Source: a virus
Lineage: Duplodnaviria; Caudoviricetes
IMG/VR virus record: IMGVR_UViG_3300027754_000085
Span: 989-64,988 of that record
Length of the DNA stretch: 64,000 nucleotides
Strand: one strand, 5' to 3'
The position numbers were made by a program, and so were the translations under genes. Position 1 is the first letter of the stretch; every line of letters starts with the position of its first letter. Below are positions 1-64,000 of this stretch, in pieces. The notes beneath the pieces were generated by a model. That model saw only the letters and a program-made list of their open reading frames with translations. It was not told the origin of the DNA and searched no databases.

Positions 1-2
1 AA

Positions 3-1170
3 GGAACCCAGGGAACAACTGGTTCTCAAGGCGTACAAGGAACATTAGGTTCACAAGGAACTCAAGGTACCCTTGGATCTCAAGGTACTGTTGGATCTCA
101 AGGAACTCAAGGTACTGTTGGTTCTCAAGGTACAGTTGGCTCACAAGGAACTGTTGGTAGCCAAGGTACTCTTGGTGCACAAGGTGCAGTTGGTTCACAA
201 GGAACTGTAGGTGCACAGGGAACTCAAGGTACTGATGGAACTCAAGGTGTACAAGGAAGTGTTGGTACTCAAGGAACCCAAGGTACTGTTGGATCTCAAG
301 GCGTACAGGGAACTGTAGGTTCACAGGGAACCCAAGGAACTCTTGGAGCACAGGGAACTGTTGGTAGCCAAGGTACACAAGGAACTCTAGGTACTCAAGG
401 TTTACAAGGTAAAGAAGGTAACTTTGGCGGTGTAACTGTTGAATATGCATACAGTACAACCACCGCAATGTCAGACCCAGGTTCAACAAATATACGATTT
501 AATAATGCATTTTTAGCATCTGCAACTCATCTTGTAATTGATGATGAAGATGTAAATGCAACAAACATCTCTTCATATTTAGCAACTATTGATGACTCTA
601 CATCAACAATTAAGGGTCACGTAAAAGTATCTAAGAAATCTAATGCGGCTGTATTTGCAATGTATGCAATCAACTCAATGGTTGATGACACAGGTTTCTT
701 TAATTTAGATATTACATACTTATCTGGTGCTGGTTCTTTATCAAATACCGATGCAGTTCTTGTAACTTTTGCTCGTACTGGTGACGTTGGAGCCCAAGGT
801 ACTCAAGGTACACTCGGAGCCCAAGGCGTACAAGGTACAGTCGGATCTCAAGGAACCCAAGGAACTCTAGGAGCCCAAGGTACAACAGGCGCTCAAGGTA
901 CACAGGGCACAACAGGTACTCAGGGAACTGTTGGATCTCAGGGAACTCAAGGCGTTCAAGGAACACTAGGAGCGCAGGGTACTCAAGGTACTCTCGGAGC
1001 CCAGGGCGTACAAGGTACAGTCGGTAGCCAAGGAACTCAAGGAACACTTGGAGCCCAAGGTACAACTGGCGCTCAAGGTACACAGGGTACAACTGGAACT
1101 CAAGGAACTTTAGGAACTCAAGGCGTTCAGGGCACTCTAGGTACACAGGGAGTCCAGGGTCTTATTGGAC
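3..1170 (+). repeat. 9-bp-period collagen repeats, with an internal duplication of about 180 bp (about 789-1150)
   Basis: GGW-ACN-CAR triplet units; the block GAQGTQGTLGAQGVQGTVGSQGTQGTLGAQGTTGAQGTQGTTGTQGT occurs twice. Confidence 0.9.
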
Positions 1171-1220
1171 AAGTTTCTGCAGATCCTACAACTACGGTAC
1201 TACTCTTTGGTGGAATGTAA
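3..1220 (+). CDS. Collagen-like (Gly-X-Y) fibre protein, 5' end lies outside the window
   Basis: The frame of ORF 468..1220 is open back to nt 3 and reads GTQGTTGSQGVQGTLGSQ...; two G-X-Y blocks flank a globular insert. Confidence 0.85.
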   Translation, partial: GTQGTTGSQGVQGTLGSQGTQGTLGSQGTVGSQGTQGTVGSQGTVGSQGTVGSQGTLGAQGAVGSQGTVGAQGTQGTDGTQGVQGSVGTQGTQGTVGSQGVQGTVGSQGTQGTLGAQGTVGSQGTQGTLGTQGLQGKEGNFGGVTVEYAYSTTTAMSDPGSTNIRFNNAFLASATHLVIDDEDVNATNISSYLATIDDSTSTIKGHVKVSKKSNAAVFAMYAINSMVDDTGFFNLDITYLSGAGSLSNTDAVLVTFARTGDVGAQGTQGTLGAQGVQGTVGSQGTQGTLGAQGTTGAQGTQGTTGTQGTVGSQGTQGVQGTLGAQGTQGTLGAQGVQGTVGSQGTQGTLGAQGTTGAQGTQGTTGTQGTLGTQGVQGTLGTQGVQGLIGQVSADPTTTVLLFGGM

Positions 1221-1952
1221 CTAAATCAGTTCCGTACTACCACTATGTATCTGACTGTATTGCGCTGCCTCTTGTAAAAACTTTATTGGACGATACTTAC
1301 CTGGCTTTAATGTGTAGGTAAAGAACTTCTTTTGGTTTTCTTCTTTCTTCATTCTGAAGTTAAAGATGTACCAATCTACTGGGCAGTTAATTCCTCTAGA
1401 CTCTACATCTGCCACAGCCTTTTCTGCGCCCCTGCGACTCACCATGTACCCAGCACATGACCACTGTTGATAAGAGACACAAACATTTTCGCCACTAATT
1501 CCATGAAGATCTTCATTAAATGCAAAGAGAGAGTCATCAGGAACAAAGAAGGAGAAGAAGTCCCAATCAGTAGGAAGTTCTTGCACGTACATTTCCAGTA
1601 CGCCCTTAAAGTTTTTACTAATAAGAATGTCATCTTCAAACAGAATAAGGGTGTCGTAGTCTGACTCTAGGAACCTCTTATAAGCCTTGTAGTTACTGGC
1701 CCAGACACCCACAACACCAGCACTGGGTGGGAAGGTCTCTCCTGGCTGGCAGTAGTCTTCTACAGTATTAACTTTGAATTCAGGATACAGATTTATAAAG
1801 TTCTCTACCTTATCAACAGTATTGAGATACATCGTAGGTGAGCCCAGTCTGGGCAAAAAAGAAGCGCCCTTAAGAATCCCATCATAAGATTCATTACGAA
1901 GTTTATTTCCAGTATCGGTATGAAATACCTCAAAGCAGGCGTTACTTAACAT
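1221..1952 (-). CDS. Glycosyltransferase family 25-like
   Basis: LILFEDD, CAGYMVSRRGAEK and PVDWY motifs typical of GT25. Confidence 0.8.
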   Translation of the reverse strand: MLSNACFEVFHTDTGNKLRNESYDGILKGASFLPRLGSPTMYLNTVDKVENFINLYPEFKVNTVEDYCQPGETFPPSAGVVGVWASNYKAYKRFLESDYDTLILFEDDILISKNFKGVLEMYVQELPTDWDFFSFFVPDDSLFAFNEDLHGISGENVCVSYQQWSCAGYMVSRRGAEKAVADVESRGINCPVDWYIFNFRMKKEENQKKFFTYTLKPGKYRPIKFLQEAAQYSQIHSGSTELI

Positions 1953-2784
1953 CTTTGCTCTCTCTTTGTAGGTAGGCGTTATTAAGTAAGGCAGTTATAG
2001 ATTGTTTCAATTGTGGTCTGAAAATAGGTAGGAACATTGATCCACCAAATCTAGGGTTGCTTTCAAATATAACGGGTTTACCATCACGGAGTTTAAAGTT
2101 TACATTTGCTGGACCACTGTAGTTAGCCAATTTAAACATCTTACGAAATATTTCAATGACTTCTGGTTCCATAGTTATAATCTTATTTGCAAAAGGTCCC
2201 ATGTTCACTTTTCCTCCTTGAGGTACTGGACCTTCAAAGGTGACGTTCCAAAGAATTTCTCCATCTTTACACATAACCTGAGTGACGTACTCAACATCTC
2301 CCTCTACGTACTCCTGAACAAGGTAACGTTTATCTTTAAACCTGTGATTGTTAAGTGCCCACTCATACCGTTGTTGGTCCCAAATTAAGGCTATACCTAC
2401 ACCGCCGTAGAGGTCTAGCCTCTTCATAATAAAGGGGAACTCTGGTGTGTCTGATGTTATGTTTATAGTCTTTGGAAAATACTCTTCTAAACCATTATTA
2501 CTTAGAAATTCATAAAACAATTCTTTGTTATTGAATATGTTTATTGTCTCTGGTGAGGAGACAAGTGTAGAACAACCCTTTGGATGATTGAGGTTATCTT
2601 CTACCGATAACGGTATAAGTACAGTCTTGTTATAGTCTTTACATACTTCCTGTAGCGGGAAATCTAAAGTATCAACTTGTATAACTTTTTCAATTGATGA
2701 GAAAGTTTTCCAGAATTCAGAGTCTGATCCAAGGGCCTCACCCCATGATGACCATAATCCTTTTCCATAAACAACTACTAGCAC
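1942..2784 (-). CDS. ATP-grasp ligase
   Basis: NNKELFY, PFIMK, YLVQEYVEG and FESNPRFGG motifs. Confidence 0.8.
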   Translation of the reverse strand: MLVVVYGKGLWSSWGEALGSDSEFWKTFSSIEKVIQVDTLDFPLQEVCKDYNKTVLIPLSVEDNLNHPKGCSTLVSSPETINIFNNKELFYEFLSNNGLEEYFPKTINITSDTPEFPFIMKRLDLYGGVGIALIWDQQRYEWALNNHRFKDKRYLVQEYVEGDVEYVTQVMCKDGEILWNVTFEGPVPQGGKVNMGPFANKIITMEPEVIEIFRKMFKLANYSGPANVNFKLRDGKPVIFESNPRFGGSMFLPIFRPQLKQSITALLNNAYLQRESKDVK

Positions 2785-3314
2785 TTAGATATCCAGACCT
2801 GGTATCCCGTTTCTACAATACTAATCTCGCCTTCACACAGAGACAAGAATGCATCAATGCCCCTCTTTGGTTCTAGGAAGGGCTTACCACCCTCTCCCCA
2901 TAAGTAATCATCAAATGCCATAACCCCACCTGGCTCTAGTACCTTGAAGGCGTTCAAGCCATCTAGTGCGGTCTGTAACGCTGTATGGCTGCCATCTATA
3001 TAAACAAAGTTATAAGTCTTCTTGTTTTGGTTAAAGAACTCATTACTAGTCATCTTGTGTTTTATAACTTTAGAGTTATTTGCAAACCGTGAATCGTAGT
3101 AACCTTCAACGGAGTTAAAGTCTAGGCTATTGTGCTGTTGCTCTTCACTGCCTTCCCACGTGTCCACGTCATCAATTGTCACAATGTCCCTATTGATCAG
3201 AAGCCACTCTGTGGCATCGCCCGTGTAAGTTCCAATCTGTAAAGCACGCAACGGAGTTGTGGGGCATTTGCGCTCAAAGAATGGCACAGTGTTTTGAAAC
3301 CAATTAGGAAACAT
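2778..3314 (-). CDS. Class I SAM-dependent methyltransferase (Methyltransf_24-like)
   Basis: LQIGTYTG, FVYIDGSH and GGVMAFDDY motifs. Confidence 0.85.
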   Translation of the reverse strand: MFPNWFQNTVPFFERKCPTTPLRALQIGTYTGDATEWLLINRDIVTIDDVDTWEGSEEQQHNSLDFNSVEGYYDSRFANNSKVIKHKMTSNEFFNQNKKTYNFVYIDGSHTALQTALDGLNAFKVLEPGGVMAFDDYLWGEGGKPFLEPKRGIDAFLSLCEGEISIVETGYQVWISKC

Positions 3315-3874
3315 TAGAACAACTTCAGGTTGTTAATACAACCACTCACATACTCTTCAGACATCTCTACATTGTCTAATAAATGATTGAACAATTCTTT
3401 GCTCTCCTCTTTGCGTCCTAGCCACCAGCCAACAACTGCCTTCTCAAACATCAAGACGTAGGGCCCATTATACTCAACGTACACTGGAAGAGATTGATTG
3501 TAATTTGCCATTGTATAAACAAGACCAATTTCTGCAAATGTGTACGCTTTCTGCCACTCCTTATTGCGTTCGTGAATCCTAGAGAGTAAGAAGTATGCCT
3601 CTGGTCTTCCTGGGATAAGAGCGACTGCCTGTAAAATGTTTTGATAAACGGCTGCATTTCTATCACCCTGATTACTGAAACAGAGGGACATCCTCAGTAA
3701 GGATGAATATGCAATAACAGGGTGAGTCTTATACCCACGATCTGCGGCTCGTAGATAGAAACCAGCAGCAGAAGCAAACTGACCTAAATCGTAATAAGCA
3801 TTAGCAAGGGCAAAGTTCTTCTCAGGATTGAAAGAGTCAAAGGCAACATCTACCGCTAAGTCTTTAATTTGCAT
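3314..3874 (-). CDS. TPR-repeat protein
   Basis: FALANAYYDLGQFASA and PGRPEAYFLL helical repeats; start re-placed at the ATG at 3874. Confidence 0.75.
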   Translation of the reverse strand: MQIKDLAVDVAFDSFNPEKNFALANAYYDLGQFASAAGFYLRAADRGYKTHPVIAYSSLLRMSLCFSNQGDRNAAVYQNILQAVALIPGRPEAYFLLSRIHERNKEWQKAYTFAEIGLVYTMANYNQSLPVYVEYNGPYVLMFEKAVVGWWLGRKEESKELFNHLLDNVEMSEEYVSGCINNLKLF

Positions 3875-4868
3875 ATGTCTTAGCCTCTTCAATCAATTCA
3901 TTAACAACAGTATTTGGGACCTCTAATACAAATGCGGAGTTATCTTGAACACCAAAACTCAATAGTAAGTTGTCGTTAATGAGGGCCGCTCCGACACAGA
4001 ACTCAATAGGAGTATCCATAAATGAGAAGGCTTTACTTAGGCCGACAAAATTAAACTCTTTATCCCACACAATTAAACGATGTCTATACGTTGAGTCTTT
4101 TTGGTTTAAATAATTTTTCCATAAGTTAACTTCATGGGTTACACACACGTAGTAATTACCCCAAGAGATTATGTGAGAGCCACCACGTTGATCAATAGGT
4201 GGAGTTGGCACCTTGTCATTAACAGTTACCTGTTTACATTCAGGCTCATTTGGATTTGCCCAAACAACTTCTGTAGGCATTGCCCACTTTACAAAGTGGT
4301 AAGGGTCATCTAGAACGGGCATCCAATTCTTTTCGCAATATGAAGTCGCCTCATTAATTGGCGCAGGAACTCGAACTCTCTGAACTTCTTTTACTGTCCA
4401 GTTCTCTTTATCAATTTCTATTTTGCTGTACTCCATACGACCTTGACCATTAGTAGTCGTATCACGACGTACACCAATCAAGTAGTAGTCACCATCCCAC
4501 TGAACAACACGAGCATCTTCTAGACCAACAAACTCCCAAATAGGAGTGTGAAGATCTAGCATCTCCACCTTGGTGTAATTGATGATGTTGTAATTTTTGT
4601 CTAGGCGGCATAGAAAGTTGTTAGTTACAAGACGCTGATCCTTCTCTGGATGCAGGTAGGTGAGCGGCCCCCAAGGACTGAAGAAGCGCTTGTCATTTTC
4701 AGAGATGTATAGGGTGTAATTTACCTGTCTTAGATTGACCAGGATATCTCCGTCACTGTCTATATACACAGATGGGTTCATTAAGCCCAGACCATTACTG
4801 AGAGAGTTAGGTATAATTAGGGGCGCTAATTTTCCGCCATGAGAAACCGATTTATGCACCAAATTCAT
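3864..4868 (-). CDS. GH130/DUF377-like five-bladed beta-propeller glycosidase or phosphorylase
   Basis: MNPSV, GLEDARV and EKNWMP motifs. Confidence 0.7.
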   Translation of the reverse strand: MNLVHKSVSHGGKLAPLIIPNSLSNGLGLMNPSVYIDSDGDILVNLRQVNYTLYISENDKRFFSPWGPLTYLHPEKDQRLVTNNFLCRLDKNYNIINYTKVEMLDLHTPIWEFVGLEDARVVQWDGDYYLIGVRRDTTTNGQGRMEYSKIEIDKENWTVKEVQRVRVPAPINEATSYCEKNWMPVLDDPYHFVKWAMPTEVVWANPNEPECKQVTVNDKVPTPPIDQRGGSHIISWGNYYVCVTHEVNLWKNYLNQKDSTYRHRLIVWDKEFNFVGLSKAFSFMDTPIEFCVGAALINDNLLLSFGVQDNSAFVLEVPNTVVNELIEEAKTYAN

Positions 4869-4916
4869 GTGTAAACTTTAGCCCACATAGTCTTTCTGTA
4901 CCAGTTAACCTATGCT
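4869..4916. promoter_or_regulatory. Divergent promoter pair: leaderless -10 TAAAGT 6 nt before ATG 4868 (minus strand) and -10 TATGCT at 4911 (plus strand)
   Basis: Minus strand reads TAAAGT-TTACAC-ATG; plus strand has TATGCT followed by a GAAGGAG SD. Confidence 0.5.
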
Positions 4917-4937
4917 CATCCCCTTCGAAGGAGTTCC

Positions 4938-5267
4938 ATGGCAACAGTTTATAAGGTATTGGGTCAAAACAACCCTGCCGCCACCACTAACACAACTCTT
5001 TATACAGTTCCAGCACTTACTTCGTCAGTTGTGTCAACTATTACAATTTGCAATCAGGCATCCTCTGCGGCTACATACCGCATTGCAGTTCGTCCTGCAG
5101 GTGCATCAATTGATCCTAAGCACTACATTGTTTATGGCGCAACAGTTGCGGCCTCAGATTCAACCGCTTTAACTTTAGGTATCACCTTAGCAACAACAGA
5201 TGTAATTACAATTTATGCCTCAACTGCAACACTTTCATTTAATGCCTACGGGAGCGAGATCTCCTAA
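4938..5267 (+). CDS. Virion structural protein (small beta-rich, tail/fibre associated)
   Basis: Thr/Ala-rich; TLYTVPA motif shared with 5752..6069. Confidence 0.55.
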   Translation: MATVYKVLGQNNPAATTNTTLYTVPALTSSVVSTITICNQASSAATYRIAVRPAGASIDPKHYIVYGATVAASDSTALTLGITLATTDVITIYASTATLSFNAYGSEIS

Positions 5268-5741
5268 ATGAGTATCTCAACAGCATCAGCCCAAGTAGCA
5301 ACACTTAGCCGATATCGCTATGTTGCTGTTGGCGCTGAAACTTCTGTATCAGGCGTAGATGCCAATGGTAACGTTCTTGGCTATACAGCAGGTATGGAGC
5401 AGGTTTACCTAAACGGAGTGATGCTTGTTCGTACATCTGACTACACCGCAACTACAGGAACATCTATCACTGCTCTAACTGCTTTAGTGGCATCAGATGT
5501 GGTAGAGATTTTAACTTTTTCCCCATTCACAATCTCTAATGCAGTTGACCAGACTCTAGTAAACGCTAAGGGAGATTTAATTGTTGCTACAGCAGATAAC
5601 ACTGTAACTAACGTAACAGTAGGAACTGGTTCTACAAGCGGTGGTGGACTTCCACAAGTATTGATCCCAGACTCAACACAGGGGTCAGGTGTTCGTTGGG
5701 GCGATGACTTACATATTCTAGACGTAATGCAAGCAATCTAA
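5268..5741 (+). CDS. Tail fibre-associated protein
   Basis: VYLNGV...DYT repeat and AKGDLIVATAD fibre motif. Confidence 0.55.
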   Translation: MSISTASAQVATLSRYRYVAVGAETSVSGVDANGNVLGYTAGMEQVYLNGVMLVRTSDYTATTGTSITALTALVASDVVEILTFSPFTISNAVDQTLVNAKGDLIVATADNTVTNVTVGTGSTSGGGLPQVLIPDSTQGSGVRWGDDLHILDVMQAI

Positions 5742-5751
5742 GGAGATATGA

Positions 5752-6069
5752 ATGGCTGTAACAAGTAAGAACCTCGCTAGAGCGGCGGCTTCGTTAACTA
5801 CGACCACAGTTCTCTATACTGTGCCTGCATCTACGACCACAGTAGTGACTGGTATTGCGGTAACTAACACAACAGCAACTGCTGGTACCTTTACCTTGGC
5901 TTGTGGTCCATCTGGTTCACAGGTCGCACTCCACACAACAACAGCAATTGCTGCAAATACAACGGTCTATATTGATTGCAAATTAGTATTATCAGCAACT
6001 AACACCTTCACTGGTGGCGCCTCTGCAATCACAATTAACTTTAACATCAACGGAGTGGAGATAGCGTAA
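5752..6069 (+). CDS. Virion structural protein, paralogue of 4938..5267
   Basis: VLYTVPA, similar length, and similar C-terminus (GxEI). Confidence 0.55.
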   Translation: MAVTSKNLARAAASLTTTTVLYTVPASTTTVVTGIAVTNTTATAGTFTLACGPSGSQVALHTTTAIAANTTVYIDCKLVLSATNTFTGGASAITINFNINGVEIA

Positions 6070-6911
6070 TGGGATTATCAGTATTTCCTGCCGCAGCGGC
6101 TGGCTTTGACCTTACAAAAGTAACACTTCAACAAACAATTACATCTGGTTCAACCGTAACTATTCCTTCTGGAATTAACTGGGTTTATGCTGTATGCATT
6201 GGCGGTGGCGGTGGAGGCAGCACACTTACGTTAAACGGTACTGGTACTGGTGGCGGCGCAGGTGGAGTAACTATTGGTTGGGCTAAAGTTACAACTTCAA
6301 CTCCTTGCACTATTGGTGCTGGCGGTGGTGCTTCTACTTATGGTGGTGATACTATTTTTGGCGGTCTTATTGCAGGAGGTGGTGGCTCTAATGGTGCTGG
6401 AAGAATAGGTAGTGGTGGTGGTGGTGGTAATACTGTAACAGGTAGTGCTAGTGGAGTTTCTTATTACGGTTCTCCTGCTGCGCTCGGTGGCACATCAAGT
6501 GGTGCTGGTGCTAACGGTTATGCAGGTGGTGGTGGTGCTGGTAATGCTACAACAGGAAATTCAGGCGCAGGTGGTATGGGAAATTCAGGTGGCGGTGGTG
6601 GGGGAACCGATAATACTGGTGCTTCGGGCGCTGGTGGTTATGGAACTTTTGCAGGTGGCGGTGGAGGTTCAACTCGCTCTTCAGGAACTGCTGGTGCTGG
6701 CGGTGCTAGTTCAACTTTTGCTGGTGGCGCGGCTGGAAGCAGCAGTGCTGGAGGTGGTGGAGCAGGATTTTTAGCAGCAGGTGTGGCTGGCTCTGGTAAT
6801 ACCGCAGCAGGCAATGGCGGTTCAGGTGGCGGTGGCGGAGGCGGAGGCGGCGGTGGCAATCCAGCAACTAATGGAACTGGCGGCGGCGGTTGCATCCTTC
6901 TTTATTACTAA
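6069..6911 (+). CDS. Glycine-rich adhesin-like fibre protein
   Basis: Polyglycine runs; C-terminal GGGGCILLYY. Confidence 0.65.
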   Translation: MGLSVFPAAAAGFDLTKVTLQQTITSGSTVTIPSGINWVYAVCIGGGGGGSTLTLNGTGTGGGAGGVTIGWAKVTTSTPCTIGAGGGASTYGGDTIFGGLIAGGGGSNGAGRIGSGGGGGNTVTGSASGVSYYGSPAALGGTSSGAGANGYAGGGGAGNATTGNSGAGGMGNSGGGGGGTDNTGASGAGGYGTFAGGGGGSTRSSGTAGAGGASSTFAGGAAGSSSAGGGGAGFLAAGVAGSGNTAAGNGGSGGGGGGGGGGGNPATNGTGGGGCILLYY

Positions 6912-6927
6912 TTCTTAGGAGAATAAT

Positions 6928-7140
6928 ATGACAATTGAAACAAAAACAGTTATTAAGTATGAGTACAAATGTGATGTATGTTCACATGACTACGTTGAAC
7001 AACGTGGCATTGGTGAAGATGCGTACTTCACTAAGTGCAATGTTTCTGGTTGTACTGGAGATTACGAATTAGTAACTCAAACAGAATCTACATACCAACA
7101 AGAAGTTCCAGACCCTGTTGTAGAAGCACCAACAGAATAA
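6928..7140 (+). CDS. Small Zn-ribbon partner protein
   Basis: YEYKCDVC...CNVSGC. Confidence 0.55.
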   Translation: MTIETKTVIKYEYKCDVCSHDYVEQRGIGEDAYFTKCNVSGCTGDYELVTQTESTYQQEVPDPVVEAPTE

Positions 7141-7166
7141 ATTTTTTACCCCTTTAAGGAGATAAG

Positions 7167-7667
7167 ATGACAAGAGCACAGTCCCTAGCGGCTTCGTTAA
7201 CTAGTGGTACCTTCACAGGAACTACTTTGACTAGCCCTACAATTACTACCCCAACTGAGACTGCCCCTGTCGTTATTTCCCCAGAAGAACGTACAACAAT
7301 TGCAGCCACGGCTGCTACTGGAACAGTTAACTATGACGCAGATACTCAAGGCGTTTTGTATTACACCACATCTGCCTCTGCCAACTGGACTCTAAACGTC
7401 CGTGGTTCAGGATCAACAACTTTGGCCTCAAAATTAGCAACCAATGACTCTGTAACAATCTCATTTCTAGTAACAACAGGTGCTACTGCTTACTATATGA
7501 CAGCACTTACTATTGACGGAAACGCTCAGACAGTTAAATACTCTGGTGGAACTGCACCTGCTGCAGGTAACGCATCAGCAGTAGATGCTTACTCATTTAC
7601 AATCATTAAGACAGCAGCAACCCCTACCTACACCGTCCTTGGTGCAGGTCCAGTAAAGTACGCATAG
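7167..7667 (+). CDS. Tail fibre tip-like beta-sandwich protein
   Basis: Thr-rich stalk followed by VKYSGGTAP...DAYSFTIIKT. Confidence 0.55.
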   Translation: MTRAQSLAASLTSGTFTGTTLTSPTITTPTETAPVVISPEERTTIAATAATGTVNYDADTQGVLYYTTSASANWTLNVRGSGSTTLASKLATNDSVTISFLVTTGATAYYMTALTIDGNAQTVKYSGGTAPAAGNASAVDAYSFTIIKTAATPTYTVLGAGPVKYA

Positions 7668-7684
7668 AAAAGGCGCCCAATAAA

Positions 7685-8521
7685 ATGAGTCCTCTTTTTT
7701 CTCCAGTATCAGCAGGTGGAATAGGTAAGGCAACAGCAACTGCTTCTACTGGTTCTCCTACTATTGACTCAGCAACTCGTGCTGGTAAAACTATTTATAA
7801 ATTTACTGGTTCTGGAACTATCACTATTGGTACTGCTGGAACTTGTGAAGTTTTTATATTAACTGGCGGTGGTGGTGGCGGCGGGTATTCAGGTGGCTCA
7901 GGTGGAGGCGGTGGTGGTTACTTCTATAGTACTACTCAAATTGTTGAAGCAGGAACTTTTACTATTAACGTTGGTGCAGGTGGAAGTGGTGGATACACAA
8001 ATATCGTAACTACAACAGATGGTTCAGGAAGTTATGCTTTTAATTTAGCGCCAATTGTAGGTAAATTGGGTGCTGGCAGTTGCGGCGATGGTGGCAATAG
8101 TGGTAGTATTGGACCTATTATTTCAGCGTTTACAAAATTTACTGGCGGTAGTGGTAATCCTACATACGGCACTGCAGGTGGTGGCGCTGGATTAAGTGCA
8201 GTTGGCGGTAATGGTACGGCTGACCCTAGTCGTATTGCTGGTTCAGGTGGAAATGGAGTTTCTAACTCAATAACTGGTACCGCAGTAATCTATGGTGGTG
8301 GTGGCGGTGGTGGAAATTCAACTGCCAATGCTGGTGCTGCAGGTTCTGGCGGAACTGGCGGTGGCGGTGCAGGAAGTAAAAGTGCAACAAACGTTGGTGG
8401 TGCAACTACAGCCACAGCAGGAACAGCAAACCTTGGCGGTGGCGGTGGTGGTGGTCCTTCAAATATTGGTACTTATGGAGCAAATGGCGGTTCTGGCGTC
8501 GTAATAGTGGTGATTGGATAA
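7685..8521 (+). CDS. Glycine-rich adhesin-like protein
   Basis: YKFTGSGT, polyglycine runs, NGGSGVVIV end. Confidence 0.65.
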   Translation: MSPLFSPVSAGGIGKATATASTGSPTIDSATRAGKTIYKFTGSGTITIGTAGTCEVFILTGGGGGGGYSGGSGGGGGGYFYSTTQIVEAGTFTINVGAGGSGGYTNIVTTTDGSGSYAFNLAPIVGKLGAGSCGDGGNSGSIGPIISAFTKFTGGSGNPTYGTAGGGAGLSAVGGNGTADPSRIAGSGGNGVSNSITGTAVIYGGGGGGGNSTANAGAAGSGGTGGGGAGSKSATNVGGATTATAGTANLGGGGGGGPSNIGTYGANGGSGVVIVVIG

Positions 8522-8523
8522 TT

Positions 8524-8775
8524 ATGGCACATTTTGCAAGAATTGAAAATAGTATTGTTACTCATGTAACTGTTATTAACAATGAAGTATTAAAAGATGA
8601 GAACGGCGTTGAACAAGAATCTATTGGGGCGAAATTTTGCGCCGATACATTTGGTGGAGAGTGGATTCAAACCTCATACAATTCTAACTTCAGAGGTAAG
8701 TATGCTGGAGTGGGCGATATTTATGACGCAGAAAATGATATCTTTAAGGGTCCGCAAGTAACTATAGAGGAGTAA
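8524..8775 (+). CDS. MAHFA-type small partner or chaperone of Gly-rich proteins
   Basis: MAHFA...WIQTSYN..FRGKYAG; paralogue of 12822..13088. Confidence 0.6.
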   Translation: MAHFARIENSIVTHVTVINNEVLKDENGVEQESIGAKFCADTFGGEWIQTSYNSNFRGKYAGVGDIYDAENDIFKGPQVTIEE

Positions 8776-8778
8776 CTA

Positions 8779-10968
8779 GTGCCAGATAAGAGTACCCGTG
8801 GCGTTAGTAACCTACCTGTTGCTATCCCTGATATTCCTGATGCACCTACAGTATCTGCTGTAAATGCGGGTACTAGTCGCGCCTATAATAATGGCGCAGC
8901 CACAGTAACTATTTCCAGTCCTACAGGTGGACTTCCCTCTTCTTACTCAATAGCAACAACCCCAATAACAAGTACTACTACAGCAACATCTAGCCCTGCA
9001 ACAATTACGGGCCTAGCAAGTGCTACCTCTTACACAACTACAGTAACTCCTACTAACGTATCTGCTACTGGATCTGCTACTACCTCTTCGGCTTTTACAG
9101 CAACTACTATTCCACAGGCGCCAACTATTGGTGCAACTACCGTTGCTACAGGTCAGGCATACTCTGGTTCTGCAAATGTATCTGTAGCCTTTACAGCAGG
9201 TGCTACTGGTGGTTCTGCAATAACTACCTACACTGCAACCTCATCCTCTGGTAATACTGCAACAGGAGCAACAAGTCCTATTTCTGTATCTGATACTGTT
9301 GCTGTTGCTCGTACTTACACTGTTACTGCAACTAATGCCAATGGTAATTCAGTTGCATCTGCCGCTTCTGCCTCTACTACTCCCTTATCTGTGCCACAGG
9401 CTCCTACTATTGGTACTCCAGTTGCTGGTACGGATGCTTCAACTCAAGTGAGCGTTCCATTTACTGCTGGCGCAACTGGTGGTTCTGCTATTACTGGTTA
9501 CACAGTTACATCTTCTCCAGGTTCGTTAACAGGAACTGGTGCATCTTCCCCCATTGTTGTTTCAGGATTAACTGCAGAAACTGCTTACACATTTACAATG
9601 ACTGCAACAAATGCTCAAGGCAATAGTGCAGCATCTAGTGCATCATCTTCTATAACTACCTCTAAACCTTTATATTGGTTAGAATTACTCTCTGGACTTG
9701 CTATATATGTAAACCCATATCCAATTGGAATTACTTCAGTAGGGACTACCACTTATACATTAAATCAGGACTGGCCTGGCGCAGGTGACCCAAATGCTAG
9801 AAACGGAATAATTAAAAGAGATACTTATAGCACCATATCTTTACAAAAAGCCCTTCGTAATAACGCAGCAGTTTATAGTCAAGTTTATGGAATAGCAGTT
9901 GATAGTTCTGGAAATATTTACACTGGTGGTGGCGGTAATGGTAGTCCTAAAAACGCATACTTAATGAAGACAGATTCATCAGGAGCAGTTACATGGGCGT
10001 ACTACACAAGCCCAGACCAAAGTTACAATTACAACTATACGTTAGCGTTAGATTCTTCTGCTGCAAATATACATGCTATTAGTTCGGCATACAAAGCGGC
10101 TAGTATTAGTTACGCACAAATTACAAAGTACAACTCTTCTGGAGTTAAGCAGTGGTCACGTAAACTAAGCAACAACCTTTCAATTACGTATCCACATGTG
10201 GACTTTAACGGTGGTTATGTAGACTCTTCTGGAAACGTTATAGGAGTAGGTCGTTACTATTTAAACGACTCATATCAACTAAATGTTATTTGGGTTAAGT
10301 ATAACTCTTCTGGAACTATTCAGTGGCAACGAGCAATGTCACCACCAAGCCTTATTAATTCTTATTACACTCAGGCTGTTGGAGATTCTTCTGGAAATAC
10401 TTACACGTCTTGGAGTGCTGGTGACTTTGGTTACTTATCAAAACATGACTCTTCAGGAACACTTCAATGGCAAAGAAAAGTAAGTATGACTGGTTCTGGT
10501 AATGCTGCTGGATTTGAAGGAATTGCAATGGACTCTTCAGGAAATCTCTATGTTTCTGGTTATGTTACAATTTCTTCACAGAAAAGCGTACTCCTTATAA
10601 AGTACAACTCTTCAGGAACACTGCAATGGCAAAATAAGTTTACAAGAAGTAGTGGAAACCTTTCACAAGCCAGCGGTCGTACACTCTTAACTGTTGATAC
10701 AAATAATGACATAACTGTTACCTCAGCATCTGGCGACACAAATGAAATTTATACCTTTAAAGTACCTACTGATGGAACAAAAACTGGAACAAAGACCCTT
10801 GGCGCTTACTCAATAACTTACGGAACAGCATCTACAACAGATGCTGCGGGTAACTATGGTACTGCTACTCCTACATTTACAGACAGTGCTGGAGATGGCG
10901 CAACTACCGCTATAACAGTTACATCAACTACAACTGCTTACACTTCAGCAAGTGTTGGCTTGAGTTAA
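8779..10968 (+). CDS. Fibronectin type III plus beta-propeller receptor-binding/fibre protein
   Basis: Three PxAPT...YTxTVTAxN FN3-like repeats; DSSGN/KYNSSGxxQW blade repeats. Confidence 0.75.
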   Translation: MPDKSTRGVSNLPVAIPDIPDAPTVSAVNAGTSRAYNNGAATVTISSPTGGLPSSYSIATTPITSTTTATSSPATITGLASATSYTTTVTPTNVSATGSATTSSAFTATTIPQAPTIGATTVATGQAYSGSANVSVAFTAGATGGSAITTYTATSSSGNTATGATSPISVSDTVAVARTYTVTATNANGNSVASAASASTTPLSVPQAPTIGTPVAGTDASTQVSVPFTAGATGGSAITGYTVTSSPGSLTGTGASSPIVVSGLTAETAYTFTMTATNAQGNSAASSASSSITTSKPLYWLELLSGLAIYVNPYPIGITSVGTTTYTLNQDWPGAGDPNARNGIIKRDTYSTISLQKALRNNAAVYSQVYGIAVDSSGNIYTGGGGNGSPKNAYLMKTDSSGAVTWAYYTSPDQSYNYNYTLALDSSAANIHAISSAYKAASISYAQITKYNSSGVKQWSRKLSNNLSITYPHVDFNGGYVDSSGNVIGVGRYYLNDSYQLNVIWVKYNSSGTIQWQRAMSPPSLINSYYTQAVGDSSGNTYTSWSAGDFGYLSKHDSSGTLQWQRKVSMTGSGNAAGFEGIAMDSSGNLYVSGYVTISSQKSVLLIKYNSSGTLQWQNKFTRSSGNLSQASGRTLLTVDTNNDITVTSASGDTNEIYTFKVPTDGTKTGTKTLGAYSITYGTASTTDAAGNYGTATPTFTDSAGDGATTAITVTSTTTAYTSASVGLS

Positions 10969-10981
10969 GGATGATGAAATT

Positions 10982-11284
10982 ATGATATATCTAAACACAG
11001 AGACTAATGAGTATCCTCGGCATGATGGAGACCTAGAGTTATTAGGTTGGTCAGTGGGAGAGCCTCTACCTGAAAACTGGGTTGTTGTTGAGTACACAGA
11101 GCCACCTGAAATTGATGAAGAGACTACCTATTGGGAAGTTCCACCAACTTTAGTAAATGGAGTATGGAAAATTACGTATGCTACTAGAGCGTTAACAGAG
11201 AAAGAACTTCTATGGAGACAGTATCCTCGTCCTAATGACGGTAAAACGTACATTTGGAATGAATCAAAGTTAAAGTGGGAATGA
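10982..11284 (+). CDS. Fibre assembly/partner protein
   Basis: Small acidic protein; P.LVNGVW and YPRPNDGKTYIWNE motifs; follows a fibre gene. Confidence 0.5.
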   Translation: MIYLNTETNEYPRHDGDLELLGWSVGEPLPENWVVVEYTEPPEIDEETTYWEVPPTLVNGVWKITYATRALTEKELLWRQYPRPNDGKTYIWNESKLKWE

Positions 11285-11289
11285 GTTAA

Positions 11290-12822
11290 ATGAGTATTCG
11301 TAACGCCAACGGAGAGTCAGTAGACGGTACAACAGGCAAGATTGCTGACCTTCCAAATGCTCCTACAATCGGTGCTGGTACCGATGTGGGTACTAGCCGT
11401 GCCTATAACAATGGCGCTGTCAGTGTTGCCTTTACACCAGATACAACTTATTGGGCGCCAACTTCTTACACCGCTACATCATCTCCTACTGGGTTGACTG
11501 GCACAGGATCTGCTTCTCCAGTTGTTGTTGCAGGACTTGCTAGTCAGACTGCTTATACCTTTACAGTAGTAGGAACTAACTCTGCTGGTAACTCTGTTGC
11601 CTCATCTGCCTCTGGATCTGTGACTGCTACAACTATTCCTGATGTACCAGTCATTACTGCAACTCCTACTATTGTCAGTACTACCTCTGTAACTATTCCA
11701 TTTACCATTAATACTGGCGGCAAAATAATTAGCGCTATCACTGCTGTGTCATCTCCATCAATAGCATTGACAGTAACTGGTACTACATCACCTGTGACAG
11801 TTACTGGAACTTTTGCAACAGGTCAGGCTTATACATTTACTATGACTGCTACAAGTGCAAACGGAACTTCTGCAGCATCTTCTGCAAGTAACTCTGTTAC
11901 TCCAAGCCCTTTTCCTACGGTTACTGGTGGAACACTTACCTCTGATGCAACTTATTACTACCGTACATTTACGGGTAATGGCACTCTTGGAGTTTCTGCT
12001 GCAACTTTATCTTGTGATTATTTAATAACTGCTGGAGGCGGTCCTGGTGGTACAAATCAAAGCAATGCTTCAACAGCAAGAGGAAGCGGCGGGGGTGGTG
12101 GCGCAGGCGGACTTGTGTACGCCTCTTCGCAATCCTTGGTTGTTGGCAATTACAATGCAGTTATTGGTGCTGGTGGTGTTGGCAACACAGAATCTGGACC
12201 CACGATTACATCTGGTAATTTAAGCAGTTTTAACTCAAGTAGTGCAACTGCTGGTGGTTACGGTGGTGGTGGTGGTGGTGCTGCTGCAACAGGTGGAAGT
12301 GGCGGTGCTAACAAAGCCTATTGGCAAACTTCTGGAAGTTATACATTTACTTCAGCAGGTGCAGAGGGAACTAGTGGACAAGGAAACGCTGGTGGTGGTG
12401 CTGGGTCGGCAACAGTAAACGCGCAAGCAAATGCAAGTGGTGGTGGTGGTGCTGGAGCGGTAGGTGGTACTGCAACATCTTCAAATGGTGGAGCAGGTGG
12501 GGCAGGCACATCTACTTACTCATCTTGGGGTGCTGCAACAAGCACAGGGCAAAATGTTGGTGGAACTTATTATTATGCAGGTGGCGGCGGTGGTGGTGCT
12601 GGATGGAGGGGAGCAACTTCAAGAACTTCAGGTGTTGGTGGTTCTGGCGGGGGTGGTGGTGGAGCAACTAACGCCAACGCAAGTGATGGAACTGTCAATA
12701 CAGGCGGGGGTGGTGGTGGTATCGGAGATAACGCAACTTATGCTAATGGAATTTATAAAAGTGGTAACGGTGGCTCAGGAATTGTAATAGTTCGTTATAC
12801 TAAAGCATCGGTAGGTGGATAA
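11290..12822 (+). CDS. FN3 plus glycine-rich adhesin protein
   Basis: GTSRAYNNGA N-terminus, two FN3-like repeats, Gly-rich domain ending GGSGIVIVRY. Confidence 0.7.
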   Translation: MSIRNANGESVDGTTGKIADLPNAPTIGAGTDVGTSRAYNNGAVSVAFTPDTTYWAPTSYTATSSPTGLTGTGSASPVVVAGLASQTAYTFTVVGTNSAGNSVASSASGSVTATTIPDVPVITATPTIVSTTSVTIPFTINTGGKIISAITAVSSPSIALTVTGTTSPVTVTGTFATGQAYTFTMTATSANGTSAASSASNSVTPSPFPTVTGGTLTSDATYYYRTFTGNGTLGVSAATLSCDYLITAGGGPGGTNQSNASTARGSGGGGGAGGLVYASSQSLVVGNYNAVIGAGGVGNTESGPTITSGNLSSFNSSSATAGGYGGGGGGAAATGGSGGANKAYWQTSGSYTFTSAGAEGTSGQGNAGGGAGSATVNAQANASGGGGAGAVGGTATSSNGGAGGAGTSTYSSWGAATSTGQNVGGTYYYAGGGGGGAGWRGATSRTSGVGGSGGGGGGATNANASDGTVNTGGGGGGIGDNATYANGIYKSGNGGSGIVIVRYTKASVGG

Positions 12823-13088
12823 TGGCACATTGGGCAGAAATAGATGAAAATAATATTGTTCTTCGTATAACTGTTGGAAGTAATGAAGACCCTGATGAAG
12901 GCTACCAATGGCTTATAGATAACCTTGGTGGAACTTGGATTAAAACTTCTTACAATAGAAACATACGTAAAAATTTTGCTGGTATTGGTTATACTTACGA
13001 TGAAGAGCGTGATGCTTTTATTCCACCAAAGCCAGAGGGCAACTATGAATTAGATGAAAAAACCTGCCAATGGGTAGAGGTTATCTAG
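12822..13088 (+). CDS. MAHWA-type small partner protein
   Basis: MAHWA...WIKTSYN..IRKNFAGIGYTYD. Confidence 0.6.
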   Translation: MAHWAEIDENNIVLRITVGSNEDPDEGYQWLIDNLGGTWIKTSYNRNIRKNFAGIGYTYDEERDAFIPPKPEGNYELDEKTCQWVEVI

Positions 13089-13621
13089 TGCGTGGAACTA
13101 AAGTACAAGGACGATTCAAAATTGACTTTGAAAACAAGTCTATCAATGAAGGCATTGTCGATGAACTCCGTGAACCTGTAGGTACAGAGGTTGACTGGTG
13201 GTCTTGGGACGATGCCGCTTTGGCTGCAGATTATGAGAACTGGGTAGATCCAATTTACGATGTCTCTAATCAAGAAGATGGCAAAGGCCGTCGTTGGAAC
13301 GACCCATTCAAGATGCCCGTTGTACTGGCGGTAATACTTCGTGGTACTAACATCATGAATGAGCGTGGTTTTTACACCGTTGATACTTTGCGCCTAGTAA
13401 TTGCTGTTGCAGATGCTCAGCGCCTAATTCCTTCTATGCTCACAGATCCTAACCCTAATATTCAAGATCGAATTGTCTATCAGAATGGTGTCTTTGTTCC
13501 TACCAGAGTTTTACCTCGTGGTCACTATGCGGAAAATTATGCAGTTGTTACAATTGACTGTAACCAAGTGAACCCTGAAGAATTGGTTAATGATCCTCAG
13601 TTCCAGGCTTACGCACTCTAA
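13088..13621 (+). CDS. Putative head closure/neck protein
   Basis: Position in the morphogenesis block; DRIVYQNGVF beta motif; GTG start overlapping the upstream stop. Confidence 0.4.
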   Translation: MRGTKVQGRFKIDFENKSINEGIVDELREPVGTEVDWWSWDDAALAADYENWVDPIYDVSNQEDGKGRRWNDPFKMPVVLAVILRGTNIMNERGFYTVDTLRLVIAVADAQRLIPSMLTDPNPNIQDRIVYQNGVFVPTRVLPRGHYAENYAVVTIDCNQVNPEELVNDPQFQAYAL

Positions 13622-13629
13622 GGAGAGAA

Positions 13630-13788
13630 ATGGCTAAGAAGGCAAGCAAGGGCAAAGTAGAGAAAGTCATGAAGGAATATGCTGCTGGAAAACTTCATAG
13701 CGGATCTAAAAAGGGTCCTGTAGTTAAATCAAAGAAGCAGGCCATTGCTATCGGTCTCTCTGAACAACGTAAGAAGGATAAAAAATAA
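13630..13788 (+). CDS. Small basic protein (DUF6496-like), absent from ORF track
   Basis: Manual translation MAKKASKGKVEKVMKEYAAGKLHSGSKKGPVVKSKKQAIAIGLSEQRKKDKK; AGGAG SD. Confidence 0.75.
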   Translation: MAKKASKGKVEKVMKEYAAGKLHSGSKKGPVVKSKKQAIAIGLSEQRKKDKK

Positions 13789-13910
13789 TGGTTAAAGAAT
13801 CCGCAAATAGGACCGTCACCTGTGACATCTGCAAGAAGAGCGTGCCTGTAAAATCAAGCATGGCTAATGTAACTCTTACGGCTCACAAAAAGAAGGAACA
13901 CAAGAAGTGA
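13788..13910 (+). CDS. 40-aa C2H2 zinc-finger-like peptide, absent from ORF track
   Basis: CDIC...HKKKEH; TAATG and GTGA overlaps with neighbouring genes. Confidence 0.6.
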   Translation: MVKESANRTVTCDICKKSVPVKSSMANVTLTAHKKKEHKK

Positions 13911-14110
13911 AGAAGCCAGAACCTTTAAAGGCTAAAAAACATAGACGTAATATTGGTGCTACTGCTGGAAAGAATCCTGGAAAGAATGTTCGTACCGCAC
14001 TGACTGAGAGCAAGTACGACACAGGCGGACAAGGTATGAAGCGCAGAAAGGGTTCAATCATTCGTAGACCAAAGGCAACCATTCGTTACCCGCATAAGAA
14101 GAGTGACTGA
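13907..14110 (+). CDS. Small Lys/Arg-rich protein
   Basis: Translationally coupled on both sides; highly basic. Confidence 0.6.
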   Translation: MKKPEPLKAKKHRRNIGATAGKNPGKNVRTALTESKYDTGGQGMKRRKGSIIRRPKATIRYPHKKSD

Positions 14111-14298
14111 TGCCAGAGACAAAATTAAAACCAGCACCAGTTAAATACCCAGATGGAGGAGGACTAGCATCAATGGCAACTCAACCAAAAGAATCTCATA
14201 AGTTAGAGGTCGAGGCTATGGAGGCCAAGCACAAGGCTGAACTAGCAAAGTTAAAAGAGAGGCACGCCAAAGTCAATAACCCAAAGGCGGCAAAGTAA
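14110..14298 (+). CDS. Small basic protein
   Basis: TGATG and TAATG coupling. Confidence 0.6.
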   Translation: MPETKLKPAPVKYPDGGGLASMATQPKESHKLEVEAMEAKHKAELAKLKERHAKVNNPKAAK

Positions 14299-14486
14299 TG
14301 GCTAAAACCATAAAGGTTGCTGGTGAGAAACACACTATTAAAAAGAACAAGAGGGGCGAGGTCATTGTTGATCATGCTGGTAACAAGGGCAAGTACGACA
14401 AGATCAACCTGACAAAGAAGGCTGGCTCTAAGACCATTGCTCAAGGAGTAAAGGCAACTAAAGATTGGCATAAAAATAATGGCTAA
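14298..14486 (+). CDS. Small basic protein
   Basis: Coupled ORF, Lys-rich. Confidence 0.6.
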   Translation: MAKTIKVAGEKHTIKKNKRGEVIVDHAGNKGKYDKINLTKKAGSKTIAQGVKATKDWHKNNG

Positions 14487-14748
14487 GACTGAGGCATGGA
14501 CACGCTCTGAGGGCAAAAATAAAAAGGGTGGACTCAACGAAAAGGGACGCAAGTCTTACGAGAAGGCGCACCCTGGTTCAGATTTAAAACCTCCAGTTAA
14601 GAAAGAGCAAGCGGCTAAATCTGAAAAGTCTGCTGCTCGACGTAAATCTTATTGTGCACGTTCTGCTGGGCAAGCAAAGAAATTTCCTAAAGCGGCTAAA
14701 GATCCAGATAGTCGTTTAAATAAAGCAAGAAGGGCATGGGATTGCTAA
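14479..14748 (+). CDS. Basic protein (DUF6321-like)
   Basis: AWTRSEGKNKKGGLNEKGRKSY...RRKSYCAR...DPDSRLNKARRAWDC. Confidence 0.7.
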   Translation: MAKTEAWTRSEGKNKKGGLNEKGRKSYEKAHPGSDLKPPVKKEQAAKSEKSAARRKSYCARSAGQAKKFPKAAKDPDSRLNKARRAWDC

Positions 14749-14885
14749 TGGCTAAGAAGACAGATCCTTGCTGGGATGGTTACACTCAAGTAGGTATGAA
14801 GATGAAGAATGGCAAGAAAGTTCCAAACTGCGTTCCTGCTAAGGGCGTTGCTAAATCAAAACCTAAGAAGAAAGCGAGCAAGTAA
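14748..14885 (+). CDS. Small basic protein with CWDGY...VPNCVP motif, absent from ORF track
   Basis: Manual translation MAKKTDPCWDGYTQVGMKMKNGKKVPNCVPAKGVAKSKPKKKASK. Confidence 0.7.
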   Translation: MAKKTDPCWDGYTQVGMKMKNGKKVPNCVPAKGVAKSKPKKKASK

Positions 14886-15053
14886 ATGTGTAAAGGTTGT
14901 GGATGTGGTTGTTCAACTGCAGGATGTAAAGGCGCCTGCAAAAAAGGCTCTAAGAAGTTATCCTCAAAACAAAAGAAGATTGCTAGCGCTGCTGCACCAG
15001 CAGACAAGATTACTGGCGCAGACTTCAAGGCTCTAAAGAAGGGCAAGAAGTAG
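14886..15053 (+). CDS. Cys-rich (metallothionein-like N-terminus) basic protein, absent from ORF track
   Basis: MCKGCGCGCSTAGCKGACKK...KITGADFKALKK. Confidence 0.65.
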   Translation: MCKGCGCGCSTAGCKGACKKGSKKLSSKQKKIASAAAPADKITGADFKALKKGKK

Positions 15054-15196
15054 TGTGCTCTACCTGTGGTTGTGGTAAGCCAAAGGACAAGCACGGAATG
15101 AATACCTTGGCTGCGGCCAATAAGAAGTTCAATAAAAAGTCTGATGCAAAAAGCAAGGCAAAGAAACCAATGCTTGTAAGAAAGAAGGGCATGTAA
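15053..15196 (+). CDS. Small basic protein with N-terminal CxxCGC motif, absent from ORF track
   Basis: GTG start; MCSTCGCGKPKDKHG...; coupled on both sides. Confidence 0.6.
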   Translation: MCSTCGCGKPKDKHGMNTLAAANKKFNKKSDAKSKAKKPMLVRKKGM

Positions 15197-15363
15197 TGAA
15201 GTACAACGATGCCAAGCAAGATGCAAGGGTCATGAAAGGTATGACCCCAGAAGAAAAGAATAAGTTTAAGAAGGCTGATAAGGCTATGGATAAGAAGAAG
15301 CCATCTCGAACAGAAGATGAGAAGATGGATAAGGCGTTAGCCAAAAAGGTTAAAAAGAAGTAA
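15196..15363 (+). CDS. Small charged helical protein, absent from ORF track
   Basis: MKYNDAKQDARVMKGM...KKVKKK; TAATG coupling. Confidence 0.6.
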   Translation: MKYNDAKQDARVMKGMTPEEKNKFKKADKAMDKKKPSRTEDEKMDKALAKKVKKK

Positions 15364-15370
15364 GAGTTAG

Positions 15371-15396
15371 AGCCACCTGCGGGTGGCTTTTTCTTT
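15371..15396 (+). terminator. Rho-independent terminator
   Basis: AGCCACC-tgcg-GGTGGCT followed by TTTTCTTT. Confidence 0.8.
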
Positions 15397-15405
15397 ATCC
15401 TTAGA
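15394..15405 (+). promoter_or_regulatory. Putative promoter -10 (TATCCT) within TTTATCCTTAGA
   Basis: Identical 12-mer at 46998-47009; both copies are intergenic and upstream of operons. Confidence 0.45.
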
Positions 15406-15468
15406 GCATCAGAACACCGCTGCGGTGCCTGACTACAGTTCCCGCTGGTTGCGATTTAAGGGGTTTAT

Positions 15469-15663
15469 ATGGCATGGAAGCCGTGGTATCAAGAAGTTGC
15501 TGAGATGAACAATCAGCACGAACGTGAAGCCTTCATTCAGGGCGTGTTCGGATTCCGCCCTAAAGAAAAACGTCCAATCGTCGCAGGCCTTATCATGGGT
15601 ACTACCGCTGCATACTTAGCAGGAGCAGCAGTCGTTGCGTCGAAGGCGAAGAAAAAGAAGTGA
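15469..15663 (+). CDS. Small protein with hydrophobic C-terminal segment
   Basis: AAGGGG SD; IVAGLIMGTTAAYLAGAAVVA. Confidence 0.5.
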   Translation: MAWKPWYQEVAEMNNQHEREAFIQGVFGFRPKEKRPIVAGLIMGTTAAYLAGAAVVASKAKKKK

Positions 15664-15980
15664 CATACCTTTCAAAAGTAAAAGAGTCACTACATAAAGC
15701 CAGCATTGAAACCACACGGATGATGTCTGCTCAAGTTCGTTCAGAAGCCCGTGCATCTGGTTGGCCATCTCATATTGTAAGAACACTCCACATCTCTCAT
15801 AACGATGGAGCATTTACTGTTCATTCTCATGAGAAGCATCGTGCTGAGGCATTAAATTTAGAGTACGGAACTCCTGGAACTCAACCAACAGCGGCCATTC
15901 GTCGCTTTGCAAATCGCACATCTGAATCTGAAAAGTTTCTTCTTGGACGTACTATGAAGCACTTAGGGAATTCACAATGA
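15660..15980 (+). CDS. Putative tail completion/neck component (HK97 gp10-like)
   Basis: ALNLEYGT...P..AIR motif; position before the tail terminator. Confidence 0.5.
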   Translation: MTYLSKVKESLHKASIETTRMMSAQVRSEARASGWPSHIVRTLHISHNDGAFTVHSHEKHRAEALNLEYGTPGTQPTAAIRRFANRTSESEKFLLGRTMKHLGNSQ

Positions 15981-16672
15981 GTTTCTTATTAGACGAAGAT
16001 GAAGCCCTACGAAACCTTTTAAAGGATATGACTGTCACTGACCAGAAGTCAGTTACTGAGGAAGGGGCAACCCGCAATGTTGGAGTTTGGTTTGGTCAAC
16101 CTGATCAGGAAATTCGTAATCAGAGTTACCCATACATAACAATTGATATGATCGATCTGTCAGAAGACATTCAACGTGCAATGCGTGGTCGTGTAAAACC
16201 TTCATACCTAACTAATCCAACAGACCAAGTAGAAGGAACTCAAAGTGTTCAAGGCGTATCTTATGATGATGAGATCCATGACTGGGATATTAACTATCCA
16301 ATTCCAGTAAACATTGATTACCAGATCACAACTTACGCTCGTCAGCCACGTCATGATCGCCAGATTCTGGCGCAACTTCTATACACAAAGATTCCATTAC
16401 GATTTGCAGTTCTAAACACTGGTCCAAATACCAGTGCTGGGACTACACGTCGTCTGGATGTTCTTGACATCTCTAAGCGAGATATCACAGAACAAGGAAA
16501 GCGTTTATTCGTAAACGCAATAACGGTGCGTATCTCTAGTGAGATAGCGCCTGAAACATACAACCAACTCTATAAGACTCTTGAACTAAACGTCACAGGC
16601 ACAACTGGCACCCAAGTAATTGGTCGTGGTCAGTTCACTACCATCGATACGTACACTCAATCGGCACCATAA
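15977..16672 (+). CDS. Tail terminator/completion protein
   Basis: YPYITID and PIPVNIDYQITTY motifs; immediately upstream of sheath. Confidence 0.55.
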   Translation: MSFLLDEDEALRNLLKDMTVTDQKSVTEEGATRNVGVWFGQPDQEIRNQSYPYITIDMIDLSEDIQRAMRGRVKPSYLTNPTDQVEGTQSVQGVSYDDEIHDWDINYPIPVNIDYQITTYARQPRHDRQILAQLLYTKIPLRFAVLNTGPNTSAGTTRRLDVLDISKRDITEQGKRLFVNAITVRISSEIAPETYNQLYKTLELNVTGTTGTQVIGRGQFTTIDTYTQSAP

Positions 16673-16704
16673 GGTACCCCCTACCCAACTAGCAAGGAGA
16701 AAAA

Positions 16705-18204
16705 ATGGCCTATAGCCGTCCAGGTATTTACATCAGTGAACGCCTACTACCAGCCCCGCTTCCAGCGGGTGTTTCCGCAAATGCTGCTGGTGCCGTTGTT
16801 GCACCTTTTGCACAAGGACCAGAAGCAGTAACTCTTGTCACCTCTTGGTATGAATTTACTAAGAACTTTGGAGGCTACAACGCCTCTTACCCAGCCACCT
16901 TTCAAGTTGGCGCATTCTTCCAGAATGGTGGACGTGAACTTTACGTTCAACGTGTACTAGCATCAAATGCTGCTGCGGCAGAAATTGATATTCTTACATC
17001 AGCAGAAGCAACTGTTGCAGTTGTTACCTCAAAGAATGCTGGAACAGACGGAAACAACCTTCGTGTTGTTATCACCGATGGTTCAGTAGAAGATACCTAC
17101 ACACTAACTCTTTACAAAGAATCTGGTGTTTCTGGAGACATCACTGATGACGTTCTTCTTGAGCGCTATGAAAACGTAGTGTTTGATGATGACACATCAA
17201 GTGACTACGCAGAGACAGTAATTAACCTAGTCTCACCAAATATTGAAATCAGTGCTTCTGCTGGTGGAACCCCAGTATCAACCACTTACCCACTAACAGG
17301 TGGAACTAATGGAACTGCAGTTGCATCTACTGACTACACAGCATACAAGGCTGGCAGTTCAGTATTTGAGCGCTTCACTTCATTGGATCGTCCACTAGTA
17401 GTGTTCCTTCCAGCAGTAAATGCTCTAGCCTCTGGCTCTGTTAGCGTGTTTGACGACGCAACATCTTGGGCAGAAGCCAATAACGGATTTGTAGTTATTG
17501 ATACTGATCCAGACCTTACAGTTGCAAACGCTGTTACTTTTGCAGGAAGTCTTGCAGATACAAGCAACGCTGCTGTCTACTATCCAAACGTGTACATTGC
17601 AGATCCACTAGGACGTGGAACTGGCGCACTTCGCAAGATTGGACCAGCAGGTTCTGTGGTCGGTCTTTACTTAGCAACTGATGCAAGCCGTGGTGTGTTC
17701 AAAGCACCTGCAGGTATCACAGCACCTGTTCAAGGAATTGTTGCCGTAGAGAAGTCATTCTCTTCAACAGAACTTGACACAATGAATGCAAGTACATCTC
17801 CTGTAAACCCAATCCGTCAGATTCCTGGCGCTGGTCTTTCAGTTATGGGTGCTCGTACCCTTAAGCAAGATGGAACTGCAAACAAGTACGTGAACATGCG
17901 TCGTTCTTTAATCTACATCAATAAGAACCTACGTAACCTTACACAATTTGCTATCTTTGAAAACAATGATGAGCGCTTGTGGGCACGTATCAATACTTCA
18001 ATTGGCTCATTCTTAAATGAGTACCGAAATCAAGGCGGTCTTCGTGGCGCAACTGCGGCACAGGCTTACTTTGTAAAGTGCGACGCAGAGAATAACTCAG
18101 CAGCACAAATTGCAAATGGCGAAGTACACATCCAAGTTGGTGTGGCTCTTCAATATCCAGCAGAGTTCATCGTCATCGACCTCAGCCAAAAGACGCTGAA
18201 CTAA
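16705..18204 (+). CDS. Contractile tail sheath protein
   Basis: RPGIY, FFQNGG, RGVFKAPAG, GARTL, YVNMRR and PAEFI motifs. Confidence 0.95.
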   Translation: MAYSRPGIYISERLLPAPLPAGVSANAAGAVVAPFAQGPEAVTLVTSWYEFTKNFGGYNASYPATFQVGAFFQNGGRELYVQRVLASNAAAAEIDILTSAEATVAVVTSKNAGTDGNNLRVVITDGSVEDTYTLTLYKESGVSGDITDDVLLERYENVVFDDDTSSDYAETVINLVSPNIEISASAGGTPVSTTYPLTGGTNGTAVASTDYTAYKAGSSVFERFTSLDRPLVVFLPAVNALASGSVSVFDDATSWAEANNGFVVIDTDPDLTVANAVTFAGSLADTSNAAVYYPNVYIADPLGRGTGALRKIGPAGSVVGLYLATDASRGVFKAPAGITAPVQGIVAVEKSFSSTELDTMNASTSPVNPIRQIPGAGLSVMGARTLKQDGTANKYVNMRRSLIYINKNLRNLTQFAIFENNDERLWARINTSIGSFLNEYRNQGGLRGATAAQAYFVKCDAENNSAAQIANGEVHIQVGVALQYPAEFIVIDLSQKTLN

Positions 18205-18225
18205 CCCGAAGGAGATAATAAATAA

Positions 18226-18855
18226 ATGCCTACAATCATTAATAATCGGTCAACATTAATCACCGATCCGTTACGTAACTTTCGATTTTTAGTTACGTTC
18301 AAGCCATTAACAAGTGCGGCTGGGGCAGCAACAAGCGCTGCAACAACTAACCTTGCATCAGCGGTAACGCTTGGCTTTACGTCTGTATCAGGAATGGCTG
18401 TAACAACAGATTCTATTCCTTACCGTGAAGGTGGATACAACACCACTGTTCACCAAATTCCAGGACAGACTACGTTTGCTCCAATCACATTGCAACGTGG
18501 TGTAATCCTAGGAACAAACCAAAACTACGAATGGATGCGTAACCTATTTGCAACTGTTCAAGGTGGCGGTTCAACCCGTGCTCGCACAGAGAACTTCCGT
18601 TGCGATCTAGAAATTGCAGTACTATCTCATCCAATTCCATCTACTGGTGAGACAGCACAAAACTCTCCAGCAGCAACAGACCACGTCGCTATGCGCTTCA
18701 ATGTGTATAACTGCTGGCCTACTGCTGTAGCGTACTCAGATCTAAACGCTGGAGATAACGCTCTGTTTGTTGAACAGATGACACTTGTCCATGAAGGATT
18801 TGATGTTAACTGGGCAGCAGACTTAACTACTTCAGCAACAGCATTCCCAGCATAA
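18226..18855 (+). CDS. Tail tube protein (T4 gp19-like)
   Basis: DPLRNFRF, YREGG, PITLQRG, WPT...SDLNA...EQMTLVHEG. Confidence 0.9.
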   Translation: MPTIINNRSTLITDPLRNFRFLVTFKPLTSAAGAATSAATTNLASAVTLGFTSVSGMAVTTDSIPYREGGYNTTVHQIPGQTTFAPITLQRGVILGTNQNYEWMRNLFATVQGGGSTRARTENFRCDLEIAVLSHPIPSTGETAQNSPAATDHVAMRFNVYNCWPTAVAYSDLNAGDNALFVEQMTLVHEGFDVNWAADLTTSATAFPA

Positions 18856-18872
18856 TCTAACAAAGGAATATA

Positions 18873-19682
18873 ATGACGAACACAATTAGTGCAGCGGTTA
18901 ATCCCGCATTGGCAAACCAACTTCTATCAAAGGCGCTTAATGAAGTGCCACAGGAGATCGTTCCTGAAATTATCCTTCCTTCGGATACTTTGGTTAACCT
19001 GCCTGGTGGCTATGTGACAGCCACTGGGGAGGTTATCCGAACCGCAGAGGTTCGTGAACTCAACGGTAAAGATGAAGAGATAATTTCAAAGTCTCCAAAT
19101 TTAGGCAAAGCCCTACTAACAATACTTAGTCGTGGAACTGTAAAGATAGGTACTGAAGCAGTGGATGAGAACGTCCTTGATCAACTTTTGATAGGAGATA
19201 GAGACTCCCTTCTTCTTGGTATCTTAAAGACAACCTTTGGTTCAAAGGTAGAGATTGCTGCATACTGCAATGGCTGCACTGAATACAAGGTGGTACAAGT
19301 AGACGTTGATGCCGACATTAAAGTAAAGGTATTAACAGATCCAGTTAACGACAGAGTGTTTACCGTAAAAGGAAAGAAGAACGAGTTTGTTGTTCGTCTT
19401 CCAAACGGAGTAGTACAAAAGAAAATGATTGAAAATACAGACAAGACATCTGCAGAGTTAAGCACAATTATTTTAGAAAATACATTAGTACGTATTGATG
19501 AAGCCCCAGTATACGGAGCAGCACAAGTACAGTTACTAAGTATTACAGATCGTAGAACTATCGTAGAAGCGATAAATGATAGAGCGCCTGGTCCACAGTT
19601 CTCAGACGTTACTGTTAACTGCCCAGACTGTGAAAGTGAGGTAACGGTTCCTATTAATTTAGGTACCTTATTTCAGTTCTAA
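18873..19682 (+). CDS. Tail assembly chaperone / T4 gp26-like baseplate hub assembly protein
   Basis: VRELNGKDEE, LLIGDRD and two CxxC pairs; lies between tube and tape measure. Confidence 0.65.
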   Translation: MTNTISAAVNPALANQLLSKALNEVPQEIVPEIILPSDTLVNLPGGYVTATGEVIRTAEVRELNGKDEEIISKSPNLGKALLTILSRGTVKIGTEAVDENVLDQLLIGDRDSLLLGILKTTFGSKVEIAAYCNGCTEYKVVQVDVDADIKVKVLTDPVNDRVFTVKGKKNEFVVRLPNGVVQKKMIENTDKTSAELSTIILENTLVRIDEAPVYGAAQVQLLSITDRRTIVEAINDRAPGPQFSDVTVNCPDCESEVTVPINLGTLFQF

Positions 19683-19695
19683 TGTAACAGGTTAT

Positions 19696-19842
19696 ATGCG
19701 TCTGTTCTCTGAATGGGCTGCATTAACTGAATTCTACGAAGGTTGGACTCTTGAAGACATAAAGAACTTGTCTAAAAGAGAAAGAAGCAATTGGTTAGAA
19801 GTAGCAATGACTAGACATGGAAGGAGTTCAAGTAATGGCTAA
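19696..19842 (+). CDS. Small second tail chaperone (gp51-like), absent from ORF track
   Basis: MRLFSEWAALTEFYEGWTLEDIKNLSKRERSNWLE. Confidence 0.6.
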   Translation: MRLFSEWAALTEFYEGWTLEDIKNLSKRERSNWLEVAMTRHGRSSSNG

Positions 19843-21886
19843 AGATCCAATTAATGAACTCTCCCATGTCAATAGCCAACTAAAGGCTACTAACAAAGAG
19901 ATAAATCTTCTTGAATCTGGTTTAAAGAGGATAACTGGTCTTGCCAGTGCAAGTTTTTCTACAGTAAAGAACGCCTTATCATTTAGCACTGGACAAACTA
20001 GCGGTTTAAATTTAGGTTCATCCAACGCTAATTTTGCTAACAACGCTAGTAATCAAAGCACCAATAACATGCCTTGGGCATACTCAAAAACTGGTGCAGC
20101 AACTATTGGTGGCGTTCAACTTGGCTTAGGTGTTGCAGGTGCTGCTTATGCTGCTCTACCAAGTCTAAATGAAGTAGTACCTCGTGCAACTGGCTTCTAC
20201 CAAGCATCAAGCCGAGTTACTGGAATGAATAGAACTCAGTTAGCAAATATGGCTACCTCTGCATTCAGAGGTGCAATATCTGGAACCAATGATGACATGG
20301 CAGCACTTGCTGTTCTTTCTCAAAGTTTTAACATCACTGACACCAAAAACTTAAGTCAGTCTATGAGAGAAGCCAGGGGCGCAACCCTGGCATATGGAAT
20401 GTCAAATCCCCAGGCTGCCGCAGCAATTGGTGGGTTGCACACAGGTGCAATGGGTGGAAACCTTTATCAGTACGGCATCAGTACCTTTGATACAAAAACT
20501 GGAATGATGCGTACATCAGAGGATATTGCTAAACAAATTTATAAAAGAGAATTTGGCAACAAGAAGTTAACACCAGAACAACTATCAGTTGCTATGCGTG
20601 AAGGCCTATTAGGTGCAGACATAAATAACCTGTTCCAGGATCAAGCAACAAATGATTTAATGCGTCGTAAAATTACTGAAATTAGTCAAGGTAAAAACTC
20701 TAATCTTTTAACTGAGACTGGTGCTGGCAACCCACTAACAAATACTTTGTATAAGGCAAACACTTCATATACAGACCTTCTTAATAAAACTACTGATCCT
20801 GCACTTGCAGGTTACGCAACTGCAGCAGATGCAATGGTTGCATTTAACAAAGCCTTAGAAGGAACACCAGAATCAATAATTAAACTAAAGGCAGCAATTG
20901 AAGCCGCTTCAGGTTCTAACCTAGGAAGTGCTAGTAGCGCCCTATTGAGCGGTGTTTTTGGTGGAGTTGCAACTATCACCGCAGCGGCAGGTCTTCGTAA
21001 ACTAGCGGGGACTGCTGCGGCAAAGGCTATTGCAGGAAAAGTTACAACTACAGCAGTTGAAGGAGCAGTAAAAACTACAGCAATGTCTGCTGCTAAAAAA
21101 GTTGGATTAAAAGGTTTTACAAAAGCAGTGCCACTAATTGGTGGAATTTACTCTGCTGCAACAGGTGAGGGGTTCATATCTAGCGTAGCAACCAGCGCTG
21201 CAATAGGTGGCGTGTTTGGCGGACTTCCTGGAGCAGGAATTGCTGCTGCTGGAACTGCAATTGGTTGGTTAGGAACAAAACTGTTTCAAGCATTTAAGTC
21301 TATGACTGCCACATCTGTAAGTCCTGGTAGTGGACCAAATCAAACAGGTATGGGGCTACCTAATGATGCAGATCCTCAACTTGTACAAACTTTACTGAGT
21401 GCTGGATTCAGCGGTCAATCACTTGTTACTGCTTATGGCGTTGCAAAAGCAGAGTCTGGAGGAAGAGCAAATGCATACAACCCAACTGGCTTAGATAAAT
21501 CTTATGGTCTATTCCAAATCAATATGGAAAATAACGACCCTAGAAATAAAAATATGGGTGTTAAGAGGAACGCTGATTACTTAAAGAAGTACAAAAACAT
21601 TGGCTACACAGGTATGGAAAGTTTAAAAGATCCAGCCATTAACGCCAAAATTGCTTACGATATATCTAAGGGCGGCACAAACTTTAAACCATGGACCACA
21701 TATACAAGTGGGTCTTACTTAAATCAACTTACCCCTGGTGGGAATACCTCTCCTAATGGTCCACAAACTGTCAACATTAATCTTACAATTTCTAAAGCGT
21801 CTGATGCTGAAGCCGAAGCCTTTGCTAAAAAGGTAAAAAGTCTTTTGGTTAAAGATAAGAGTCTCAATGCTATAGGGAGTAAATAA
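19835..21886 (+). CDS. Tape measure protein with C-terminal lytic transglycosylase domain
   Basis: Ala/Gly-rich helical body; AESGG..A.N...SYGLFQIN...FKPW. Confidence 0.8.
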   Translation: MAKDPINELSHVNSQLKATNKEINLLESGLKRITGLASASFSTVKNALSFSTGQTSGLNLGSSNANFANNASNQSTNNMPWAYSKTGAATIGGVQLGLGVAGAAYAALPSLNEVVPRATGFYQASSRVTGMNRTQLANMATSAFRGAISGTNDDMAALAVLSQSFNITDTKNLSQSMREARGATLAYGMSNPQAAAAIGGLHTGAMGGNLYQYGISTFDTKTGMMRTSEDIAKQIYKREFGNKKLTPEQLSVAMREGLLGADINNLFQDQATNDLMRRKITEISQGKNSNLLTETGAGNPLTNTLYKANTSYTDLLNKTTDPALAGYATAADAMVAFNKALEGTPESIIKLKAAIEAASGSNLGSASSALLSGVFGGVATITAAAGLRKLAGTAAAKAIAGKVTTTAVEGAVKTTAMSAAKKVGLKGFTKAVPLIGGIYSAATGEGFISSVATSAAIGGVFGGLPGAGIAAAGTAIGWLGTKLFQAFKSMTATSVSPGSGPNQTGMGLPNDADPQLVQTLLSAGFSGQSLVTAYGVAKAESGGRANAYNPTGLDKSYGLFQINMENNDPRNKNMGVKRNADYLKKYKNIGYTGMESLKDPAINAKIAYDISKGGTNFKPWTTYTSGSYLNQLTPGGNTSPNGPQTVNINLTISKASDAEAEAFAKKVKSLLVKDKSLNAIGSK

Positions 21887-23250
21887 TGGCTGGTCCTAAC
21901 CCATACTTACGTAGTGCTGATATTGAAGCCCGATTTCAGGACCAGTTAACTTCTCAAGCAAATCAAAGAGAAAAAGATAAGAAAGCAAAAGCAGAAACAG
22001 ATAAAAAAAAGGCTCTAACAACACAGTTAGTTACCTTACGCCAACGTGAGGCTTCTTTACTTGCCCGCAAATTAGCAGCAGAAAAAAGTTTAGCGCCTAA
22101 TAAAGCGCAACTGTTATCTCTTCAAAACAATGCATTGAGTTCTGGCTCTCCTGGTGGGTCTACAATTACATCGGGAGAACTAGCGGCAATTAGTGCTTAT
22201 GGAAACTATTATGTTGCACCTTATTTGGCAGAGGTGGCTGCTCTAACTAACGAGTACAAGAATGCCGTTGATGCCACAAAGGCAACAGAGAAAGCATTAA
22301 CACCAAAAGTTGAAGCAAAAGCAAAAGTAAATAAGGCTATTAAAAATAAATCAACAACTAAGGCAAGGTCTAAGACTGGCAGTACATCTGGTAACAATGG
22401 ATCAGACCCAATTAAGAGTGCAGCGTTTAACCCGCCTTTATACAACTACAACGCACCAATGGTTAAGAATGCATACCTTAATCCTGGTTTAGGAGCATTA
22501 GATCTAAGTCCACAACAAGAGACTTCTTCTAGAAGCATTTCAGATCCAGGTAATTATACAGATGCACGTAATGCGTGGAAAGACACTCTTGGTGCAAAAG
22601 GCGTTATTCAAATGGATCGAAATACTCAATTCAATATGTCTAACGTTTCAAGTACTGGCTCTCAACAACTTGATGCAAACTTATACGGGTTTAAGTTCTT
22701 ATACAATCCAAAAGAAGTTGCTATGCATTGGGGTATGACCGACAACTCTTATAATCCAGAGGTTGGAGCAACAGGGCAAACTGGAAGGGGTTTCACTCTC
22801 TCGTTACAAAATAGCACAATTACATTCTCTCTTTTACTAAATCGAATTGGAGATATGACTTGGCTTGATTCTAACGGACTTAAATCAAAAGGTGTAGGAG
22901 ATGTTTACTCTCCAACTAGTAGCACTGATGTCTACCCAACCTCTGTAAACAACACGGAATTAAAAGACATATATAAAAAAGGAACAATGTATGATCTTGA
23001 GTATCTATTTAAAACCGTTGGTGGGGCTAACGCTACATATACAGACTCGTTCGATACAAAGACCGCTGACAGGGGATGGTTACAAGGTATTCAAGTAGAG
23101 TTACACCTTGGTGCTGGTATGAGGTATCTGGTGCGAGTTAACTCACTTGACGTAAACCATATGATATTTAATGAAAACATGGTTCCAATACTTTCTGAAG
23201 TAAACATCTCATGTTCACGTTTCCTAAATGTTAAGGACACTCCTCAATGA
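21886..23250 (+). CDS. Baseplate/tube initiator protein
   Basis: FKFLYNP, TITFSLLLNR and MVPILSEV motifs; position after tape measure. Confidence 0.55.
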   Translation: MAGPNPYLRSADIEARFQDQLTSQANQREKDKKAKAETDKKKALTTQLVTLRQREASLLARKLAAEKSLAPNKAQLLSLQNNALSSGSPGGSTITSGELAAISAYGNYYVAPYLAEVAALTNEYKNAVDATKATEKALTPKVEAKAKVNKAIKNKSTTKARSKTGSTSGNNGSDPIKSAAFNPPLYNYNAPMVKNAYLNPGLGALDLSPQQETSSRSISDPGNYTDARNAWKDTLGAKGVIQMDRNTQFNMSNVSSTGSQQLDANLYGFKFLYNPKEVAMHWGMTDNSYNPEVGATGQTGRGFTLSLQNSTITFSLLLNRIGDMTWLDSNGLKSKGVGDVYSPTSSTDVYPTSVNNTELKDIYKKGTMYDLEYLFKTVGGANATYTDSFDTKTADRGWLQGIQVELHLGAGMRYLVRVNSLDVNHMIFNENMVPILSEVNISCSRFLNVKDTPQ

Positions 23251-23522
23251 TATTTTTAGATAGCAGGTATGCAGATGGCAGACTTACCAAAGTTTGGCAC
23301 GCTAGAAAACAGGAGTACCACTTAGTAGTACTAAGAGAATGGCCTGAATACGTTCAGTCTTATTTCATATACGAATGGGTAGAGAACGATCGTTTAGATA
23401 ACTTGGCTGTTAAGTACCTTGGTGATTCAGGGTTGTGGTGGGAAATTATGGATATAAATCCAGAGATTATTAACCCATTAGAAATCCTTCCAGGTACTCA
23501 GATCAGGATTCCAAATGCGTGA
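23247..23522 (+). CDS. LysM-like baseplate protein
   Basis: DRLDNLA.KYLGD..LWWEIMDINP...PGTQIRIP. Confidence 0.8.
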   Translation: MIFLDSRYADGRLTKVWHARKQEYHLVVLREWPEYVQSYFIYEWVENDRLDNLAVKYLGDSGLWWEIMDINPEIINPLEILPGTQIRIPNA

Positions 23523-24771
23523 TCCCCAAAAACAACACAGATTTAATAACTCGTTTAAAGTTTCATATCCAGATTTTCCTACATTAGGTGGTCCTGCTAG
23601 AACAGTGACAGTCATTCAAGAGATGGGTAAACATGACGTTGTTCAGATCCGTTATTCAAGATTTAATAACGCTTTCTTTAAAGCAATAAAAACAGGTGTT
23701 CCTGTTGTAGTAACTTGGAAAAATGACAAGGTTTCTGGAGAGTTTGTAGGTTATGCGGTGGACGTATCTTACCCAACTGTTCATCAACTAATACGAGAGG
23801 TAACTATTACTTGTGTTGGGTCTTCTTATCCTTTAAAAGAACGTGTGTCTAAAATTTGGAAGAATAAAACAGCATCAGAAATTGCAACAGAAGTTGCAAA
23901 AAAGTTTAAACTAAAACCTTTTGTAACACCAAGTTCAATACGGTTTACCCAACAATCTTTATCAGGTCATTCTTACTGGGAAAAGTTAAACGAGTTAGCA
24001 GAAAGAATTGGTTACGGTGTTCAAGTTGTTGGTACAGAACTTCACTTTCATCCAATAGACCAAATGATTGACCAGTTCATGACAACAGTCCCAATAATGT
24101 CTTTTAAAGACCCATTCTTAAATCCAAACGCCAGTTACATAGCGCCAACTTTGGAGTACTTTGAACCCACCGTTGGAGACCACATTGAGTCTATGAGTTT
24201 TTCTAGAAGTAGTAACACTGTCAGTGGAGTTGATCCAGTAACTGGAAAAGCCTACACAGCAAAAACCTCTTCTAACAAAGTTGGGAAGAATCTTAGAAAA
24301 AATACAAAGGATCCGTTATTTTCTACCGTAGAGGTGAGCACCGTTGTAGCCAGTAACACAATGGCTAAGTCGTTGTCTACTGCTAGAGCACAGATGGGAA
24401 GACTTTCAATGCCAGCAAAAGCAAGTGGTCAAGGTGACCCACGAATTGCGCCGTGGAGAACTGTAGAGATTAAAGGCACTGGAGATACTACCGATGGATT
24501 TTGGATTGTAAAAAGGGCAGAGCACACAGTTTATTTTGATGGAAGATACTACGTGGAGTTCACTTGTTTATCCGACGGTGTTGGTACTAACAAGCCAAGT
24601 GTTACCAGGCCCTCTAGTGCTGGGTCAGTACCTACAAGAAACATCACAAACGAGATGTCTACTGCCAACAAAAGAAAGCCAACATCACCTAAACTAAGCG
24701 CTACAACTATAATGGTTAAACAGAGTGCAGCAGGGTACGCCGTGACCCCAAGGAAATGGAGTGGTAAATAA
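23515..24771 (+). CDS. Baseplate hub (gpD/gp27-like)
   Basis: TASEIA.EVA, SYWEKL.ELA.RIG, GDPRI.P...V...G.W motifs. Confidence 0.75.
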   Translation: MRDPQKQHRFNNSFKVSYPDFPTLGGPARTVTVIQEMGKHDVVQIRYSRFNNAFFKAIKTGVPVVVTWKNDKVSGEFVGYAVDVSYPTVHQLIREVTITCVGSSYPLKERVSKIWKNKTASEIATEVAKKFKLKPFVTPSSIRFTQQSLSGHSYWEKLNELAERIGYGVQVVGTELHFHPIDQMIDQFMTTVPIMSFKDPFLNPNASYIAPTLEYFEPTVGDHIESMSFSRSSNTVSGVDPVTGKAYTAKTSSNKVGKNLRKNTKDPLFSTVEVSTVVASNTMAKSLSTARAQMGRLSMPAKASGQGDPRIAPWRTVEIKGTGDTTDGFWIVKRAEHTVYFDGRYYVEFTCLSDGVGTNKPSVTRPSSAGSVPTRNITNEMSTANKRKPTSPKLSATTIMVKQSAAGYAVTPRKWSGK

Positions 24772-25172
24772 TGTCTGAAAAGTCTTTGGCATTGCCCTTC
24801 TCTATTGATGCCTATGGGAAAGTATCTGTAACTAGTGATCAGTCAAAAATTTGGGCAGATAGAGTCAGGTCTGTTCTCGGAACTTCTCTGAGAGAGCGTG
24901 TAATGAGACCAACTTTTGGAACTCTAATACCTTATGCAATTTTTGAAGGAGTAGAAACTGCAGAGGCTGAGATTAAAGCAGAAGTTGAAAGAGCCTTTAA
25001 TGGACAACTTCCGTTACTTAATCTTCAAACTACCAATGTGTCTTTTGATACTTATACAAGTGTTTTTAACGTCGAAGTAATCTATGGATTGCCAAACAAT
25101 GAGACCGTAAGTACCCTCATTGGTTTGGTCCTTATTGATGGTACTACCCCAATCTACCAGGAGTTCTTATGA
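24771..25172 (+). CDS. Baseplate wedge protein (gp25/GPW-like)
   Basis: LPF...LGT...ERVMRPTFG. Confidence 0.85.
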   Translation: MSEKSLALPFSIDAYGKVSVTSDQSKIWADRVRSVLGTSLRERVMRPTFGTLIPYAIFEGVETAEAEIKAEVERAFNGQLPLLNLQTTNVSFDTYTSVFNVEVIYGLPNNETVSTLIGLVLIDGTTPIYQEFL

Positions 25173-26725
25173 GCATAACACCAGTATCTAATATCCCCAT
25201 TGCAATTGATTACACAGGAAGAGATTACTACTCTTTGCGTGAAGATCTAATTGCAAGAATACAGGACCGCATACCTGAGTGGACTGCTTCTGACCCAGCA
25301 GATTTTGGTGTTGCTTTAGTTGAAGCCTTCTCGTACTTAGGAGACATGGTCTCTTTCTACATTGACAGAACAGCCAATGAGTCTTTTATTCAAACCGCAA
25401 CACAGCGTGACAGCATTTTAAACATTGCTCAGACTTACGGGTATATTCCAGCAGGCTTTAGACAAGCAACGGTAGATGTAACTTTCTCTAACTCATCTGA
25501 TGCAAACGTAACAATTCCTTCTGGAACCGTTGTTAGTGCTCAAGTAGTATCAAATGACACGGTGGAAACTGTTTACTTTACAACTAACGTAGATGCAACA
25601 GTTCCTGCCCTTGTTGACGATGTCCCTGGCGAAGATACAGTAAGTGCTGCAGAGGGTAGAAGCATTACTTTAGTTTCAGATGTAGCCAATACCTATGGCG
25701 AACTTGTGGGGACATCTACTGGAACTCCTGCAATGAGTTTTGAACTTGGAGAAACACCCGTAGTAGAGGGCTCCGTTGAGGTGTACGTTCAAGATGGAGA
25801 TGTATACTCTAAATGGACACAAGTACAGCACCTACTTGATTTTGGTCCAACTGATCTTATCTACTCTGTGTTTTTAGACCAAGACAATGTTGTTTCAATA
25901 ACGTTTGGTGATGGGGTGTCTGGATCAATACCAACTATTTATTCTGAGATTAGAGCAAAGTACACAGTAGGTGGCGGTGGACTAGGAAATGTAAGTGCAA
26001 ACCTTGTAGACACTATTGAACATATTCCTGGTTTATCTGAAGGACAAGTTACCGCTATACAGAGCGCTGTCACTTTAACCAATACTGCAACTGCTCTTGG
26101 TGGTGCAGACCCAGAAAGCAATGACCAGATTAGAGTTTCTGCTCCATCTTCTTTGCGTTCTGGAAACAGAGCAGTAACATTAAAAGACTTTGCTGATTTA
26201 TCTTTATCGGTAAGTGGGGTTGGAAAAGCAAATGCAACAGCAGCAGTTTGGACTTCTGTAACTGTTTATATTGCCCCTAGCCGTACCGCAATAGACACTG
26301 ATCCAGCACCAGGGTTAGATGATCTTGGAGACCCTACAGCAGAATATGTTCGTTTAAAAACAAACTTAGAAACTTTCTTAAGTAATAAAGTGTTAATTGG
26401 CACAACCGTTACCATTCAACCTCCAACTTATGTTGACGTTGTAGCAAACATTCAGTACACAAAACTTGAACAGTACACAACAGAGGAAGTAGAATTAAGT
26501 TTAAAGAACGCTCTTTTAACTGGCTTTGGTTACACAGGTGTAAAGTTTCAAGACACTATCTATCCACAAGACATTGAGTTTGTTCTTCAACAGGCACCTG
26601 GGGTGCAGACTGTAAAAGTATTGGATCTCCATGACACTCTTGGAAGTGGTCTTGACACTATGGTTGGTGAACCAGGGGAGATATTTAGGTTTACAGAAGA
26701 CAACACAAGTCTTAGCGAGATGTAA
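25169..26725 (+). CDS. Baseplate J-like wedge protein
   Basis: IDYTGRDY, DFGVALVE, FGDGVSG, GGADPES and RAVTLKDF. Confidence 0.9.
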   Translation: MSITPVSNIPIAIDYTGRDYYSLREDLIARIQDRIPEWTASDPADFGVALVEAFSYLGDMVSFYIDRTANESFIQTATQRDSILNIAQTYGYIPAGFRQATVDVTFSNSSDANVTIPSGTVVSAQVVSNDTVETVYFTTNVDATVPALVDDVPGEDTVSAAEGRSITLVSDVANTYGELVGTSTGTPAMSFELGETPVVEGSVEVYVQDGDVYSKWTQVQHLLDFGPTDLIYSVFLDQDNVVSITFGDGVSGSIPTIYSEIRAKYTVGGGGLGNVSANLVDTIEHIPGLSEGQVTAIQSAVTLTNTATALGGADPESNDQIRVSAPSSLRSGNRAVTLKDFADLSLSVSGVGKANATAAVWTSVTVYIAPSRTAIDTDPAPGLDDLGDPTAEYVRLKTNLETFLSNKVLIGTTVTIQPPTYVDVVANIQYTKLEQYTTEEVELSLKNALLTGFGYTGVKFQDTIYPQDIEFVLQQAPGVQTVKVLDLHDTLGSGLDTMVGEPGEIFRFTEDNTSLSEM

Positions 26726-27219
26726 TGGATCCTGTTAAACGTCTTTATGGAATCTATAGAGGTGTTGTAAAGGATACTAGAGATCCAGATAAGCAACGTC
26801 GTCTTAAGGTTTCAATACCACAAGTTTCGGGCACTGAAGTATCTGAATGGGCTTGGCCTATTGAGCCATCAAGTATTAATACTGATGTCCCTATTGTTGG
26901 CCAAGGTGTTTGGATCTCTTTTATTGGAGGAGATCCTGATTACCCAGTTTGGTCTGGAGCCTTTGGAAAGAACCAAGGCAAGAATAAAAAAATGTTTATT
27001 AAACCATTAGATAATAAGACATCTCTTACAGGTTTATCGGCACACGTTATTACTATAAAGAATTCTGATGGAACTACAGATGTAGATTTAACGGCTACCC
27101 TCATGGCGTTAGCAAACAAGGTAAAGACCCTAGAAACAAAGGTGACCACCCTAGAAGGCAAGGTCACAACTTTAGAAGGTCAAGTCACAACCTTACAAGG
27201 TCAGGCTCATACCCATTGA
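26725..27219 (+). CDS. Baseplate spike (gpV/gp5 OB-fold) with coiled coil and terminal HxH
   Basis: YRGVV...DPDKQRRLKV..P...P.VGQGVWISF.GGDPDYPVW; ends HTH. Confidence 0.85.
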   Translation: MDPVKRLYGIYRGVVKDTRDPDKQRRLKVSIPQVSGTEVSEWAWPIEPSSINTDVPIVGQGVWISFIGGDPDYPVWSGAFGKNQGKNKKMFIKPLDNKTSLTGLSAHVITIKNSDGTTDVDLTATLMALANKVKTLETKVTTLEGKVTTLEGQVTTLQGQAHTH

Positions 27220-27284
27220 TAGTTCAGCAGGTAAATAGGGGGCAAACCAGAGAAAATAGACCGTTAGGTCTGAGAGGAAAATAA

Positions 27285-27737
27285 GTGACAGCATCATATC
27301 CAATATCGGTTAAGTCCTTTTCAACAAAGGTAGATTTCACCGACACCGTTCTTGCCGAGCACGTAAACACCCTTCAAGATGAAGTTGCCTCTATACAGGC
27401 AAACCTTGGAACCTATATCAAAACTGGTTCTGGTTGGGTTGGGTCTTTTGACCAAATCACCACCAGTTGGGATAGTCTAAAAGATCGTCTTGCAAATATT
27501 GAGTACGGATTAAACACTGTTTATACAGAACGACTTCCAACGGGTGGAACAACTGGGCAAGTTTTAGTAAAGTCATCTGGTGATGACTACGATACCTCTT
27601 GGTCTACATTTGATGGCTTACCTTCCCAATCTGGAAATTCTGGAAACTATTTGACTACAGATGGATCAAGTGCATCTTGGGCTGCTGTTGCTCAAGGTGG
27701 AGAAACAATAAGTTCTTTCTTACTTGCTGGTTGTTAA
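27285..27737 (+). CDS. Virion/tail protein
   Basis: V.AEHVN.LQDEV and LPTGGTTGQVLVK motifs. Confidence 0.55.
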   Translation: MTASYPISVKSFSTKVDFTDTVLAEHVNTLQDEVASIQANLGTYIKTGSGWVGSFDQITTSWDSLKDRLANIEYGLNTVYTERLPTGGTTGQVLVKSSGDDYDTSWSTFDGLPSQSGNSGNYLTTDGSSASWAAVAQGGETISSFLLAGC

Positions 27738-27750
27738 GGAGCATTAGCCT

Positions 27751-29706
27751 GTGGCTAAATATGGAGTAAATTATTATGGTGCATCTAAGTACGGTGCTAC
27801 CCCACAACTTAGGTTATCTGTTGCGCCTATGTCTGTACTTGTCTCTTCAATCATATCTACTGGGTTTAGAAAAGTAACAGTATCTTGGCAATCTCCTACT
27901 GGTGACTTTACAAGGTTTAGACTAGTAAGGAACCAGGCTGGGTTTCCAGAGACCGCTGAAGATGGTGTAATTATTTTTGATGAGTTTGCTGAATCTGGTT
28001 CTGTGTCTCGTTCATTTTTTGTAGATGGAGAAGACAACCCAACAGATGTTCCTATTGTTCCTGGTCGTCAGGTTTACTACAGAGTATTTTTGTTTACAAC
28101 TTCAAAGTTTTGGGTTACTGCTGGATCTATCTCAGCCATTGTTCCATCAGATCATGGTGCACAAGATAGTTTGATGGGAATGATTCCACGTGTGTTTACC
28201 AGTAAAGAACAGGGGCCGTTGGGTGCTGTTGATGAAACTTCTGCTATTTATGACTTTATGTATGGGTTTTCTTTTACAGTAGAAGAATTTTTTACACTTA
28301 TAGATTTGCTACGTCCTAGACACACTGGTTATGAGACACCTGTTTCCTTGATCTATGCGGAAAGAACAAACGTCGGTTTATCTGCTGAGCCTGGGTTACC
28401 AACTAAAAATCAAAAAAGATTAATTCGTGAAGCGCTATACATGTATGGACATAAAGGAACTAAGAATGGATTAGAGACTTACGCAGAATCAGTGACTGGA
28501 TTTGCTCCAACAATAACTGTTTCTGAAAATCTTTTATTATCGGTTCAAGACTCAACATTTTATGACTCAATAGGTAACTGGGTATTTGAAAATGCAACGG
28601 CGGAAAAAAGTGAGGAGCAGGTACCTGCTACAGGAGACAATGTAATTGACAACGCCTATACCTGCAAGGTAACTGCTACAGATGCTTTCTCTATGGTCTT
28701 GGGTGCTGATAACCCAATAACAAAAGGTGTTCCAGTTATTGCGGACACCGAGTACGTTGCTTCTTGCAAAGTAAAGTCACCACCGAGTGACGGAAATGTG
28801 TTCATATCCATAGACTGGTATGACGGTACTGGTACATTTATTAGCGTAGATAATGGGTCTAACGTTTCTGCTAATAACACTTGGAAAACTGCAAGCGTTA
28901 CCGCGACTGCGCCATCTGATGCAGTGTATGCGGTTCTTCAAATTTCCTCTAGCGCTGATGGACAATACTACATAGACCAAGTCTGTATGCAACTTGGGGA
29001 CACTGTTGTCTATGACGAGGCTCGTGCTGTAGACATTTTTTTAAATTCAAAAAATATTAACTACATTACAAATCCATCTTTTGAAGAAAATGTAACTGAT
29101 GGTTGGACGCTCTCTGGCGCAGCAACTGCGGTTCAAGATTTAGACGTGTCTACTGCAGCATACTCTGGAACTAACAGTGCAAAGATAACTGGCTCTGGAT
29201 CATGGTCTATTACAACTGACGATATACCAGTAACTTCTGGTAACTACTACACGTTCTCTACTTACGTTAAGTGCGCCGAGACGTTCTCAATAACTTTTGA
29301 AGGAAAAGATTTTGAAGGTACAAGCACGGGGCACTTAGAGACTGTAAACTTTGAAGCAAGTCCAGATTGGACTCGAATTTCAGTTACTGATTTAATTGAC
29401 GCAATAGGTGAGACAGAAGTTAAGTTCTATAGCATAAGTATTAACGGGGATTCTGGAGATTACTACATAGACTGCTTACAGTTTGAAAAGTCTACAAGGG
29501 CTTCGGATTACTTTGATGGGAGCCTGCCTTCTAACTTTGGGGCCGTTTGGGAAGGAAGCGCTGACGACTCTTACAGCCACCTGTATCCAAACAAGCCAAG
29601 TAAGAGCCCAAGACTGGCTAAGACACTTAAGGACTGGGTTCCACAAAATACCTTCTGGCGCCTGAGCACATACGCTGGGTTGGAGTACACAAACCTAACG
29701 GTGTAG
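27751..29706 (+). CDS. Baseplate wedge (gpI-like) with carbohydrate-binding modules
   Basis: HKGTKNGL; NPSFE...W CBM4/9-like repeats; DYFDG. Confidence 0.65.
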   Translation: MAKYGVNYYGASKYGATPQLRLSVAPMSVLVSSIISTGFRKVTVSWQSPTGDFTRFRLVRNQAGFPETAEDGVIIFDEFAESGSVSRSFFVDGEDNPTDVPIVPGRQVYYRVFLFTTSKFWVTAGSISAIVPSDHGAQDSLMGMIPRVFTSKEQGPLGAVDETSAIYDFMYGFSFTVEEFFTLIDLLRPRHTGYETPVSLIYAERTNVGLSAEPGLPTKNQKRLIREALYMYGHKGTKNGLETYAESVTGFAPTITVSENLLLSVQDSTFYDSIGNWVFENATAEKSEEQVPATGDNVIDNAYTCKVTATDAFSMVLGADNPITKGVPVIADTEYVASCKVKSPPSDGNVFISIDWYDGTGTFISVDNGSNVSANNTWKTASVTATAPSDAVYAVLQISSSADGQYYIDQVCMQLGDTVVYDEARAVDIFLNSKNINYITNPSFEENVTDGWTLSGAATAVQDLDVSTAAYSGTNSAKITGSGSWSITTDDIPVTSGNYYTFSTYVKCAETFSITFEGKDFEGTSTGHLETVNFEASPDWTRISVTDLIDAIGETEVKFYSISINGDSGDYYIDCLQFEKSTRASDYFDGSLPSNFGAVWEGSADDSYSHLYPNKPSKSPRLAKTLKDWVPQNTFWRLSTYAGLEYTNLTV

Positions 29707-29716
29707 GATCTGGGTC

Positions 29717-29989
29717 ATGACTGACCTACTACTAACCGTTTTACTCACAGGAGTTGCAGTTACTTACGTAATTGAATTCCTAGATATGTTATTTAATGGC
29801 TTTGATTTAAAACAGGCCTTTAACAAATACCTTGCAATGCCGTTAAGTTTCCTTGGATTATTTTCACAAATGGAAATTAATTACGATTTCTTTGTACTCG
29901 TTCCAGCCACAACCCTTGTATCACTTGTTATAGGTTTGTGGTTAAATAAGCCAACTGTTGTACAGACACAGCGACTCCCAAGATTGTAG
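29717..29989 (+). CDS. Membrane protein (possible holin), leaderless start
   Basis: 2-3 hydrophobic segments; TAGGAT 7 nt before ATG. Confidence 0.45.
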   Translation: MTDLLLTVLLTGVAVTYVIEFLDMLFNGFDLKQAFNKYLAMPLSFLGLFSQMEINYDFFVLVPATTLVSLVIGLWLNKPTVVQTQRLPRL

Positions 29990-29994
29990 GAACA

Positions 29995-30579
29995 ATGAAA
30001 CAACTGGCCGTAATTAGTTTTAATACAGACGTAGATGTATACGACGGCTTGTCTAGGCTACTTGTAAAGCATCCTGATGCAACGGTTTTATTACCAATTA
30101 TTGAGTATGGAGTATTTGCAAAGAGTGCTGTCAAGGCAGCGTTTGCATCTGGAAATCGAATACATTTTTTCTTATCTGAGACCGCTGCTATAGAAGAGGT
30201 AGCGGTTGTTGCTGAAGACATAACAAACTGCGTAGACCCTAACCGAGAAATTATTAGACACATTAAGACGGAAGACGTCTTAGGAATAGTTTGGGATGAG
30301 AGCACAGAGGTTCACGTTGCTCTACATGCTCTAGAGGATTACGGGTTAGAGACTTGGAACATTGCTGACGGTCTTGACGTGATTGAGATCGACTACTCAG
30401 AAGAAGGACCAGAGGATCTCCTAGAGGGTATGATGGATAGTCTGAGAGTCTTTGTGGAGAACATGACTGAGTACATAACAATGTCAGTCTTAGACGTATT
30501 GACAGAGACGATAGCCGAAAGATTGCGGGAGGATGAGGATAATAAAGACGTATCCCCATTTGAGGACGATGGTCTGTGA
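29995..30579 (+). CDS. Hypothetical acidic protein
   Basis: 194-aa ORF in operon. Confidence 0.55.
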   Translation: MKQLAVISFNTDVDVYDGLSRLLVKHPDATVLLPIIEYGVFAKSAVKAAFASGNRIHFFLSETAAIEEVAVVAEDITNCVDPNREIIRHIKTEDVLGIVWDESTEVHVALHALEDYGLETWNIADGLDVIEIDYSEEGPEDLLEGMMDSLRVFVENMTEYITMSVLDVLTETIAERLREDEDNKDVSPFEDDGL

Positions 30580-31568
30580 GGATCCCTTTAGGGGCTTATT
30601 CGGCTGACCTTACCGATTATCAGTTCCGTCTGCTCGCCACCTTGTGCCACTTAGCAGGCTCTGAGAGCCGTGTACAGACATCAGCAGCCTCACTTGGTAT
30701 AGAGACTGGCAGTGTGAATGAGAAGACCGTCCGCAGAGGCCTCCTAGCCCTTGAGAAGGCTGGGTTCATTAAAAGAACTAAGACTAGAAGAGCAAACGGT
30801 TTTCGTGGCATAGACTTACTGGACATTACAGGCCCAGAGATAGCGACTGGGACTCTAGAAGCCCAGATCGAACGGGCCTCAAATGTCCGCACCTCACATG
30901 ACTATAGGTCACGTAGCAGTATTACTAATAAGTCATTAGTACCTAATAGTAAAGATAGTAATCAATTAAAAGATATTAGAAACACCGAAGGTGTTTCAAT
31001 GAAAGAGATACGGGTACCTATGAGAAAATGGGAAGATGATGGAGATGATCTGGCAGGATTTGGGTTGGTCGAACCTAAAGATGAGCCGAGCCCTAAGATC
31101 AGAAAATCCGATCCACGGACTAGGGGAAAGCGACCAGAACATGAGTGGAGTGCGATGGACGTCGCTGCTGAATTCTCATATCGAGTTGGTAAACGCTACC
31201 CGCTCCTACCAGGCACCGTTAACGTCAGACAGTTATCAGGAGCCCTCAGCAAGTTCCGCAAGCAGTACAACACCACAGCCTTAATTGAGTTAGAGTTACT
31301 CCGTCTGTTCTTGACAGATGAAAATAATTTCCGCAATATTGGCGATGAGGCTCCGTTCCTTTACAAAATGTACCTAGCCTCCTTCGGCAAGAAGATGAAC
31401 CAAGCACGAGAAAATCTTGGACTTGGAAAAGTTAACGCCCCAACAGAAACTGTGGTTAAGATGGGCACACTCGTAGCAAGCGATGGACGTGTGTTCCAGA
31501 ATTCTTTATCTGGCAGAGCACAACTAGAACGATACGAACGACAACTTAAGGAGAAAGCAAATGGCTAA
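30576..31568 (+). CDS. Winged-HTH replication initiator-like protein
   Basis: N-terminal HTH (EKTVRRGLLALEKAGFI), low-complexity linker, upstream of a DnaC-like loader. Confidence 0.6.
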   Translation: MRIPLGAYSADLTDYQFRLLATLCHLAGSESRVQTSAASLGIETGSVNEKTVRRGLLALEKAGFIKRTKTRRANGFRGIDLLDITGPEIATGTLEAQIERASNVRTSHDYRSRSSITNKSLVPNSKDSNQLKDIRNTEGVSMKEIRVPMRKWEDDGDDLAGFGLVEPKDEPSPKIRKSDPRTRGKRPEHEWSAMDVAAEFSYRVGKRYPLLPGTVNVRQLSGALSKFRKQYNTTALIELELLRLFLTDENNFRNIGDEAPFLYKMYLASFGKKMNQARENLGLGKVNAPTETVVKMGTLVASDGRVFQNSLSGRAQLERYERQLKEKANG

Positions 31569-31839
31569 AAAAGAATCACGTAAATTTGTAGTAACTCTAA
31601 ATAAGAACCCTGAAAAGGGTGGAGCATGGCTAGCATTTGTAGCAGTAGTTACTGATGAAGATGTAGCGATTGCTCAACTGACAACAGCATGGGCTAATGC
31701 ATCAGCAGCAAAGCGTTGGGTAAAGGCACAGGTGCAGGCAATGACACCTCGTAAGTCTGTAAAGATGATTGCAGGATCTGCAGTTGACTTGAAAGGCAAG
31801 CCAGTTTCATTCACTGGTGAGTTGGCGTTTAAGATATGA
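31561..31839 (+). CDS. Hypothetical protein
   Basis: AAGGAG SD; coupled. Confidence 0.55.
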   Translation: MAKKESRKFVVTLNKNPEKGGAWLAFVAVVTDEDVAIAQLTTAWANASAAKRWVKAQVQAMTPRKSVKMIAGSAVDLKGKPVSFTGELAFKI

Positions 31840-31991
31840 GGACTCGTTTAGTTTATGGAAGTCAAAACAAGTTCTTGCAATTTTACGGGGATGTAATGCT
31901 GACCGTAGGTTCCTTCTTCCAAAACATCGGTTTACGTTATGGCGGGATGTACGAGATTGAAGACTGGGAATCAGGGGACGACGATCTATAA
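31836..31991 (+). CDS. Hypothetical 51-aa protein, absent from ORF track
   Basis: ATGA overlap; MRTRLVYGSQNKFLQFYG...GDDDL. Confidence 0.5.
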   Translation: MRTRLVYGSQNKFLQFYGDVMLTVGSFFQNIGLRYGGMYEIEDWESGDDDL

Positions 31992-32706
31992 CATCCATGA
32001 GTTGTCTTCTCTTAAGAAACACTGGCTATTAAAGAACTCCAATATCCCACGTCGTTTCATTGGCTTAGATACAAAAGACATAATTGACCGTGCAGGTTCA
32101 ATACCGCAAGAAGTTACAACGTGGATTGATGATTGCGTTAATGGTCATGTAATTAAGCAGGTAGGTAACATTGGTATAAATGGTGTTGGTCTGTTGTTTG
32201 ATGGTGGTCCTGGAATTGGTAAGACTACCCATGCCGTAGTTGCGGCTATGGAGTTCTTAAGACGTCTACCAGACAACGATGTAGAGGCTGCAAAAGTCCT
32301 TGGTATGAACTCCGCTGACTATGGGTTAAATGCTCGTCCTATTTACTACATGACTTACCCAGAATTTTTATCTCGTAAGAAGGCGACGTTTGATGCAGAC
32401 CTTGAAGACAAACGGGAGATGAATTATATCGTTGATGGGTTTCATGGAAGGTCTAAATTTGACTGGTTAAACGTCAGAGTTCTAGTCATTGATGACCTAG
32501 GAAAAGAGTATGGTTCAAAGTACGATGACACCTCATTCGATGAGATACTAAGACTTAGATACGACAAGGCACTGCCCACCATTGTTACAACTAATGTCAG
32601 GTTGGAAGACTGGGAAGCACAGTACAAAGAAGCAATGGCAAGTTTTGCTAACGAAGCATTTGTACGAGTACCTATAGTCGGCGCAGATCAACGGTCAGCA
32701 CTATGA
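31939..32706 (+). CDS. DnaC/IstB-like helicase loader ATPase (true start uncertain, possibly ATC at 31984)
   Basis: GGPGIGKT, LVIDDLGKE and PTIVTTN motifs. Confidence 0.85.
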   Translation: MAGCTRLKTGNQGTTIYNIHELSSLKKHWLLKNSNIPRRFIGLDTKDIIDRAGSIPQEVTTWIDDCVNGHVIKQVGNIGINGVGLLFDGGPGIGKTTHAVVAAMEFLRRLPDNDVEAAKVLGMNSADYGLNARPIYYMTYPEFLSRKKATFDADLEDKREMNYIVDGFHGRSKFDWLNVRVLVIDDLGKEYGSKYDDTSFDEILRLRYDKALPTIVTTNVRLEDWEAQYKEAMASFANEAFVRVPIVGADQRSAL

Positions 32707-33011
32707 AAGGGATGAGAATGGAAAGTCCGTGGAGGACCATTCAGTTATTCATCTCTGCTCAGGCTGCTGGAATATTTGAAGTAGAAGTAGACACTGACAC
32801 TAAGAAGACCCGTTGCTCTTGTCCTATATGGAAAAAGAGTGCTGACTGTAAACACACACGCTTTGTTGATGCAAAGATGTCATTGAACAGGGGGCACTAC
32901 TCAATCCTTGTGCCTAATGAAATTCCAGAGGATTTGGCATTACAGGCAAGTGATGACCCAAAGAAGTTTCGTGACTTTGTAGTTAGGTATGCTAAAGTCG
33001 AGGTATTATGA
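32703..33011 (+). CDS. SWIM zinc-finger protein
   Basis: CSC...CKH. Confidence 0.7.
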   Translation: MKGMRMESPWRTIQLFISAQAAGIFEVEVDTDTKKTRCSCPIWKKSADCKHTRFVDAKMSLNRGHYSILVPNEIPEDLALQASDDPKKFRDFVVRYAKVEVL

Positions 33012-33424
33012 AAAACGGAGACATATCAAACGTCTCCTCTCCGCAAGTAGTCTGTGTAACAGATGTTGTTATTGGATTAGTTGAAGAGGAAACAAAACGT
33101 TTGTTGTCTAAAAAAACAAAAACTAAATTGGGAGAGATCAACTTACAGAACGCAAATAAACTTTGGATATTATCTAACAACTACGGCATCTCTCTTGAGT
33201 TGGCTGGGTATGGTGACTTAGGTTGGACGGAAGAACTTTTAGAAGAGGCATTTGATACATTAGAACAAGAAGTAGTAAACCCCTTTAACTACTGGCACCT
33301 TTATGCAGATGTTGGAGAGTTAGTTAGGAAACTTCCATACCGTGCTAATCTTCGGGGCATTGTTGATGTACCAGGAAGAGTTGCAATGTATGGATCAGCA
33401 GGAGTAGAAATAGATAATCTGTAA
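33008..33424 (+). CDS. Hypothetical protein
   Basis: Coupled ORF before the helicase. Confidence 0.55.
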   Translation: MKNGDISNVSSPQVVCVTDVVIGLVEEETKRLLSKKTKTKLGEINLQNANKLWILSNNYGISLELAGYGDLGWTEELLEEAFDTLEQEVVNPFNYWHLYADVGELVRKLPYRANLRGIVDVPGRVAMYGSAGVEIDNL

Positions 33425-33435
33425 GAGGGAGCATA

Positions 33436-34686
33436 ATGGCGGCGGATAACGAACATCGTTTAGTCAGTAAAGTAATTCGTGATAGAGATATCACACCCGC
33501 ATTACAGCGTGGGGTTTCTGATGCATGGTTCCTAGATGACGACAACAAAAAAGTATGGGCGTTCGTTCGCAAACATTACGGAGAATACAGTGAAGTACCA
33601 ACAGCAGTAACTGTTAAAGATCATTATCCAAACTATAAAGTCTTAGATGTTCAAGATAGCGTTGATTATCTTCTAGACACAATGGTTGACTTTAGAAGAA
33701 TGCTTCTTACTCGACAAGGTCTTGAAGTAGCAATCGAACAACTGCAAGATAACAATCACGATGCTGCGCTGCTTGCTATGGAAGCAACAATCACCAAAGT
33801 TAATGAGCAGGGCATCCTTGGCACACATGAGGTGGATCTATCTAAGAACACAGAGCAACGCTATAAAGATTACCAAGCACTACAGAACCAAGAGTTCTTA
33901 GGTATACCAACTGGGTTTGCAAAGATTGATGAAGCAACTGCTGGATTACAAGGCGGACAACTAATCACAATCATTGCACCTCCTAAGACAGGTAAGTCTC
34001 AGATAGCATTAAAGATTGCAATCAATGTTCATCAACAGGGTTATATACCTATGTTTCAATCTTTTGAAATGAACAACCACGAACAGCAACAGCGCCACGA
34101 TTCAATGCGTGCGAATGTTTCACACAGTCGTTTACGCAGAGGTAAGTTACTTCCAGCAGAAAACGATAGGTATATAGATGTGTTAAACACTATGGAAAAG
34201 GAACACTCTTTTCACCTAGTGGATGCGGTAAATGGAATCACTGTGTCTGCATTGTCAGCAAAGATTGAGCAGAACAAACCAGACATTGTATTTGTAGACG
34301 GTGTTTATCTTATGCTTGATGAAGTTACTGGTGAGATGAACACACCGCAAGCCATAACAAACATTACTCGTGCTTTAAAAAGAATGGCTCAAAAGATAGA
34401 CAAGCCAGTAATCATTACCACACAGACACTGTTGTGGAAGATGAGGGCTGGAAAAGTAACTGCAGACTCTATTGGATATTCATCCTCGTTCTTTCAAGAT
34501 TCAGATGTAATCCTTGGTTTACAACCAGTCGAAGAAGATGAGCAAATTAGATTACTTAAAATTGTTGCAAGCCGTAACAGCGGACCAAGCGAGGTTGCTC
34601 TTACATGGAAGTGGGAGACTGGTTGTTTCCATGATGAGGATGACGCATTGAAATGCTCATATTGCACTGACTGGAACAGGCAATGA
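33436..34686 (+). CDS. dnaB: Replicative DnaB-like helicase
   Basis: GIPTGF, APPKTGKS, SFEM, VFVDG and QDSDV motifs. Confidence 0.9.
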   Translation: MAADNEHRLVSKVIRDRDITPALQRGVSDAWFLDDDNKKVWAFVRKHYGEYSEVPTAVTVKDHYPNYKVLDVQDSVDYLLDTMVDFRRMLLTRQGLEVAIEQLQDNNHDAALLAMEATITKVNEQGILGTHEVDLSKNTEQRYKDYQALQNQEFLGIPTGFAKIDEATAGLQGGQLITIIAPPKTGKSQIALKIAINVHQQGYIPMFQSFEMNNHEQQQRHDSMRANVSHSRLRRGKLLPAENDRYIDVLNTMEKEHSFHLVDAVNGITVSALSAKIEQNKPDIVFVDGVYLMLDEVTGEMNTPQAITNITRALKRMAQKIDKPVIITTQTLLWKMRAGKVTADSIGYSSSFFQDSDVILGLQPVEEDEQIRLLKIVASRNSGPSEVALTWKWETGCFHDEDDALKCSYCTDWNRQ

Positions 34687-35615
34687 TAGATGTCGAAAAG
34701 GTTTTGCTATCTTTAGACCTCACACTCTATTCTCAACGTGGTGAAGAGGTGCAGGGCTTATGCCCTATGCATAAAGAGAGAACTGGAAAAGAAGATCACA
34801 ACCCATCGTGGTGGATTAATACAGACACTGGTGCACACATATGCTTCTCGTGTGGGTATAAGGGTAACGTATACACACTTGTAAAAGATTTAACTGGCCT
34901 TAATTTAAATGGCGCTAAGTCTTTTATAAAGGACAAGGGCAATGCCCCTATTGATAGTCTTATGAAAAGGATTAAAGAACTACCCCAGTATGTTCAAGCA
35001 GAAGAACCCGTATCAATGAGTGAAGCAAGACTGGCTGTGTACACAGACGCTCCAGATATTGAGTTAAAGAAAAGATTCTTAACTAGAGAAGCAGTTAATC
35101 ATTGTGGTGTTCGTTGGGACTCTAAGAACGAGTCTTGGATCTTACCTATTCGTGATCCAGAAACTTTTTCATTACTGGGATGGCAAGAAAAGGGTGCCAG
35201 AGGTAGATTCTTTAAGAACCAACCAACTGGAGTGAAAAAATCTAAGACGGTATTTAATGTAGAGAATTTAAACCCAGACTTACTCGTAGTTGTTGAATCA
35301 CCGTTAGACGTCGTTCGTCTTGCATCCTTAAATCGTTCAGGAGCCATCTCTACATATGGAGCAATAATTAGCGAAGACCAAGTAAAAATTATGCGTAGAT
35401 CTAAAAGAGTAATTGCAGCATTTGATAATGACAATGCTGGTAAAAAGGCAAACGAACAAATAAAAGATTATTCAAGAAAATATGGAATTGATTTATTGTT
35501 CTTTAACTATGAGGGTGTAGATGTAAAGGATGTTGGAGACATGACACCAACCCAAGTTACAGAGGGACTTGCTAATGCTAGACACGTCTTGTCTTTAAAG
35601 GAGAGTTACTTGTAA
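34683..35615 (+). CDS. dnaG: DNA primase (CHC2 zinc finger plus TOPRIM)
   Basis: CPMH...CFSC, VVES.LD, FDNDNAG and KDVGD motifs. Confidence 0.9.
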   Translation: MIDVEKVLLSLDLTLYSQRGEEVQGLCPMHKERTGKEDHNPSWWINTDTGAHICFSCGYKGNVYTLVKDLTGLNLNGAKSFIKDKGNAPIDSLMKRIKELPQYVQAEEPVSMSEARLAVYTDAPDIELKKRFLTREAVNHCGVRWDSKNESWILPIRDPETFSLLGWQEKGARGRFFKNQPTGVKKSKTVFNVENLNPDLLVVVESPLDVVRLASLNRSGAISTYGAIISEDQVKIMRRSKRVIAAFDNDNAGKKANEQIKDYSRKYGIDLLFFNYEGVDVKDVGDMTPTQVTEGLANARHVLSLKESYL

Positions 35616-35785
35616 TGGATCTTAGAGACAAAGAAAGACCCCTGCATGTGTGCGTCTGCGGCTCTACTTTATGGAACGTAAAGGCAATGTTTGAAGATGG
35701 AGAGATCTCCTTATACATGCTGGACATGGAGTGTGCACTGTGTGGTTCCCTAGCAACCGCCCCAACTCCGATAGACAATGTTTAA
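35615..35785 (+). CDS. Small Zn-binding protein, absent from ORF track
   Basis: HVCVCGS...MECALCGSLATAPTP; coupled to primase and helicase. Confidence 0.6.
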   Translation: MDLRDKERPLHVCVCGSTLWNVKAMFEDGEISLYMLDMECALCGSLATAPTPIDNV

Positions 35786-37337
35786 AGGAATTTTGAAACC
35801 GTATCAACCCGAGGCAGTAGCCAAGATGGTTGATAGAAAACAAATGCTTGTTGCATATGAGATGGGTCTTGGAAAAACTTGTATGACAATTGCTGCTATT
35901 GAAAAATTGCGGGAACAGGGAGAGGTAAATAGTCCAGTCTTAGTTATTGCATTGTCTAGTTTGAAATATCAATGGGAAAAAGAAATACAAAAGTTTTCTA
36001 ATTCAAGCACCACTGTTATAGACGGAAGTAAGTCTACAAGAATACTTCAGTATGACCGTGGGGCAAAGAGTGAATACATCATATGTAACTATGAGTCTGT
36101 AGTTAACGACTGGGACATGGTAAATGCCTTTGAATGGTCAGCAATAATATGTGATGAAGCAACTGCTATAAAAGGGTTTAGATCAAAAAGATCAAAAGCC
36201 GTAAAGAAACTTGCTTCTGCTGTTCCAATTAGGTTTGCTTTAACAGGTACTCCTATTGAAAACGGAAGGCCAGAAGAGTTGTACAGCATCATGCAGTTTG
36301 TTGATCCAAAGTTACTTGGACGATTTGATTTGTTTGACCAGACGTTTATAGTCCGTAACCATTTTGGTGGCGTACAGCGTTACAGAAACCTTCCAATATT
36401 TCATGAAAAAATGAAACAGGCAGCAGTTAGAAAAGTTCAAACAGACGCTGATGTTGCTCCGTATCTTCCAGACACAATTTACCGTGACCCACTTCTTGTA
36501 TCTTTAGACTCTAAAACATCTTTGTTGTATAACACAGTTGCAGATGAGTTATCTCAAGAGTTGTACGAAGCACAACAGTTACTAGGATCAAACTTCTCTT
36601 TAATGGCTCACTATGGCCATGATCAAAAAAGCGGTGGTCCAGTTGATGCTCTTCGTGGGTCAATTATGAGCAAGATAACTGCTTTAAGAATGCTGTGTGA
36701 CCACCCACAACTACTCCAAGAGAGTGCTGACAAATTTGATAAAGGAGATGGAGAGGGCAGTGCTTATTGTAGTAACTTAAACTTTAGAGGACTATTAGAG
36801 GGCGTAACTAAATCGCACAAACTAGATGAGTTAAAGACTTATGTAAAAGATCATCTAGATACTGACCCAGAAGCAAAGGTAGTTATATTTACATCTTATG
36901 TCGGCATGTTAAAGAAAATTCAGGAAGTTGTTGGCGGAACTCTTTACACTGGTTATATGAACTCAAAAGAGAAAGAAGCAAGTAAAGAGAAGTTCCTTAC
37001 AGACCCAGAGTGTCGAGTATTCATATCTTCAGATGCAGGTGGTTACGGAGTGGACTTACCTATAGCAAACTTGTTAATCAACTACGACTTGCCATGGAGC
37101 GCTGGTCTGGCGGTTCAAAGGAATGGCAGAATTAAGAGAGCGTCAAGCCGTTGGCCTAGTATCACTATCCAAGACATGATAATTGAGAATTCGCTTGAAG
37201 AACGTCAGCATGATATGCTCCAACAGAAGAACGCCGTAGCAGATGCAGTACTAGACGGTATGGGGATTAACGCCAAGGGAGGCGTTGATCTAACAGTGGG
37301 ATCTCTGATAGGGTTCCTACAAAAGGAAAGACCATAG
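35778..37337 (+). CDS. SNF2-family helicase
   Basis: MGLGKT, DEAT, LTGTP and QRNGRIKR motifs. Confidence 0.9.
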   Translation: MFKGILKPYQPEAVAKMVDRKQMLVAYEMGLGKTCMTIAAIEKLREQGEVNSPVLVIALSSLKYQWEKEIQKFSNSSTTVIDGSKSTRILQYDRGAKSEYIICNYESVVNDWDMVNAFEWSAIICDEATAIKGFRSKRSKAVKKLASAVPIRFALTGTPIENGRPEELYSIMQFVDPKLLGRFDLFDQTFIVRNHFGGVQRYRNLPIFHEKMKQAAVRKVQTDADVAPYLPDTIYRDPLLVSLDSKTSLLYNTVADELSQELYEAQQLLGSNFSLMAHYGHDQKSGGPVDALRGSIMSKITALRMLCDHPQLLQESADKFDKGDGEGSAYCSNLNFRGLLEGVTKSHKLDELKTYVKDHLDTDPEAKVVIFTSYVGMLKKIQEVVGGTLYTGYMNSKEKEASKEKFLTDPECRVFISSDAGGYGVDLPIANLLINYDLPWSAGLAVQRNGRIKRASSRWPSITIQDMIIENSLEERQHDMLQQKNAVADAVLDGMGINAKGGVDLTVGSLIGFLQKERP

Positions 37338-37346
37338 GGGGTAAAA

Positions 37347-37787
37347 ATGGCAAGAATAAAAAATATAGAACCAAGAATGTCTGATGAAAATGACTTTGGA
37401 TATCAAGCAAAACAATACGTATTTGTAAAAAAACAAGTTGAGTTCTTTGAAACAGAACTAAAAAAGTTAAAGGAAAAAATCTTTGAACACATAGATTCCA
37501 ATGGTGAACTTGACGGAAACGGCAATCTTTTTGTTGAGTTGCCTACGGAGGTTGAGGGTGTCAAGATGTTCCAAAAGCAACGTAGAGTTTCTCGTAAAAT
37601 TGAGGAAGGTGTTGCAGAACAAATAATTTCCGACAAGGGAATGGAAGATGAGTTATACAAGACCATTCGTGTTGTTGATGAAGACGCTTTAATGGCTGCT
37701 CTCTACGAGGGTAAATTAACCGAAGAAGAAATTGAACAAATGTACCCAGAGAAAATTGTCTGGGCGTTAGTGATGAATAAGAGATAA
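37347..37787 (+). CDS. Hypothetical coiled-coil protein
   Basis: AGGGGG SD; acidic helical ORF. Confidence 0.55.
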   Translation: MARIKNIEPRMSDENDFGYQAKQYVFVKKQVEFFETELKKLKEKIFEHIDSNGELDGNGNLFVELPTEVEGVKMFQKQRRVSRKIEEGVAEQIISDKGMEDELYKTIRVVDEDALMAALYEGKLTEEEIEQMYPEKIVWALVMNKR

Positions 37788-37790
37788 CAG

Positions 37791-38267
37791 ATGGCTGGAC
37801 TACGTGGAGAAGATGAGATCGAGAGAGCATTTGCTGATCTCGAATACATCCCTGGCTCCAAACGTAAACGCCGTGATCCAGACGAAAAGGTTTCTCGCCG
37901 TAAAAGCGGTGAGAGTAATGGTTGGGATAAAACACCAATCGTTAAAACACTAGGAGGAACAGAGACAGAGGTCTTTACTATCAGTGCACTAGCAATAGCA
38001 CTAGAAAAGACAATTGTTACTGTCCGACTGTGGGAGCGCAAAGGTTACATACCACGTGCACCATATCGACTTCGGTCTAAGACCCTTGCAGGGAAAAAGA
38101 CTGGAGGAAACCGTGTGTATACCAGAGCACTAATAGAGTCAGCAATCGACGAGTTTAATCGTCGAGGACTGTTAGGATCAGCCCGTGTAGAGTGGAATCA
38201 ACACGATGATCTTACCGACGCACTCGTTAAGCGTTGGAAAGAGATAACCCAAACCGAGAGCCAGTAG
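37791..38267 (+). CDS. MerR-like HTH DNA-binding protein
   Basis: FTISALA.ALEK..VTVRLWERKGYIP...RVYT. Confidence 0.75.
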   Translation: MAGLRGEDEIERAFADLEYIPGSKRKRRDPDEKVSRRKSGESNGWDKTPIVKTLGGTETEVFTISALAIALEKTIVTVRLWERKGYIPRAPYRLRSKTLAGKKTGGNRVYTRALIESAIDEFNRRGLLGSARVEWNQHDDLTDALVKRWKEITQTESQ

Positions 38268-38328
38268 TTTATTAATCCGTACAGTGATACGAAATAAACT
38301 GAGCGCCTCATTACCGAAAAGATAAAAA

Positions 38329-38976
38329 ATGCCTATAACAAAACCAACAGTAGATGCTTCTGCTTACCTTGATGAGGATGGCGAAGACACAACACCTAAA
38401 GTCGGCACCACAGTTCAAGAGGGCTGGGATGCATTTGACTCAATTGTAAAGTCAGAAACTTCAGAGTTTCCGACTGACTTTCGCTTCTCTGAAGAACCGC
38501 AACTTGTTAAGTTCTTAGATGACGCACCATTTGCATCTTACGAACAACACTGGATTGATCGCCCAAAGGGCAAGAAGTCTTTTGTTTGTATCGGTGATGC
38601 TTGCCCACTTTGCGACGTTCTAGGGGACAAGCCTCGTGGCAAATTTGCATTCAACATTGTTGTATTAACTGGGGACACTCAGGGAGTACAAATCTTGACA
38701 GCGCCACCATCATTGGCCCGTCAAATTAAAAAGGCTCATGAAGATGAGCGTAAAGGACCTCTATCAAAAGAGTTCTGGGAAATTTCTCGGTTAGGAATGG
38801 GACCAACAACGCAGTATACCCTTAACTTCGTTCGTGGTCGTGACCTGGCAGAGGAATGGAAGTTGAATCTCGATGAGGTTCAAGGGCTTGTAGCAGCCGC
38901 TGTACCGTTCACAGCAGAAGTTATTCGTGAGACCCCTCGCTCCGAAATGCTTGAGGTTGCTCGCTCTGTAGCGTAA
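38329..38976 (+). CDS. ssDNA-binding protein (gp32-like, Zn-binding)
   Basis: QHW...C..D.CPLC; position upstream of the polymerase. Confidence 0.65.
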   Translation: MPITKPTVDASAYLDEDGEDTTPKVGTTVQEGWDAFDSIVKSETSEFPTDFRFSEEPQLVKFLDDAPFASYEQHWIDRPKGKKSFVCIGDACPLCDVLGDKPRGKFAFNIVVLTGDTQGVQILTAPPSLARQIKKAHEDERKGPLSKEFWEISRLGMGPTTQYTLNFVRGRDLAEEWKLNLDEVQGLVAAAVPFTAEVIRETPRSEMLEVARSVA

Positions 38977-38989
38977 GCACACTTCCAAA

Positions 38990-39030
38990 GAAAGGGGGCC
39001 TGCTTACTTCCGTTTCCAGGTTCCCTTTCA
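38990..39030 (+). terminator. Hairpin/terminator after SSB
   Basis: GAAAGGGGGCCTG...CAGGTTCCCTTTC. Confidence 0.5.
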
Positions 39031-39047
39031 TTAACTTTGAGGGATAT

Positions 39048-41051
39048 ATGAATATTATTACAACCAAAGAAGAGTTAAAAGATCTTGTTGAGTTTTACTC
39101 CAAGGTAGATGCATTTGCTTTTGACGTTGAAACGGTTGGCGAAAACCGAATTCAACCTGTAGTTAACGACGTTATGTGGATATCACTAGCAACTGAGGGA
39201 CGCACAGATGTAATACCAATGGGACACCCAAACGGAGAGTTCTTAAATTGGGATAAAGAACTGCTACTTAGTGGACAACGTAAAGTTACTGCTGGAAAAG
39301 ATTTAAGAGACACCGACTATTCTAAAAACGAAGCAAAATGGAAACCCATATTTGACGCACCACCAGAACAACTTCTTCCAGGGGATGTGTTCAAGGCATT
39401 AAAACCTTTATTCTTTAGCAACAAACTAAAAATTGGTCACAACGTTAAGTTTGATCTTAAATCAATTGCTAAGTATTACCGTGGAGTAGTTCCTCAAAAG
39501 CCATTCTTTGACACAATGATGGCTTCTTTTGTTATTGATAACCGCAGTAGAAACAGTTTAGGACTTGCCGCTTGCGCTGAAAGAGAGTTAAAGATTAAGG
39601 TTGAAAAGGGAATTGGAGCAATGGTTGAAGTTCACTCATTTAGTGACGTTGCTCATTACTCTGGGTTTGACTCTGAAGTAACTTGGAAACTTTATAAGAT
39701 TCTTGATCCACAACTCAAAGGAGACTTAAAAAGAGTTTGGGCTTTAGAAATGGATGTTGTTGGAGCACTCTGTGACATGGAACTTGCTGGAGCCAACATA
39801 GATGTAGAAGAATTAAAGAGGTTAAAAAACAGAATTGAAAAAGACATTGACAATGCAAAAGCCAGAGCATGGAAATTAACTGGTAAACCATTCTCTATGA
39901 ACTCTATAAAAGAAAAACAAGAGTTACTATTTTCTACTAAAGAAGAAGGTGGACGTGGAATTAAACCTAACCTTCGGGTAAGGGTTGCTCTTACTGCAAA
40001 GGGGCAGACTATTGCTGCATCTGATCCATCTGCTTTAACTATAAATCAATACTCGGTTTCATCAGACGCTCTAGAGTTCTACAGAACAAAAGATGAACTA
40101 GTAGATGCAATATTGGATTATCAAGATTTAAACAAGTTAATGACTACATACGTTATGCCTTACCTTGGTGGAGAGATTACTAGAACAACTATGGGTAAAG
40201 AAAAAATTGTTGATAAGAAGAGCCTTATGATCAATGGTCGAGTTCACACTAACTTTAAATCCCATGGTGCAGAGACAGGAAGATTCTCTAGCAGTGATCC
40301 AAACCTACAGAACATTCCTAGCAGTGGAGAGTACGGAAAATTAATTCGTAATCTTTTTGTTGCCCCTCCTGGATACAAACTTGTAGTTGCTGACTACTCA
40401 CAAATTGAGCCAAGAATTATTGCGGCATTCTCTAACGACCCAATTATGGTGCAGAACTATAAAGAAGGAGGAGATATCTACACAACAATTGGTAAGACAA
40501 TGGGAGTAGATCGTAAAGCAGGAAAGGTTCTCGTTTTATCTATTGCCTATGGTGTTGGACCAGAAAAGATTGCTCAAAGTATTGGGTGCACAGTAAGAGA
40601 TGCCAAAGATCTTTTGAATAGATTTACTGAACAGTTTAGTGACATCTCTAAGTATCGAGCCAAGGTGATTCGTCAGGCAAGTTTAAGACCGCCTACTCCC
40701 TATGTCTCTACCCTTTTAGGTCGTCGCAGGTACATCCCAGACTTAAAGAGCAGAGAAATAGGGTTGAGATCAAGAGCAGAAAGACAGGCATTTAATACAG
40801 TTATTCAAGGTTCTGCAGCAGATTTAATGAAATTAGCAATGGTGAGAGCACACTCTTGTTTTGTGGATGAACCAGATGTGAATGTCGTTTTGACTGTACA
40901 CGATGAACTTGTTACCGTTGCTCGTGAAGATCTAGCAGAAGAGACTGCCGAAGCAATTCGGGAATCAATGGAAGGTATTTTCTTTCCAGAGATTACAGTT
41001 CCACTTATTGCAGATGTAAAGATAGTTAACAAGTGGGGAGAAGCAAAATGA
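39048..41051 (+). CDS. polA: DNA polymerase family A (3'-5' exonuclease plus polymerase)
   Basis: FDVET, HNVKFD, TGRFSSSDPNLQNIP, ADYSQIE, QGSAAD and VHDEL motifs. Confidence 0.95.
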   Translation: MNIITTKEELKDLVEFYSKVDAFAFDVETVGENRIQPVVNDVMWISLATEGRTDVIPMGHPNGEFLNWDKELLLSGQRKVTAGKDLRDTDYSKNEAKWKPIFDAPPEQLLPGDVFKALKPLFFSNKLKIGHNVKFDLKSIAKYYRGVVPQKPFFDTMMASFVIDNRSRNSLGLAACAERELKIKVEKGIGAMVEVHSFSDVAHYSGFDSEVTWKLYKILDPQLKGDLKRVWALEMDVVGALCDMELAGANIDVEELKRLKNRIEKDIDNAKARAWKLTGKPFSMNSIKEKQELLFSTKEEGGRGIKPNLRVRVALTAKGQTIAASDPSALTINQYSVSSDALEFYRTKDELVDAILDYQDLNKLMTTYVMPYLGGEITRTTMGKEKIVDKKSLMINGRVHTNFKSHGAETGRFSSSDPNLQNIPSSGEYGKLIRNLFVAPPGYKLVVADYSQIEPRIIAAFSNDPIMVQNYKEGGDIYTTIGKTMGVDRKAGKVLVLSIAYGVGPEKIAQSIGCTVRDAKDLLNRFTEQFSDISKYRAKVIRQASLRPPTPYVSTLLGRRRYIPDLKSREIGLRSRAERQAFNTVIQGSAADLMKLAMVRAHSCFVDEPDVNVVLTVHDELVTVAREDLAEETAEAIRESMEGIFFPEITVPLIADVKIVNKWGEAK

Positions 41052-41428
41052 GTAATGCAGACTGGTGGGCTAAACAACTAGGTGGACAACCTGCAGCACC
41101 AGTTGCACGTCCTACAGATATCCCAATGCCACCATCACAACAACCAATGGCAAGATTTGCACCGACACCAATGCGAGAAGAACAGACAAAAGCGCAGAGT
41201 GCAAAACAGACTCAAGTTTGTCCAGATTGCGGTTCTGGAAATTATATGGCACCCGCACAAAACATAGGATTAAGATGTTATGACTGCGGGTACCCACTAC
41301 AACAATCGGGAAGTAAATTTGGCTCTTTAACTGGAGCAAAAGTTGAAGGAGCAGTAAAGCCGTCAACAGGAAATGATGTTCAAAGTAATTGGAATCCACA
41401 AGGTATTATTGGGAGAGTAGACGGATGA
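41048..41428 (+). CDS. Zn-ribbon protein
   Basis: CPDCGS...CYDCGY. Confidence 0.6.
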   Translation: MSNADWWAKQLGGQPAAPVARPTDIPMPPSQQPMARFAPTPMREEQTKAQSAKQTQVCPDCGSGNYMAPAQNIGLRCYDCGYPLQQSGSKFGSLTGAKVEGAVKPSTGNDVQSNWNPQGIIGRVDG

Positions 41429-42471
41429 ATGATGAAGCAAAAAAAATCATTGCGTTACTTAACAAAAAGTTCGGTGAAAACGTTGTCGTACTCGCTTCTG
41501 ATATTCGTTCCGATCTTATTCCTCGTATTACCTCTGGCTCTACTACATTGGATTACGTCCTTGGAGGAGGATTTCCTGGAAACCAATGGAATGAATTAAT
41601 CGGTGAACCATCACATGGTAAGACCGCTTTAGCGTTAAAGACCATAGCAGCAAATCAAAGATTAAGTCCAGAACACACAACTGTGTGGGTGGCTGCAGAG
41701 CAGTGGGTACCCGAATATGCCGCTATGTGTGGTGTAGACACTAGTCGGGTAATTGTTATTGAGACCAGTATTATGGAAGAGGCTTATCAAGCCGTAATTC
41801 AATTTGCAGAATCTAAGTCTGTAGATGCAATTGTTATTGACTCCTTACCAGCCCTTTCCCCTGCTCCTGAAATGGAGAAGGATATGAGTGAGATGACTGT
41901 TGGTCGTGGAGCACTGTTAACAAATAAATTTTTTCGTGTAGTAGGTACTGCAATGAAGCGCAGCCTTGTAGAAGATGAGCGTCCAGTACTTGGGTTAATT
42001 ATTAATCAATATCGAATGAAGATCGGTGTTATGCACGGAGATCCACGAACAACTCCTGGAGGAGAAGGAAAGAACTACGCCTTCTTTACTCGTTGTGAAG
42101 TTCGTCGTGATGAGTGGATAGAGATTGGTTCTGGAACTAACAAGGTCCGTGTAGGACAAAGAATTAAAGTTAGAACCCTAAAGAATAAAACAGCACCACC
42201 GCAACGTGTTGCTTACTTTGACTTTTACTTTGCTGATGGTGGGGATTGCCCTGCTGGTGAGTTTGACTTTGCAAAAGAAGTTGCATCCCTTGCAGTTGTT
42301 AAGGGCATTATTGATCGCAAAGGTGGTTGGTACTATCACGGAGAAAGAAAGTGGCAGGGCATTGAACCAGTCATTGCCAGTATTCGTGAAGAAGTAGACT
42401 TAAAAGAAGCGCTAGAAAAAGAAGTGTTTAGTACAACAGACATGCCAATGGCGGGAGATAACGATGAGTAA
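41425..42471 (+). CDS. recA: RecA/UvsX-like recombinase
   Basis: GEPSHGKT, IVIDS, INQYR, TPGG and KNK..PP motifs. Confidence 0.9.
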   Translation: MNDEAKKIIALLNKKFGENVVVLASDIRSDLIPRITSGSTTLDYVLGGGFPGNQWNELIGEPSHGKTALALKTIAANQRLSPEHTTVWVAAEQWVPEYAAMCGVDTSRVIVIETSIMEEAYQAVIQFAESKSVDAIVIDSLPALSPAPEMEKDMSEMTVGRGALLTNKFFRVVGTAMKRSLVEDERPVLGLIINQYRMKIGVMHGDPRTTPGGEGKNYAFFTRCEVRRDEWIEIGSGTNKVRVGQRIKVRTLKNKTAPPQRVAYFDFYFADGGDCPAGEFDFAKEVASLAVVKGIIDRKGGWYYHGERKWQGIEPVIASIREEVDLKEALEKEVFSTTDMPMAGDNDE

Positions 42472-42706
42472 GTCTTTTAACGTAAACGATCAAGCATGGG
42501 CACATGATTTAGAGAAGGGTGTAGAGGCTTACACTGACATGCTCTTTGAAGCAGTGTGGGACGCAAACGATGTTGAGATTGTAGAAACATTGTCTGGGGA
42601 ACCTTTTTGTGGTTGTTCACCGTGTTTTTGGCGTGAAGCCTTGTTTTATATTGTTCCTAAAATTATTGAAGGGTACGAAGAAGGGAAAATAGAACTTGAA
42701 GACTGA
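42464..42706 (+). CDS. Hypothetical protein
   Basis: PFCGCSPC; coupled. Confidence 0.55.
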   Translation: MSKSFNVNDQAWAHDLEKGVEAYTDMLFEAVWDANDVEIVETLSGEPFCGCSPCFWREALFYIVPKIIEGYEEGKIELED

Positions 42707-43013
42707 AGGACAAAAACAGTCTCAGAAGCACGAAAAGAGAATCGCTAAGAAAGTTGGCGGATCTGTTAACGCAGCGTCTGGTGCTTTTTGGTCTAGAAAA
42801 GGAGATGTGAGATCAGTCGACCTACTGATTGAACATAAGTTTACTGGAAAGAAATCTTTCTCAGTAAAATCCGATGTCCTAAAGAAAATAGTAAGAGAGG
42901 CAATACTTGATGGAAGAATGCCAGTACTTGGTATCCATCTTGATGGGGAGAATTACGTGATTCTTCTTGAAGACGACTTCCTGGAAATGCGAGAGAAAAT
43001 CAAGGATGCCTAA
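42696..43013 (+). CDS. PD-(D/E)xK Holliday junction resolvase-like nuclease
   Basis: EKRIAK...SGA...KGD...IEHK. Confidence 0.7.
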   Translation: MKTEGQKQSQKHEKRIAKKVGGSVNAASGAFWSRKGDVRSVDLLIEHKFTGKKSFSVKSDVLKKIVREAILDGRMPVLGIHLDGENYVILLEDDFLEMREKIKDA

Positions 43014-43016
43014 AAT

Positions 43017-43340
43017 ATGGATGAACCAGAATACTCCTGGAGATATGAAGCAAGGTGCTCAGGACAAGACACCGACATCTTCTACCCTCCTCGTGATAAA
43101 GAGCAGTACAAAACAATCGCTACTAAGGCAAAAGCATTCTGTCTTGGTGAGACAGGGAAGAACCCCTGCCCTGTACGCTCCGAATGTTTATGGGATGCAA
43201 TCAAGCGAGATGAGCCACACGGAATCTGGGGTGGGTTAAGCCATAGAGAACGCAATGCACTTATACGTAAGTGGAGTAAAAAGTATAAGAAAAAAATGTC
43301 CCTAAAAGATTTTATATTCAGCATAGAAAAGGAATACTAA
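43017..43340 (+). CDS. whiB: WhiB-family transcription regulator
   Basis: W...ARC...FYP...C...CPVRSEC...GIWGG..ER. Confidence 0.9.
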   Translation: MDEPEYSWRYEARCSGQDTDIFYPPRDKEQYKTIATKAKAFCLGETGKNPCPVRSECLWDAIKRDEPHGIWGGLSHRERNALIRKWSKKYKKKMSLKDFIFSIEKEY

Positions 43341-44186
43341 ATGGCGCAAACAACAGACTTGAAAAAGTTTTTGGACACTAAAAAGGCTGACACAAGACTC
43401 ATAGGTGATATTGAGCGCCACTTAATGCGTAGACCAGAGGGAGACAGAAGCACCTTAGTTCTACACCCATCTGAAATGATAAAGGCTGATTTTTGTCATA
43501 AGTATTCCTATTACTTGTTAACTGGTGGTAAGAAGAAGGGTAACAAACCAGGATTACGACTTCAATCAATCTTTGATGAGGGCCACGCAATTCACCACAA
43601 ATGGCAGAACTGGTTTAGAGAAATGGATGTTTTGTTTGGTGAGTGGAAGTGTTTAGTTTGTAAAGAAATTACTGAAGGCATTTCTATAATGGAATGCGAA
43701 CACTGTGGTTCTAAGGTTCTTAACTACAATGAAGTTACTTTAAAAGATGAGTCTCTTCGTATTTCTGGACATACAGATGGTTGGATCCGTGGCATTGGTG
43801 AAGATTGTTTAATTGAAATAAAATCTATCGGTGCTGGAACTTTGAGGTTTGAAGCACCAGACCTACTGTATGACGCTAACGGAGATGTAACTAAAGCCTG
43901 GAAGAACATTCGTCGCCCATTCCGAGGACATTTACTACAGGGTCAAATGTACCTTGAGTTAGCAAAGAGAATGTTTGGCGATGACGCACCAGATGAGATC
44001 GTATTCTTATACGAATTGAAGGCAGATCAAGACTACAAAGAATTCACTATAAAGGCTGATTATGATGTTGTTAGTCGAATCTTTATTGCTGCAGAAAAGA
44101 TAAATGTAGCAGTTGATGCTGGGGTATCTCCTAAATGCAATGTAAGTCCTGATGGGTGCAAGCAGTGTGACTTGATCGGAGAATGA
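43341..44186 (+). CDS. Cas4-like PD-(D/E)xK exonuclease
   Basis: G..IH, GHTDG, IEIKS, QGQMY and terminal CxxC. Confidence 0.8.
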   Translation: MAQTTDLKKFLDTKKADTRLIGDIERHLMRRPEGDRSTLVLHPSEMIKADFCHKYSYYLLTGGKKKGNKPGLRLQSIFDEGHAIHHKWQNWFREMDVLFGEWKCLVCKEITEGISIMECEHCGSKVLNYNEVTLKDESLRISGHTDGWIRGIGEDCLIEIKSIGAGTLRFEAPDLLYDANGDVTKAWKNIRRPFRGHLLQGQMYLELAKRMFGDDAPDEIVFLYELKADQDYKEFTIKADYDVVSRIFIAAEKINVAVDAGVSPKCNVSPDGCKQCDLIGE

Positions 44187-44644
44187 TGTCTGAGTTAGAC
44201 TTAATTACACAGCAGGGTTTAGACCTACCTAAACCTAAGTATGACCAAGTAACTTTGCCACCAGACATAACTGACTTAAGCAGCGAGCAGTTGGCTGAAA
44301 TGTTCACCATCCTCACTGGGTGGGCTGACTACATGGCCTCACAGTTAGTGCAGGCTCAGTTATCTGAGCGTGCAACAGAACGTGACCTAGATCTCATGAC
44401 CAACCGTTTACTCGTAGAGAAGATGGGTTCTGCCGCTAAAGGAGACAGGATCACGCTCGTTAAGGCTCAGATTTCTGTAGATGAACGTGTTTTGGATTTG
44501 GCTGAAAAGCATGAGAAACGCTACGCTTACCGCAAGATACTAGAGATGATGTTGAACAATCAAGAACGGGACATCACTTTAGTTTCGAGGGAAATAACAA
44601 GAAGGTCAAACGGAACACTACGAAGGGATACGTTTACAGTATGA
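44183..44644 (+). CDS. Helical protein, possible UvsY-like recombination mediator
   Basis: Coiled coil ending SREITRR, next to the nuclease. Confidence 0.4.
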   Translation: MMSELDLITQQGLDLPKPKYDQVTLPPDITDLSSEQLAEMFTILTGWADYMASQLVQAQLSERATERDLDLMTNRLLVEKMGSAAKGDRITLVKAQISVDERVLDLAEKHEKRYAYRKILEMMLNNQERDITLVSREITRRSNGTLRRDTFTV

Positions 44645-45531
44645 AAAAGTTAATTGTAGTAATTGCATTAATTGCAGGTCTAGTAAGTCCTGCACAAGCA
44701 GATGTACCTCCATCAATTGCAATTATTGATAATGGGACACGATCTGCACTATTTCCAAACAACATTTCCTATGAGGTGTGTCTACTTTCATCAGGAAAGT
44801 GCCCAAATGGAAAACCAACTATGGAGGGTGCTGGCGCAGCAAACCTGCCAGCAACAACCAACAAGGATTTTAACCACGGCACGCAGATGATCTCTGTTGC
44901 TTTAAAACAAAATCCAACAGCCAAGGTTATTCCTATCCGTATTGTGGGTATGACTGCTGCGGGTAATCCAAGCATTTACTCATTAGATGATGTACAGAAT
45001 GCATTGAACTGGATTGTTGCTAATAGAACTAAGTACAACATTGCAGTTGTGAGCGTTGCTCAAGGTCGCATTTTTGCTGATTGTAAAGTTCCAGTAGGAA
45101 TGACAGAGAACATTGCAACGCTAAAGGCAGCAAATGTTCCTGTGGTCACTGCTGTAGGTAATGACAGCAATCGAACTTCAGTATTTTCACCTGCATGTAT
45201 TGCAAATGCTGTTTCAGTTGGAGCAACAGATAATCCTTGGCCTGGTGTCCAAGCAATTGAATATGACAAGACAGCGGCCCCATACATTGCTCGTTATAGC
45301 AATGGTGCTCAAGGTCAGACTGACTTCTTTATTAATCCACGATGGATTGCAACCATGCTAGATGGCTCTACTAAGTTCACTTTAGGAACATCAAATGCAA
45401 CTGCAGTCTTTGCTGGTTGGTGGTTACTTAATAGAAAAGCAACCTTTGATGAAACTTACAACTCATTAATGGCAACAACAATTGAAGCCAAGAATGAGTT
45501 CCAAGTTGGAAGATACATTAACCTTCCATGA
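44641..45531 (+). CDS. Secreted S8 subtilisin-like serine protease
   Basis: Signal peptide (AQA); IID.G, HGT, oxyanion GN and GTS catalytic motifs. Confidence 0.85.
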   Translation: MKKLIVVIALIAGLVSPAQADVPPSIAIIDNGTRSALFPNNISYEVCLLSSGKCPNGKPTMEGAGAANLPATTNKDFNHGTQMISVALKQNPTAKVIPIRIVGMTAAGNPSIYSLDDVQNALNWIVANRTKYNIAVVSVAQGRIFADCKVPVGMTENIATLKAANVPVVTAVGNDSNRTSVFSPACIANAVSVGATDNPWPGVQAIEYDKTAAPYIARYSNGAQGQTDFFINPRWIATMLDGSTKFTLGTSNATAVFAGWWLLNRKATFDETYNSLMATTIEAKNEFQVGRYINLP

Positions 45532-46070
45532 TTATTGGTCTATCAGGATACGCACAATCAGGTAAAGATGAAGTTGCCAAGATTCTGGTAGAAGAATTTG
45601 ATTTTGAACGGGTGGCATTCGCAGATGCCATCCGTGATTTACTTTATGCGGCCAACCCAGTTGTTAATGGTTTAGCAAACGACATACAACACGCTGTAGA
45701 TCACCGTGGCTGGGATGAGATAAAGAAAGTACCTGCTGTAAGAGCACTATTACAAAACATTGGTGTTGGCGCACGTGAAGTATTAGACGAAAATGTTTGG
45801 GTAATTGTTGTACTACAAAAACTAGGGGACATCAAACAAAACTATGTAATTACTGATGTGCGTTTTGAAAATGAAGCCATAATGGTGAAGAGCGTTGGTG
45901 GAGTTTTGTGGCGCATCAGTCGCCACGGTGTTAGCGCAGTTAATGAACACATCTCAGAAAATAAATTAGACGGGTATAAATTTGACCAAATTCTAAAGAA
46001 CGAGGGATCTTTAGATGACTTACGAAAACTTGTTCGTAAGAGAATAAACTTTTCCCTCAATGCCAACTAA
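45528..46070 (+). CDS. Deoxynucleoside monophosphate kinase
   Basis: GYAQSGKD, FAD, R.LLQ..G, DVRFENE and HISE motifs. Confidence 0.9.
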   Translation: MIIGLSGYAQSGKDEVAKILVEEFDFERVAFADAIRDLLYAANPVVNGLANDIQHAVDHRGWDEIKKVPAVRALLQNIGVGAREVLDENVWVIVVLQKLGDIKQNYVITDVRFENEAIMVKSVGGVLWRISRHGVSAVNEHISENKLDGYKFDQILKNEGSLDDLRKLVRKRINFSLNAN

Positions 46071-46647
46071 GTTAATAGAAGGCGGATCCATAAAGAAGGA
46101 CTCTGCCGTTGCAGTAGGTATTGATCAATCATTAACTGGATTTGCTATTACCGTTCTTAGTGTGGAAGAACCATCTCACTACCTCACTTGGGTTTATAAG
46201 TCCCCTTACTTTGGTATTGAAAGACTTGCAGATATTAGAGAGTGGCTTATAGACAACTTAAACTACATGGAAGATCACTGGTCTATTACTGACATTGCAA
46301 TGGAGGGCACTGTCTTGATGAGCCACGCCGCATTAGTTCTTGGAGAGTTATCAGCAACAGTACGTCTATCTATCTTTGATTTCTTTGAAGAGGGAGACGA
46401 TCGTAGGTTTCCCCTGAAGGTTCCACCAATGACCTTAAAAAAATACGCTTCTGGTAAAGGTAACTCCAAGAAACAAGAGATGCTCTTGCAGATATACAAG
46501 CGATGGGGAATTGAATTTAATGACGACAATGCTGCAGATTCCTATGCTTTGGCACGATTAATCTCTGGAAACTCCATTACTAAGATGGAAGAGGAAATTG
46601 TGGCGCAAATGAAAGATGCTAAATACAGAGACCAACCACGACTTTAG
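46060..46647 (+). CDS. RuvC-like resolvase
   Basis: GIDQSLTG, AMEG, KKYASGKGN and DNAADS motifs. Confidence 0.8.
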   Translation: MPTKLIEGGSIKKDSAVAVGIDQSLTGFAITVLSVEEPSHYLTWVYKSPYFGIERLADIREWLIDNLNYMEDHWSITDIAMEGTVLMSHAALVLGELSATVRLSIFDFFEEGDDRRFPLKVPPMTLKKYASGKGNSKKQEMLLQIYKRWGIEFNDDNAADSYALARLISGNSITKMEEEIVAQMKDAKYRDQPRL

Positions 46648-46700
46648 CCTTACCATGTAGTCCAGGAGCGGCACACTAATTCGAACCAAAGGACTAATAA

Positions 46701-46991
46701 TTGAATACTACACCTGAACTTCCAAATGAAGAGCCGTTCCTACGAGTTAGCGCATCGTCTAATCCTCAAAGCGTTGCATCCGCAGTTGCTCATGCAATAT
46801 ATGAGAAAAAAGAAGTAAAGATGCGTGCAGTGGGTGCTGGAGCAGTAAACCAAGCAGTAAAGGCCATTGCTATAGCCAGAGGCTATGTAGCCCCTCGTGG
46901 CATGGACCTATCATGTATTCCAGGATTTACCACTATTCAAAGTCGAGATGGCGAAATTTCAGCAATTGTTTTTGCCATTACAGCGCATTAA
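46701..46991 (+). CDS. spoVS: SpoVS-family (Alba-like) protein
   Basis: LRVS.SSNP.SVA...AVGAGAVNQAVKAIAIARG...CIPGF. Confidence 0.9.
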   Translation: MNTTPELPNEEPFLRVSASSNPQSVASAVAHAIYEKKEVKMRAVGAGAVNQAVKAIAIARGYVAPRGMDLSCIPGFTTIQSRDGEISAIVFAITAH

Positions 46992-47027
46992 ATAAGGTTT
47001 ATCCTTAGAACAAATTAAGGAGTCACA

Positions 47028-47441
47028 ATGGCAACTTGGGCAAGTATGGGACACGCTATGCGACGTCGTATGGGCGTTCCCTCAAACCACCTAGAATCGG
47101 CAGGTAAAGGAATGAATAATCCAACCCCAGAACAGATCATTGCTACTGGTGCAAGAGCGTACATGGGATCAGACGCTAATACATTTAACAATGTAAGCGG
47201 CGCTCCTTCTGTTGGCACATTAATGCCAAAGAAAAATACACAAGCAGCAGAACCAAATTACGGTACAAAAGCAAACCGTCAAAACATTGAACGCAAAGGT
47301 GCTCAATACAGAATCACTGCAAAGATGCCAGCACCAGTTAATATCGAAGCATCTGCAACAATGATGAATGCACGTATCGTTCCTTCAGTCAGTGGAAAGC
47401 AATCACCTAACTTTGCTGCTGGAATGGAAGGCACTTACTAA
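47028..47441 (+). CDS. Hypothetical low-complexity protein
   Basis: AAGGAG SD after the TATCCT element. Confidence 0.55.
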   Translation: MATWASMGHAMRRRMGVPSNHLESAGKGMNNPTPEQIIATGARAYMGSDANTFNNVSGAPSVGTLMPKKNTQAAEPNYGTKANRQNIERKGAQYRITAKMPAPVNIEASATMMNARIVPSVSGKQSPNFAAGMEGTY

Positions 47442-47442
47442 C

Positions 47443-47679
47443 ATGCCTTTATCGTCATCCCAATTTGGTGGAGGCGATACACCATCACCCAGTATTCCGA
47501 TGGCGTTAAGCGCATCTACCACAGGGTCTATTGCACAACAGACTGCTTGGCGTACCCCTCGTAGAGATTCGGCTCCTTTGTCGTACTCTAAACGAAACGC
47601 TGGTACCACATACAAGTGGGATGATGACAAACTGCCACAAATGCCTGGCTCTGATAGGGGCGCAGGAAGCAATGGCTAA
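47443..47679 (+). CDS. Hypothetical protein
   Basis: Start re-placed at ATG 47443; begins LSSSQF, like LSSAQF in the next gene. Confidence 0.5.
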   Translation: MPLSSSQFGGGDTPSPSIPMALSASTTGSIAQQTAWRTPRRDSAPLSYSKRNAGTTYKWDDDKLPQMPGSDRGAGSNG

Positions 47680-48271
47680 CACATTAAGTAGTGCACAATT
47701 TGCTGAACACGTAAACCAAGGTGGAGCAAGTCGTAGTTTTAAAACTGGAGAAGTTCCAGAAAGTCCTGGAGTTATGGTATCTATTCCTGGACCAGAACGC
47801 ATTAGTTCAACTCCTTACACCGTTAAAAAGGCAGATGAGTTTAAGAAGTTACACGCTCACACAGTTGATAGCAATGCTTATCAAGGTGGTTGGAAAGTTG
47901 GAAATAAAGTATACGAAGATGTAAGTATGAAACAACCTACACTTGATTCTGCACGTAAAGCAGGAGAAGAAGGAAAACAAATTTCAGGTTATGATTTAGG
48001 TAAGACAGATATTCGTCGCCCAGAGGGTGGGTTGATTTACTTTGGTCGTAACGTTCCTGGTATTGAATCTAATTCAGATTTTCGTTCTGGCCCAGCAACA
48101 ACAAGCGAATCAGAGCGTATGGAACCAAAGCCAAGGGCTCAAGAGTTTGCAGATCAGGCACACATTAGTCGTGATGCAACACGTATGAACAGATCAGGAA
48201 ATGTTGTTCCTGTTTCAGTTAATGAAGTGTACGCAAAGATTGCAAAGAACCGTAGAAATAGAGGCGTCTAA
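47672..48271 (+). CDS. Hypothetical protein with GGW...DVS...Q motif
   Basis: Start re-placed at ATG 47672 (8-nt overlap). Confidence 0.55.
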   Translation: MANTLSSAQFAEHVNQGGASRSFKTGEVPESPGVMVSIPGPERISSTPYTVKKADEFKKLHAHTVDSNAYQGGWKVGNKVYEDVSMKQPTLDSARKAGEEGKQISGYDLGKTDIRRPEGGLIYFGRNVPGIESNSDFRSGPATTSESERMEPKPRAQEFADQAHISRDATRMNRSGNVVPVSVNEVYAKIAKNRRNRGV

Positions 48272-48804
48272 TGGCTGGTGGAGTTAACAACTTTTCAGCC
48301 TCACAAAACTGGCAATCGCTAGGTGCTGGCGGATTAAATGGTTATAACAATCAAGGTGGTGCAGGCACACCTGTAGCACATGACACAATGGATGCACTTC
48401 GCATTGGTGTTGGTCGCATACCTTCCGCAGAATATCCAGACGGTTATCTTGGCACAATCCGATCACGTCGTGATGATCGTTTATTAGACTCAATCAAAAA
48501 CCGTGTTAACCAGAAGGCTTATCAACGGGGTGTTCACAAGGGTGAGCGTATTGAGCCATCCATGTATTACTGGCCTCAAGATGTTGGGCCAATGCGTGGT
48601 ATTGAGCGTCAGATGAAAGCAGTACCAGTAAACTACAATGGTGCCATAACTTACATGATTCCTCGCAATGCTCCACAGACACACCTAACTCCTGCTCCAC
48701 ACCTTGTTAACGACGGTAAAGCAAACACCGTTGCTAATGAGCCAGGTCAAATTGATGCACGTCGTCAGGCGATGATGGCTTACTTAAGACCAGCGTGGTC
48801 ATAG
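48271..48804 (+). CDS. Hypothetical protein
   Basis: AEYPDGYLG...RRDDR...YQRGVHKGE; coupled. Confidence 0.55.
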   Translation: MAGGVNNFSASQNWQSLGAGGLNGYNNQGGAGTPVAHDTMDALRIGVGRIPSAEYPDGYLGTIRSRRDDRLLDSIKNRVNQKAYQRGVHKGERIEPSMYYWPQDVGPMRGIERQMKAVPVNYNGAITYMIPRNAPQTHLTPAPHLVNDGKANTVANEPGQIDARRQAMMAYLRPAWS

Positions 48805-48805
48805 G

Positions 48806-49480
48806 ATGGCTAAATTTGGAGTAGACCCACACGGTCGTTGGGATAAAAATATTGCCGAAGCACAATTTAAATTACACGTTGAAAACATTATTAATAAATA
48901 CAAAGAAGCCCCAGAAGAAATGCTAAAAGGTGGCCATGAGTGGTACAACAAGGCACACGATGTAGCAACCACAATTGGCCGTGGAGATGTAAACAAAGGC
49001 GCAGGAGTAATTGCAGCACTCTCTCCACTTAATGGGTGGGAACGAAACGTTGCTGAAGCACACGAACTTATTAGAACAGGTAATGTAGCAAGCGCTTTAT
49101 TACCAGCCAACGTGGATAAGGCTCGTAGAATTCATGGCGGAGAAGATCCTGAAAAGGTACTTGGTGGTAACAAAGTTAAAAGTTTTTATCAAAACATATC
49201 AGATCCAAGTAACCCTGCTCCAGTAACAATTGATCGACATGCTTATGACATTGCCGTCGGTAGACCTTTTGTTGGCGCAGGTGGTGGTAAAGCAAAAAGT
49301 AATATTACTACTGGCCCAAGTGGTCACGTACCTATGACTGAAGATCTTGGATTAGGTTCTATTGGACGCTATAAACATTTTGTACATGCCTATCGACATG
49401 CTGCTGGTGAACTTGGTGTAGATGTACCTCATAAAGTTCAAGCAACAACTTGGGTAACTCATAGAGGGGCAATAGGATGA
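48806..49480 (+). CDS. Alpha-helical DNA glycosylase-fold-like protein
   Basis: WY, IAALSP...W..N, KV.SFY.NI, VTIDRH and VQA.TW motifs. Confidence 0.5.
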   Translation: MAKFGVDPHGRWDKNIAEAQFKLHVENIINKYKEAPEEMLKGGHEWYNKAHDVATTIGRGDVNKGAGVIAALSPLNGWERNVAEAHELIRTGNVASALLPANVDKARRIHGGEDPEKVLGGNKVKSFYQNISDPSNPAPVTIDRHAYDIAVGRPFVGAGGGKAKSNITTGPSGHVPMTEDLGLGSIGRYKHFVHAYRHAAGELGVDVPHKVQATTWVTHRGAIG

Positions 49481-49839
49481 CACAACCAGTTGATGGCGTC
49501 TATGACCACACCAAACCTTGGCGTGCACCCTTAAAACCAGACTTAGTAGCAAAGCGTTACCAATACAATGGCCCATGGGCATCTAACATGGAACGCTTAA
49601 CACAACAGGCATTGATGGTTATGAACATTCCAGGAAAAGATATTCAAGAGATGGTTCGTCCACCTCTGCCACAAATTCGTTTGTTTCCAGATCGTTTTGG
49701 ATACGGAGATCGCTCTCAACCAGGTATTGATGACATTGTGAGTGTAGACAGAAATTATGTAGAGCCACGTGTATCCTGGTACTCAGGTGGAGTGTCTGGT
49801 TTCCAGGCTGCTTCTCGAAATGGATTGGAGTCTAACTAA
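49477..49839 (+). CDS. Hypothetical protein
   Basis: Coupled ORF. Confidence 0.5.
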   Translation: MTQPVDGVYDHTKPWRAPLKPDLVAKRYQYNGPWASNMERLTQQALMVMNIPGKDIQEMVRPPLPQIRLFPDRFGYGDRSQPGIDDIVSVDRNYVEPRVSWYSGGVSGFQAASRNGLESN

Positions 49840-50075
49840 TGAATACTATTGCATCACCAGCAGATGACTTTAATGGTAAGAAGCCAGGATCAGGTTACAC
49901 AAATCGTGCTAAAGGCGAATCTAACATAGTTCCAAATCGTGCAGCAAAACGTAGACCTTTTTTAAGTTCTTACGAATATGAGCACGTACTTCGTGCTAAG
50001 CCAGGAGACAAAGCACCCAAAAGATGGGGTGGCGGTAGACTTGGCGAGTGGGATCCAGAGAGAGGACAGAATTAA
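49839..50075 (+). CDS. Small basic protein
   Basis: TAATG coupling; IVPNRAAKRR. Confidence 0.5.
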   Translation: MNTIASPADDFNGKKPGSGYTNRAKGESNIVPNRAAKRRPFLSSYEYEHVLRAKPGDKAPKRWGGGRLGEWDPERGQN

Positions 50076-50275
50076 TGGATGATGGAGATGGCATGATAAC
50101 AATGGAATTGCAGGCTCGGCAGATTGCCGATAATGCTACAAAATATAACGGATCCACGCCATGTCCAACCTGTGGGGTAGTCATGAACCCCGTAGAATTT
50201 ATGGCTAATAGAGGTCATTGTTTGTCTTGTGTAACTCAGCGTAATGCCAAAAGAGTTAAAGGAAAAATGGCATGA
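50075..50275 (+). CDS. Small Zn-finger protein
   Basis: CPTC...CLSC; start re-placed at 50075. Confidence 0.55.
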   Translation: MDDGDGMITMELQARQIADNATKYNGSTPCPTCGVVMNPVEFMANRGHCLSCVTQRNAKRVKGKMA

Positions 50276-50469
50276 TATTTAATGATCGTAGAAGAACCCG
50301 CATTAAGAGTGTTAAAGAACGTCAAAGGGTACATAATTTAGTCAGGGAGTCAGGTGAATACATTTCTTCTCCAGAAGGAAGGTTTCCTGCATCCCGCAAA
50401 GAGCAGTACGCTCAATCTGCTAAAGCGGTAGACACCGTAATTGAGGCAAACAGAAAGAAGAATAAATAA
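50272..50469 (+). CDS. Small basic protein
   Basis: ATGA overlap. Confidence 0.5.
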   Translation: MIFNDRRRTRIKSVKERQRVHNLVRESGEYISSPEGRFPASRKEQYAQSAKAVDTVIEANRKKNK

Positions 50470-50669
50470 TGGCTGTTAACTCATCACGTTCAATGAACAA
50501 GTCACTAGATGACGGTGCAACTGATGGAAAGTATCGTAAGGCTCGTCCAGACACAGAAGTGACAATGGACTCTGCCCCTACAGAAGCCAATCGTCAAACA
50601 TTACATCCATTTTATGGATACGGATTTCAAACCTCTGAGTACCCAGCAAAGGTAAACCCAGGTAAGTAA
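50469..50669 (+). CDS. Small protein
   Basis: TAATG coupling; DGKYRK.RP. Confidence 0.55.
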   Translation: MAVNSSRSMNKSLDDGATDGKYRKARPDTEVTMDSAPTEANRQTLHPFYGYGFQTSEYPAKVNPGK

Positions 50670-50671
50670 TC

Positions 50672-50845
50672 ATGGCATCAGTTCCAGACCGTGCTAATAA
50701 TCCAAAACGTAAATTTCATTACGGTGATACATACCGTAGTGGTGATTTAGGATATGACCGTGATTTAGACTCTGGTATTTCTGAAGACTATATTGATAGA
50801 TTAGACAAAGAGTTAAAGCGTAGACCAGGAAAGTTTGGTAAGTAA
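50672..50845 (+). CDS. 57-aa protein, absent from ORF track
   Basis: MASVPDRANNPKRKFHYG...RPGKFGK. Confidence 0.55.
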   Translation: MASVPDRANNPKRKFHYGDTYRSGDLGYDRDLDSGISEDYIDRLDKELKRRPGKFGK

Positions 50846-50847
50846 TC

Positions 50848-51120
50848 ATGGCTAAGAAAAAGACCGTACCTTTAAACTCAGAGGAAGCACTTGCTCATCT
50901 CTCTGCAGGCTTAGGTGGAATTCCTATGCGTTACGGTAATGGGCCAAGCGTTACTGCTGTTCCAGATCGTGGTAGTGACCCTAAGCGTAAAATTGATATG
51001 AACAAGCCTTGTAACGACTGTGGAATGATTCATAATGATCCAAATTTTGATTACAAAACACATTCAAAGGAAAAACAACTAGGCAATATTGTTGGCAACG
51101 CATTATTTAAGGGGATGTAA
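50848..51120 (+). CDS. Small protein with VPDR...PKRK motif and CxxC...H
   Basis: AVPDRGSDPKRK; CNDC...H. Confidence 0.55.
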   Translation: MAKKKTVPLNSEEALAHLSAGLGGIPMRYGNGPSVTAVPDRGSDPKRKIDMNKPCNDCGMIHNDPNFDYKTHSKEKQLGNIVGNALFKGM

Positions 51121-51122
51121 TT

Positions 51123-51413
51123 ATGGGAAGCACACAAGCAGAGGGATACGCTGCACACGATAAGCAGTTTAAACGCAACGGCAGTGCTGGTCTTCTTGCT
51201 CACTTGCAAGGTAATCATTATCCACCAGTTCCAGCATCAATGCTTGGACCGTCAAAGCGTGCTATATCTGCAGTGAACAAAGGCAATCACAATTCAAACA
51301 TTAAACTTCCACAAGGTGTTTTATATAAAGGTAAGAAGTCAGCACCAGCATCTGCAATTGTTGAAGCACACCACCTACATGCGTGGTTAAACCCAGATCA
51401 ATTTCAGGATTAA
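51123..51413 (+). CDS. Hypothetical protein
   Basis: HLQGNHYPPVP...AIVEAHHL..WL. Confidence 0.55.
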   Translation: MGSTQAEGYAAHDKQFKRNGSAGLLAHLQGNHYPPVPASMLGPSKRAISAVNKGNHNSNIKLPQGVLYKGKKSAPASAIVEAHHLHAWLNPDQFQD

Positions 51414-51415
51414 TC

Positions 51416-51760
51416 ATGGCAAAAGTAGCAAAAACTAATAGAGCAAAAGCCCCAGATTTTATTGCTAGTAAAGTTCCCTTTCAAGCATCAGCACTATCAG
51501 GTGTAGAAGGCTCTACTGGTACAGGACATATGTCGGATGATGAAACTCGTGAATACCGCAAGTCAAACCCAACATATACAGTCCGTTCTTACGGAACACC
51601 AATTGCATGGCACGGAGATGCAGGTTGGCAACAATCAACTACAAAGTACTCTTCCACCACTTCTCGTCATCAAGGCATTGTTCGTCGTGCATTAAACGAC
51701 CACTTTGTTAGTGGACATGACATGGCTAAAGACCCGCAGTACGGAGTACCTCTTGGCTAA
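51416..51760 (+). CDS. Hypothetical protein
   Basis: SYGTPIAW...KYSSTTSRHQ; start re-placed at 51416. Confidence 0.55.
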   Translation: MAKVAKTNRAKAPDFIASKVPFQASALSGVEGSTGTGHMSDDETREYRKSNPTYTVRSYGTPIAWHGDAGWQQSTTKYSSTTSRHQGIVRRALNDHFVSGHDMAKDPQYGVPLG

Positions 51761-51945
51761 AAAGAATAGTGGGGGCAGAAATGATGAACGAAAGTGTGGC
51801 AAGGCTGTAAAGAAACACCCAAGATCAAACATTAGTAAGGGTAAATCCTGTTGCGGTTACTCGTTAAAAAGAACTGATCGTCTAGGACATGAACAAAATC
51901 ATCGTAAAGTAGTCTTAGCCTCCTAGGACTACTACAAGGAGCACA

Positions 51946-52494
51946 ATGAGTAACATACCTTTACTTGGGCAAAAAGAATCACCAGCAAATGAACCGATGT
52001 TTCGGTTACTTCACTGTCTTGTTTGTGGAACCCTGGATGAACTACCACCTTATGATGGTGACCCAGAACTAGACCACCTACTTGCAATTGCGTGTGAACC
52101 ACACGTTTTCCCATCAGGAGAGCCACACAAAGGAAAACTATTCGTGTTACCTATACGAGCATGGGCAAAACTTGAATCAAAAAAAGAAATTATTCGTCAG
52201 ATTAAAGACGGAGGATCCAAAGGTCTTGCAGAAATTGATGACAGTTTTTATGACTCACGTTCTACTTTTCTTGAGGGTGCTATGGAGTGTTACGGGCGTC
52301 ATAACAAACCAAAAGATGGTTGTGTCGATTGGCATAGCAAAGAAAAATTACTTATACCTAAAACAGTTAAAGAGCGTAAGGCTGAAGGTATGGCACGTTA
52401 TCAAGACGAAGCAGGCCCAAAGACTTACCTATGTGACTTCTGCCCTGTGTCAGTTGCAGTAAACCACCGCAAACAAAAATTGTTAGGAATTTAA
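51946..52494 (+). CDS. Cys-rich Zn-binding protein
   Basis: CLVC and YLCDFCP; AAGGAG SD. Confidence 0.6.
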   Translation: MSNIPLLGQKESPANEPMFRLLHCLVCGTLDELPPYDGDPELDHLLAIACEPHVFPSGEPHKGKLFVLPIRAWAKLESKKEIIRQIKDGGSKGLAEIDDSFYDSRSTFLEGAMECYGRHNKPKDGCVDWHSKEKLLIPKTVKERKAEGMARYQDEAGPKTYLCDFCPVSVAVNHRKQKLLGI

Positions 52495-52495
52495 A

Positions 52496-52783
52496 ATGAC
52501 AGATAAACCAATACAAGCAGCCTACACTGTAGGAATTCGAGCAGATGGAACTATCTTTACAGATATTCTTGATCCTAATGACGGCATTCAGCGTAAGGCA
52601 ACTACCTTTGATATTTACCAGACTAGCAAAGAGTTGGTATCTGATATAGAGAGCCAATTGCTATCTGAACGTATTGTTCGGGCAGTTGTGAATGCTCTAC
52701 AACCTAAAGATGAAACCGAAGAAATTAGGGCCAGAGTGCTAGATGCACTTAATGATAGGGGCATAGAAAAGCCTTCTGTCTAA
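52496..52783 (+). CDS. Hypothetical protein
   Basis: Coupled ORF. Confidence 0.5.
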   Translation: MTDKPIQAAYTVGIRADGTIFTDILDPNDGIQRKATTFDIYQTSKELVSDIESQLLSERIVRAVVNALQPKDETEEIRARVLDALNDRGIEKPSV

Positions 52784-52795
52784 TAGACTAGTCCT

Positions 52796-53734
52796 ATGAA
52801 GAGATCTGATGGGCTAGACCAGTTTGTGAGGCCTGTAGATATACGGGGATCTTCAACCTCTTATTTTTCTGAACCCTCAGAGGAACTAGACCCACAATTA
52901 TTTACTGCAACAACCATACGGGGATCCATTCGAAATGGTCTTTTACAGTTACTGTTTGGTTTTTTAAATGAAACGTACCGTCATCCCGATCTATGGACAC
53001 GAGTATGGATAGCGGGTTCAGCAGTCTCTTATCAGTGGGAAGCAGACCGTGAACCAGGAGATCTTGATGTACTAATAGGTATTGACTACATACAGTTTAG
53101 AAAAGCACACCCAGAATATGTCGGTCTAGGCGATACTGAGATCAGCAAGATGTTAAACGAAGATTTTCGTAACCATTTACAGCCAGATACAACAAACTGG
53201 AATGGGTTTGAAGTAACTTTTTATGTTAACCCTGGTGCTACTGATATCCGCACTATTAACCCTTATGCTGCATACGATTTAACCCATAATGAATGGACTG
53301 TCTTTCCTAAAAAACAAGGTGCAATGCTCAGTCGTGTAGGAGAAAACTTAGCAAGAATTGATAATACTAAAGCACAAGAGATTGTCTCTCGTTACTCTCA
53401 AGCACTTACAGATTTACAGAATGCACAGAATGATCCAGCACGACGTAACGCAGAGTTCCGTTTACAGACTGCGTTAATGCAGGGGTCTATGTTATTTGAA
53501 GATATTCATCACTCACGCAGGTACGCATTTAATCCTAGCGGTTATGGTTACGCAGATTTTTATAACTATAGATGGCAGGCTGGTAAACGAAGCGGAACAG
53601 TACCTGCCCTACGACAACTGTCTGAGTACTGGTCAGCATACAAAGCACATGAAGCAGATGAGACATATGGCATTGAACTGCCAGATACTCAGACCCTAAT
53701 TAGAAGAGCGGCTACATACCGAACAAAAGGATAA
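52796..53734 (+). CDS. Pol-beta-superfamily nucleotidyltransferase, leaderless start
   Basis: GSAVSY...GDLDVL; TAGACT 6 nt before ATG. Confidence 0.75.
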   Translation: MKRSDGLDQFVRPVDIRGSSTSYFSEPSEELDPQLFTATTIRGSIRNGLLQLLFGFLNETYRHPDLWTRVWIAGSAVSYQWEADREPGDLDVLIGIDYIQFRKAHPEYVGLGDTEISKMLNEDFRNHLQPDTTNWNGFEVTFYVNPGATDIRTINPYAAYDLTHNEWTVFPKKQGAMLSRVGENLARIDNTKAQEIVSRYSQALTDLQNAQNDPARRNAEFRLQTALMQGSMLFEDIHHSRRYAFNPSGYGYADFYNYRWQAGKRSGTVPALRQLSEYWSAYKAHEADETYGIELPDTQTLIRRAATYRTKG

Positions 53735-53737
53735 CAC

Positions 53738-54226
53738 TTGAATATACTCGTATCACTAGATGGCGTACTCAGTTCGGACTCAGGAGATCCAATCCGAGCA
53801 GGAGTAATGCTTTACTATGCTTTAAATATTAACAATCGTGTAGCAATTATGACTTCTCGCAAAGAAGAAGACGCAAAACACTGGTTAAACTCTCACGGAA
53901 TTATTAACTACGATGACTTGATTGACTACTCTTTTAATTTAGAAGGAGAAGACTTAAAGAAACGCCAATTTGTATTGAGCCGTAGTCGTGCTCCAATTGA
54001 GATGTATGTTGATTCTGATCCTGCCATGTGTGCATGGGTATTTGAAGAGCAGGGAATTCCTGCAATTATGTTTATGAACCCAGGTTATTTGGCTGTTGAA
54101 CGTCGTCCAGACGCACCAAAAAAAGTTCGCCAATGGGATCAAATTGAAGAATCAATAAACAGGGTTAACGTTGCACGTTCAGAAGCCGCTGCTCATCCAA
54201 AGCAACTAGAGTTCTGGGATGACTAA
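53738..54226 (+). CDS. HAD-fold protein (first Asp replaced by Ser)
   Basis: ILVSLDGVL, IMTSR, WL..HG and YVDSD motifs. Confidence 0.65.
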   Translation: MNILVSLDGVLSSDSGDPIRAGVMLYYALNINNRVAIMTSRKEEDAKHWLNSHGIINYDDLIDYSFNLEGEDLKKRQFVLSRSRAPIEMYVDSDPAMCAWVFEEQGIPAIMFMNPGYLAVERRPDAPKKVRQWDQIEESINRVNVARSEAAAHPKQLEFWDD

Positions 54227-55727
54227 GTTAATCTTCTCAGGTGTTGAAGTTGGTTCAAACCGCACCCTGCTAGAAGGTCAGAAGGTTGAGTCGATGGGAC
54301 TCAACTTTTGGGGTCTTCGTAAACGAGGACTACCAAAGACAAAGACATGGCTTATAAGCGAACACTTTGACTCTGAGACTAAGGTGTACATAGAGTCTGG
54401 GGCTTCTCAGGCCGATAAGGCTGGGCTGTCCAAGGAAGAGTTACTTGATGTAGCGGTAGAGTACCAAGAGTTTTTAGTCAATAATGCAGACCGAGCAGAA
54501 GGCTTTTTAGAGTTTGACTCTCAAGTATTAGGACTTCCATGGATTACTCAACAGAGGCCCTTCTTTGCTAACGACTCAAAGTTATGGGTAATCTGGCACG
54601 AAGAATATGGGCTTCCATATCTTAAAACTCTCTCAGAGAACCACGAGAATGTAGCAATACCTAACGATGAGATAGAGGCACTAACTAACTTAGCGGCCGT
54701 TACCAGGAGTTACTCAAGTCAGTTCGGTACTAAGTATCATGCTCTTGGATGTGCCAAACCTGACAACCTAAGACAGATACCATTTGTAACTGCAAGCACA
54801 TTGTCCTGGCTTTCACCTATGCGTCGAGGTGAGACCATAGTGTGGAATGGCACCTCACTTGCCCGTTATCCAAAGAAGATGAAAGACCAAGCCCGCCCAA
54901 GATACAAGGCAGTTGTAGAGAAGGCTGGACTGAACTATTTAGACTTTATACAAGATAGTACCCTCGAAGCGACTAGAGTAGCCATCTGGTCATACCTACA
55001 GTTGGAGACATCCATGGATAAGAAGACACCTGATCTACACATCATTGAAGGGGGTAAAAACTCCCAAGTATCTGATAACAGTGATACCCCACTACTATCG
55101 GGTTTGATGGATCTTATGGGGGGTGCTTCTGATAACAGTGGGGTAGAAGGGCGGAAAGTGGAGCGCAGTGGAGTGGTAGAACGAGACGTTTCTGAGATGC
55201 AAAACCTTCCTGTCTTTGGGTATAAAATGAAGACTGTAGTCGAAACCGATGATGAAGGAAAGGATGTTCTAAGAGATGTTCCAATTATCAGTAATCAATT
55301 TTCATCACTTCGTCAATGCAACACTTGTTTTGTTGCCTCGAATTGTCCTGCTTTCAAGCCTGACAATAATTGTGCTTTCAACCTTCCTGTCGAAGTAAAG
55401 ACTAAAGATCAACTTAAGGCTTTACTTAACGCAATTATTGAAATGCAGGGACAAAGAGTTGCTTTTATGCGTTTTGCAGAAGAAATGAATGGTGGATACG
55501 CCGACCCTAACGTATCTCAAGAAATAGATCGTTTGTTTAAATTAGTTGGTAACTTAAAAGAATTAGAAGAGAACCGAGAGTTTGTTCGCATTACTGCAGA
55601 GAGACAATCCTCTGGTGGAGTTCTGTCCGCTATCTTTGGAGACAGAGCGCAAGCACTTCGTGAACTACCTGAATCTTTGAAAGAAGAATCTGTTACAAGG
55701 ATTATTCAACAATCTATAGAAGACTAG
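54219..55727 (+). CDS. Degenerate TGT/DpdA-like TIM barrel fused to a Cys-rich helical domain
   Basis: VYIESGA, WH, KYHALG and TASTLSW (compare DSG, H.LG, S.DSSSW); CNTC....CP....C. Confidence 0.5.
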   Translation: MTKLIFSGVEVGSNRTLLEGQKVESMGLNFWGLRKRGLPKTKTWLISEHFDSETKVYIESGASQADKAGLSKEELLDVAVEYQEFLVNNADRAEGFLEFDSQVLGLPWITQQRPFFANDSKLWVIWHEEYGLPYLKTLSENHENVAIPNDEIEALTNLAAVTRSYSSQFGTKYHALGCAKPDNLRQIPFVTASTLSWLSPMRRGETIVWNGTSLARYPKKMKDQARPRYKAVVEKAGLNYLDFIQDSTLEATRVAIWSYLQLETSMDKKTPDLHIIEGGKNSQVSDNSDTPLLSGLMDLMGGASDNSGVEGRKVERSGVVERDVSEMQNLPVFGYKMKTVVETDDEGKDVLRDVPIISNQFSSLRQCNTCFVASNCPAFKPDNNCAFNLPVEVKTKDQLKALLNAIIEMQGQRVAFMRFAEEMNGGYADPNVSQEIDRLFKLVGNLKELEENREFVRITAERQSSGGVLSAIFGDRAQALRELPESLKEESVTRIIQQSIED

Positions 55728-55887
55728 TAATCTGATAACAGCAATTATTAGGTAGTGAAACATAGTTTACCCTTTTCCGCAAGTCAAAGGTAGTCAACCA
55801 AGTTAGCAAGTATATGATAGGTTCAGATCAAACATAATAGGAAACCCATTGAGGGGTATTTACACATTTATAGAAATGGTAGGGGTA

Positions 55888-57936
55888 ATGTCAGCATTGT
55901 CTTTTAATTTAGTCGAAGAATTTATTGCGCCATACAGAGCAAAGAAGGCGCCATTCGGTTATCAAGATGCAGCAGGAAATTCAGTAGGAGAGATTACTTT
56001 TCTTAGGACGTATTCAAGACTTAAGGCAAATGGTACTAAGGAGACATGGGCAGACGTATGCGAGAGAGTGATCAATGGCATGTACTCTTTGCAGAAAGAT
56101 CACGCCAAGACAAATAGACTTCCTTGGTCTGATGCCAAGGCAGCAGCCTCAGCAAAAGAAGCATTTGATCGCCTATGGAATTTAAAGTGGACTCCACCAG
56201 GTCGTGGATTATGGGTAATGGGAACTGACATAGTCAACGTTCAAAGAAACTCAGCAGCCTTACAGAACTGTGCATTTGTATCAACTGGCTCTATGACTAA
56301 AACAGACCCAGCCAAACCGTTTGCATTTTTAATGGAAGCGTCTATGCTTGGAGTAGGTGTTGGCTTTGATGACAAGGGTGCAGATAAAGACTTCACTATC
56401 TACGCACCACAAAAAGGAGAAACGTATGTCATCCCAGATACCCGAGAGGGATGGGTCGAATCCACAGCAGTCCTACTTAACTCTTACTTACGCCCAGACT
56501 TTAAGGCTCCTACCTTTGACTATGCACTTATCCGCAAAGCAGGGGAACCAATTAAAACTTTCGGTGGAACCGCAGCAGGTCCAGAGCCACTCATTAGGCT
56601 CCATAATTACATCGATGGAATCTTCAAAGAACGTGCTGGTCAGAAACTTACCCGCATTGACATCGCTGATATTGGGAACCTTATTGGGGTGTGTGTTGTT
56701 TCTGGTAATGTGCGTCGCTCTGCCGAACTTCTTATAGGTCGAGTAGATGATCAAGACTTCCTTAATTTAAAGAACTCAGATAAGTTTCCAGAACGTAACT
56801 CTTACGATCCTGCTAAACCAGGTTGGGCTTGGATGTCTAACAACTCTGTAGCAGTTAATGTTGGTGATGACCTAGACAACATTATTGAAGGTATTGCTTT
56901 GAATGGCGAGCCAGGTGTGGTCTGGATGGATATCTCTCGTCAGTATGGTCGCCTTTCTGATCCAATTAACAACAAAGACTGGCGTATTGCTGGCTACAAC
57001 CCATGTGCTGAACAATCTCTTGAATCATTCGAGTGTTGCACGTTAGTAGAGACTTACCTAAACCGTCATGAAACTTTAGAAGACTTCAAAAGAACTCTCA
57101 AGTTTGCATACCTTTACGCTAAGACTGTAACTCTCCTACCTACTCACTGGGAAGAGACCAATGCCATAATGCAACGCAATCGCCGTATTGGAACTTCTGT
57201 TTCAGGCGTTGCTAACTTTGCGGACAACAAAGGTCTTCCAGTATTACGTCAATGGATGGATGAAGGCTACAAAACTATCAAGGCTTATGACACTAACTAT
57301 TCAGAGTGGCTTGGCATACGTGAGTCAATAAAAATGACAACGGTTAAACCTTCTGGAACAGTGAGTATCTTGGCTGGAGAATCTCCAGGAGTTCACTGGA
57401 CTGTTGGTGGTAAATACTTTAATCGTGCAATTCGTTTTGCTAATAACGATCCAATGCTTCCCCTATTTAAAATGGCTAACTACAGAGTAGAACCAGCAAG
57501 TGAGTCTCCTGATACGACTTCTGTTGTCTTCTTCCCTATTAAGTCTTCGGCTAGGAGATCTGAAAAAGATGTAAGTATTTATGAGAAGATGGCACTTGCT
57601 GCAACTGCTCAACGCTACTGGTCAGACAATTCTGTTTCAGTAACTATCTCTTTTGATCCTGAGACAGAGGCTTCCTCTATTGGTACGGCTTTGCATATGT
57701 ATGACGGACAACTTAAGACTGTGTCCTTCTTACCTTCAGGTAATCATGTCTATGCACAAATGCCTTACACACAAATCACTGCCGAAGAGTATGAGAATGA
57801 AGGAACTTTAAAGTTATTTCCTATTGACTTTACTGGTGTTTACGCTGGTATGGCTTCTGATGCTATTGGTGAGGCTTACTGCACAACTGATGCTTGCGAA
57901 GTTCGCCTAATTAAAGAGCACCAAGTAACTCAATAA
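55888..57936 (+). CDS. nrdJ: Class II (adenosylcobalamin) ribonucleoside-triphosphate reductase
   Basis: RTYSR, PPGRGLW, NC, NPCAEQ, TVKPSGT and C-terminal CTTDAC. Confidence 0.95.
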   Translation: MSALSFNLVEEFIAPYRAKKAPFGYQDAAGNSVGEITFLRTYSRLKANGTKETWADVCERVINGMYSLQKDHAKTNRLPWSDAKAAASAKEAFDRLWNLKWTPPGRGLWVMGTDIVNVQRNSAALQNCAFVSTGSMTKTDPAKPFAFLMEASMLGVGVGFDDKGADKDFTIYAPQKGETYVIPDTREGWVESTAVLLNSYLRPDFKAPTFDYALIRKAGEPIKTFGGTAAGPEPLIRLHNYIDGIFKERAGQKLTRIDIADIGNLIGVCVVSGNVRRSAELLIGRVDDQDFLNLKNSDKFPERNSYDPAKPGWAWMSNNSVAVNVGDDLDNIIEGIALNGEPGVVWMDISRQYGRLSDPINNKDWRIAGYNPCAEQSLESFECCTLVETYLNRHETLEDFKRTLKFAYLYAKTVTLLPTHWEETNAIMQRNRRIGTSVSGVANFADNKGLPVLRQWMDEGYKTIKAYDTNYSEWLGIRESIKMTTVKPSGTVSILAGESPGVHWTVGGKYFNRAIRFANNDPMLPLFKMANYRVEPASESPDTTSVVFFPIKSSARRSEKDVSIYEKMALAATAQRYWSDNSVSVTISFDPETEASSIGTALHMYDGQLKTVSFLPSGNHVYAQMPYTQITAEEYENEGTLKLFPIDFTGVYAGMASDAIGEAYCTTDACEVRLIKEHQVTQ

Positions 57937-58168
57937 TTACATCTGCATGGCAAGGAAGTGGTGCACAAAAACAAACCAAATCCTTGCCACGCAAAGGTTC
58001 TAACCAATCTGGTTTGTCTTTTAGTATGGCTTCCGCATGGGCTTTGAACTTTTCTATGACTTCTGCTCTATCTCCGTCTTTTCCAATTACAAACGGATTT
58101 CCGTAAAGACTCCCACGACCTACATACTCAGCACCCTTTGGTGCTTGGTTAATTTTGTAAACTTTCAT
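57911..58168 (-). CDS. DUF4326-like protein
   Basis: YVGRGS.YGNPF...LRGKDLVCFCAP.PCHAD. Confidence 0.85.
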   Translation of the reverse strand: MKVYKINQAPKGAEYVGRGSLYGNPFVIGKDGDRAEVIEKFKAHAEAILKDKPDWLEPLRGKDLVCFCAPLPCHADVIIELLGAL

Positions 58169-58593
58169 TCTGATATGGCTTTTGGTATGGCTTTGCCTAT
58201 GGCTTTACACCTGTCTTGCTCTATGTGCTTTTTAATGGTTGTCTTTGAAGCCTCAACTAGGCTTTGAATTGTTGTATCAACCCCTATAAGTTTTACAGGA
58301 ACTGATTTCAAGGGCAAATCACATTCAGGACAAACCAGTATTAGTTGTCTGTCCCCAATTCTCCAAGGTTTAACGTCTAAGTTTGGTTCATCCCATTTCC
58401 AACTAAGTTGGGCTAAGTGTTTCCAAAACTCTTTTTCTACATCAATAACAATTTGTTTGCTTGTTATTTCTTTATTGTAGTGTTCTTTCTCAGACACAGA
58501 CTTGTAATAATCTGCTTTTGATTTTGTGTAACCCTCATGATAAGTATTTGGGTTCTCAAATTGCTTGGCTTTATCTAGGTATCCCTTTTTCAC
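58165..58593 (-). CDS. Hypothetical protein
   Basis: CPEC; C-terminal KAIGKAIPKAI; GGAG SD. Confidence 0.5.
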   Translation of the reverse strand: MKKGYLDKAKQFENPNTYHEGYTKSKADYYKSVSEKEHYNKEITSKQIVIDVEKEFWKHLAQLSWKWDEPNLDVKPWRIGDRQLILVCPECDLPLKSVPVKLIGVDTTIQSLVEASKTTIKKHIEQDRCKAIGKAIPKAISE

Positions 58594-58653
58594 TTATGCT
58601 CCAATCTAACTAACTAACTCATCTGGCGGCCAGGTAAGTTACTTACTGAGTAA

Positions 58654-58675
58654 GCCCCCTCATTTCTGAGGGGGC
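58654..58675. terminator. GC-rich hairpin (probable terminator)
   Basis: GCCCCCTCA-tttc-TGAGGGGGC directly after the 58682 stop. Confidence 0.6.
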
Positions 58676-58681
58676 CTCTCT

Positions 58682-59371
58682 TTATGCTCCTGCTCTTGCT
58701 CTTGCTTTGGCTTTTGCTAAGGCTTTGGCTTTTGCCTTGTCCTTTGCTTTTGCTATGGCTTTTGCTATGGCTTGTGAATTGCTGTAAGGGAACTTCTTTA
58801 ACCATGCCTTTGTGGCTGGTGTTAACCCCTTCCATGCTCTCCAGTTTTCTCCTTCATTACTCATAAAATAAGCAACTTGGGCATTTACCACAGGGCTTAA
58901 CAGTTCAGCATTTGATTCCAAATTGAACTTTGCTCTGCGATCCACCCCTAATTGACCGATCATATTGACTTGAAATAATCCATAAGAACTATCTCCTGTC
59001 TTTCGGTTTCCGTTGTAGGCGAGTGGTCGACCATGTGATTCTTTTTTGACTATTGCCCACGCTTCTTGTAGGGCTTTGCCTTTAAAGCCAACTGCCTTTA
59101 GCAACTCTACCAACTGGGTGTCGGTCAGGGTATCTGCGTTTCGATACTTGGCTAGAGTATGTGTGTTTAGTTGTTTTTGTATCACTAGGGCTTCGGCTTT
59201 AGTTGGGGCAACACATTCGGTTGTTCCGAAAATAGTTATCCCAAGAGCCAAGACCATAATTAGTCCACCTACTCCTAGTGCTTTGGCTTTTGATATGGCT
59301 TTGCTTTTCTGCTCTGCCATAACCTTTTCTACTGCTCTTGCGCTTGCTTGTGCTTGTGCTTTCATTATCAC
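58682..59371 (-). CDS. Membrane-anchored lysozyme-like transglycosylase with an Ala/Lys-rich tail
   Basis: TM segment; KES.G...N...DSSYGLFQVN...WRAW. Confidence 0.8.
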   Translation of the reverse strand: MIMKAQAQASARAVEKVMAEQKSKAISKAKALGVGGLIMVLALGITIFGTTECVAPTKAEALVIQKQLNTHTLAKYRNADTLTDTQLVELLKAVGFKGKALQEAWAIVKKESHGRPLAYNGNRKTGDSSYGLFQVNMIGQLGVDRRAKFNLESNAELLSPVVNAQVAYFMSNEGENWRAWKGLTPATKAWLKKFPYSNSQAIAKAIAKAKDKAKAKALAKAKARARAGA

Positions 59372-60693
59372 TCCAAAAAGTCGTTAGCACCTTCTGATGC
59401 CTTTGACTGGTGTGAACGAAGGCGATGTAAGTATCGCTCTGTCGTCTTGATCGATTGGTGTCCTAATCGCTCTTTTACTTCATGGACATCTACGCCGTTT
59501 TTTAATAACTGCGTAGCGTTGGCATGTCGTAAGTCGTGAGTTCTAGGCAACCAGCCGATTGCGGACTGGGCTATTGCTTTGTTCCATATAGTTCTCCATA
59601 CATTTCGTGGCAAATGACTCGTTTGGTCGATGAAACTCACCTGCTTCGGCTTCTGCTTCGGCTTTTGATATGGCTTCTGCTTTGCTTGCTTCGGCTGTGC
59701 TTCTGCTATGGCTTTGGCTCTGCGGTGATCTCTCACCGATTGCCTACAACCTTCGCATCTACAACCCCCATGTGTATAGGAGTAGAGAGTCCCATGCTGG
59801 AACAGTTTTCCGTTCCTTGCGAATGGTCGCAAGGACTCTGTGCCACGAATGTTTGCCTTAACCATAGCCTTTGGAACTACCGATGTCCTTGAAAACAGGA
59901 GATCATCTTTTGCTAGGGCTTTTGCTAGGACATAGGCTTGAATGTCCTGTAATAGAGGCTTGCTTATCATCAAACTGCGCTTGTAACCCGATTTTGTGGC
60001 TTCTATGACCATAAATCGAACTCCGTTGTTGTAATTCGCCCCAAGATCACTAACTCGGCGTTGAACGAATAATTCCCCAGTTTTGAAATTGAAATCTTTT
60101 ACTCGGACTTCTGTTGCTTCCCCAAATCTAAGTCCACTAGCCACTAAGAACTGGGCAAATAATTGCGCCCCCTCTGTCGGTAAGTGCTTAACGATCTCTT
60201 TGAAATCATCGGGGTCGAGAACATTAGTCAGATCGGCTTGCTTGATCTTGATCTTAATTCCCTGAGTTGGATTGGAACTCAATTCCCCAGTTTGAACTAA
60301 CTTTGAAAACGCTGATCCGAGCGATGCCTTCACTTGTCCAAGAGTGGCTGAACCCACCTTCTCGGACTTTAGATCGCTAAGTAACTGGCTGATCTCCCGT
60401 ATGCTGATCGAAGTTACTTCCTGATCGCCAATTCGGGGCAGAACATAATTATCGAGAATAGATCGGTAACCCTTTTTTGTGATCGGCATCAGATCGGCAG
60501 TTGGAAGCCATTGATCAATATAGGCAGATAGCGTTAATTGGCTTTTAGAAGGCTTTGGTAGCCCTAATCTCTCGGATTGAATGGCGTTATACATGGCTTC
60601 GGTTTCGGTGTCCCAAGTCCCTGCTGAAAGCCTTTTACCAGCGTGTCGATAATAGCCAGTAAATCTATTTTGACGCTTGATCACATAAGCCAT
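59368..60693 (-). CDS. int: Tyrosine recombinase/integrase with a Zn-finger-like insertion
   Basis: SGLRFGE, TK, HDLRH, LGH and TERY; start re-placed at ATG 60693. Confidence 0.9.
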   Translation of the reverse strand: MAYVIKRQNRFTGYYRHAGKRLSAGTWDTETEAMYNAIQSERLGLPKPSKSQLTLSAYIDQWLPTADLMPITKKGYRSILDNYVLPRIGDQEVTSISIREISQLLSDLKSEKVGSATLGQVKASLGSAFSKLVQTGELSSNPTQGIKIKIKQADLTNVLDPDDFKEIVKHLPTEGAQLFAQFLVASGLRFGEATEVRVKDFNFKTGELFVQRRVSDLGANYNNGVRFMVIEATKSGYKRSLMISKPLLQDIQAYVLAKALAKDDLLFSRTSVVPKAMVKANIRGTESLRPFARNGKLFQHGTLYSYTHGGCRCEGCRQSVRDHRRAKAIAEAQPKQAKQKPYQKPKQKPKQVSFIDQTSHLPRNVWRTIWNKAIAQSAIGWLPRTHDLRHANATQLLKNGVDVHEVKERLGHQSIKTTERYLHRLRSHQSKASEGANDFLE

Positions 60694-60713
60694 AACCCAC
60701 CCCCTTCGGTTGT

Positions 60714-60905
60714 TACTGGTGAGTAATGTTACTCGCCAGTAGGTTTCAAAGCAAAAAATCACCCCCAACCCGATTAAGGATTGGGGGTGATTTAAATCAC
60801 ATAGGGACTAAGGCGAATTGGCTTATGTAGGGACTAACTCGAAGATCAGCCAGAAAAGTTAGTTCACGCTAGAACTAACTTATGGTGGCTTCAGAAAAGT
60901 TAGTT
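60714..60905. repeat. attP-like/operator region with palindromes and direct repeats
   Basis: IR 60714-60741; palindrome 60787-60800; TAGGGACTAA twice; CAGAAAAGTTAGTT twice. Confidence 0.55.
60753..60793 (-). terminator. Rho-independent terminator (minus strand)
   Basis: AAATCACCCCCAA...TTGGGGGTGATTT followed by a T-run on the minus strand. Confidence 0.7.
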
Positions 60906-61449
60906 ACCAACTTGCTCGGTAACTGAACTCTAGGTCAGCGTGTTCGAGTAACGAAGTGATCAGATCAATCGTGTATTCGAGTTGCCAATAATAAAAATCA
61001 TCAAGTTCAGTATCACCAAAGAAAAATCCCTCAGCAGGTTGAACTGGATTTTCATACTGATCAGCATTGAGTTCTTGATTAAGAGAGTTCAAATAGTCGC
61101 ATAATAAATAAAATACTTTGTTATTTGTGATCTCGTATTTGCGATCAGGATTAGCCAAAGCAATTAAGCAATCGTTTCTTAAACTTTCTAATTGATCTCT
61201 GCTCAGATGTATCTCTTGGCAGTTATCCTCACCACCAGCGCAGTTACTTACAACCCAGTTATGAATTGCGTTTGCTTTGCGCCAGTAACCAACCTTCTGT
61301 TTAACTTCCATACCTGAATACTCAGGAGTTGGTAATTGTTCCAACTTTGCTAACTTTTGGATTTCGTTAAACATAGTTGGGTGATCTTTGTCCATGAAAT
61401 CTGATGAATGGATATACCGATTGGCATACAGATACATATCTAATCCCAT
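60904..61449 (-). CDS. Conserved-type phage protein
   Basis: MGLDMY...YWRKANAIHNW...GFFFG...YRASW. Confidence 0.65.
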   Translation of the reverse strand: MGLDMYLYANRYIHSSDFMDKDHPTMFNEIQKLAKLEQLPTPEYSGMEVKQKVGYWRKANAIHNWVVSNCAGGEDNCQEIHLSRDQLESLRNDCLIALANPDRKYEITNNKVFYLLCDYLNSLNQELNADQYENPVQPAEGFFFGDTELDDFYYWQLEYTIDLITSLLEHADLEFSYRASW

Positions 61450-61610
61450 TATTCGATCTCCTTAACAATATCGATCGCAACATCGATTGCGCTTATTGCG
61501 CCGTCTAGCGTTGCGTAATCAGTATTTCCGTCAGATTCAGCATTGATCTGACGATCACGCCAAAGCATTTGAAGTGAACTAAGTTCTTTTAATGCTTGAT
61601 CTTTAGTCAT
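61449..61610 (-). CDS. Small hypothetical protein, absent from ORF track
   Basis: MTKDQALKELSSLQ...IVKEIE; coupled. Confidence 0.5.
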   Translation of the reverse strand: MTKDQALKELSSLQMLWRDRQINAESDGNTDYATLDGAISAIDVAIDIVKEIE

Positions 61611-61756
61611 TCTACGATCTCCCACTCAAAGCCTTTGATCTTGCCTTCAATCTCTAATTGCTCGATCTGATATTTAATTAGATCATGGGCAAACGCTGGT
61701 GCGTTATCTCCTTCGTGATCATCATTAAGTTCAATATAGATATTCATTAAAGCCAT
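61607..61756 (-). CDS. Small hypothetical protein, absent from ORF track
   Basis: MALMNIYIELND...WEIVE; coupled. Confidence 0.5.
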   Translation of the reverse strand: MALMNIYIELNDDHEGDNAPAFAHDLIKYQIEQLEIEGKIKGFEWEIVE

Positions 61757-61947
61757 TAGTCGATCTCCTGTTCCATTATCGGGCGGTTAGACACCCAGTT
61801 GTCGATTGTTTCTTGTTTCCAAACTGGTGTTCTCCCGATCATCTTGTCGGGTTTGGGAAGGGTGTTGCGCTTTCGATACTTGTAAAGAGTTTTGAGTTTT
61901 AGCCCTGTTTGTTTTGCTATGTCTGTATTTGTGAGCCATTCGCTCAT
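61756..61947 (-). CDS. AlpA/excisionase-like HTH protein
   Basis: LT..DIA..TG....TLY.Y.....LP.PD...GRTPVW...TID.W. Confidence 0.75.
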   Translation of the reverse strand: MSEWLTNTDIAKQTGLKLKTLYKYRKRNTLPKPDKMIGRTPVWKQETIDNWVSNRPIMEQEID

Positions 61948-62447
61948 AACGCTTTCCCAACTTTCTTTTTACTCTCATTTATTTTTTTCCTTTCGATATA
62001 CCAAGTTGTTATTGGCTTACAGTTATCGTAATTAGTTACACGATCTACCCATACATAAGGCAGATCATTAGGAACTTTGAACTGGTAATGATCAGAGTTC
62101 TTACGCTTTAAGTTACTTTGATGCGATCTATGAACTTTTTTATTACCTAACCATAAGGGCAAACCTGTGTCGGGTAATTCGGAATAGATCGCAATAAATC
62201 TTTCTCGCATAGTGTCCTTGTATCCACGACTAATCCATTCATCGCAGATCGCAATTCCGTATTCGCATAGTGATCGCTCATGTCCACGCCACATTTTAGT
62301 AATTGGGTGATTAACCCAACCCTTAGTCTGTCCACGAAGGGCATTAAGAACCTGCCACGCCTCAACTCGTTGCTTACCTAATCTCCTGTAATCAAGAGCC
62401 TTAGCCGATCGTTTAAAGTCCGAATAAGGTAAGAATGTATTAACCAT
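61944..62447 (-). CDS. Pyrimidine-dimer DNA glycosylase (endonuclease V / MSMEG_6728-like)
   Basis: TFLPY...LD.RRLGKQRVE...HP...MW.G...SHQSNL. Confidence 0.8.
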   Translation of the reverse strand: MVNTFLPYSDFKRSAKALDYRRLGKQRVEAWQVLNALRGQTKGWVNHPITKMWRGHERSLCEYGIAICDEWISRGYKDTMRERFIAIYSELPDTGLPLWLGNKKVHRSHQSNLKRKNSDHYQFKVPNDLPYVWVDRVTNYDNCKPITTWYIERKKINESKKKVGKAL

Positions 62448-62739
62448 TGTTATTACTCCTATTTTGTTTTCGTTTGATTGATTCTCTTTCGGCTTCGGTT
62501 AAACCGCCCCAAATCCCATAACGAATACTGTTATCGAGAGCAAAAGATAAGCACTCACTCTTAGTAGTTGTTTTACAATTAGCACAGATTCTTTTAGCAT
62601 TTTGTATTTTTTCCTGATCAGTTGGGTCAGGAAAGAACAATTCGGGGTCAGTTGATTGACATGGTGCGTTGTCAATCTTGCGTGATACTGGTGTTTTTAA
62701 TGGGAAGTGTTTGCCTTTAAGTTTTGATTCATCACTCAT
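62440..62739 (-). CDS. whiB: WhiB-family regulator (second copy)
   Basis: C..TDPELFFP...AK.IC..C.....C...GIWGGLTE.ER. Confidence 0.9.
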   Translation of the reverse strand: MSDESKLKGKHFPLKTPVSRKIDNAPCQSTDPELFFPDPTDQEKIQNAKRICANCKTTTKSECLSFALDNSIRYGIWGGLTEAERESIKRKQNRSNNNG

Positions 62740-63049
62740 CAATTTCACCGCTTTTTATGAAGTCAACATACTTCTCCATTACTTCAACAAGATCAGTAGG
62801 AGATAGGTCATTGAAGCGCAATAGAACTTCAATAATATGAATTAGACCCCAAACCAACATCTCAGGTTCAAGATCATGCTCTTTGATCAAAGAGTTTAAA
62901 TGTTCATTGGCTAAGTGTTCTTTGATCTCAGTTGGAAGGCTATCGGGGCGTTCTTGATCAACTTTAAACCCACGAATAACTTTTAAAAACTCTGTTGCGA
63001 ACTTAACTGAGTTGATTAAATCTTTCTGATCTTTACTTAACTCACTCAT
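62732..63049 (-). CDS. Hypothetical protein
   Basis: Coupled ORF with SD. Confidence 0.5.
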   Translation of the reverse strand: MSELSKDQKDLINSVKFATEFLKVIRGFKVDQERPDSLPTEIKEHLANEHLNSLIKEHDLEPEMLVWGLIHIIEVLLRFNDLSPTDLVEVMEKYVDFIKSGEIDE

Positions 63050-63255
63050 TCCTTCTCCTTTAGGTAGTTGTTAGCAATCTCATTGAGTTGGTCATACTTT
63101 GAGAAGCCGTAATTGTTTTGATGACCTGTATTTTCTGAGCAATCAACACATTGTCCTGATACTGGAACTTCACAACCACATTCACAGTTACATTGGGGTT
63201 CTTGATCGAAAACTTCATCGAATAAACTTTCGTCAAGTGGTGCGCCGTCATACAT
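63046..63255 (-). CDS. Cys-rich small protein
   Basis: CNCECGC...CVDC...H; start re-placed at 63255 (AGGAG SD). Confidence 0.5.
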   Translation of the reverse strand: MYDGAPLDESLFDEVFDQEPQCNCECGCEVPVSGQCVDCSENTGHQNNYGFSKYDQLNEIANNYLKEKE

Positions 63256-63400
63256 TAGTTCTCCTTTGTCGAAAATACGCTGATTCAATTTTTCTGATCG
63301 TAATCCGATCAGTATTAAACATCTTTGCCACTTCTGCCAAAGATCGTTGGTAATTAACTCGCTGATCAATAATTTGATCAATCTCTAATTGCGTGAACAT
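63248..63400 (-). CDS. Stand-alone sigma70 region-4-like HTH (50 aa), absent from ORF track
   Basis: QRSLAEVAKMFNTDRITIRKIE; GGAG SD. Confidence 0.55.
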   Translation of the reverse strand: MFTQLEIDQIIDQRVNYQRSLAEVAKMFNTDRITIRKIESAYFRQRRTNV

Positions 63401-63430
63401 TAAAACTCCGTTTCTAATAGTGAGAAGTCA

Positions 63431-63540
63431 GGTAGGCGCAGATACGACTAGGCAAAGTCAGTTGCCATAATGATCGCCCTTCACAAGTAAAGGAGTAGGG
63501 GAAAATGAAAGACCCTACAAACCTTGCGTTAACGCCTACC
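63431..63540. ncRNA. Candidate multi-stem structured RNA
   Basis: Closing stem GGTAGGCG/CGCCTACC enclosing three hairpins. Confidence 0.35.
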
Positions 63541-63552
63541 CAACAAAGTTAA

Positions 63553-63735
63553 TTAAGCGTTTAGTTTTTTCTTGAACTGGCGTTGCGCTTCAACGCAGTT
63601 GAAACAGAACCAAAGAATGTCCTGTGAATAAGCATCTGTGATCATTTGACCACTAGTTTTTAGTCCTTGTTGACCGCATTGATCACATAGATCAAGTTGA
63701 TCAGGAGTAACTTTTATTATTTCAAAGTAACCCAT
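63553..63735 (-). CDS. Small Zn-finger protein
   Basis: CDQC...CFNC. Confidence 0.55.
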   Translation of the reverse strand: MGYFEIIKVTPDQLDLCDQCGQQGLKTSGQMITDAYSQDILWFCFNCVEAQRQFKKKLNA

Positions 63736-63896
63736 TATTTATTCCACCCATAACATTCCAGCATTGATTTGAAGCAGTAACGATCTCCAACCCAATTAAC
63801 ATGATCAACAACCCACATTAGCCCTGAGAGAGCGACCAATACAGTTACCAGTAAAGAGATCGCAAATACGATCTCACCTCTACGAGTTAGGTTCAT
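63735..63896 (-). CDS. Small membrane protein
   Basis: MNLTRRG followed by a TM segment. Confidence 0.55.
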   Translation of the reverse strand: MNLTRRGEIVFAISLLVTVLVALSGLMWVVDHVNWVGDRYCFKSMLECYGWNK

Positions 63897-63999
63897 TTTA
63901 AGCACTCCTTTCCATAGCAAGTCGGTATCTCCAACTGTTTAATTCTTTGTGCGTTTTAATTCTGTGGCAACTAGAACAACGAACCACACATTTCTTGAT
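63893..63999 (-). CDS. HNH endonuclease-like C-terminus (partial)
   Basis: IKKCVVRCSSCHRIKTH. Confidence 0.55.
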
Positions 64000-64000
64000 C

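Follow-up and report, generated by a model that had tools for sequence, protein, structure and literature searches.

The locus raises the question of why the last 6 kb of a lake-phage fragment should be crowded with one 4-bp palindrome, GATC, and emptied of several others (the whole 64,000-nt stretch analysed is referred to as the window). The initial annotation had hand-counted about 65 GATC in 60,190–64,000 and about 7 in 4.9–12.8 kb, and the observation was confirmed: 65 sites were counted in the GATC-saturated sub-domain (60,191–64,000, no strand assigned), that is 17.1 per kb or one per 59 bp, against a zero-order expectation of 13.7, a prediction of 12.8 from body density (3.36 per kb) and a prediction of 37.0 from a second-order Markov model, and 7 were counted in 4,900–12,800. 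The body carries 178 GATC in 53 kb, at or under expectation. The sites take the form HGATCD (GGATC 0 and GATCC 1 among the 65 tabulated sites); AGATCT and GGATCC are absent from the domain, and TGATCA occurs 15 times against 1.25 expected. As had also been claimed, the sites are spread over many genes and differing frames, 62 lying within ORFs (frames 0/1/2 = 30/6/26) and 3 being intergenic. Across eight domains their spacing was near-geometric (CV 0.86–1.11) and neither clustering nor helical (10.5-bp) phasing was seen, which suggests that it is density, not position, that is kept.

The accompanying loss of other palindromes, said to begin at about 58,000, was borne out as well. GTAC is last seen at 57,683, TGCA at 57,962, ACGT at 58,373 and GGCC at 58,673. 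With expectations taken from body density, positions 57,963–64,000 held no GTAC (21.2 expected, P=6e-10), no TGCA (36.3 expected, P=2e-16), one ACGT (19.5 expected, P=7e-8) and two GGCC (5.8 expected, P=0.07, which alone is not significant). AGCT and CCGG are missing from the whole window, and CGCG occurs in it only 4 times. A minus-strand cassette at 1,221–4,868 retains 14 GTAC, 11 TGCA and 13 ACGT, so orientation by itself is not the cause of the purge. Longer sites overlapping GATC are still policed, GGATC/GATCC numbering 0/1 here versus 7/11 in L005, which is 87% identical. The GATC-rich domain begins at about 60,190, 2.3 kb past the onset of the palindrome-free domain (about 57,911–57,962), and coincides neither with that domain nor with a transcription unit.

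Word counts, ORFs and synteny define positions 57,911–64,000 (minus strand) as the ribonucleotide reductase (RNR)-proximal part of a conserved minus-strand island, cut by the contig end, in which GTAC, TGCA, ACGT and GGCC are near-completely missing, AGCT, CCGG and CGCG are also missing, and all ORFs are on the minus strand. The RNR gene itself (55,849–57,936, plus strand, from its ORF) is the last plus-strand gene of the body, and its stop is the convergent island boundary. The island genes (all minus strand) comprise a DUF4326 protein, the last island gene (57,911–58,168; PF14216, E=1.3e-21), a hypothetical protein of 142 aa (58,165–58,593; no family matched), a lysozyme-like/SLT_3 protein with a Lys/Ala-rich tail (58,682–59,371; PF18896, E=7e-14) and a tyrosine integrase with a Cys-rich insert (59,368–60,768, likely start 60,693; PF00589, E=2e-22). 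The GATC-rich domain begins inside the integrase gene, which has 4 GATC in its C-terminal 828 nt and 14 in its N-terminal 578 nt, a split also found in L005; this onset lies 570 bp beyond a terminator-like hairpin (60,756–60,793, minus strand; a 16-bp stem followed by a T-run) that separates the integrase from the gene for an acidic 181-aa protein (60,904–61,449; net charge -16; phrog_7971, no function annotated). The latter has only virus clusters in Atlas, and its single-sequence structure model was poor. There follow two small ORFs of 58 and 49 aa, acidic by charge (61,449–61,756), an HTH_17/excisionase-like protein (61,756–61,947; PF12728, E=3.9e-6), a pyrimidine-dimer DNA glycosylase of the T4 DenV-like family (61,944–62,447; PF03013, E=2.3e-22), a WhiB-family transcription factor (62,440–62,748; PF02467, E=8e-21) and four small ORFs (62,732–63,920), two of them acidic (105 and 111 aa), one Cys4 (60 aa) and one of 61 aa. 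Such a gene set, with WhiB, a protein of HTH type and four small acidic products, is consistent with an early or regulatory module. The host is probably a low-GC actinobacterium, since the phage carries WhiB, a line of reasoning based on PMC10202952.

Gene content does not account for the excess, in agreement with the earlier claim. Synonymous permutation within genes gave 34.2±3.5 GATC against the 63 observed in ORFs, a value reached in 0/500 permutations, and resampling by the codon usage of plus-strand genes gave 22.9±3.9. When the purged words were also forbidden, permutation gave 34.8±3.1 (63 reached in 0/200), which supports the conclusion that loss of the other palindromes does not account for the GATC excess. 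Codon pairs able to spell GATC were used as such in 62/109 cases (57%) here, compared with 144/922 in the body. The rise operates via codon and codon-pair choice, and individual sites turn over: in an integrase alignment of nine GATC-rich sequences, 56/86 GATC positions were singletons. Since the excess also recurs in the orthologous islands of relatives, mostly at other positions, it is best read as the result of a continuing pressure on the DNA, and the proposal of selection on GATC is supported.

The relatives, anchored on RNR (600 or more) and, as a second anchor, on the pyrimidine-dimer DNA glycosylase (Pyr_excise, 59 loci), belong to an extensive family of ~100-kb freshwater myoviruses, probably of actinobacteria, and show that 57,911–64,000 makes up roughly half of a conserved island, 8–13 kb long in complete relatives and transcribed opposite to the body. 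The order SLT-Int-Xis-PyrEx-WhiB is retained (protein identity 55–87%), and the island is orthologous and syntenic across relatives of all three GATC states (free, normal and rich). In a set of 64 deduplicated loci extending 3 kb or more to each side of the RNR stop, island-only purges amounted to 50 word-by-locus events in 22/64 loci (ACGT 15, GGCC 11, GTAC 11, ATAT 6, TGCA 5, CATG 1, CCGG 1), compared with 4 body-only events in 4/64. The complete genome G006 is an example, GTAC, TGCA, ACGT and ATAT all being missing across the same 12.3–14.3 kb, which is its minus-strand block, with genome totals of 260, 527, 245 and 319, respectively; G003 and G007 have a purged domain of the same kind. The island, often the island alone, is thus cleared of 4-bp palindromes that the hosts of each lineage apparently cut. 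GATC was purged from the island only in 0/64 loci and from both sides in 19/64; it is either erased genome-wide, as in two complete relatives (97,380 and 96,345 bp) with 0 GATC in each, or, in one clade that includes this phage, raised 3–5 fold within the island. Of the 59 Pyr_excise-anchored loci, 23 were without GATC and 9 had at least 7.9 per kb. Counts reached 21, 37, 29 and 23 per 2 kb at 26–34 kb of G002, 26, 23, 37, 34 and 20 per 3 kb in G003, and 17–23 per kb across 11 kb in L010. Over four orthologous genes, GATC opportunities were used in 259/540 cases in rich, 25/113 in normal and 0/248 in GATC-free relatives. On the RNR tree, 12/15 'rich' rows fell in one 29-row clade, which also holds 3 GATC-free rows and includes the sister pair L029/L080, consisting of one rich and one zero member.

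We favour, with a probability of roughly 0.4, a reading in which the island is a leading or pre-early module that would have to work inside the cell while the phage is not yet shielded from restriction, as with T5 first-step-transfer DNA, and in which GATC, in the rich lineages, would serve as a 'safe' word that some GATC-specific factor marks or binds, with selection acting on density. Early exposure to restriction appears to be the best reading of the purge, because its limitation to the island and strong one-sidedness (50 versus 4 events) call for differential exposure; the island has lost GTAC, TGCA, ACGT and GGCC here, AGCT, CCGG and CGCG being missing genome-wide. What selection maintains may be how densely the exposed DNA is marked or occupied, which would serve as a self-mark or shield. 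That the arm enters the cell first, as initially proposed, is plausible; this logic would fall if the genome were permuted or packaged by a headful mechanism. G006 has 127-bp identical ends, indicating a circular assembly, and G007 was classed alike (direct terminal repeats); in G002, TerL lies ~16 kb from the island start. Contig depth in X1, a weak measure, was 8–12 in the island and 10–15 in the body, and since it is no higher in the island, the island does not appear to be a long terminal repeat.

As to what might mark GATC, the specific marks that had been suggested did not find support. Searches of phage records gave no D12, N6_N4 or Dam-type methylase (PF02086 0/11, PF01555 0/6, PF05869 0/6) and no PF00145 match (0/1), so that a host methylase would be the most likely candidate. 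queC was found in 0/5 genomes, and the TGT-like gene is present in GATC-free relatives too. The cited part of a SMRT study of Lake Biwa gives neither methylated motifs nor methylases (0 of each) for seven actinobacterial draft genomes (PMC6329791), which leaves a host GATC mark unsupported for that actinobacterial group, as far as these partial genomes go. Under classical restriction-modification more sites would be a liability, so a benefit of density requires a further mechanism. Of the initial interpretation, a selected, non-chimeric GATC excess is supported; the specific marks are so far unsupported and an ori/pac signal is unlikely.

The closest precedent is the first-step-transfer DNA of T5/BF23, for which the cited passages describe restriction insensitivity and explain the site-free block by its acting before the remaining DNA is protected (PMC10644984). 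As far as that source describes it, the likeness lies in a bounded ~10-kb block of small early-type genes that is site-free, with sites tolerated elsewhere. Unlike T5, the phage is a myovirus of a probably actinobacterial host, its relatives' assemblies are circular, it is not known to have a terminal repeat, a fixed end or an injection in two steps, as many as seven 4-bp palindromes have disappeared together, and one palindrome is saturated, a feature not described for T5 in the cited part of that source. Cyanobacterial HIP1 (GCGATCGC, with a GATC core) is similarly a GATC-core palindrome far over expectation in coding DNA; according to the sections cited, it is hyper-abundant in the presence of GATC and CGATCG methylases (PMC4390886), and some lineages use alternate palindromes instead, a methylase link being suspected (PMC4390886, PMC5861425). 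However, HIP1 as described in those sections is an 8-bp word spread genome-wide, with 15- to 300-fold over-representation, conserved positions and a periodicity at 10–90 kb, whereas the word here is 4 bp, 3–5 fold raised, confined to one viral island and without periodicity, its positions turn over, and a cognate methylase was not found in the phage records searched. The cited portion of a study of subcluster B3 mycobacteriophages reports GATC at about four times expectation, unexplained, with GGATCC also over-represented (PMC4841201). That excess, likewise in phages of an actinobacterial host (probably so here), is described there as genome-wide and including GGATCC; here it is island-confined, GGATCC and GGATC are absent, and sister lineages are GATC-free. 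Those GATC-free relatives (23/59 and 19/64 loci) fit the whole-genome avoidance rule stated in the cited part of PMC6286503, in which each of the 46 phages with a host encoding a GATC-specific enzyme showed GATC under-representation, but the window differs in having an island excess and a normal body level.

A possible though unlikely alternative is that a high density of the 4-bp word marks the island for a low-specificity, cooperatively binding phage protein, which might, for instance, silence the island once the early phase is over, or compact or shield it; GATC would serve where it escapes cutting by the hosts, and other words elsewhere. The near-geometric spacing is consistent with this, as are the small DNA-binding-type proteins encoded in the island (HTH_17, WhiB, Cys4 peptides) and the GATC-free G006 island, where TCGA numbers 13, 10, 9 and 9 per 3 kb (about 2–9 elsewhere) and CGCG 5, 1, 10 and 10 (0–4 elsewhere). 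However, no gene specific to GATC-rich genomes, and no candidate reader co-varying with GATC state, was found within ±10 kb of the anchors or between two rich and two GATC-free near-complete genomes, and a change of word would demand a co-evolving reader. Host enzymes are moreover indicated by the enriched word itself, a classical methylase/restriction palindrome that has been erased in sister lineages.

Less probable is that a phage-made base modification protects the body and not the island, so that only the island must lose sites, GATC richness being tied to whatever excludes or replaces the modification. Such a scheme would account for island-only purges even with circularly permuted virion DNA, and the body encodes a T4-gp1-like dNMP kinase (PF21448, E=1.4e-16) and an operon with a TGT/DpdA-like protein (phrog_887, E=2.5e-57) conserved in many relatives. 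Yet Pfam TGT matches were obtained in 0/5 genomes and queC was absent from 5/5; ATAT, purged from the island only, contains no G, so guanine modification alone cannot give the pattern; the genome-wide purges of AGCT, CCGG and often GATC indicate that the body is not generally protected; and no known mechanism spares one 10-kb block.

We consider it improbable that the excess is functionless, produced by methylation-linked VSP-type mismatch repair or biased gene conversion in the host turning near-GATC words into GATC. Sites do turn over among lineages, and such a model was published for HIP1 (PMC4390886, cited section), but the later HIP1 study favours selection over repair in its cited section (PMC5861425). 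The excess here occupies one sharp-edged block beside a body at or below expectation, and the island shows no depletion of GATT/AATC, the T-for-C neighbour (46 versus 41.3 expected, both strands; body 392 versus 536).

It is very improbable that the segment came, by mosaic import or as an assembly chimera, from another, uniformly GATC-rich genome. The GATC boundary does fall in the island gene that is most conserved, a likely place for crossovers, the dinucleotide signatures of island and body are unlike (CpG 0.94 versus 0.64; GA/TC 1.13 versus 0.93), and the RNR of this phage is nearest to GATC-normal L064, L068 and L074, its island to L005. However, independent contigs, assembled from other runs, bridge both boundaries: Logan contigs of X1 (59,761–61,290) and X2 (59,761–60,583) span 60,190, another of X1 (57,874–59,445) crosses 57,911–57,962 with about 37 letters on the left side, and the two X1 contigs showed 0 differences. 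With the AGCT and CCGG loss common to island and body and the synteny of the arm in relatives, this largely refutes a chimeric join; GC content is also similar, GATC state changes in place at synonymous sites, and no GATC-rich donor was found outside the family, an unrelated 39-kb contig (L063) being rich in both GATC and TCGA but with a GC content of 54%. Within-family recombination probably sets the location of the boundary, which leaves the excess unexplained.

Clusters of GATC read via methylation state by Dam-dependent systems (E. coli oriC with SeqA; P1 pac) occupy ~160–250 bp of non-coding or control DNA, and the local density far over the genome average is shared with them, but here it is lower and extends across kilobases of coding DNA; neither Dam nor SeqA is known from Actinobacteria. 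An origin or packaging signal of this kind, discrete and under methylation control, was another of the initial suggestions and is extremely improbable: although TGATCA, the hexamer of P1 pac, is in excess, the evenly spread sites extend over at least 3.8 kb here and 8–12 kb in relatives (up to more than 11 kb where phasing was examined), 62/65 lie in ORFs without clusters or phasing, and in L029 the flanks differ (AGATCT 18, TGATCA 9), so that the unit is GATC and not the hexamer.

Every ORF from 57,911 to the window end lies on the minus strand, and this block, referred to here as the island, is set apart from the rest of the genome (the body) by the loss of several 4-bp palindromes together with an excess of GATC. 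The viral contig (64,988 bp) is classed as linear in IMG/VR with a completeness of ~65% (CheckV); as the window covers its bases 989-64,988, the window end is the contig end. Plus-strand genes within about 5.3-57.9 kb encode tail proteins (sheath, baseplate hub, baseplate wedge), replication proteins (DnaB-like helicase, primase, SNF2 helicase, family A polymerase, RecA) and nucleotide-metabolism proteins (a T4-gp1-like dNMP kinase, an operon ending in a TGT-like protein, and ribonucleotide reductase). The island, from 57,911 on, encodes DUF4326, a 142-aa protein, an SLT_3 lysozyme-like protein, a tyrosine integrase, an acidic 181-aa protein, two small ORFs, an HTH_17/excisionase-like protein, a DenV-like pyrimidine-dimer glycosylase, WhiB and four small ORFs. 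A strong terminator-like hairpin on the minus strand (60,756-60,793; 16-bp stem, 8 GC pairs, T-run) divides the integrase operon from a GATC-rich run of small genes. WhiB indicates an actinobacterial host (PMC10202952). Low-GC lake Actinobacteria would fit the 42% GC and the freshwater metagenomes holding the sequence. No INPHARED phage gave a megablast match to 58,000-64,000 or 30,000-40,000, and a profile search with the integrase alignment against 185,579 species-representative genomes returned no prophage copy and one unrelated weak match. The acidic 181-aa protein had a poor single-sequence AlphaFold model (pLDDT 45.8) and occurred in the Atlas in virus clusters only, without families, while sigma-70-like promoter matches in 57,500-64,000 were fewer than in shuffles (6 vs 13.8), making that scan uninformative.

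GATC occurs 65 times in 60,191-64,000, where composition predicts 13.7, a second-order Markov model 37.0 and body density 12.8. The count is 4.7-fold above the zero-order expectation and 1.8-fold above protein- and codon-preserving permutations, at a mean spacing of 59 bp across 3.8 kb. The sites have the form HGATCD (of the 65 tabulated: GGATC, 0; GATCC, 1; AGATCT, 0), with TGATCA present 15 times against 1.25 expected, and 62 of them lie within ORFs (30, 6 and 26 in frames 0, 1 and 2), the other three being intergenic. Onset of the GATC-rich domain falls inside the integrase gene, 570 bp past the hairpin, and does not coincide with that of the palindrome-free domain. Past 57,962, GTAC and TGCA are absent (21.2 and 36.3 expected from body density), ACGT occurs once (19.5 expected) and GGCC twice (5.8 expected). 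The initial annotation had described an arm saturated with GATC and purged of other palindromes; the counts confirm this, its low figure of 7 GATC in 4.9-12.8 kb proving exact, and the relatives described below extend it to a family trait. The tail-fibre/adhesin module (6000-12999) is GATC-poor, holding 4 sites in 7 kb where the remaining body averages about 3.4 per kb. It shows no nucleotide similarity to the relatives' genomes G002 or G006, and could have been exchanged, as a cassette, with a GATC-free lineage.

The GATC excess survived all amino-acid-preserving shuffles. Within-gene synonymous permutation gave 34.2±3.5 GATC against 63 observed in ORFs, a figure reached by 0 of 500 permutations, and redrawing codons from plus-strand gene usage gave 22.9±3.9. 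Codon pairs able to spell GATC do so in 62 of 109 cases in the island vs 144 of 922 in the body, and where Asp precedes a codon able to start with C, GATC is spelled in 32 of 39; amino-acid or codon usage as the cause is thus ruled out by both the permutations and the codon-pair use. Permutation in which no new purged word could arise (GTAC, TGCA, ACGT, GGCC, AGCT, CCGG, CGCG, GGATC, GATCC and AGATCT being forbidden) yielded only 34.8±3.1, with 0 of 200 reaching the observed count, so the purge of other words is not the source of the excess. Spacing of GATC was near geometric in eight domains (CV 0.86-1.11), with no helical or clustered pattern and an amplitude at 10-11 bp equal to the noise level, indicating that a density over kilobases is kept and not a cluster of sites.

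The same permutations applied to ORFs from 60,191 on showed that palindromes are significantly rarer in the arm than in protein- and codon-preserving sequences: GTAC, TGCA, ACGT and AGCT were all absent (permuted means 6.5, 6.3, 6.3 and 11.0), each low being reached by 0 of 500 permutations. Across the whole window contig there is no AGCT or CCGG and nearly no CGCG. Strand orientation was rejected as the cause of the purge, as a second minus-strand cassette (1,221-4,868) is not purged, and so was avoidance of UV dimers in early genes, as AA/TT in the island shows no reduction (rho 1.13 vs 1.08). AGCT is missing from all five family contigs (the window, G002, G003, G006 and G007; 65-100 kb each) and CCGG from four of the five, G002 having 2 copies. 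CpG is low in the body (rho 0.64) and not in the island (0.94), a contrast also seen in the relatives' loci L010 and L029. GTAC is very dense in the collagen-like fibre gene (window 1-2000, 36 per 2 kb), reaching 52 per 2 kb in that of G002 (96-100 kb), with a counterpart in G006 at 75-78 kb; this density presumably comes from repeated codons.

Relatives were collected from IMG/VR by a glycosylase anchor (59 loci) and a reductase anchor (80 kept of >600 matched). The gene order SLT-integrase-HTH-glycosylase-WhiB is repeated in them at 45-90% protein identity, and the minus-strand block at the window end amounts to about half of a conserved island. In relatives, a MoxR-type AAA+ ATPase and a VWA protein are also encoded there. 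G006 (97,380 bp, complete) has a single large block of minus-strand genes (about 38.7-51.2 kb), and GTAC, TGCA, ACGT and ATAT, with genome totals of 260, 527, 245 and 319, all vanish across the same 12.3-14.3 kb, GATC, AGCT and CCGG being absent from the whole genome. G007 (96,345 bp) and G003 (87,211 bp) have a similar palindrome-free domain with other word sets, and GGCC is absent across the island of G002 (100,324 bp). After deduplication, 64 loci had 3 kb or more on either side of the reductase stop; in these, 50 word purges were confined to the island (in 22 loci) and 4 to the body (in 4 loci), with purge edges within a few hundred bp of the opposite-strand gene block. The island is a module proofed against restriction, and it belongs to one genome. 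Most descriptions of restriction avoidance are per genome, whereas here it takes the form of a sharply bounded island conserved in hundreds of uncultured lake phages, which records the enzymes that each lineage meets, the body being somehow exempt. Repeats at the divergent island ends of G006 and G002 showed nothing telling. In the G006 island (39-51 kb; L151/L152), TCGA and CGCG are more frequent than elsewhere in that genome, and four other palindromes are absent.

Because a site cut anywhere is lethal, island-only loss requires that the island be exposed to enzymes that spare the body. This differential exposure could be one of time, the island entering or acting first, or of chemistry, the body being modified; regional modification of the body is accordingly a rival to early exposure that addresses the same purge. 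For the option of time, the known model is the first-step-transfer region of T5/BF23 (PMC10644984), and the island resembles T5 first-step-transfer DNA in losing sites in one bounded block and keeping them elsewhere. The presence of WhiB, HTH and acidic small proteins is suggestive of a pre-early role. As for a fixed end or terminal repeat, the ends of G006 are identical over 127 bp, so that its assembly is circular, G007 falls in the class with direct terminal repeats, and the G002 contig breaks inside structural genes; depth of contigs from sequencing run X1 on the island, a weak measure, was not doubled.

GATC itself occurs in three states across the family (absent, normal and rich). Among glycosylase-anchored loci, 23 of 59 had no GATC and nine had at least 7.9 per kb; at 19 of 64 reductase-anchored loci it was missing on both sides, and at none on one side only. 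Island-limited enrichment, which the initial annotation had proposed to look for in related genomes, recurs in G002 (21, 37, 29 and 23 per 2 kb at 26-34 kb; elsewhere 2-15), G003 (26, 23, 37, 34 and 20 per 3 kb of island) and L010 (17-23 per kb across 11 kb), with L006, L029 and L107 among others. A FastTree phylogeny was built from the reductase (109 rows, of which 83 could be classified). It places 12 of 15 rich rows in one 29-row clade (support 88), together with the window, six normal and three GATC-free rows. A row counts as rich if 20 or more GATC occur within some 2 kb, a definition that also takes in L093, L095 and L115, whose arm is no richer than the body. Loci L029 (rich) and L080 (GATC-free) are sisters, and at least 15 changes of state are required on this tree, although a single gene in a mosaic family gives no firm event counts. 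In four orthologous island genes, GATC opportunities were used in 259 of 540 cases in rich, 25 of 113 in normal and 0 of 248 in GATC-free relatives, a count repeated with the first 60 nt of every ORF dropped. GATC density in the island is kept by a directional force on DNA, opposite in sign to that in sister lineages, and the alternation of a selected excess with total loss in sisters implies that a given word can serve as asset or liability according to host. The family offers natural replicates, the same genes occurring in rich, normal and GATC-free versions.

In nine integrase sequences from rich lineages, 56 of 86 aligned GATC positions occurred in one sequence only, and the window integrase had 15 of its 18 sites in common with L005 and 0-1 with L010 and L013, counts that 5' over-extension of some relatives' ORFs shifts by a few sites at most. 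Locus L005, 87% identical to the window over 58,661-60,849, shows the same drop in GATC density inside the integrase gene and carries GGATC/GATCC at 7/11 vs 0/1 in the window, indicating that overlapping longer words are removed on a short time scale. On these comparisons and the opportunity counts in the four orthologous genes, GATC enrichment evolves in place.

A phage-encoded reader of a density code is a rival to which the retention of density over kilobases is congenial, but no gene tracking GATC state, and nothing like a GATC enzyme, was found among the anchored loci or in comparing G002 and G003 with G006 and G007, which differed in small or alternative-frame ORFs only. Only one cluster of any size was confined to GATC-free loci (10 of 16), and it was a DUF1281_C/Api92-like protein; other clusters limited to GATC-free or rich loci were HTH proteins or had no family. 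The GATC methylase envisaged elsewhere in the genome did not emerge either, D12-class, N6_N4, Dam-type and C5 families not being found in the phage records searched (PF02086, 0/11; PF01555, 0/6; PF05869, 0/6; PF00145, 0/1). A 502-aa protein (54,219-55,727) matches phrog_887 'queuine tRNA-ribosyltransferase' (E=2.5e-57) and no Pfam family, and the four-gene operon that holds this TGT-like gene (from 51946, upstream of the reductase) occurs in GATC-free, normal and rich relatives. As the Pfam TGT model and queC were each found in 0 of 5 family genomes, deazaguanine at GATC is left without support. The interpretation in the initial annotation is thus upheld in part: selection of the GATC excess is backed by the protein-preserving controls, and the specific marks have so far gained no support. 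On the host side, seven Lake Biwa actinobacterial draft genomes had 0 methylated motifs and 0 methylases (PMC6329791); partial as these genomes are, this argues against Dam-like marking by hosts of that kind.

The reading that we favour, with a probability of roughly 40%, is that the island is early-exposed (leading or pre-early) DNA and that GATC, a word tolerated in it, is marked or occupied by a GATC-specific factor, most likely the host's, with a benefit proportional to density. Against this reading stand the circular assemblies, the 16 kb from island start to terminase in G002, the failure to find a methylase, and the fact that the GATC-rich and palindrome-free domains do not coincide. 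A stronger proposal, which we regard as unlikely, is that unprotected phage DNA carries a 'density mark', every cuttable palindrome being erased and one tolerated methylase-type word (here GATC) near-saturated. A host-type modification or binding protein would then cover the block, which would pass as self or be shielded or ratcheted in, and a host gaining an enzyme that cuts the word would flip the lineage to its total loss. If true, this would be a general, not yet described anti-defence principle for leading phage DNA. The asset side of GATC has no published mechanism. From sequence alone, the island gives access to how phage DNA is timed or protected in barely culturable hosts.

Known systems match the island in part. 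Genome-wide loss of GATC in phages is well known (PMC6286503); B3 mycobacteriophages have an unexplained GATC excess that is genome-wide and includes GGATCC (PMC4841201); and cyanobacteria have hyper-abundant palindromes with a GATC core (PMC4390886 and PMC5861425). The B3 excess and cyanobacterial HIP1 may be related to the GATC of the island. As with HIP, a palindrome is several-fold over expectation inside coding DNA, but unlike HIP no cognate methyltransferase was found in the phage records for the four families searched, positions turn over, most being singletons, and there is no long-range periodicity. A repair drive as proposed for HIP1 (PMC4390886) is at odds with the sharp regional limit of the excess and with GATT/AATC neighbours that show no depletion (46 vs 41.3 expected). 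Unlike Dam/SeqA clusters (oriC, P1 pac), in which about 7-11 sites occupy at most 250 bp of non-coding DNA, the island sites are overwhelmingly within ORFs. In the literature searched, GATC enrichment limited to one region of a phage was not described, nor was one word saturated inside a block purged of others and alternating with total loss in sisters.

Mosaic import, in which the arm would be foreign, is a further and very unlikely rival, and the chimeric join that the initial annotation had allowed for is refuted, since contigs bridge the boundaries and the loss of AGCT and CCGG is common to both sides. Logan contigs of X1, which may be the source sample, lie on 57,874-59,445 and 59,761-61,290 with no difference, and one from a second run (X2) lies on 59,761-60,583, so that together they span the boundaries near 57.9 and 60.19 kb. 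At 61455 and 61473 the covering X1 contig has A in place of G, each being the G of a GATC, which indicates a co-occurring strain without these two sites.

Locus L063 (39,240 bp, 54% GC) is an unrelated phage contig whose glycosylase match covers only 19 residues; it has 9.7 GATC and 9.7 TCGA per kb across 10 kb and no GTAC, and may be a further case of palindrome enrichment alongside purge. The integrase (59368-60768) carries a conserved Cys-rich insert that separates the core-binding from the catalytic part, in which C311, C313 and C316 are invariant in an alignment of 10 sequences.
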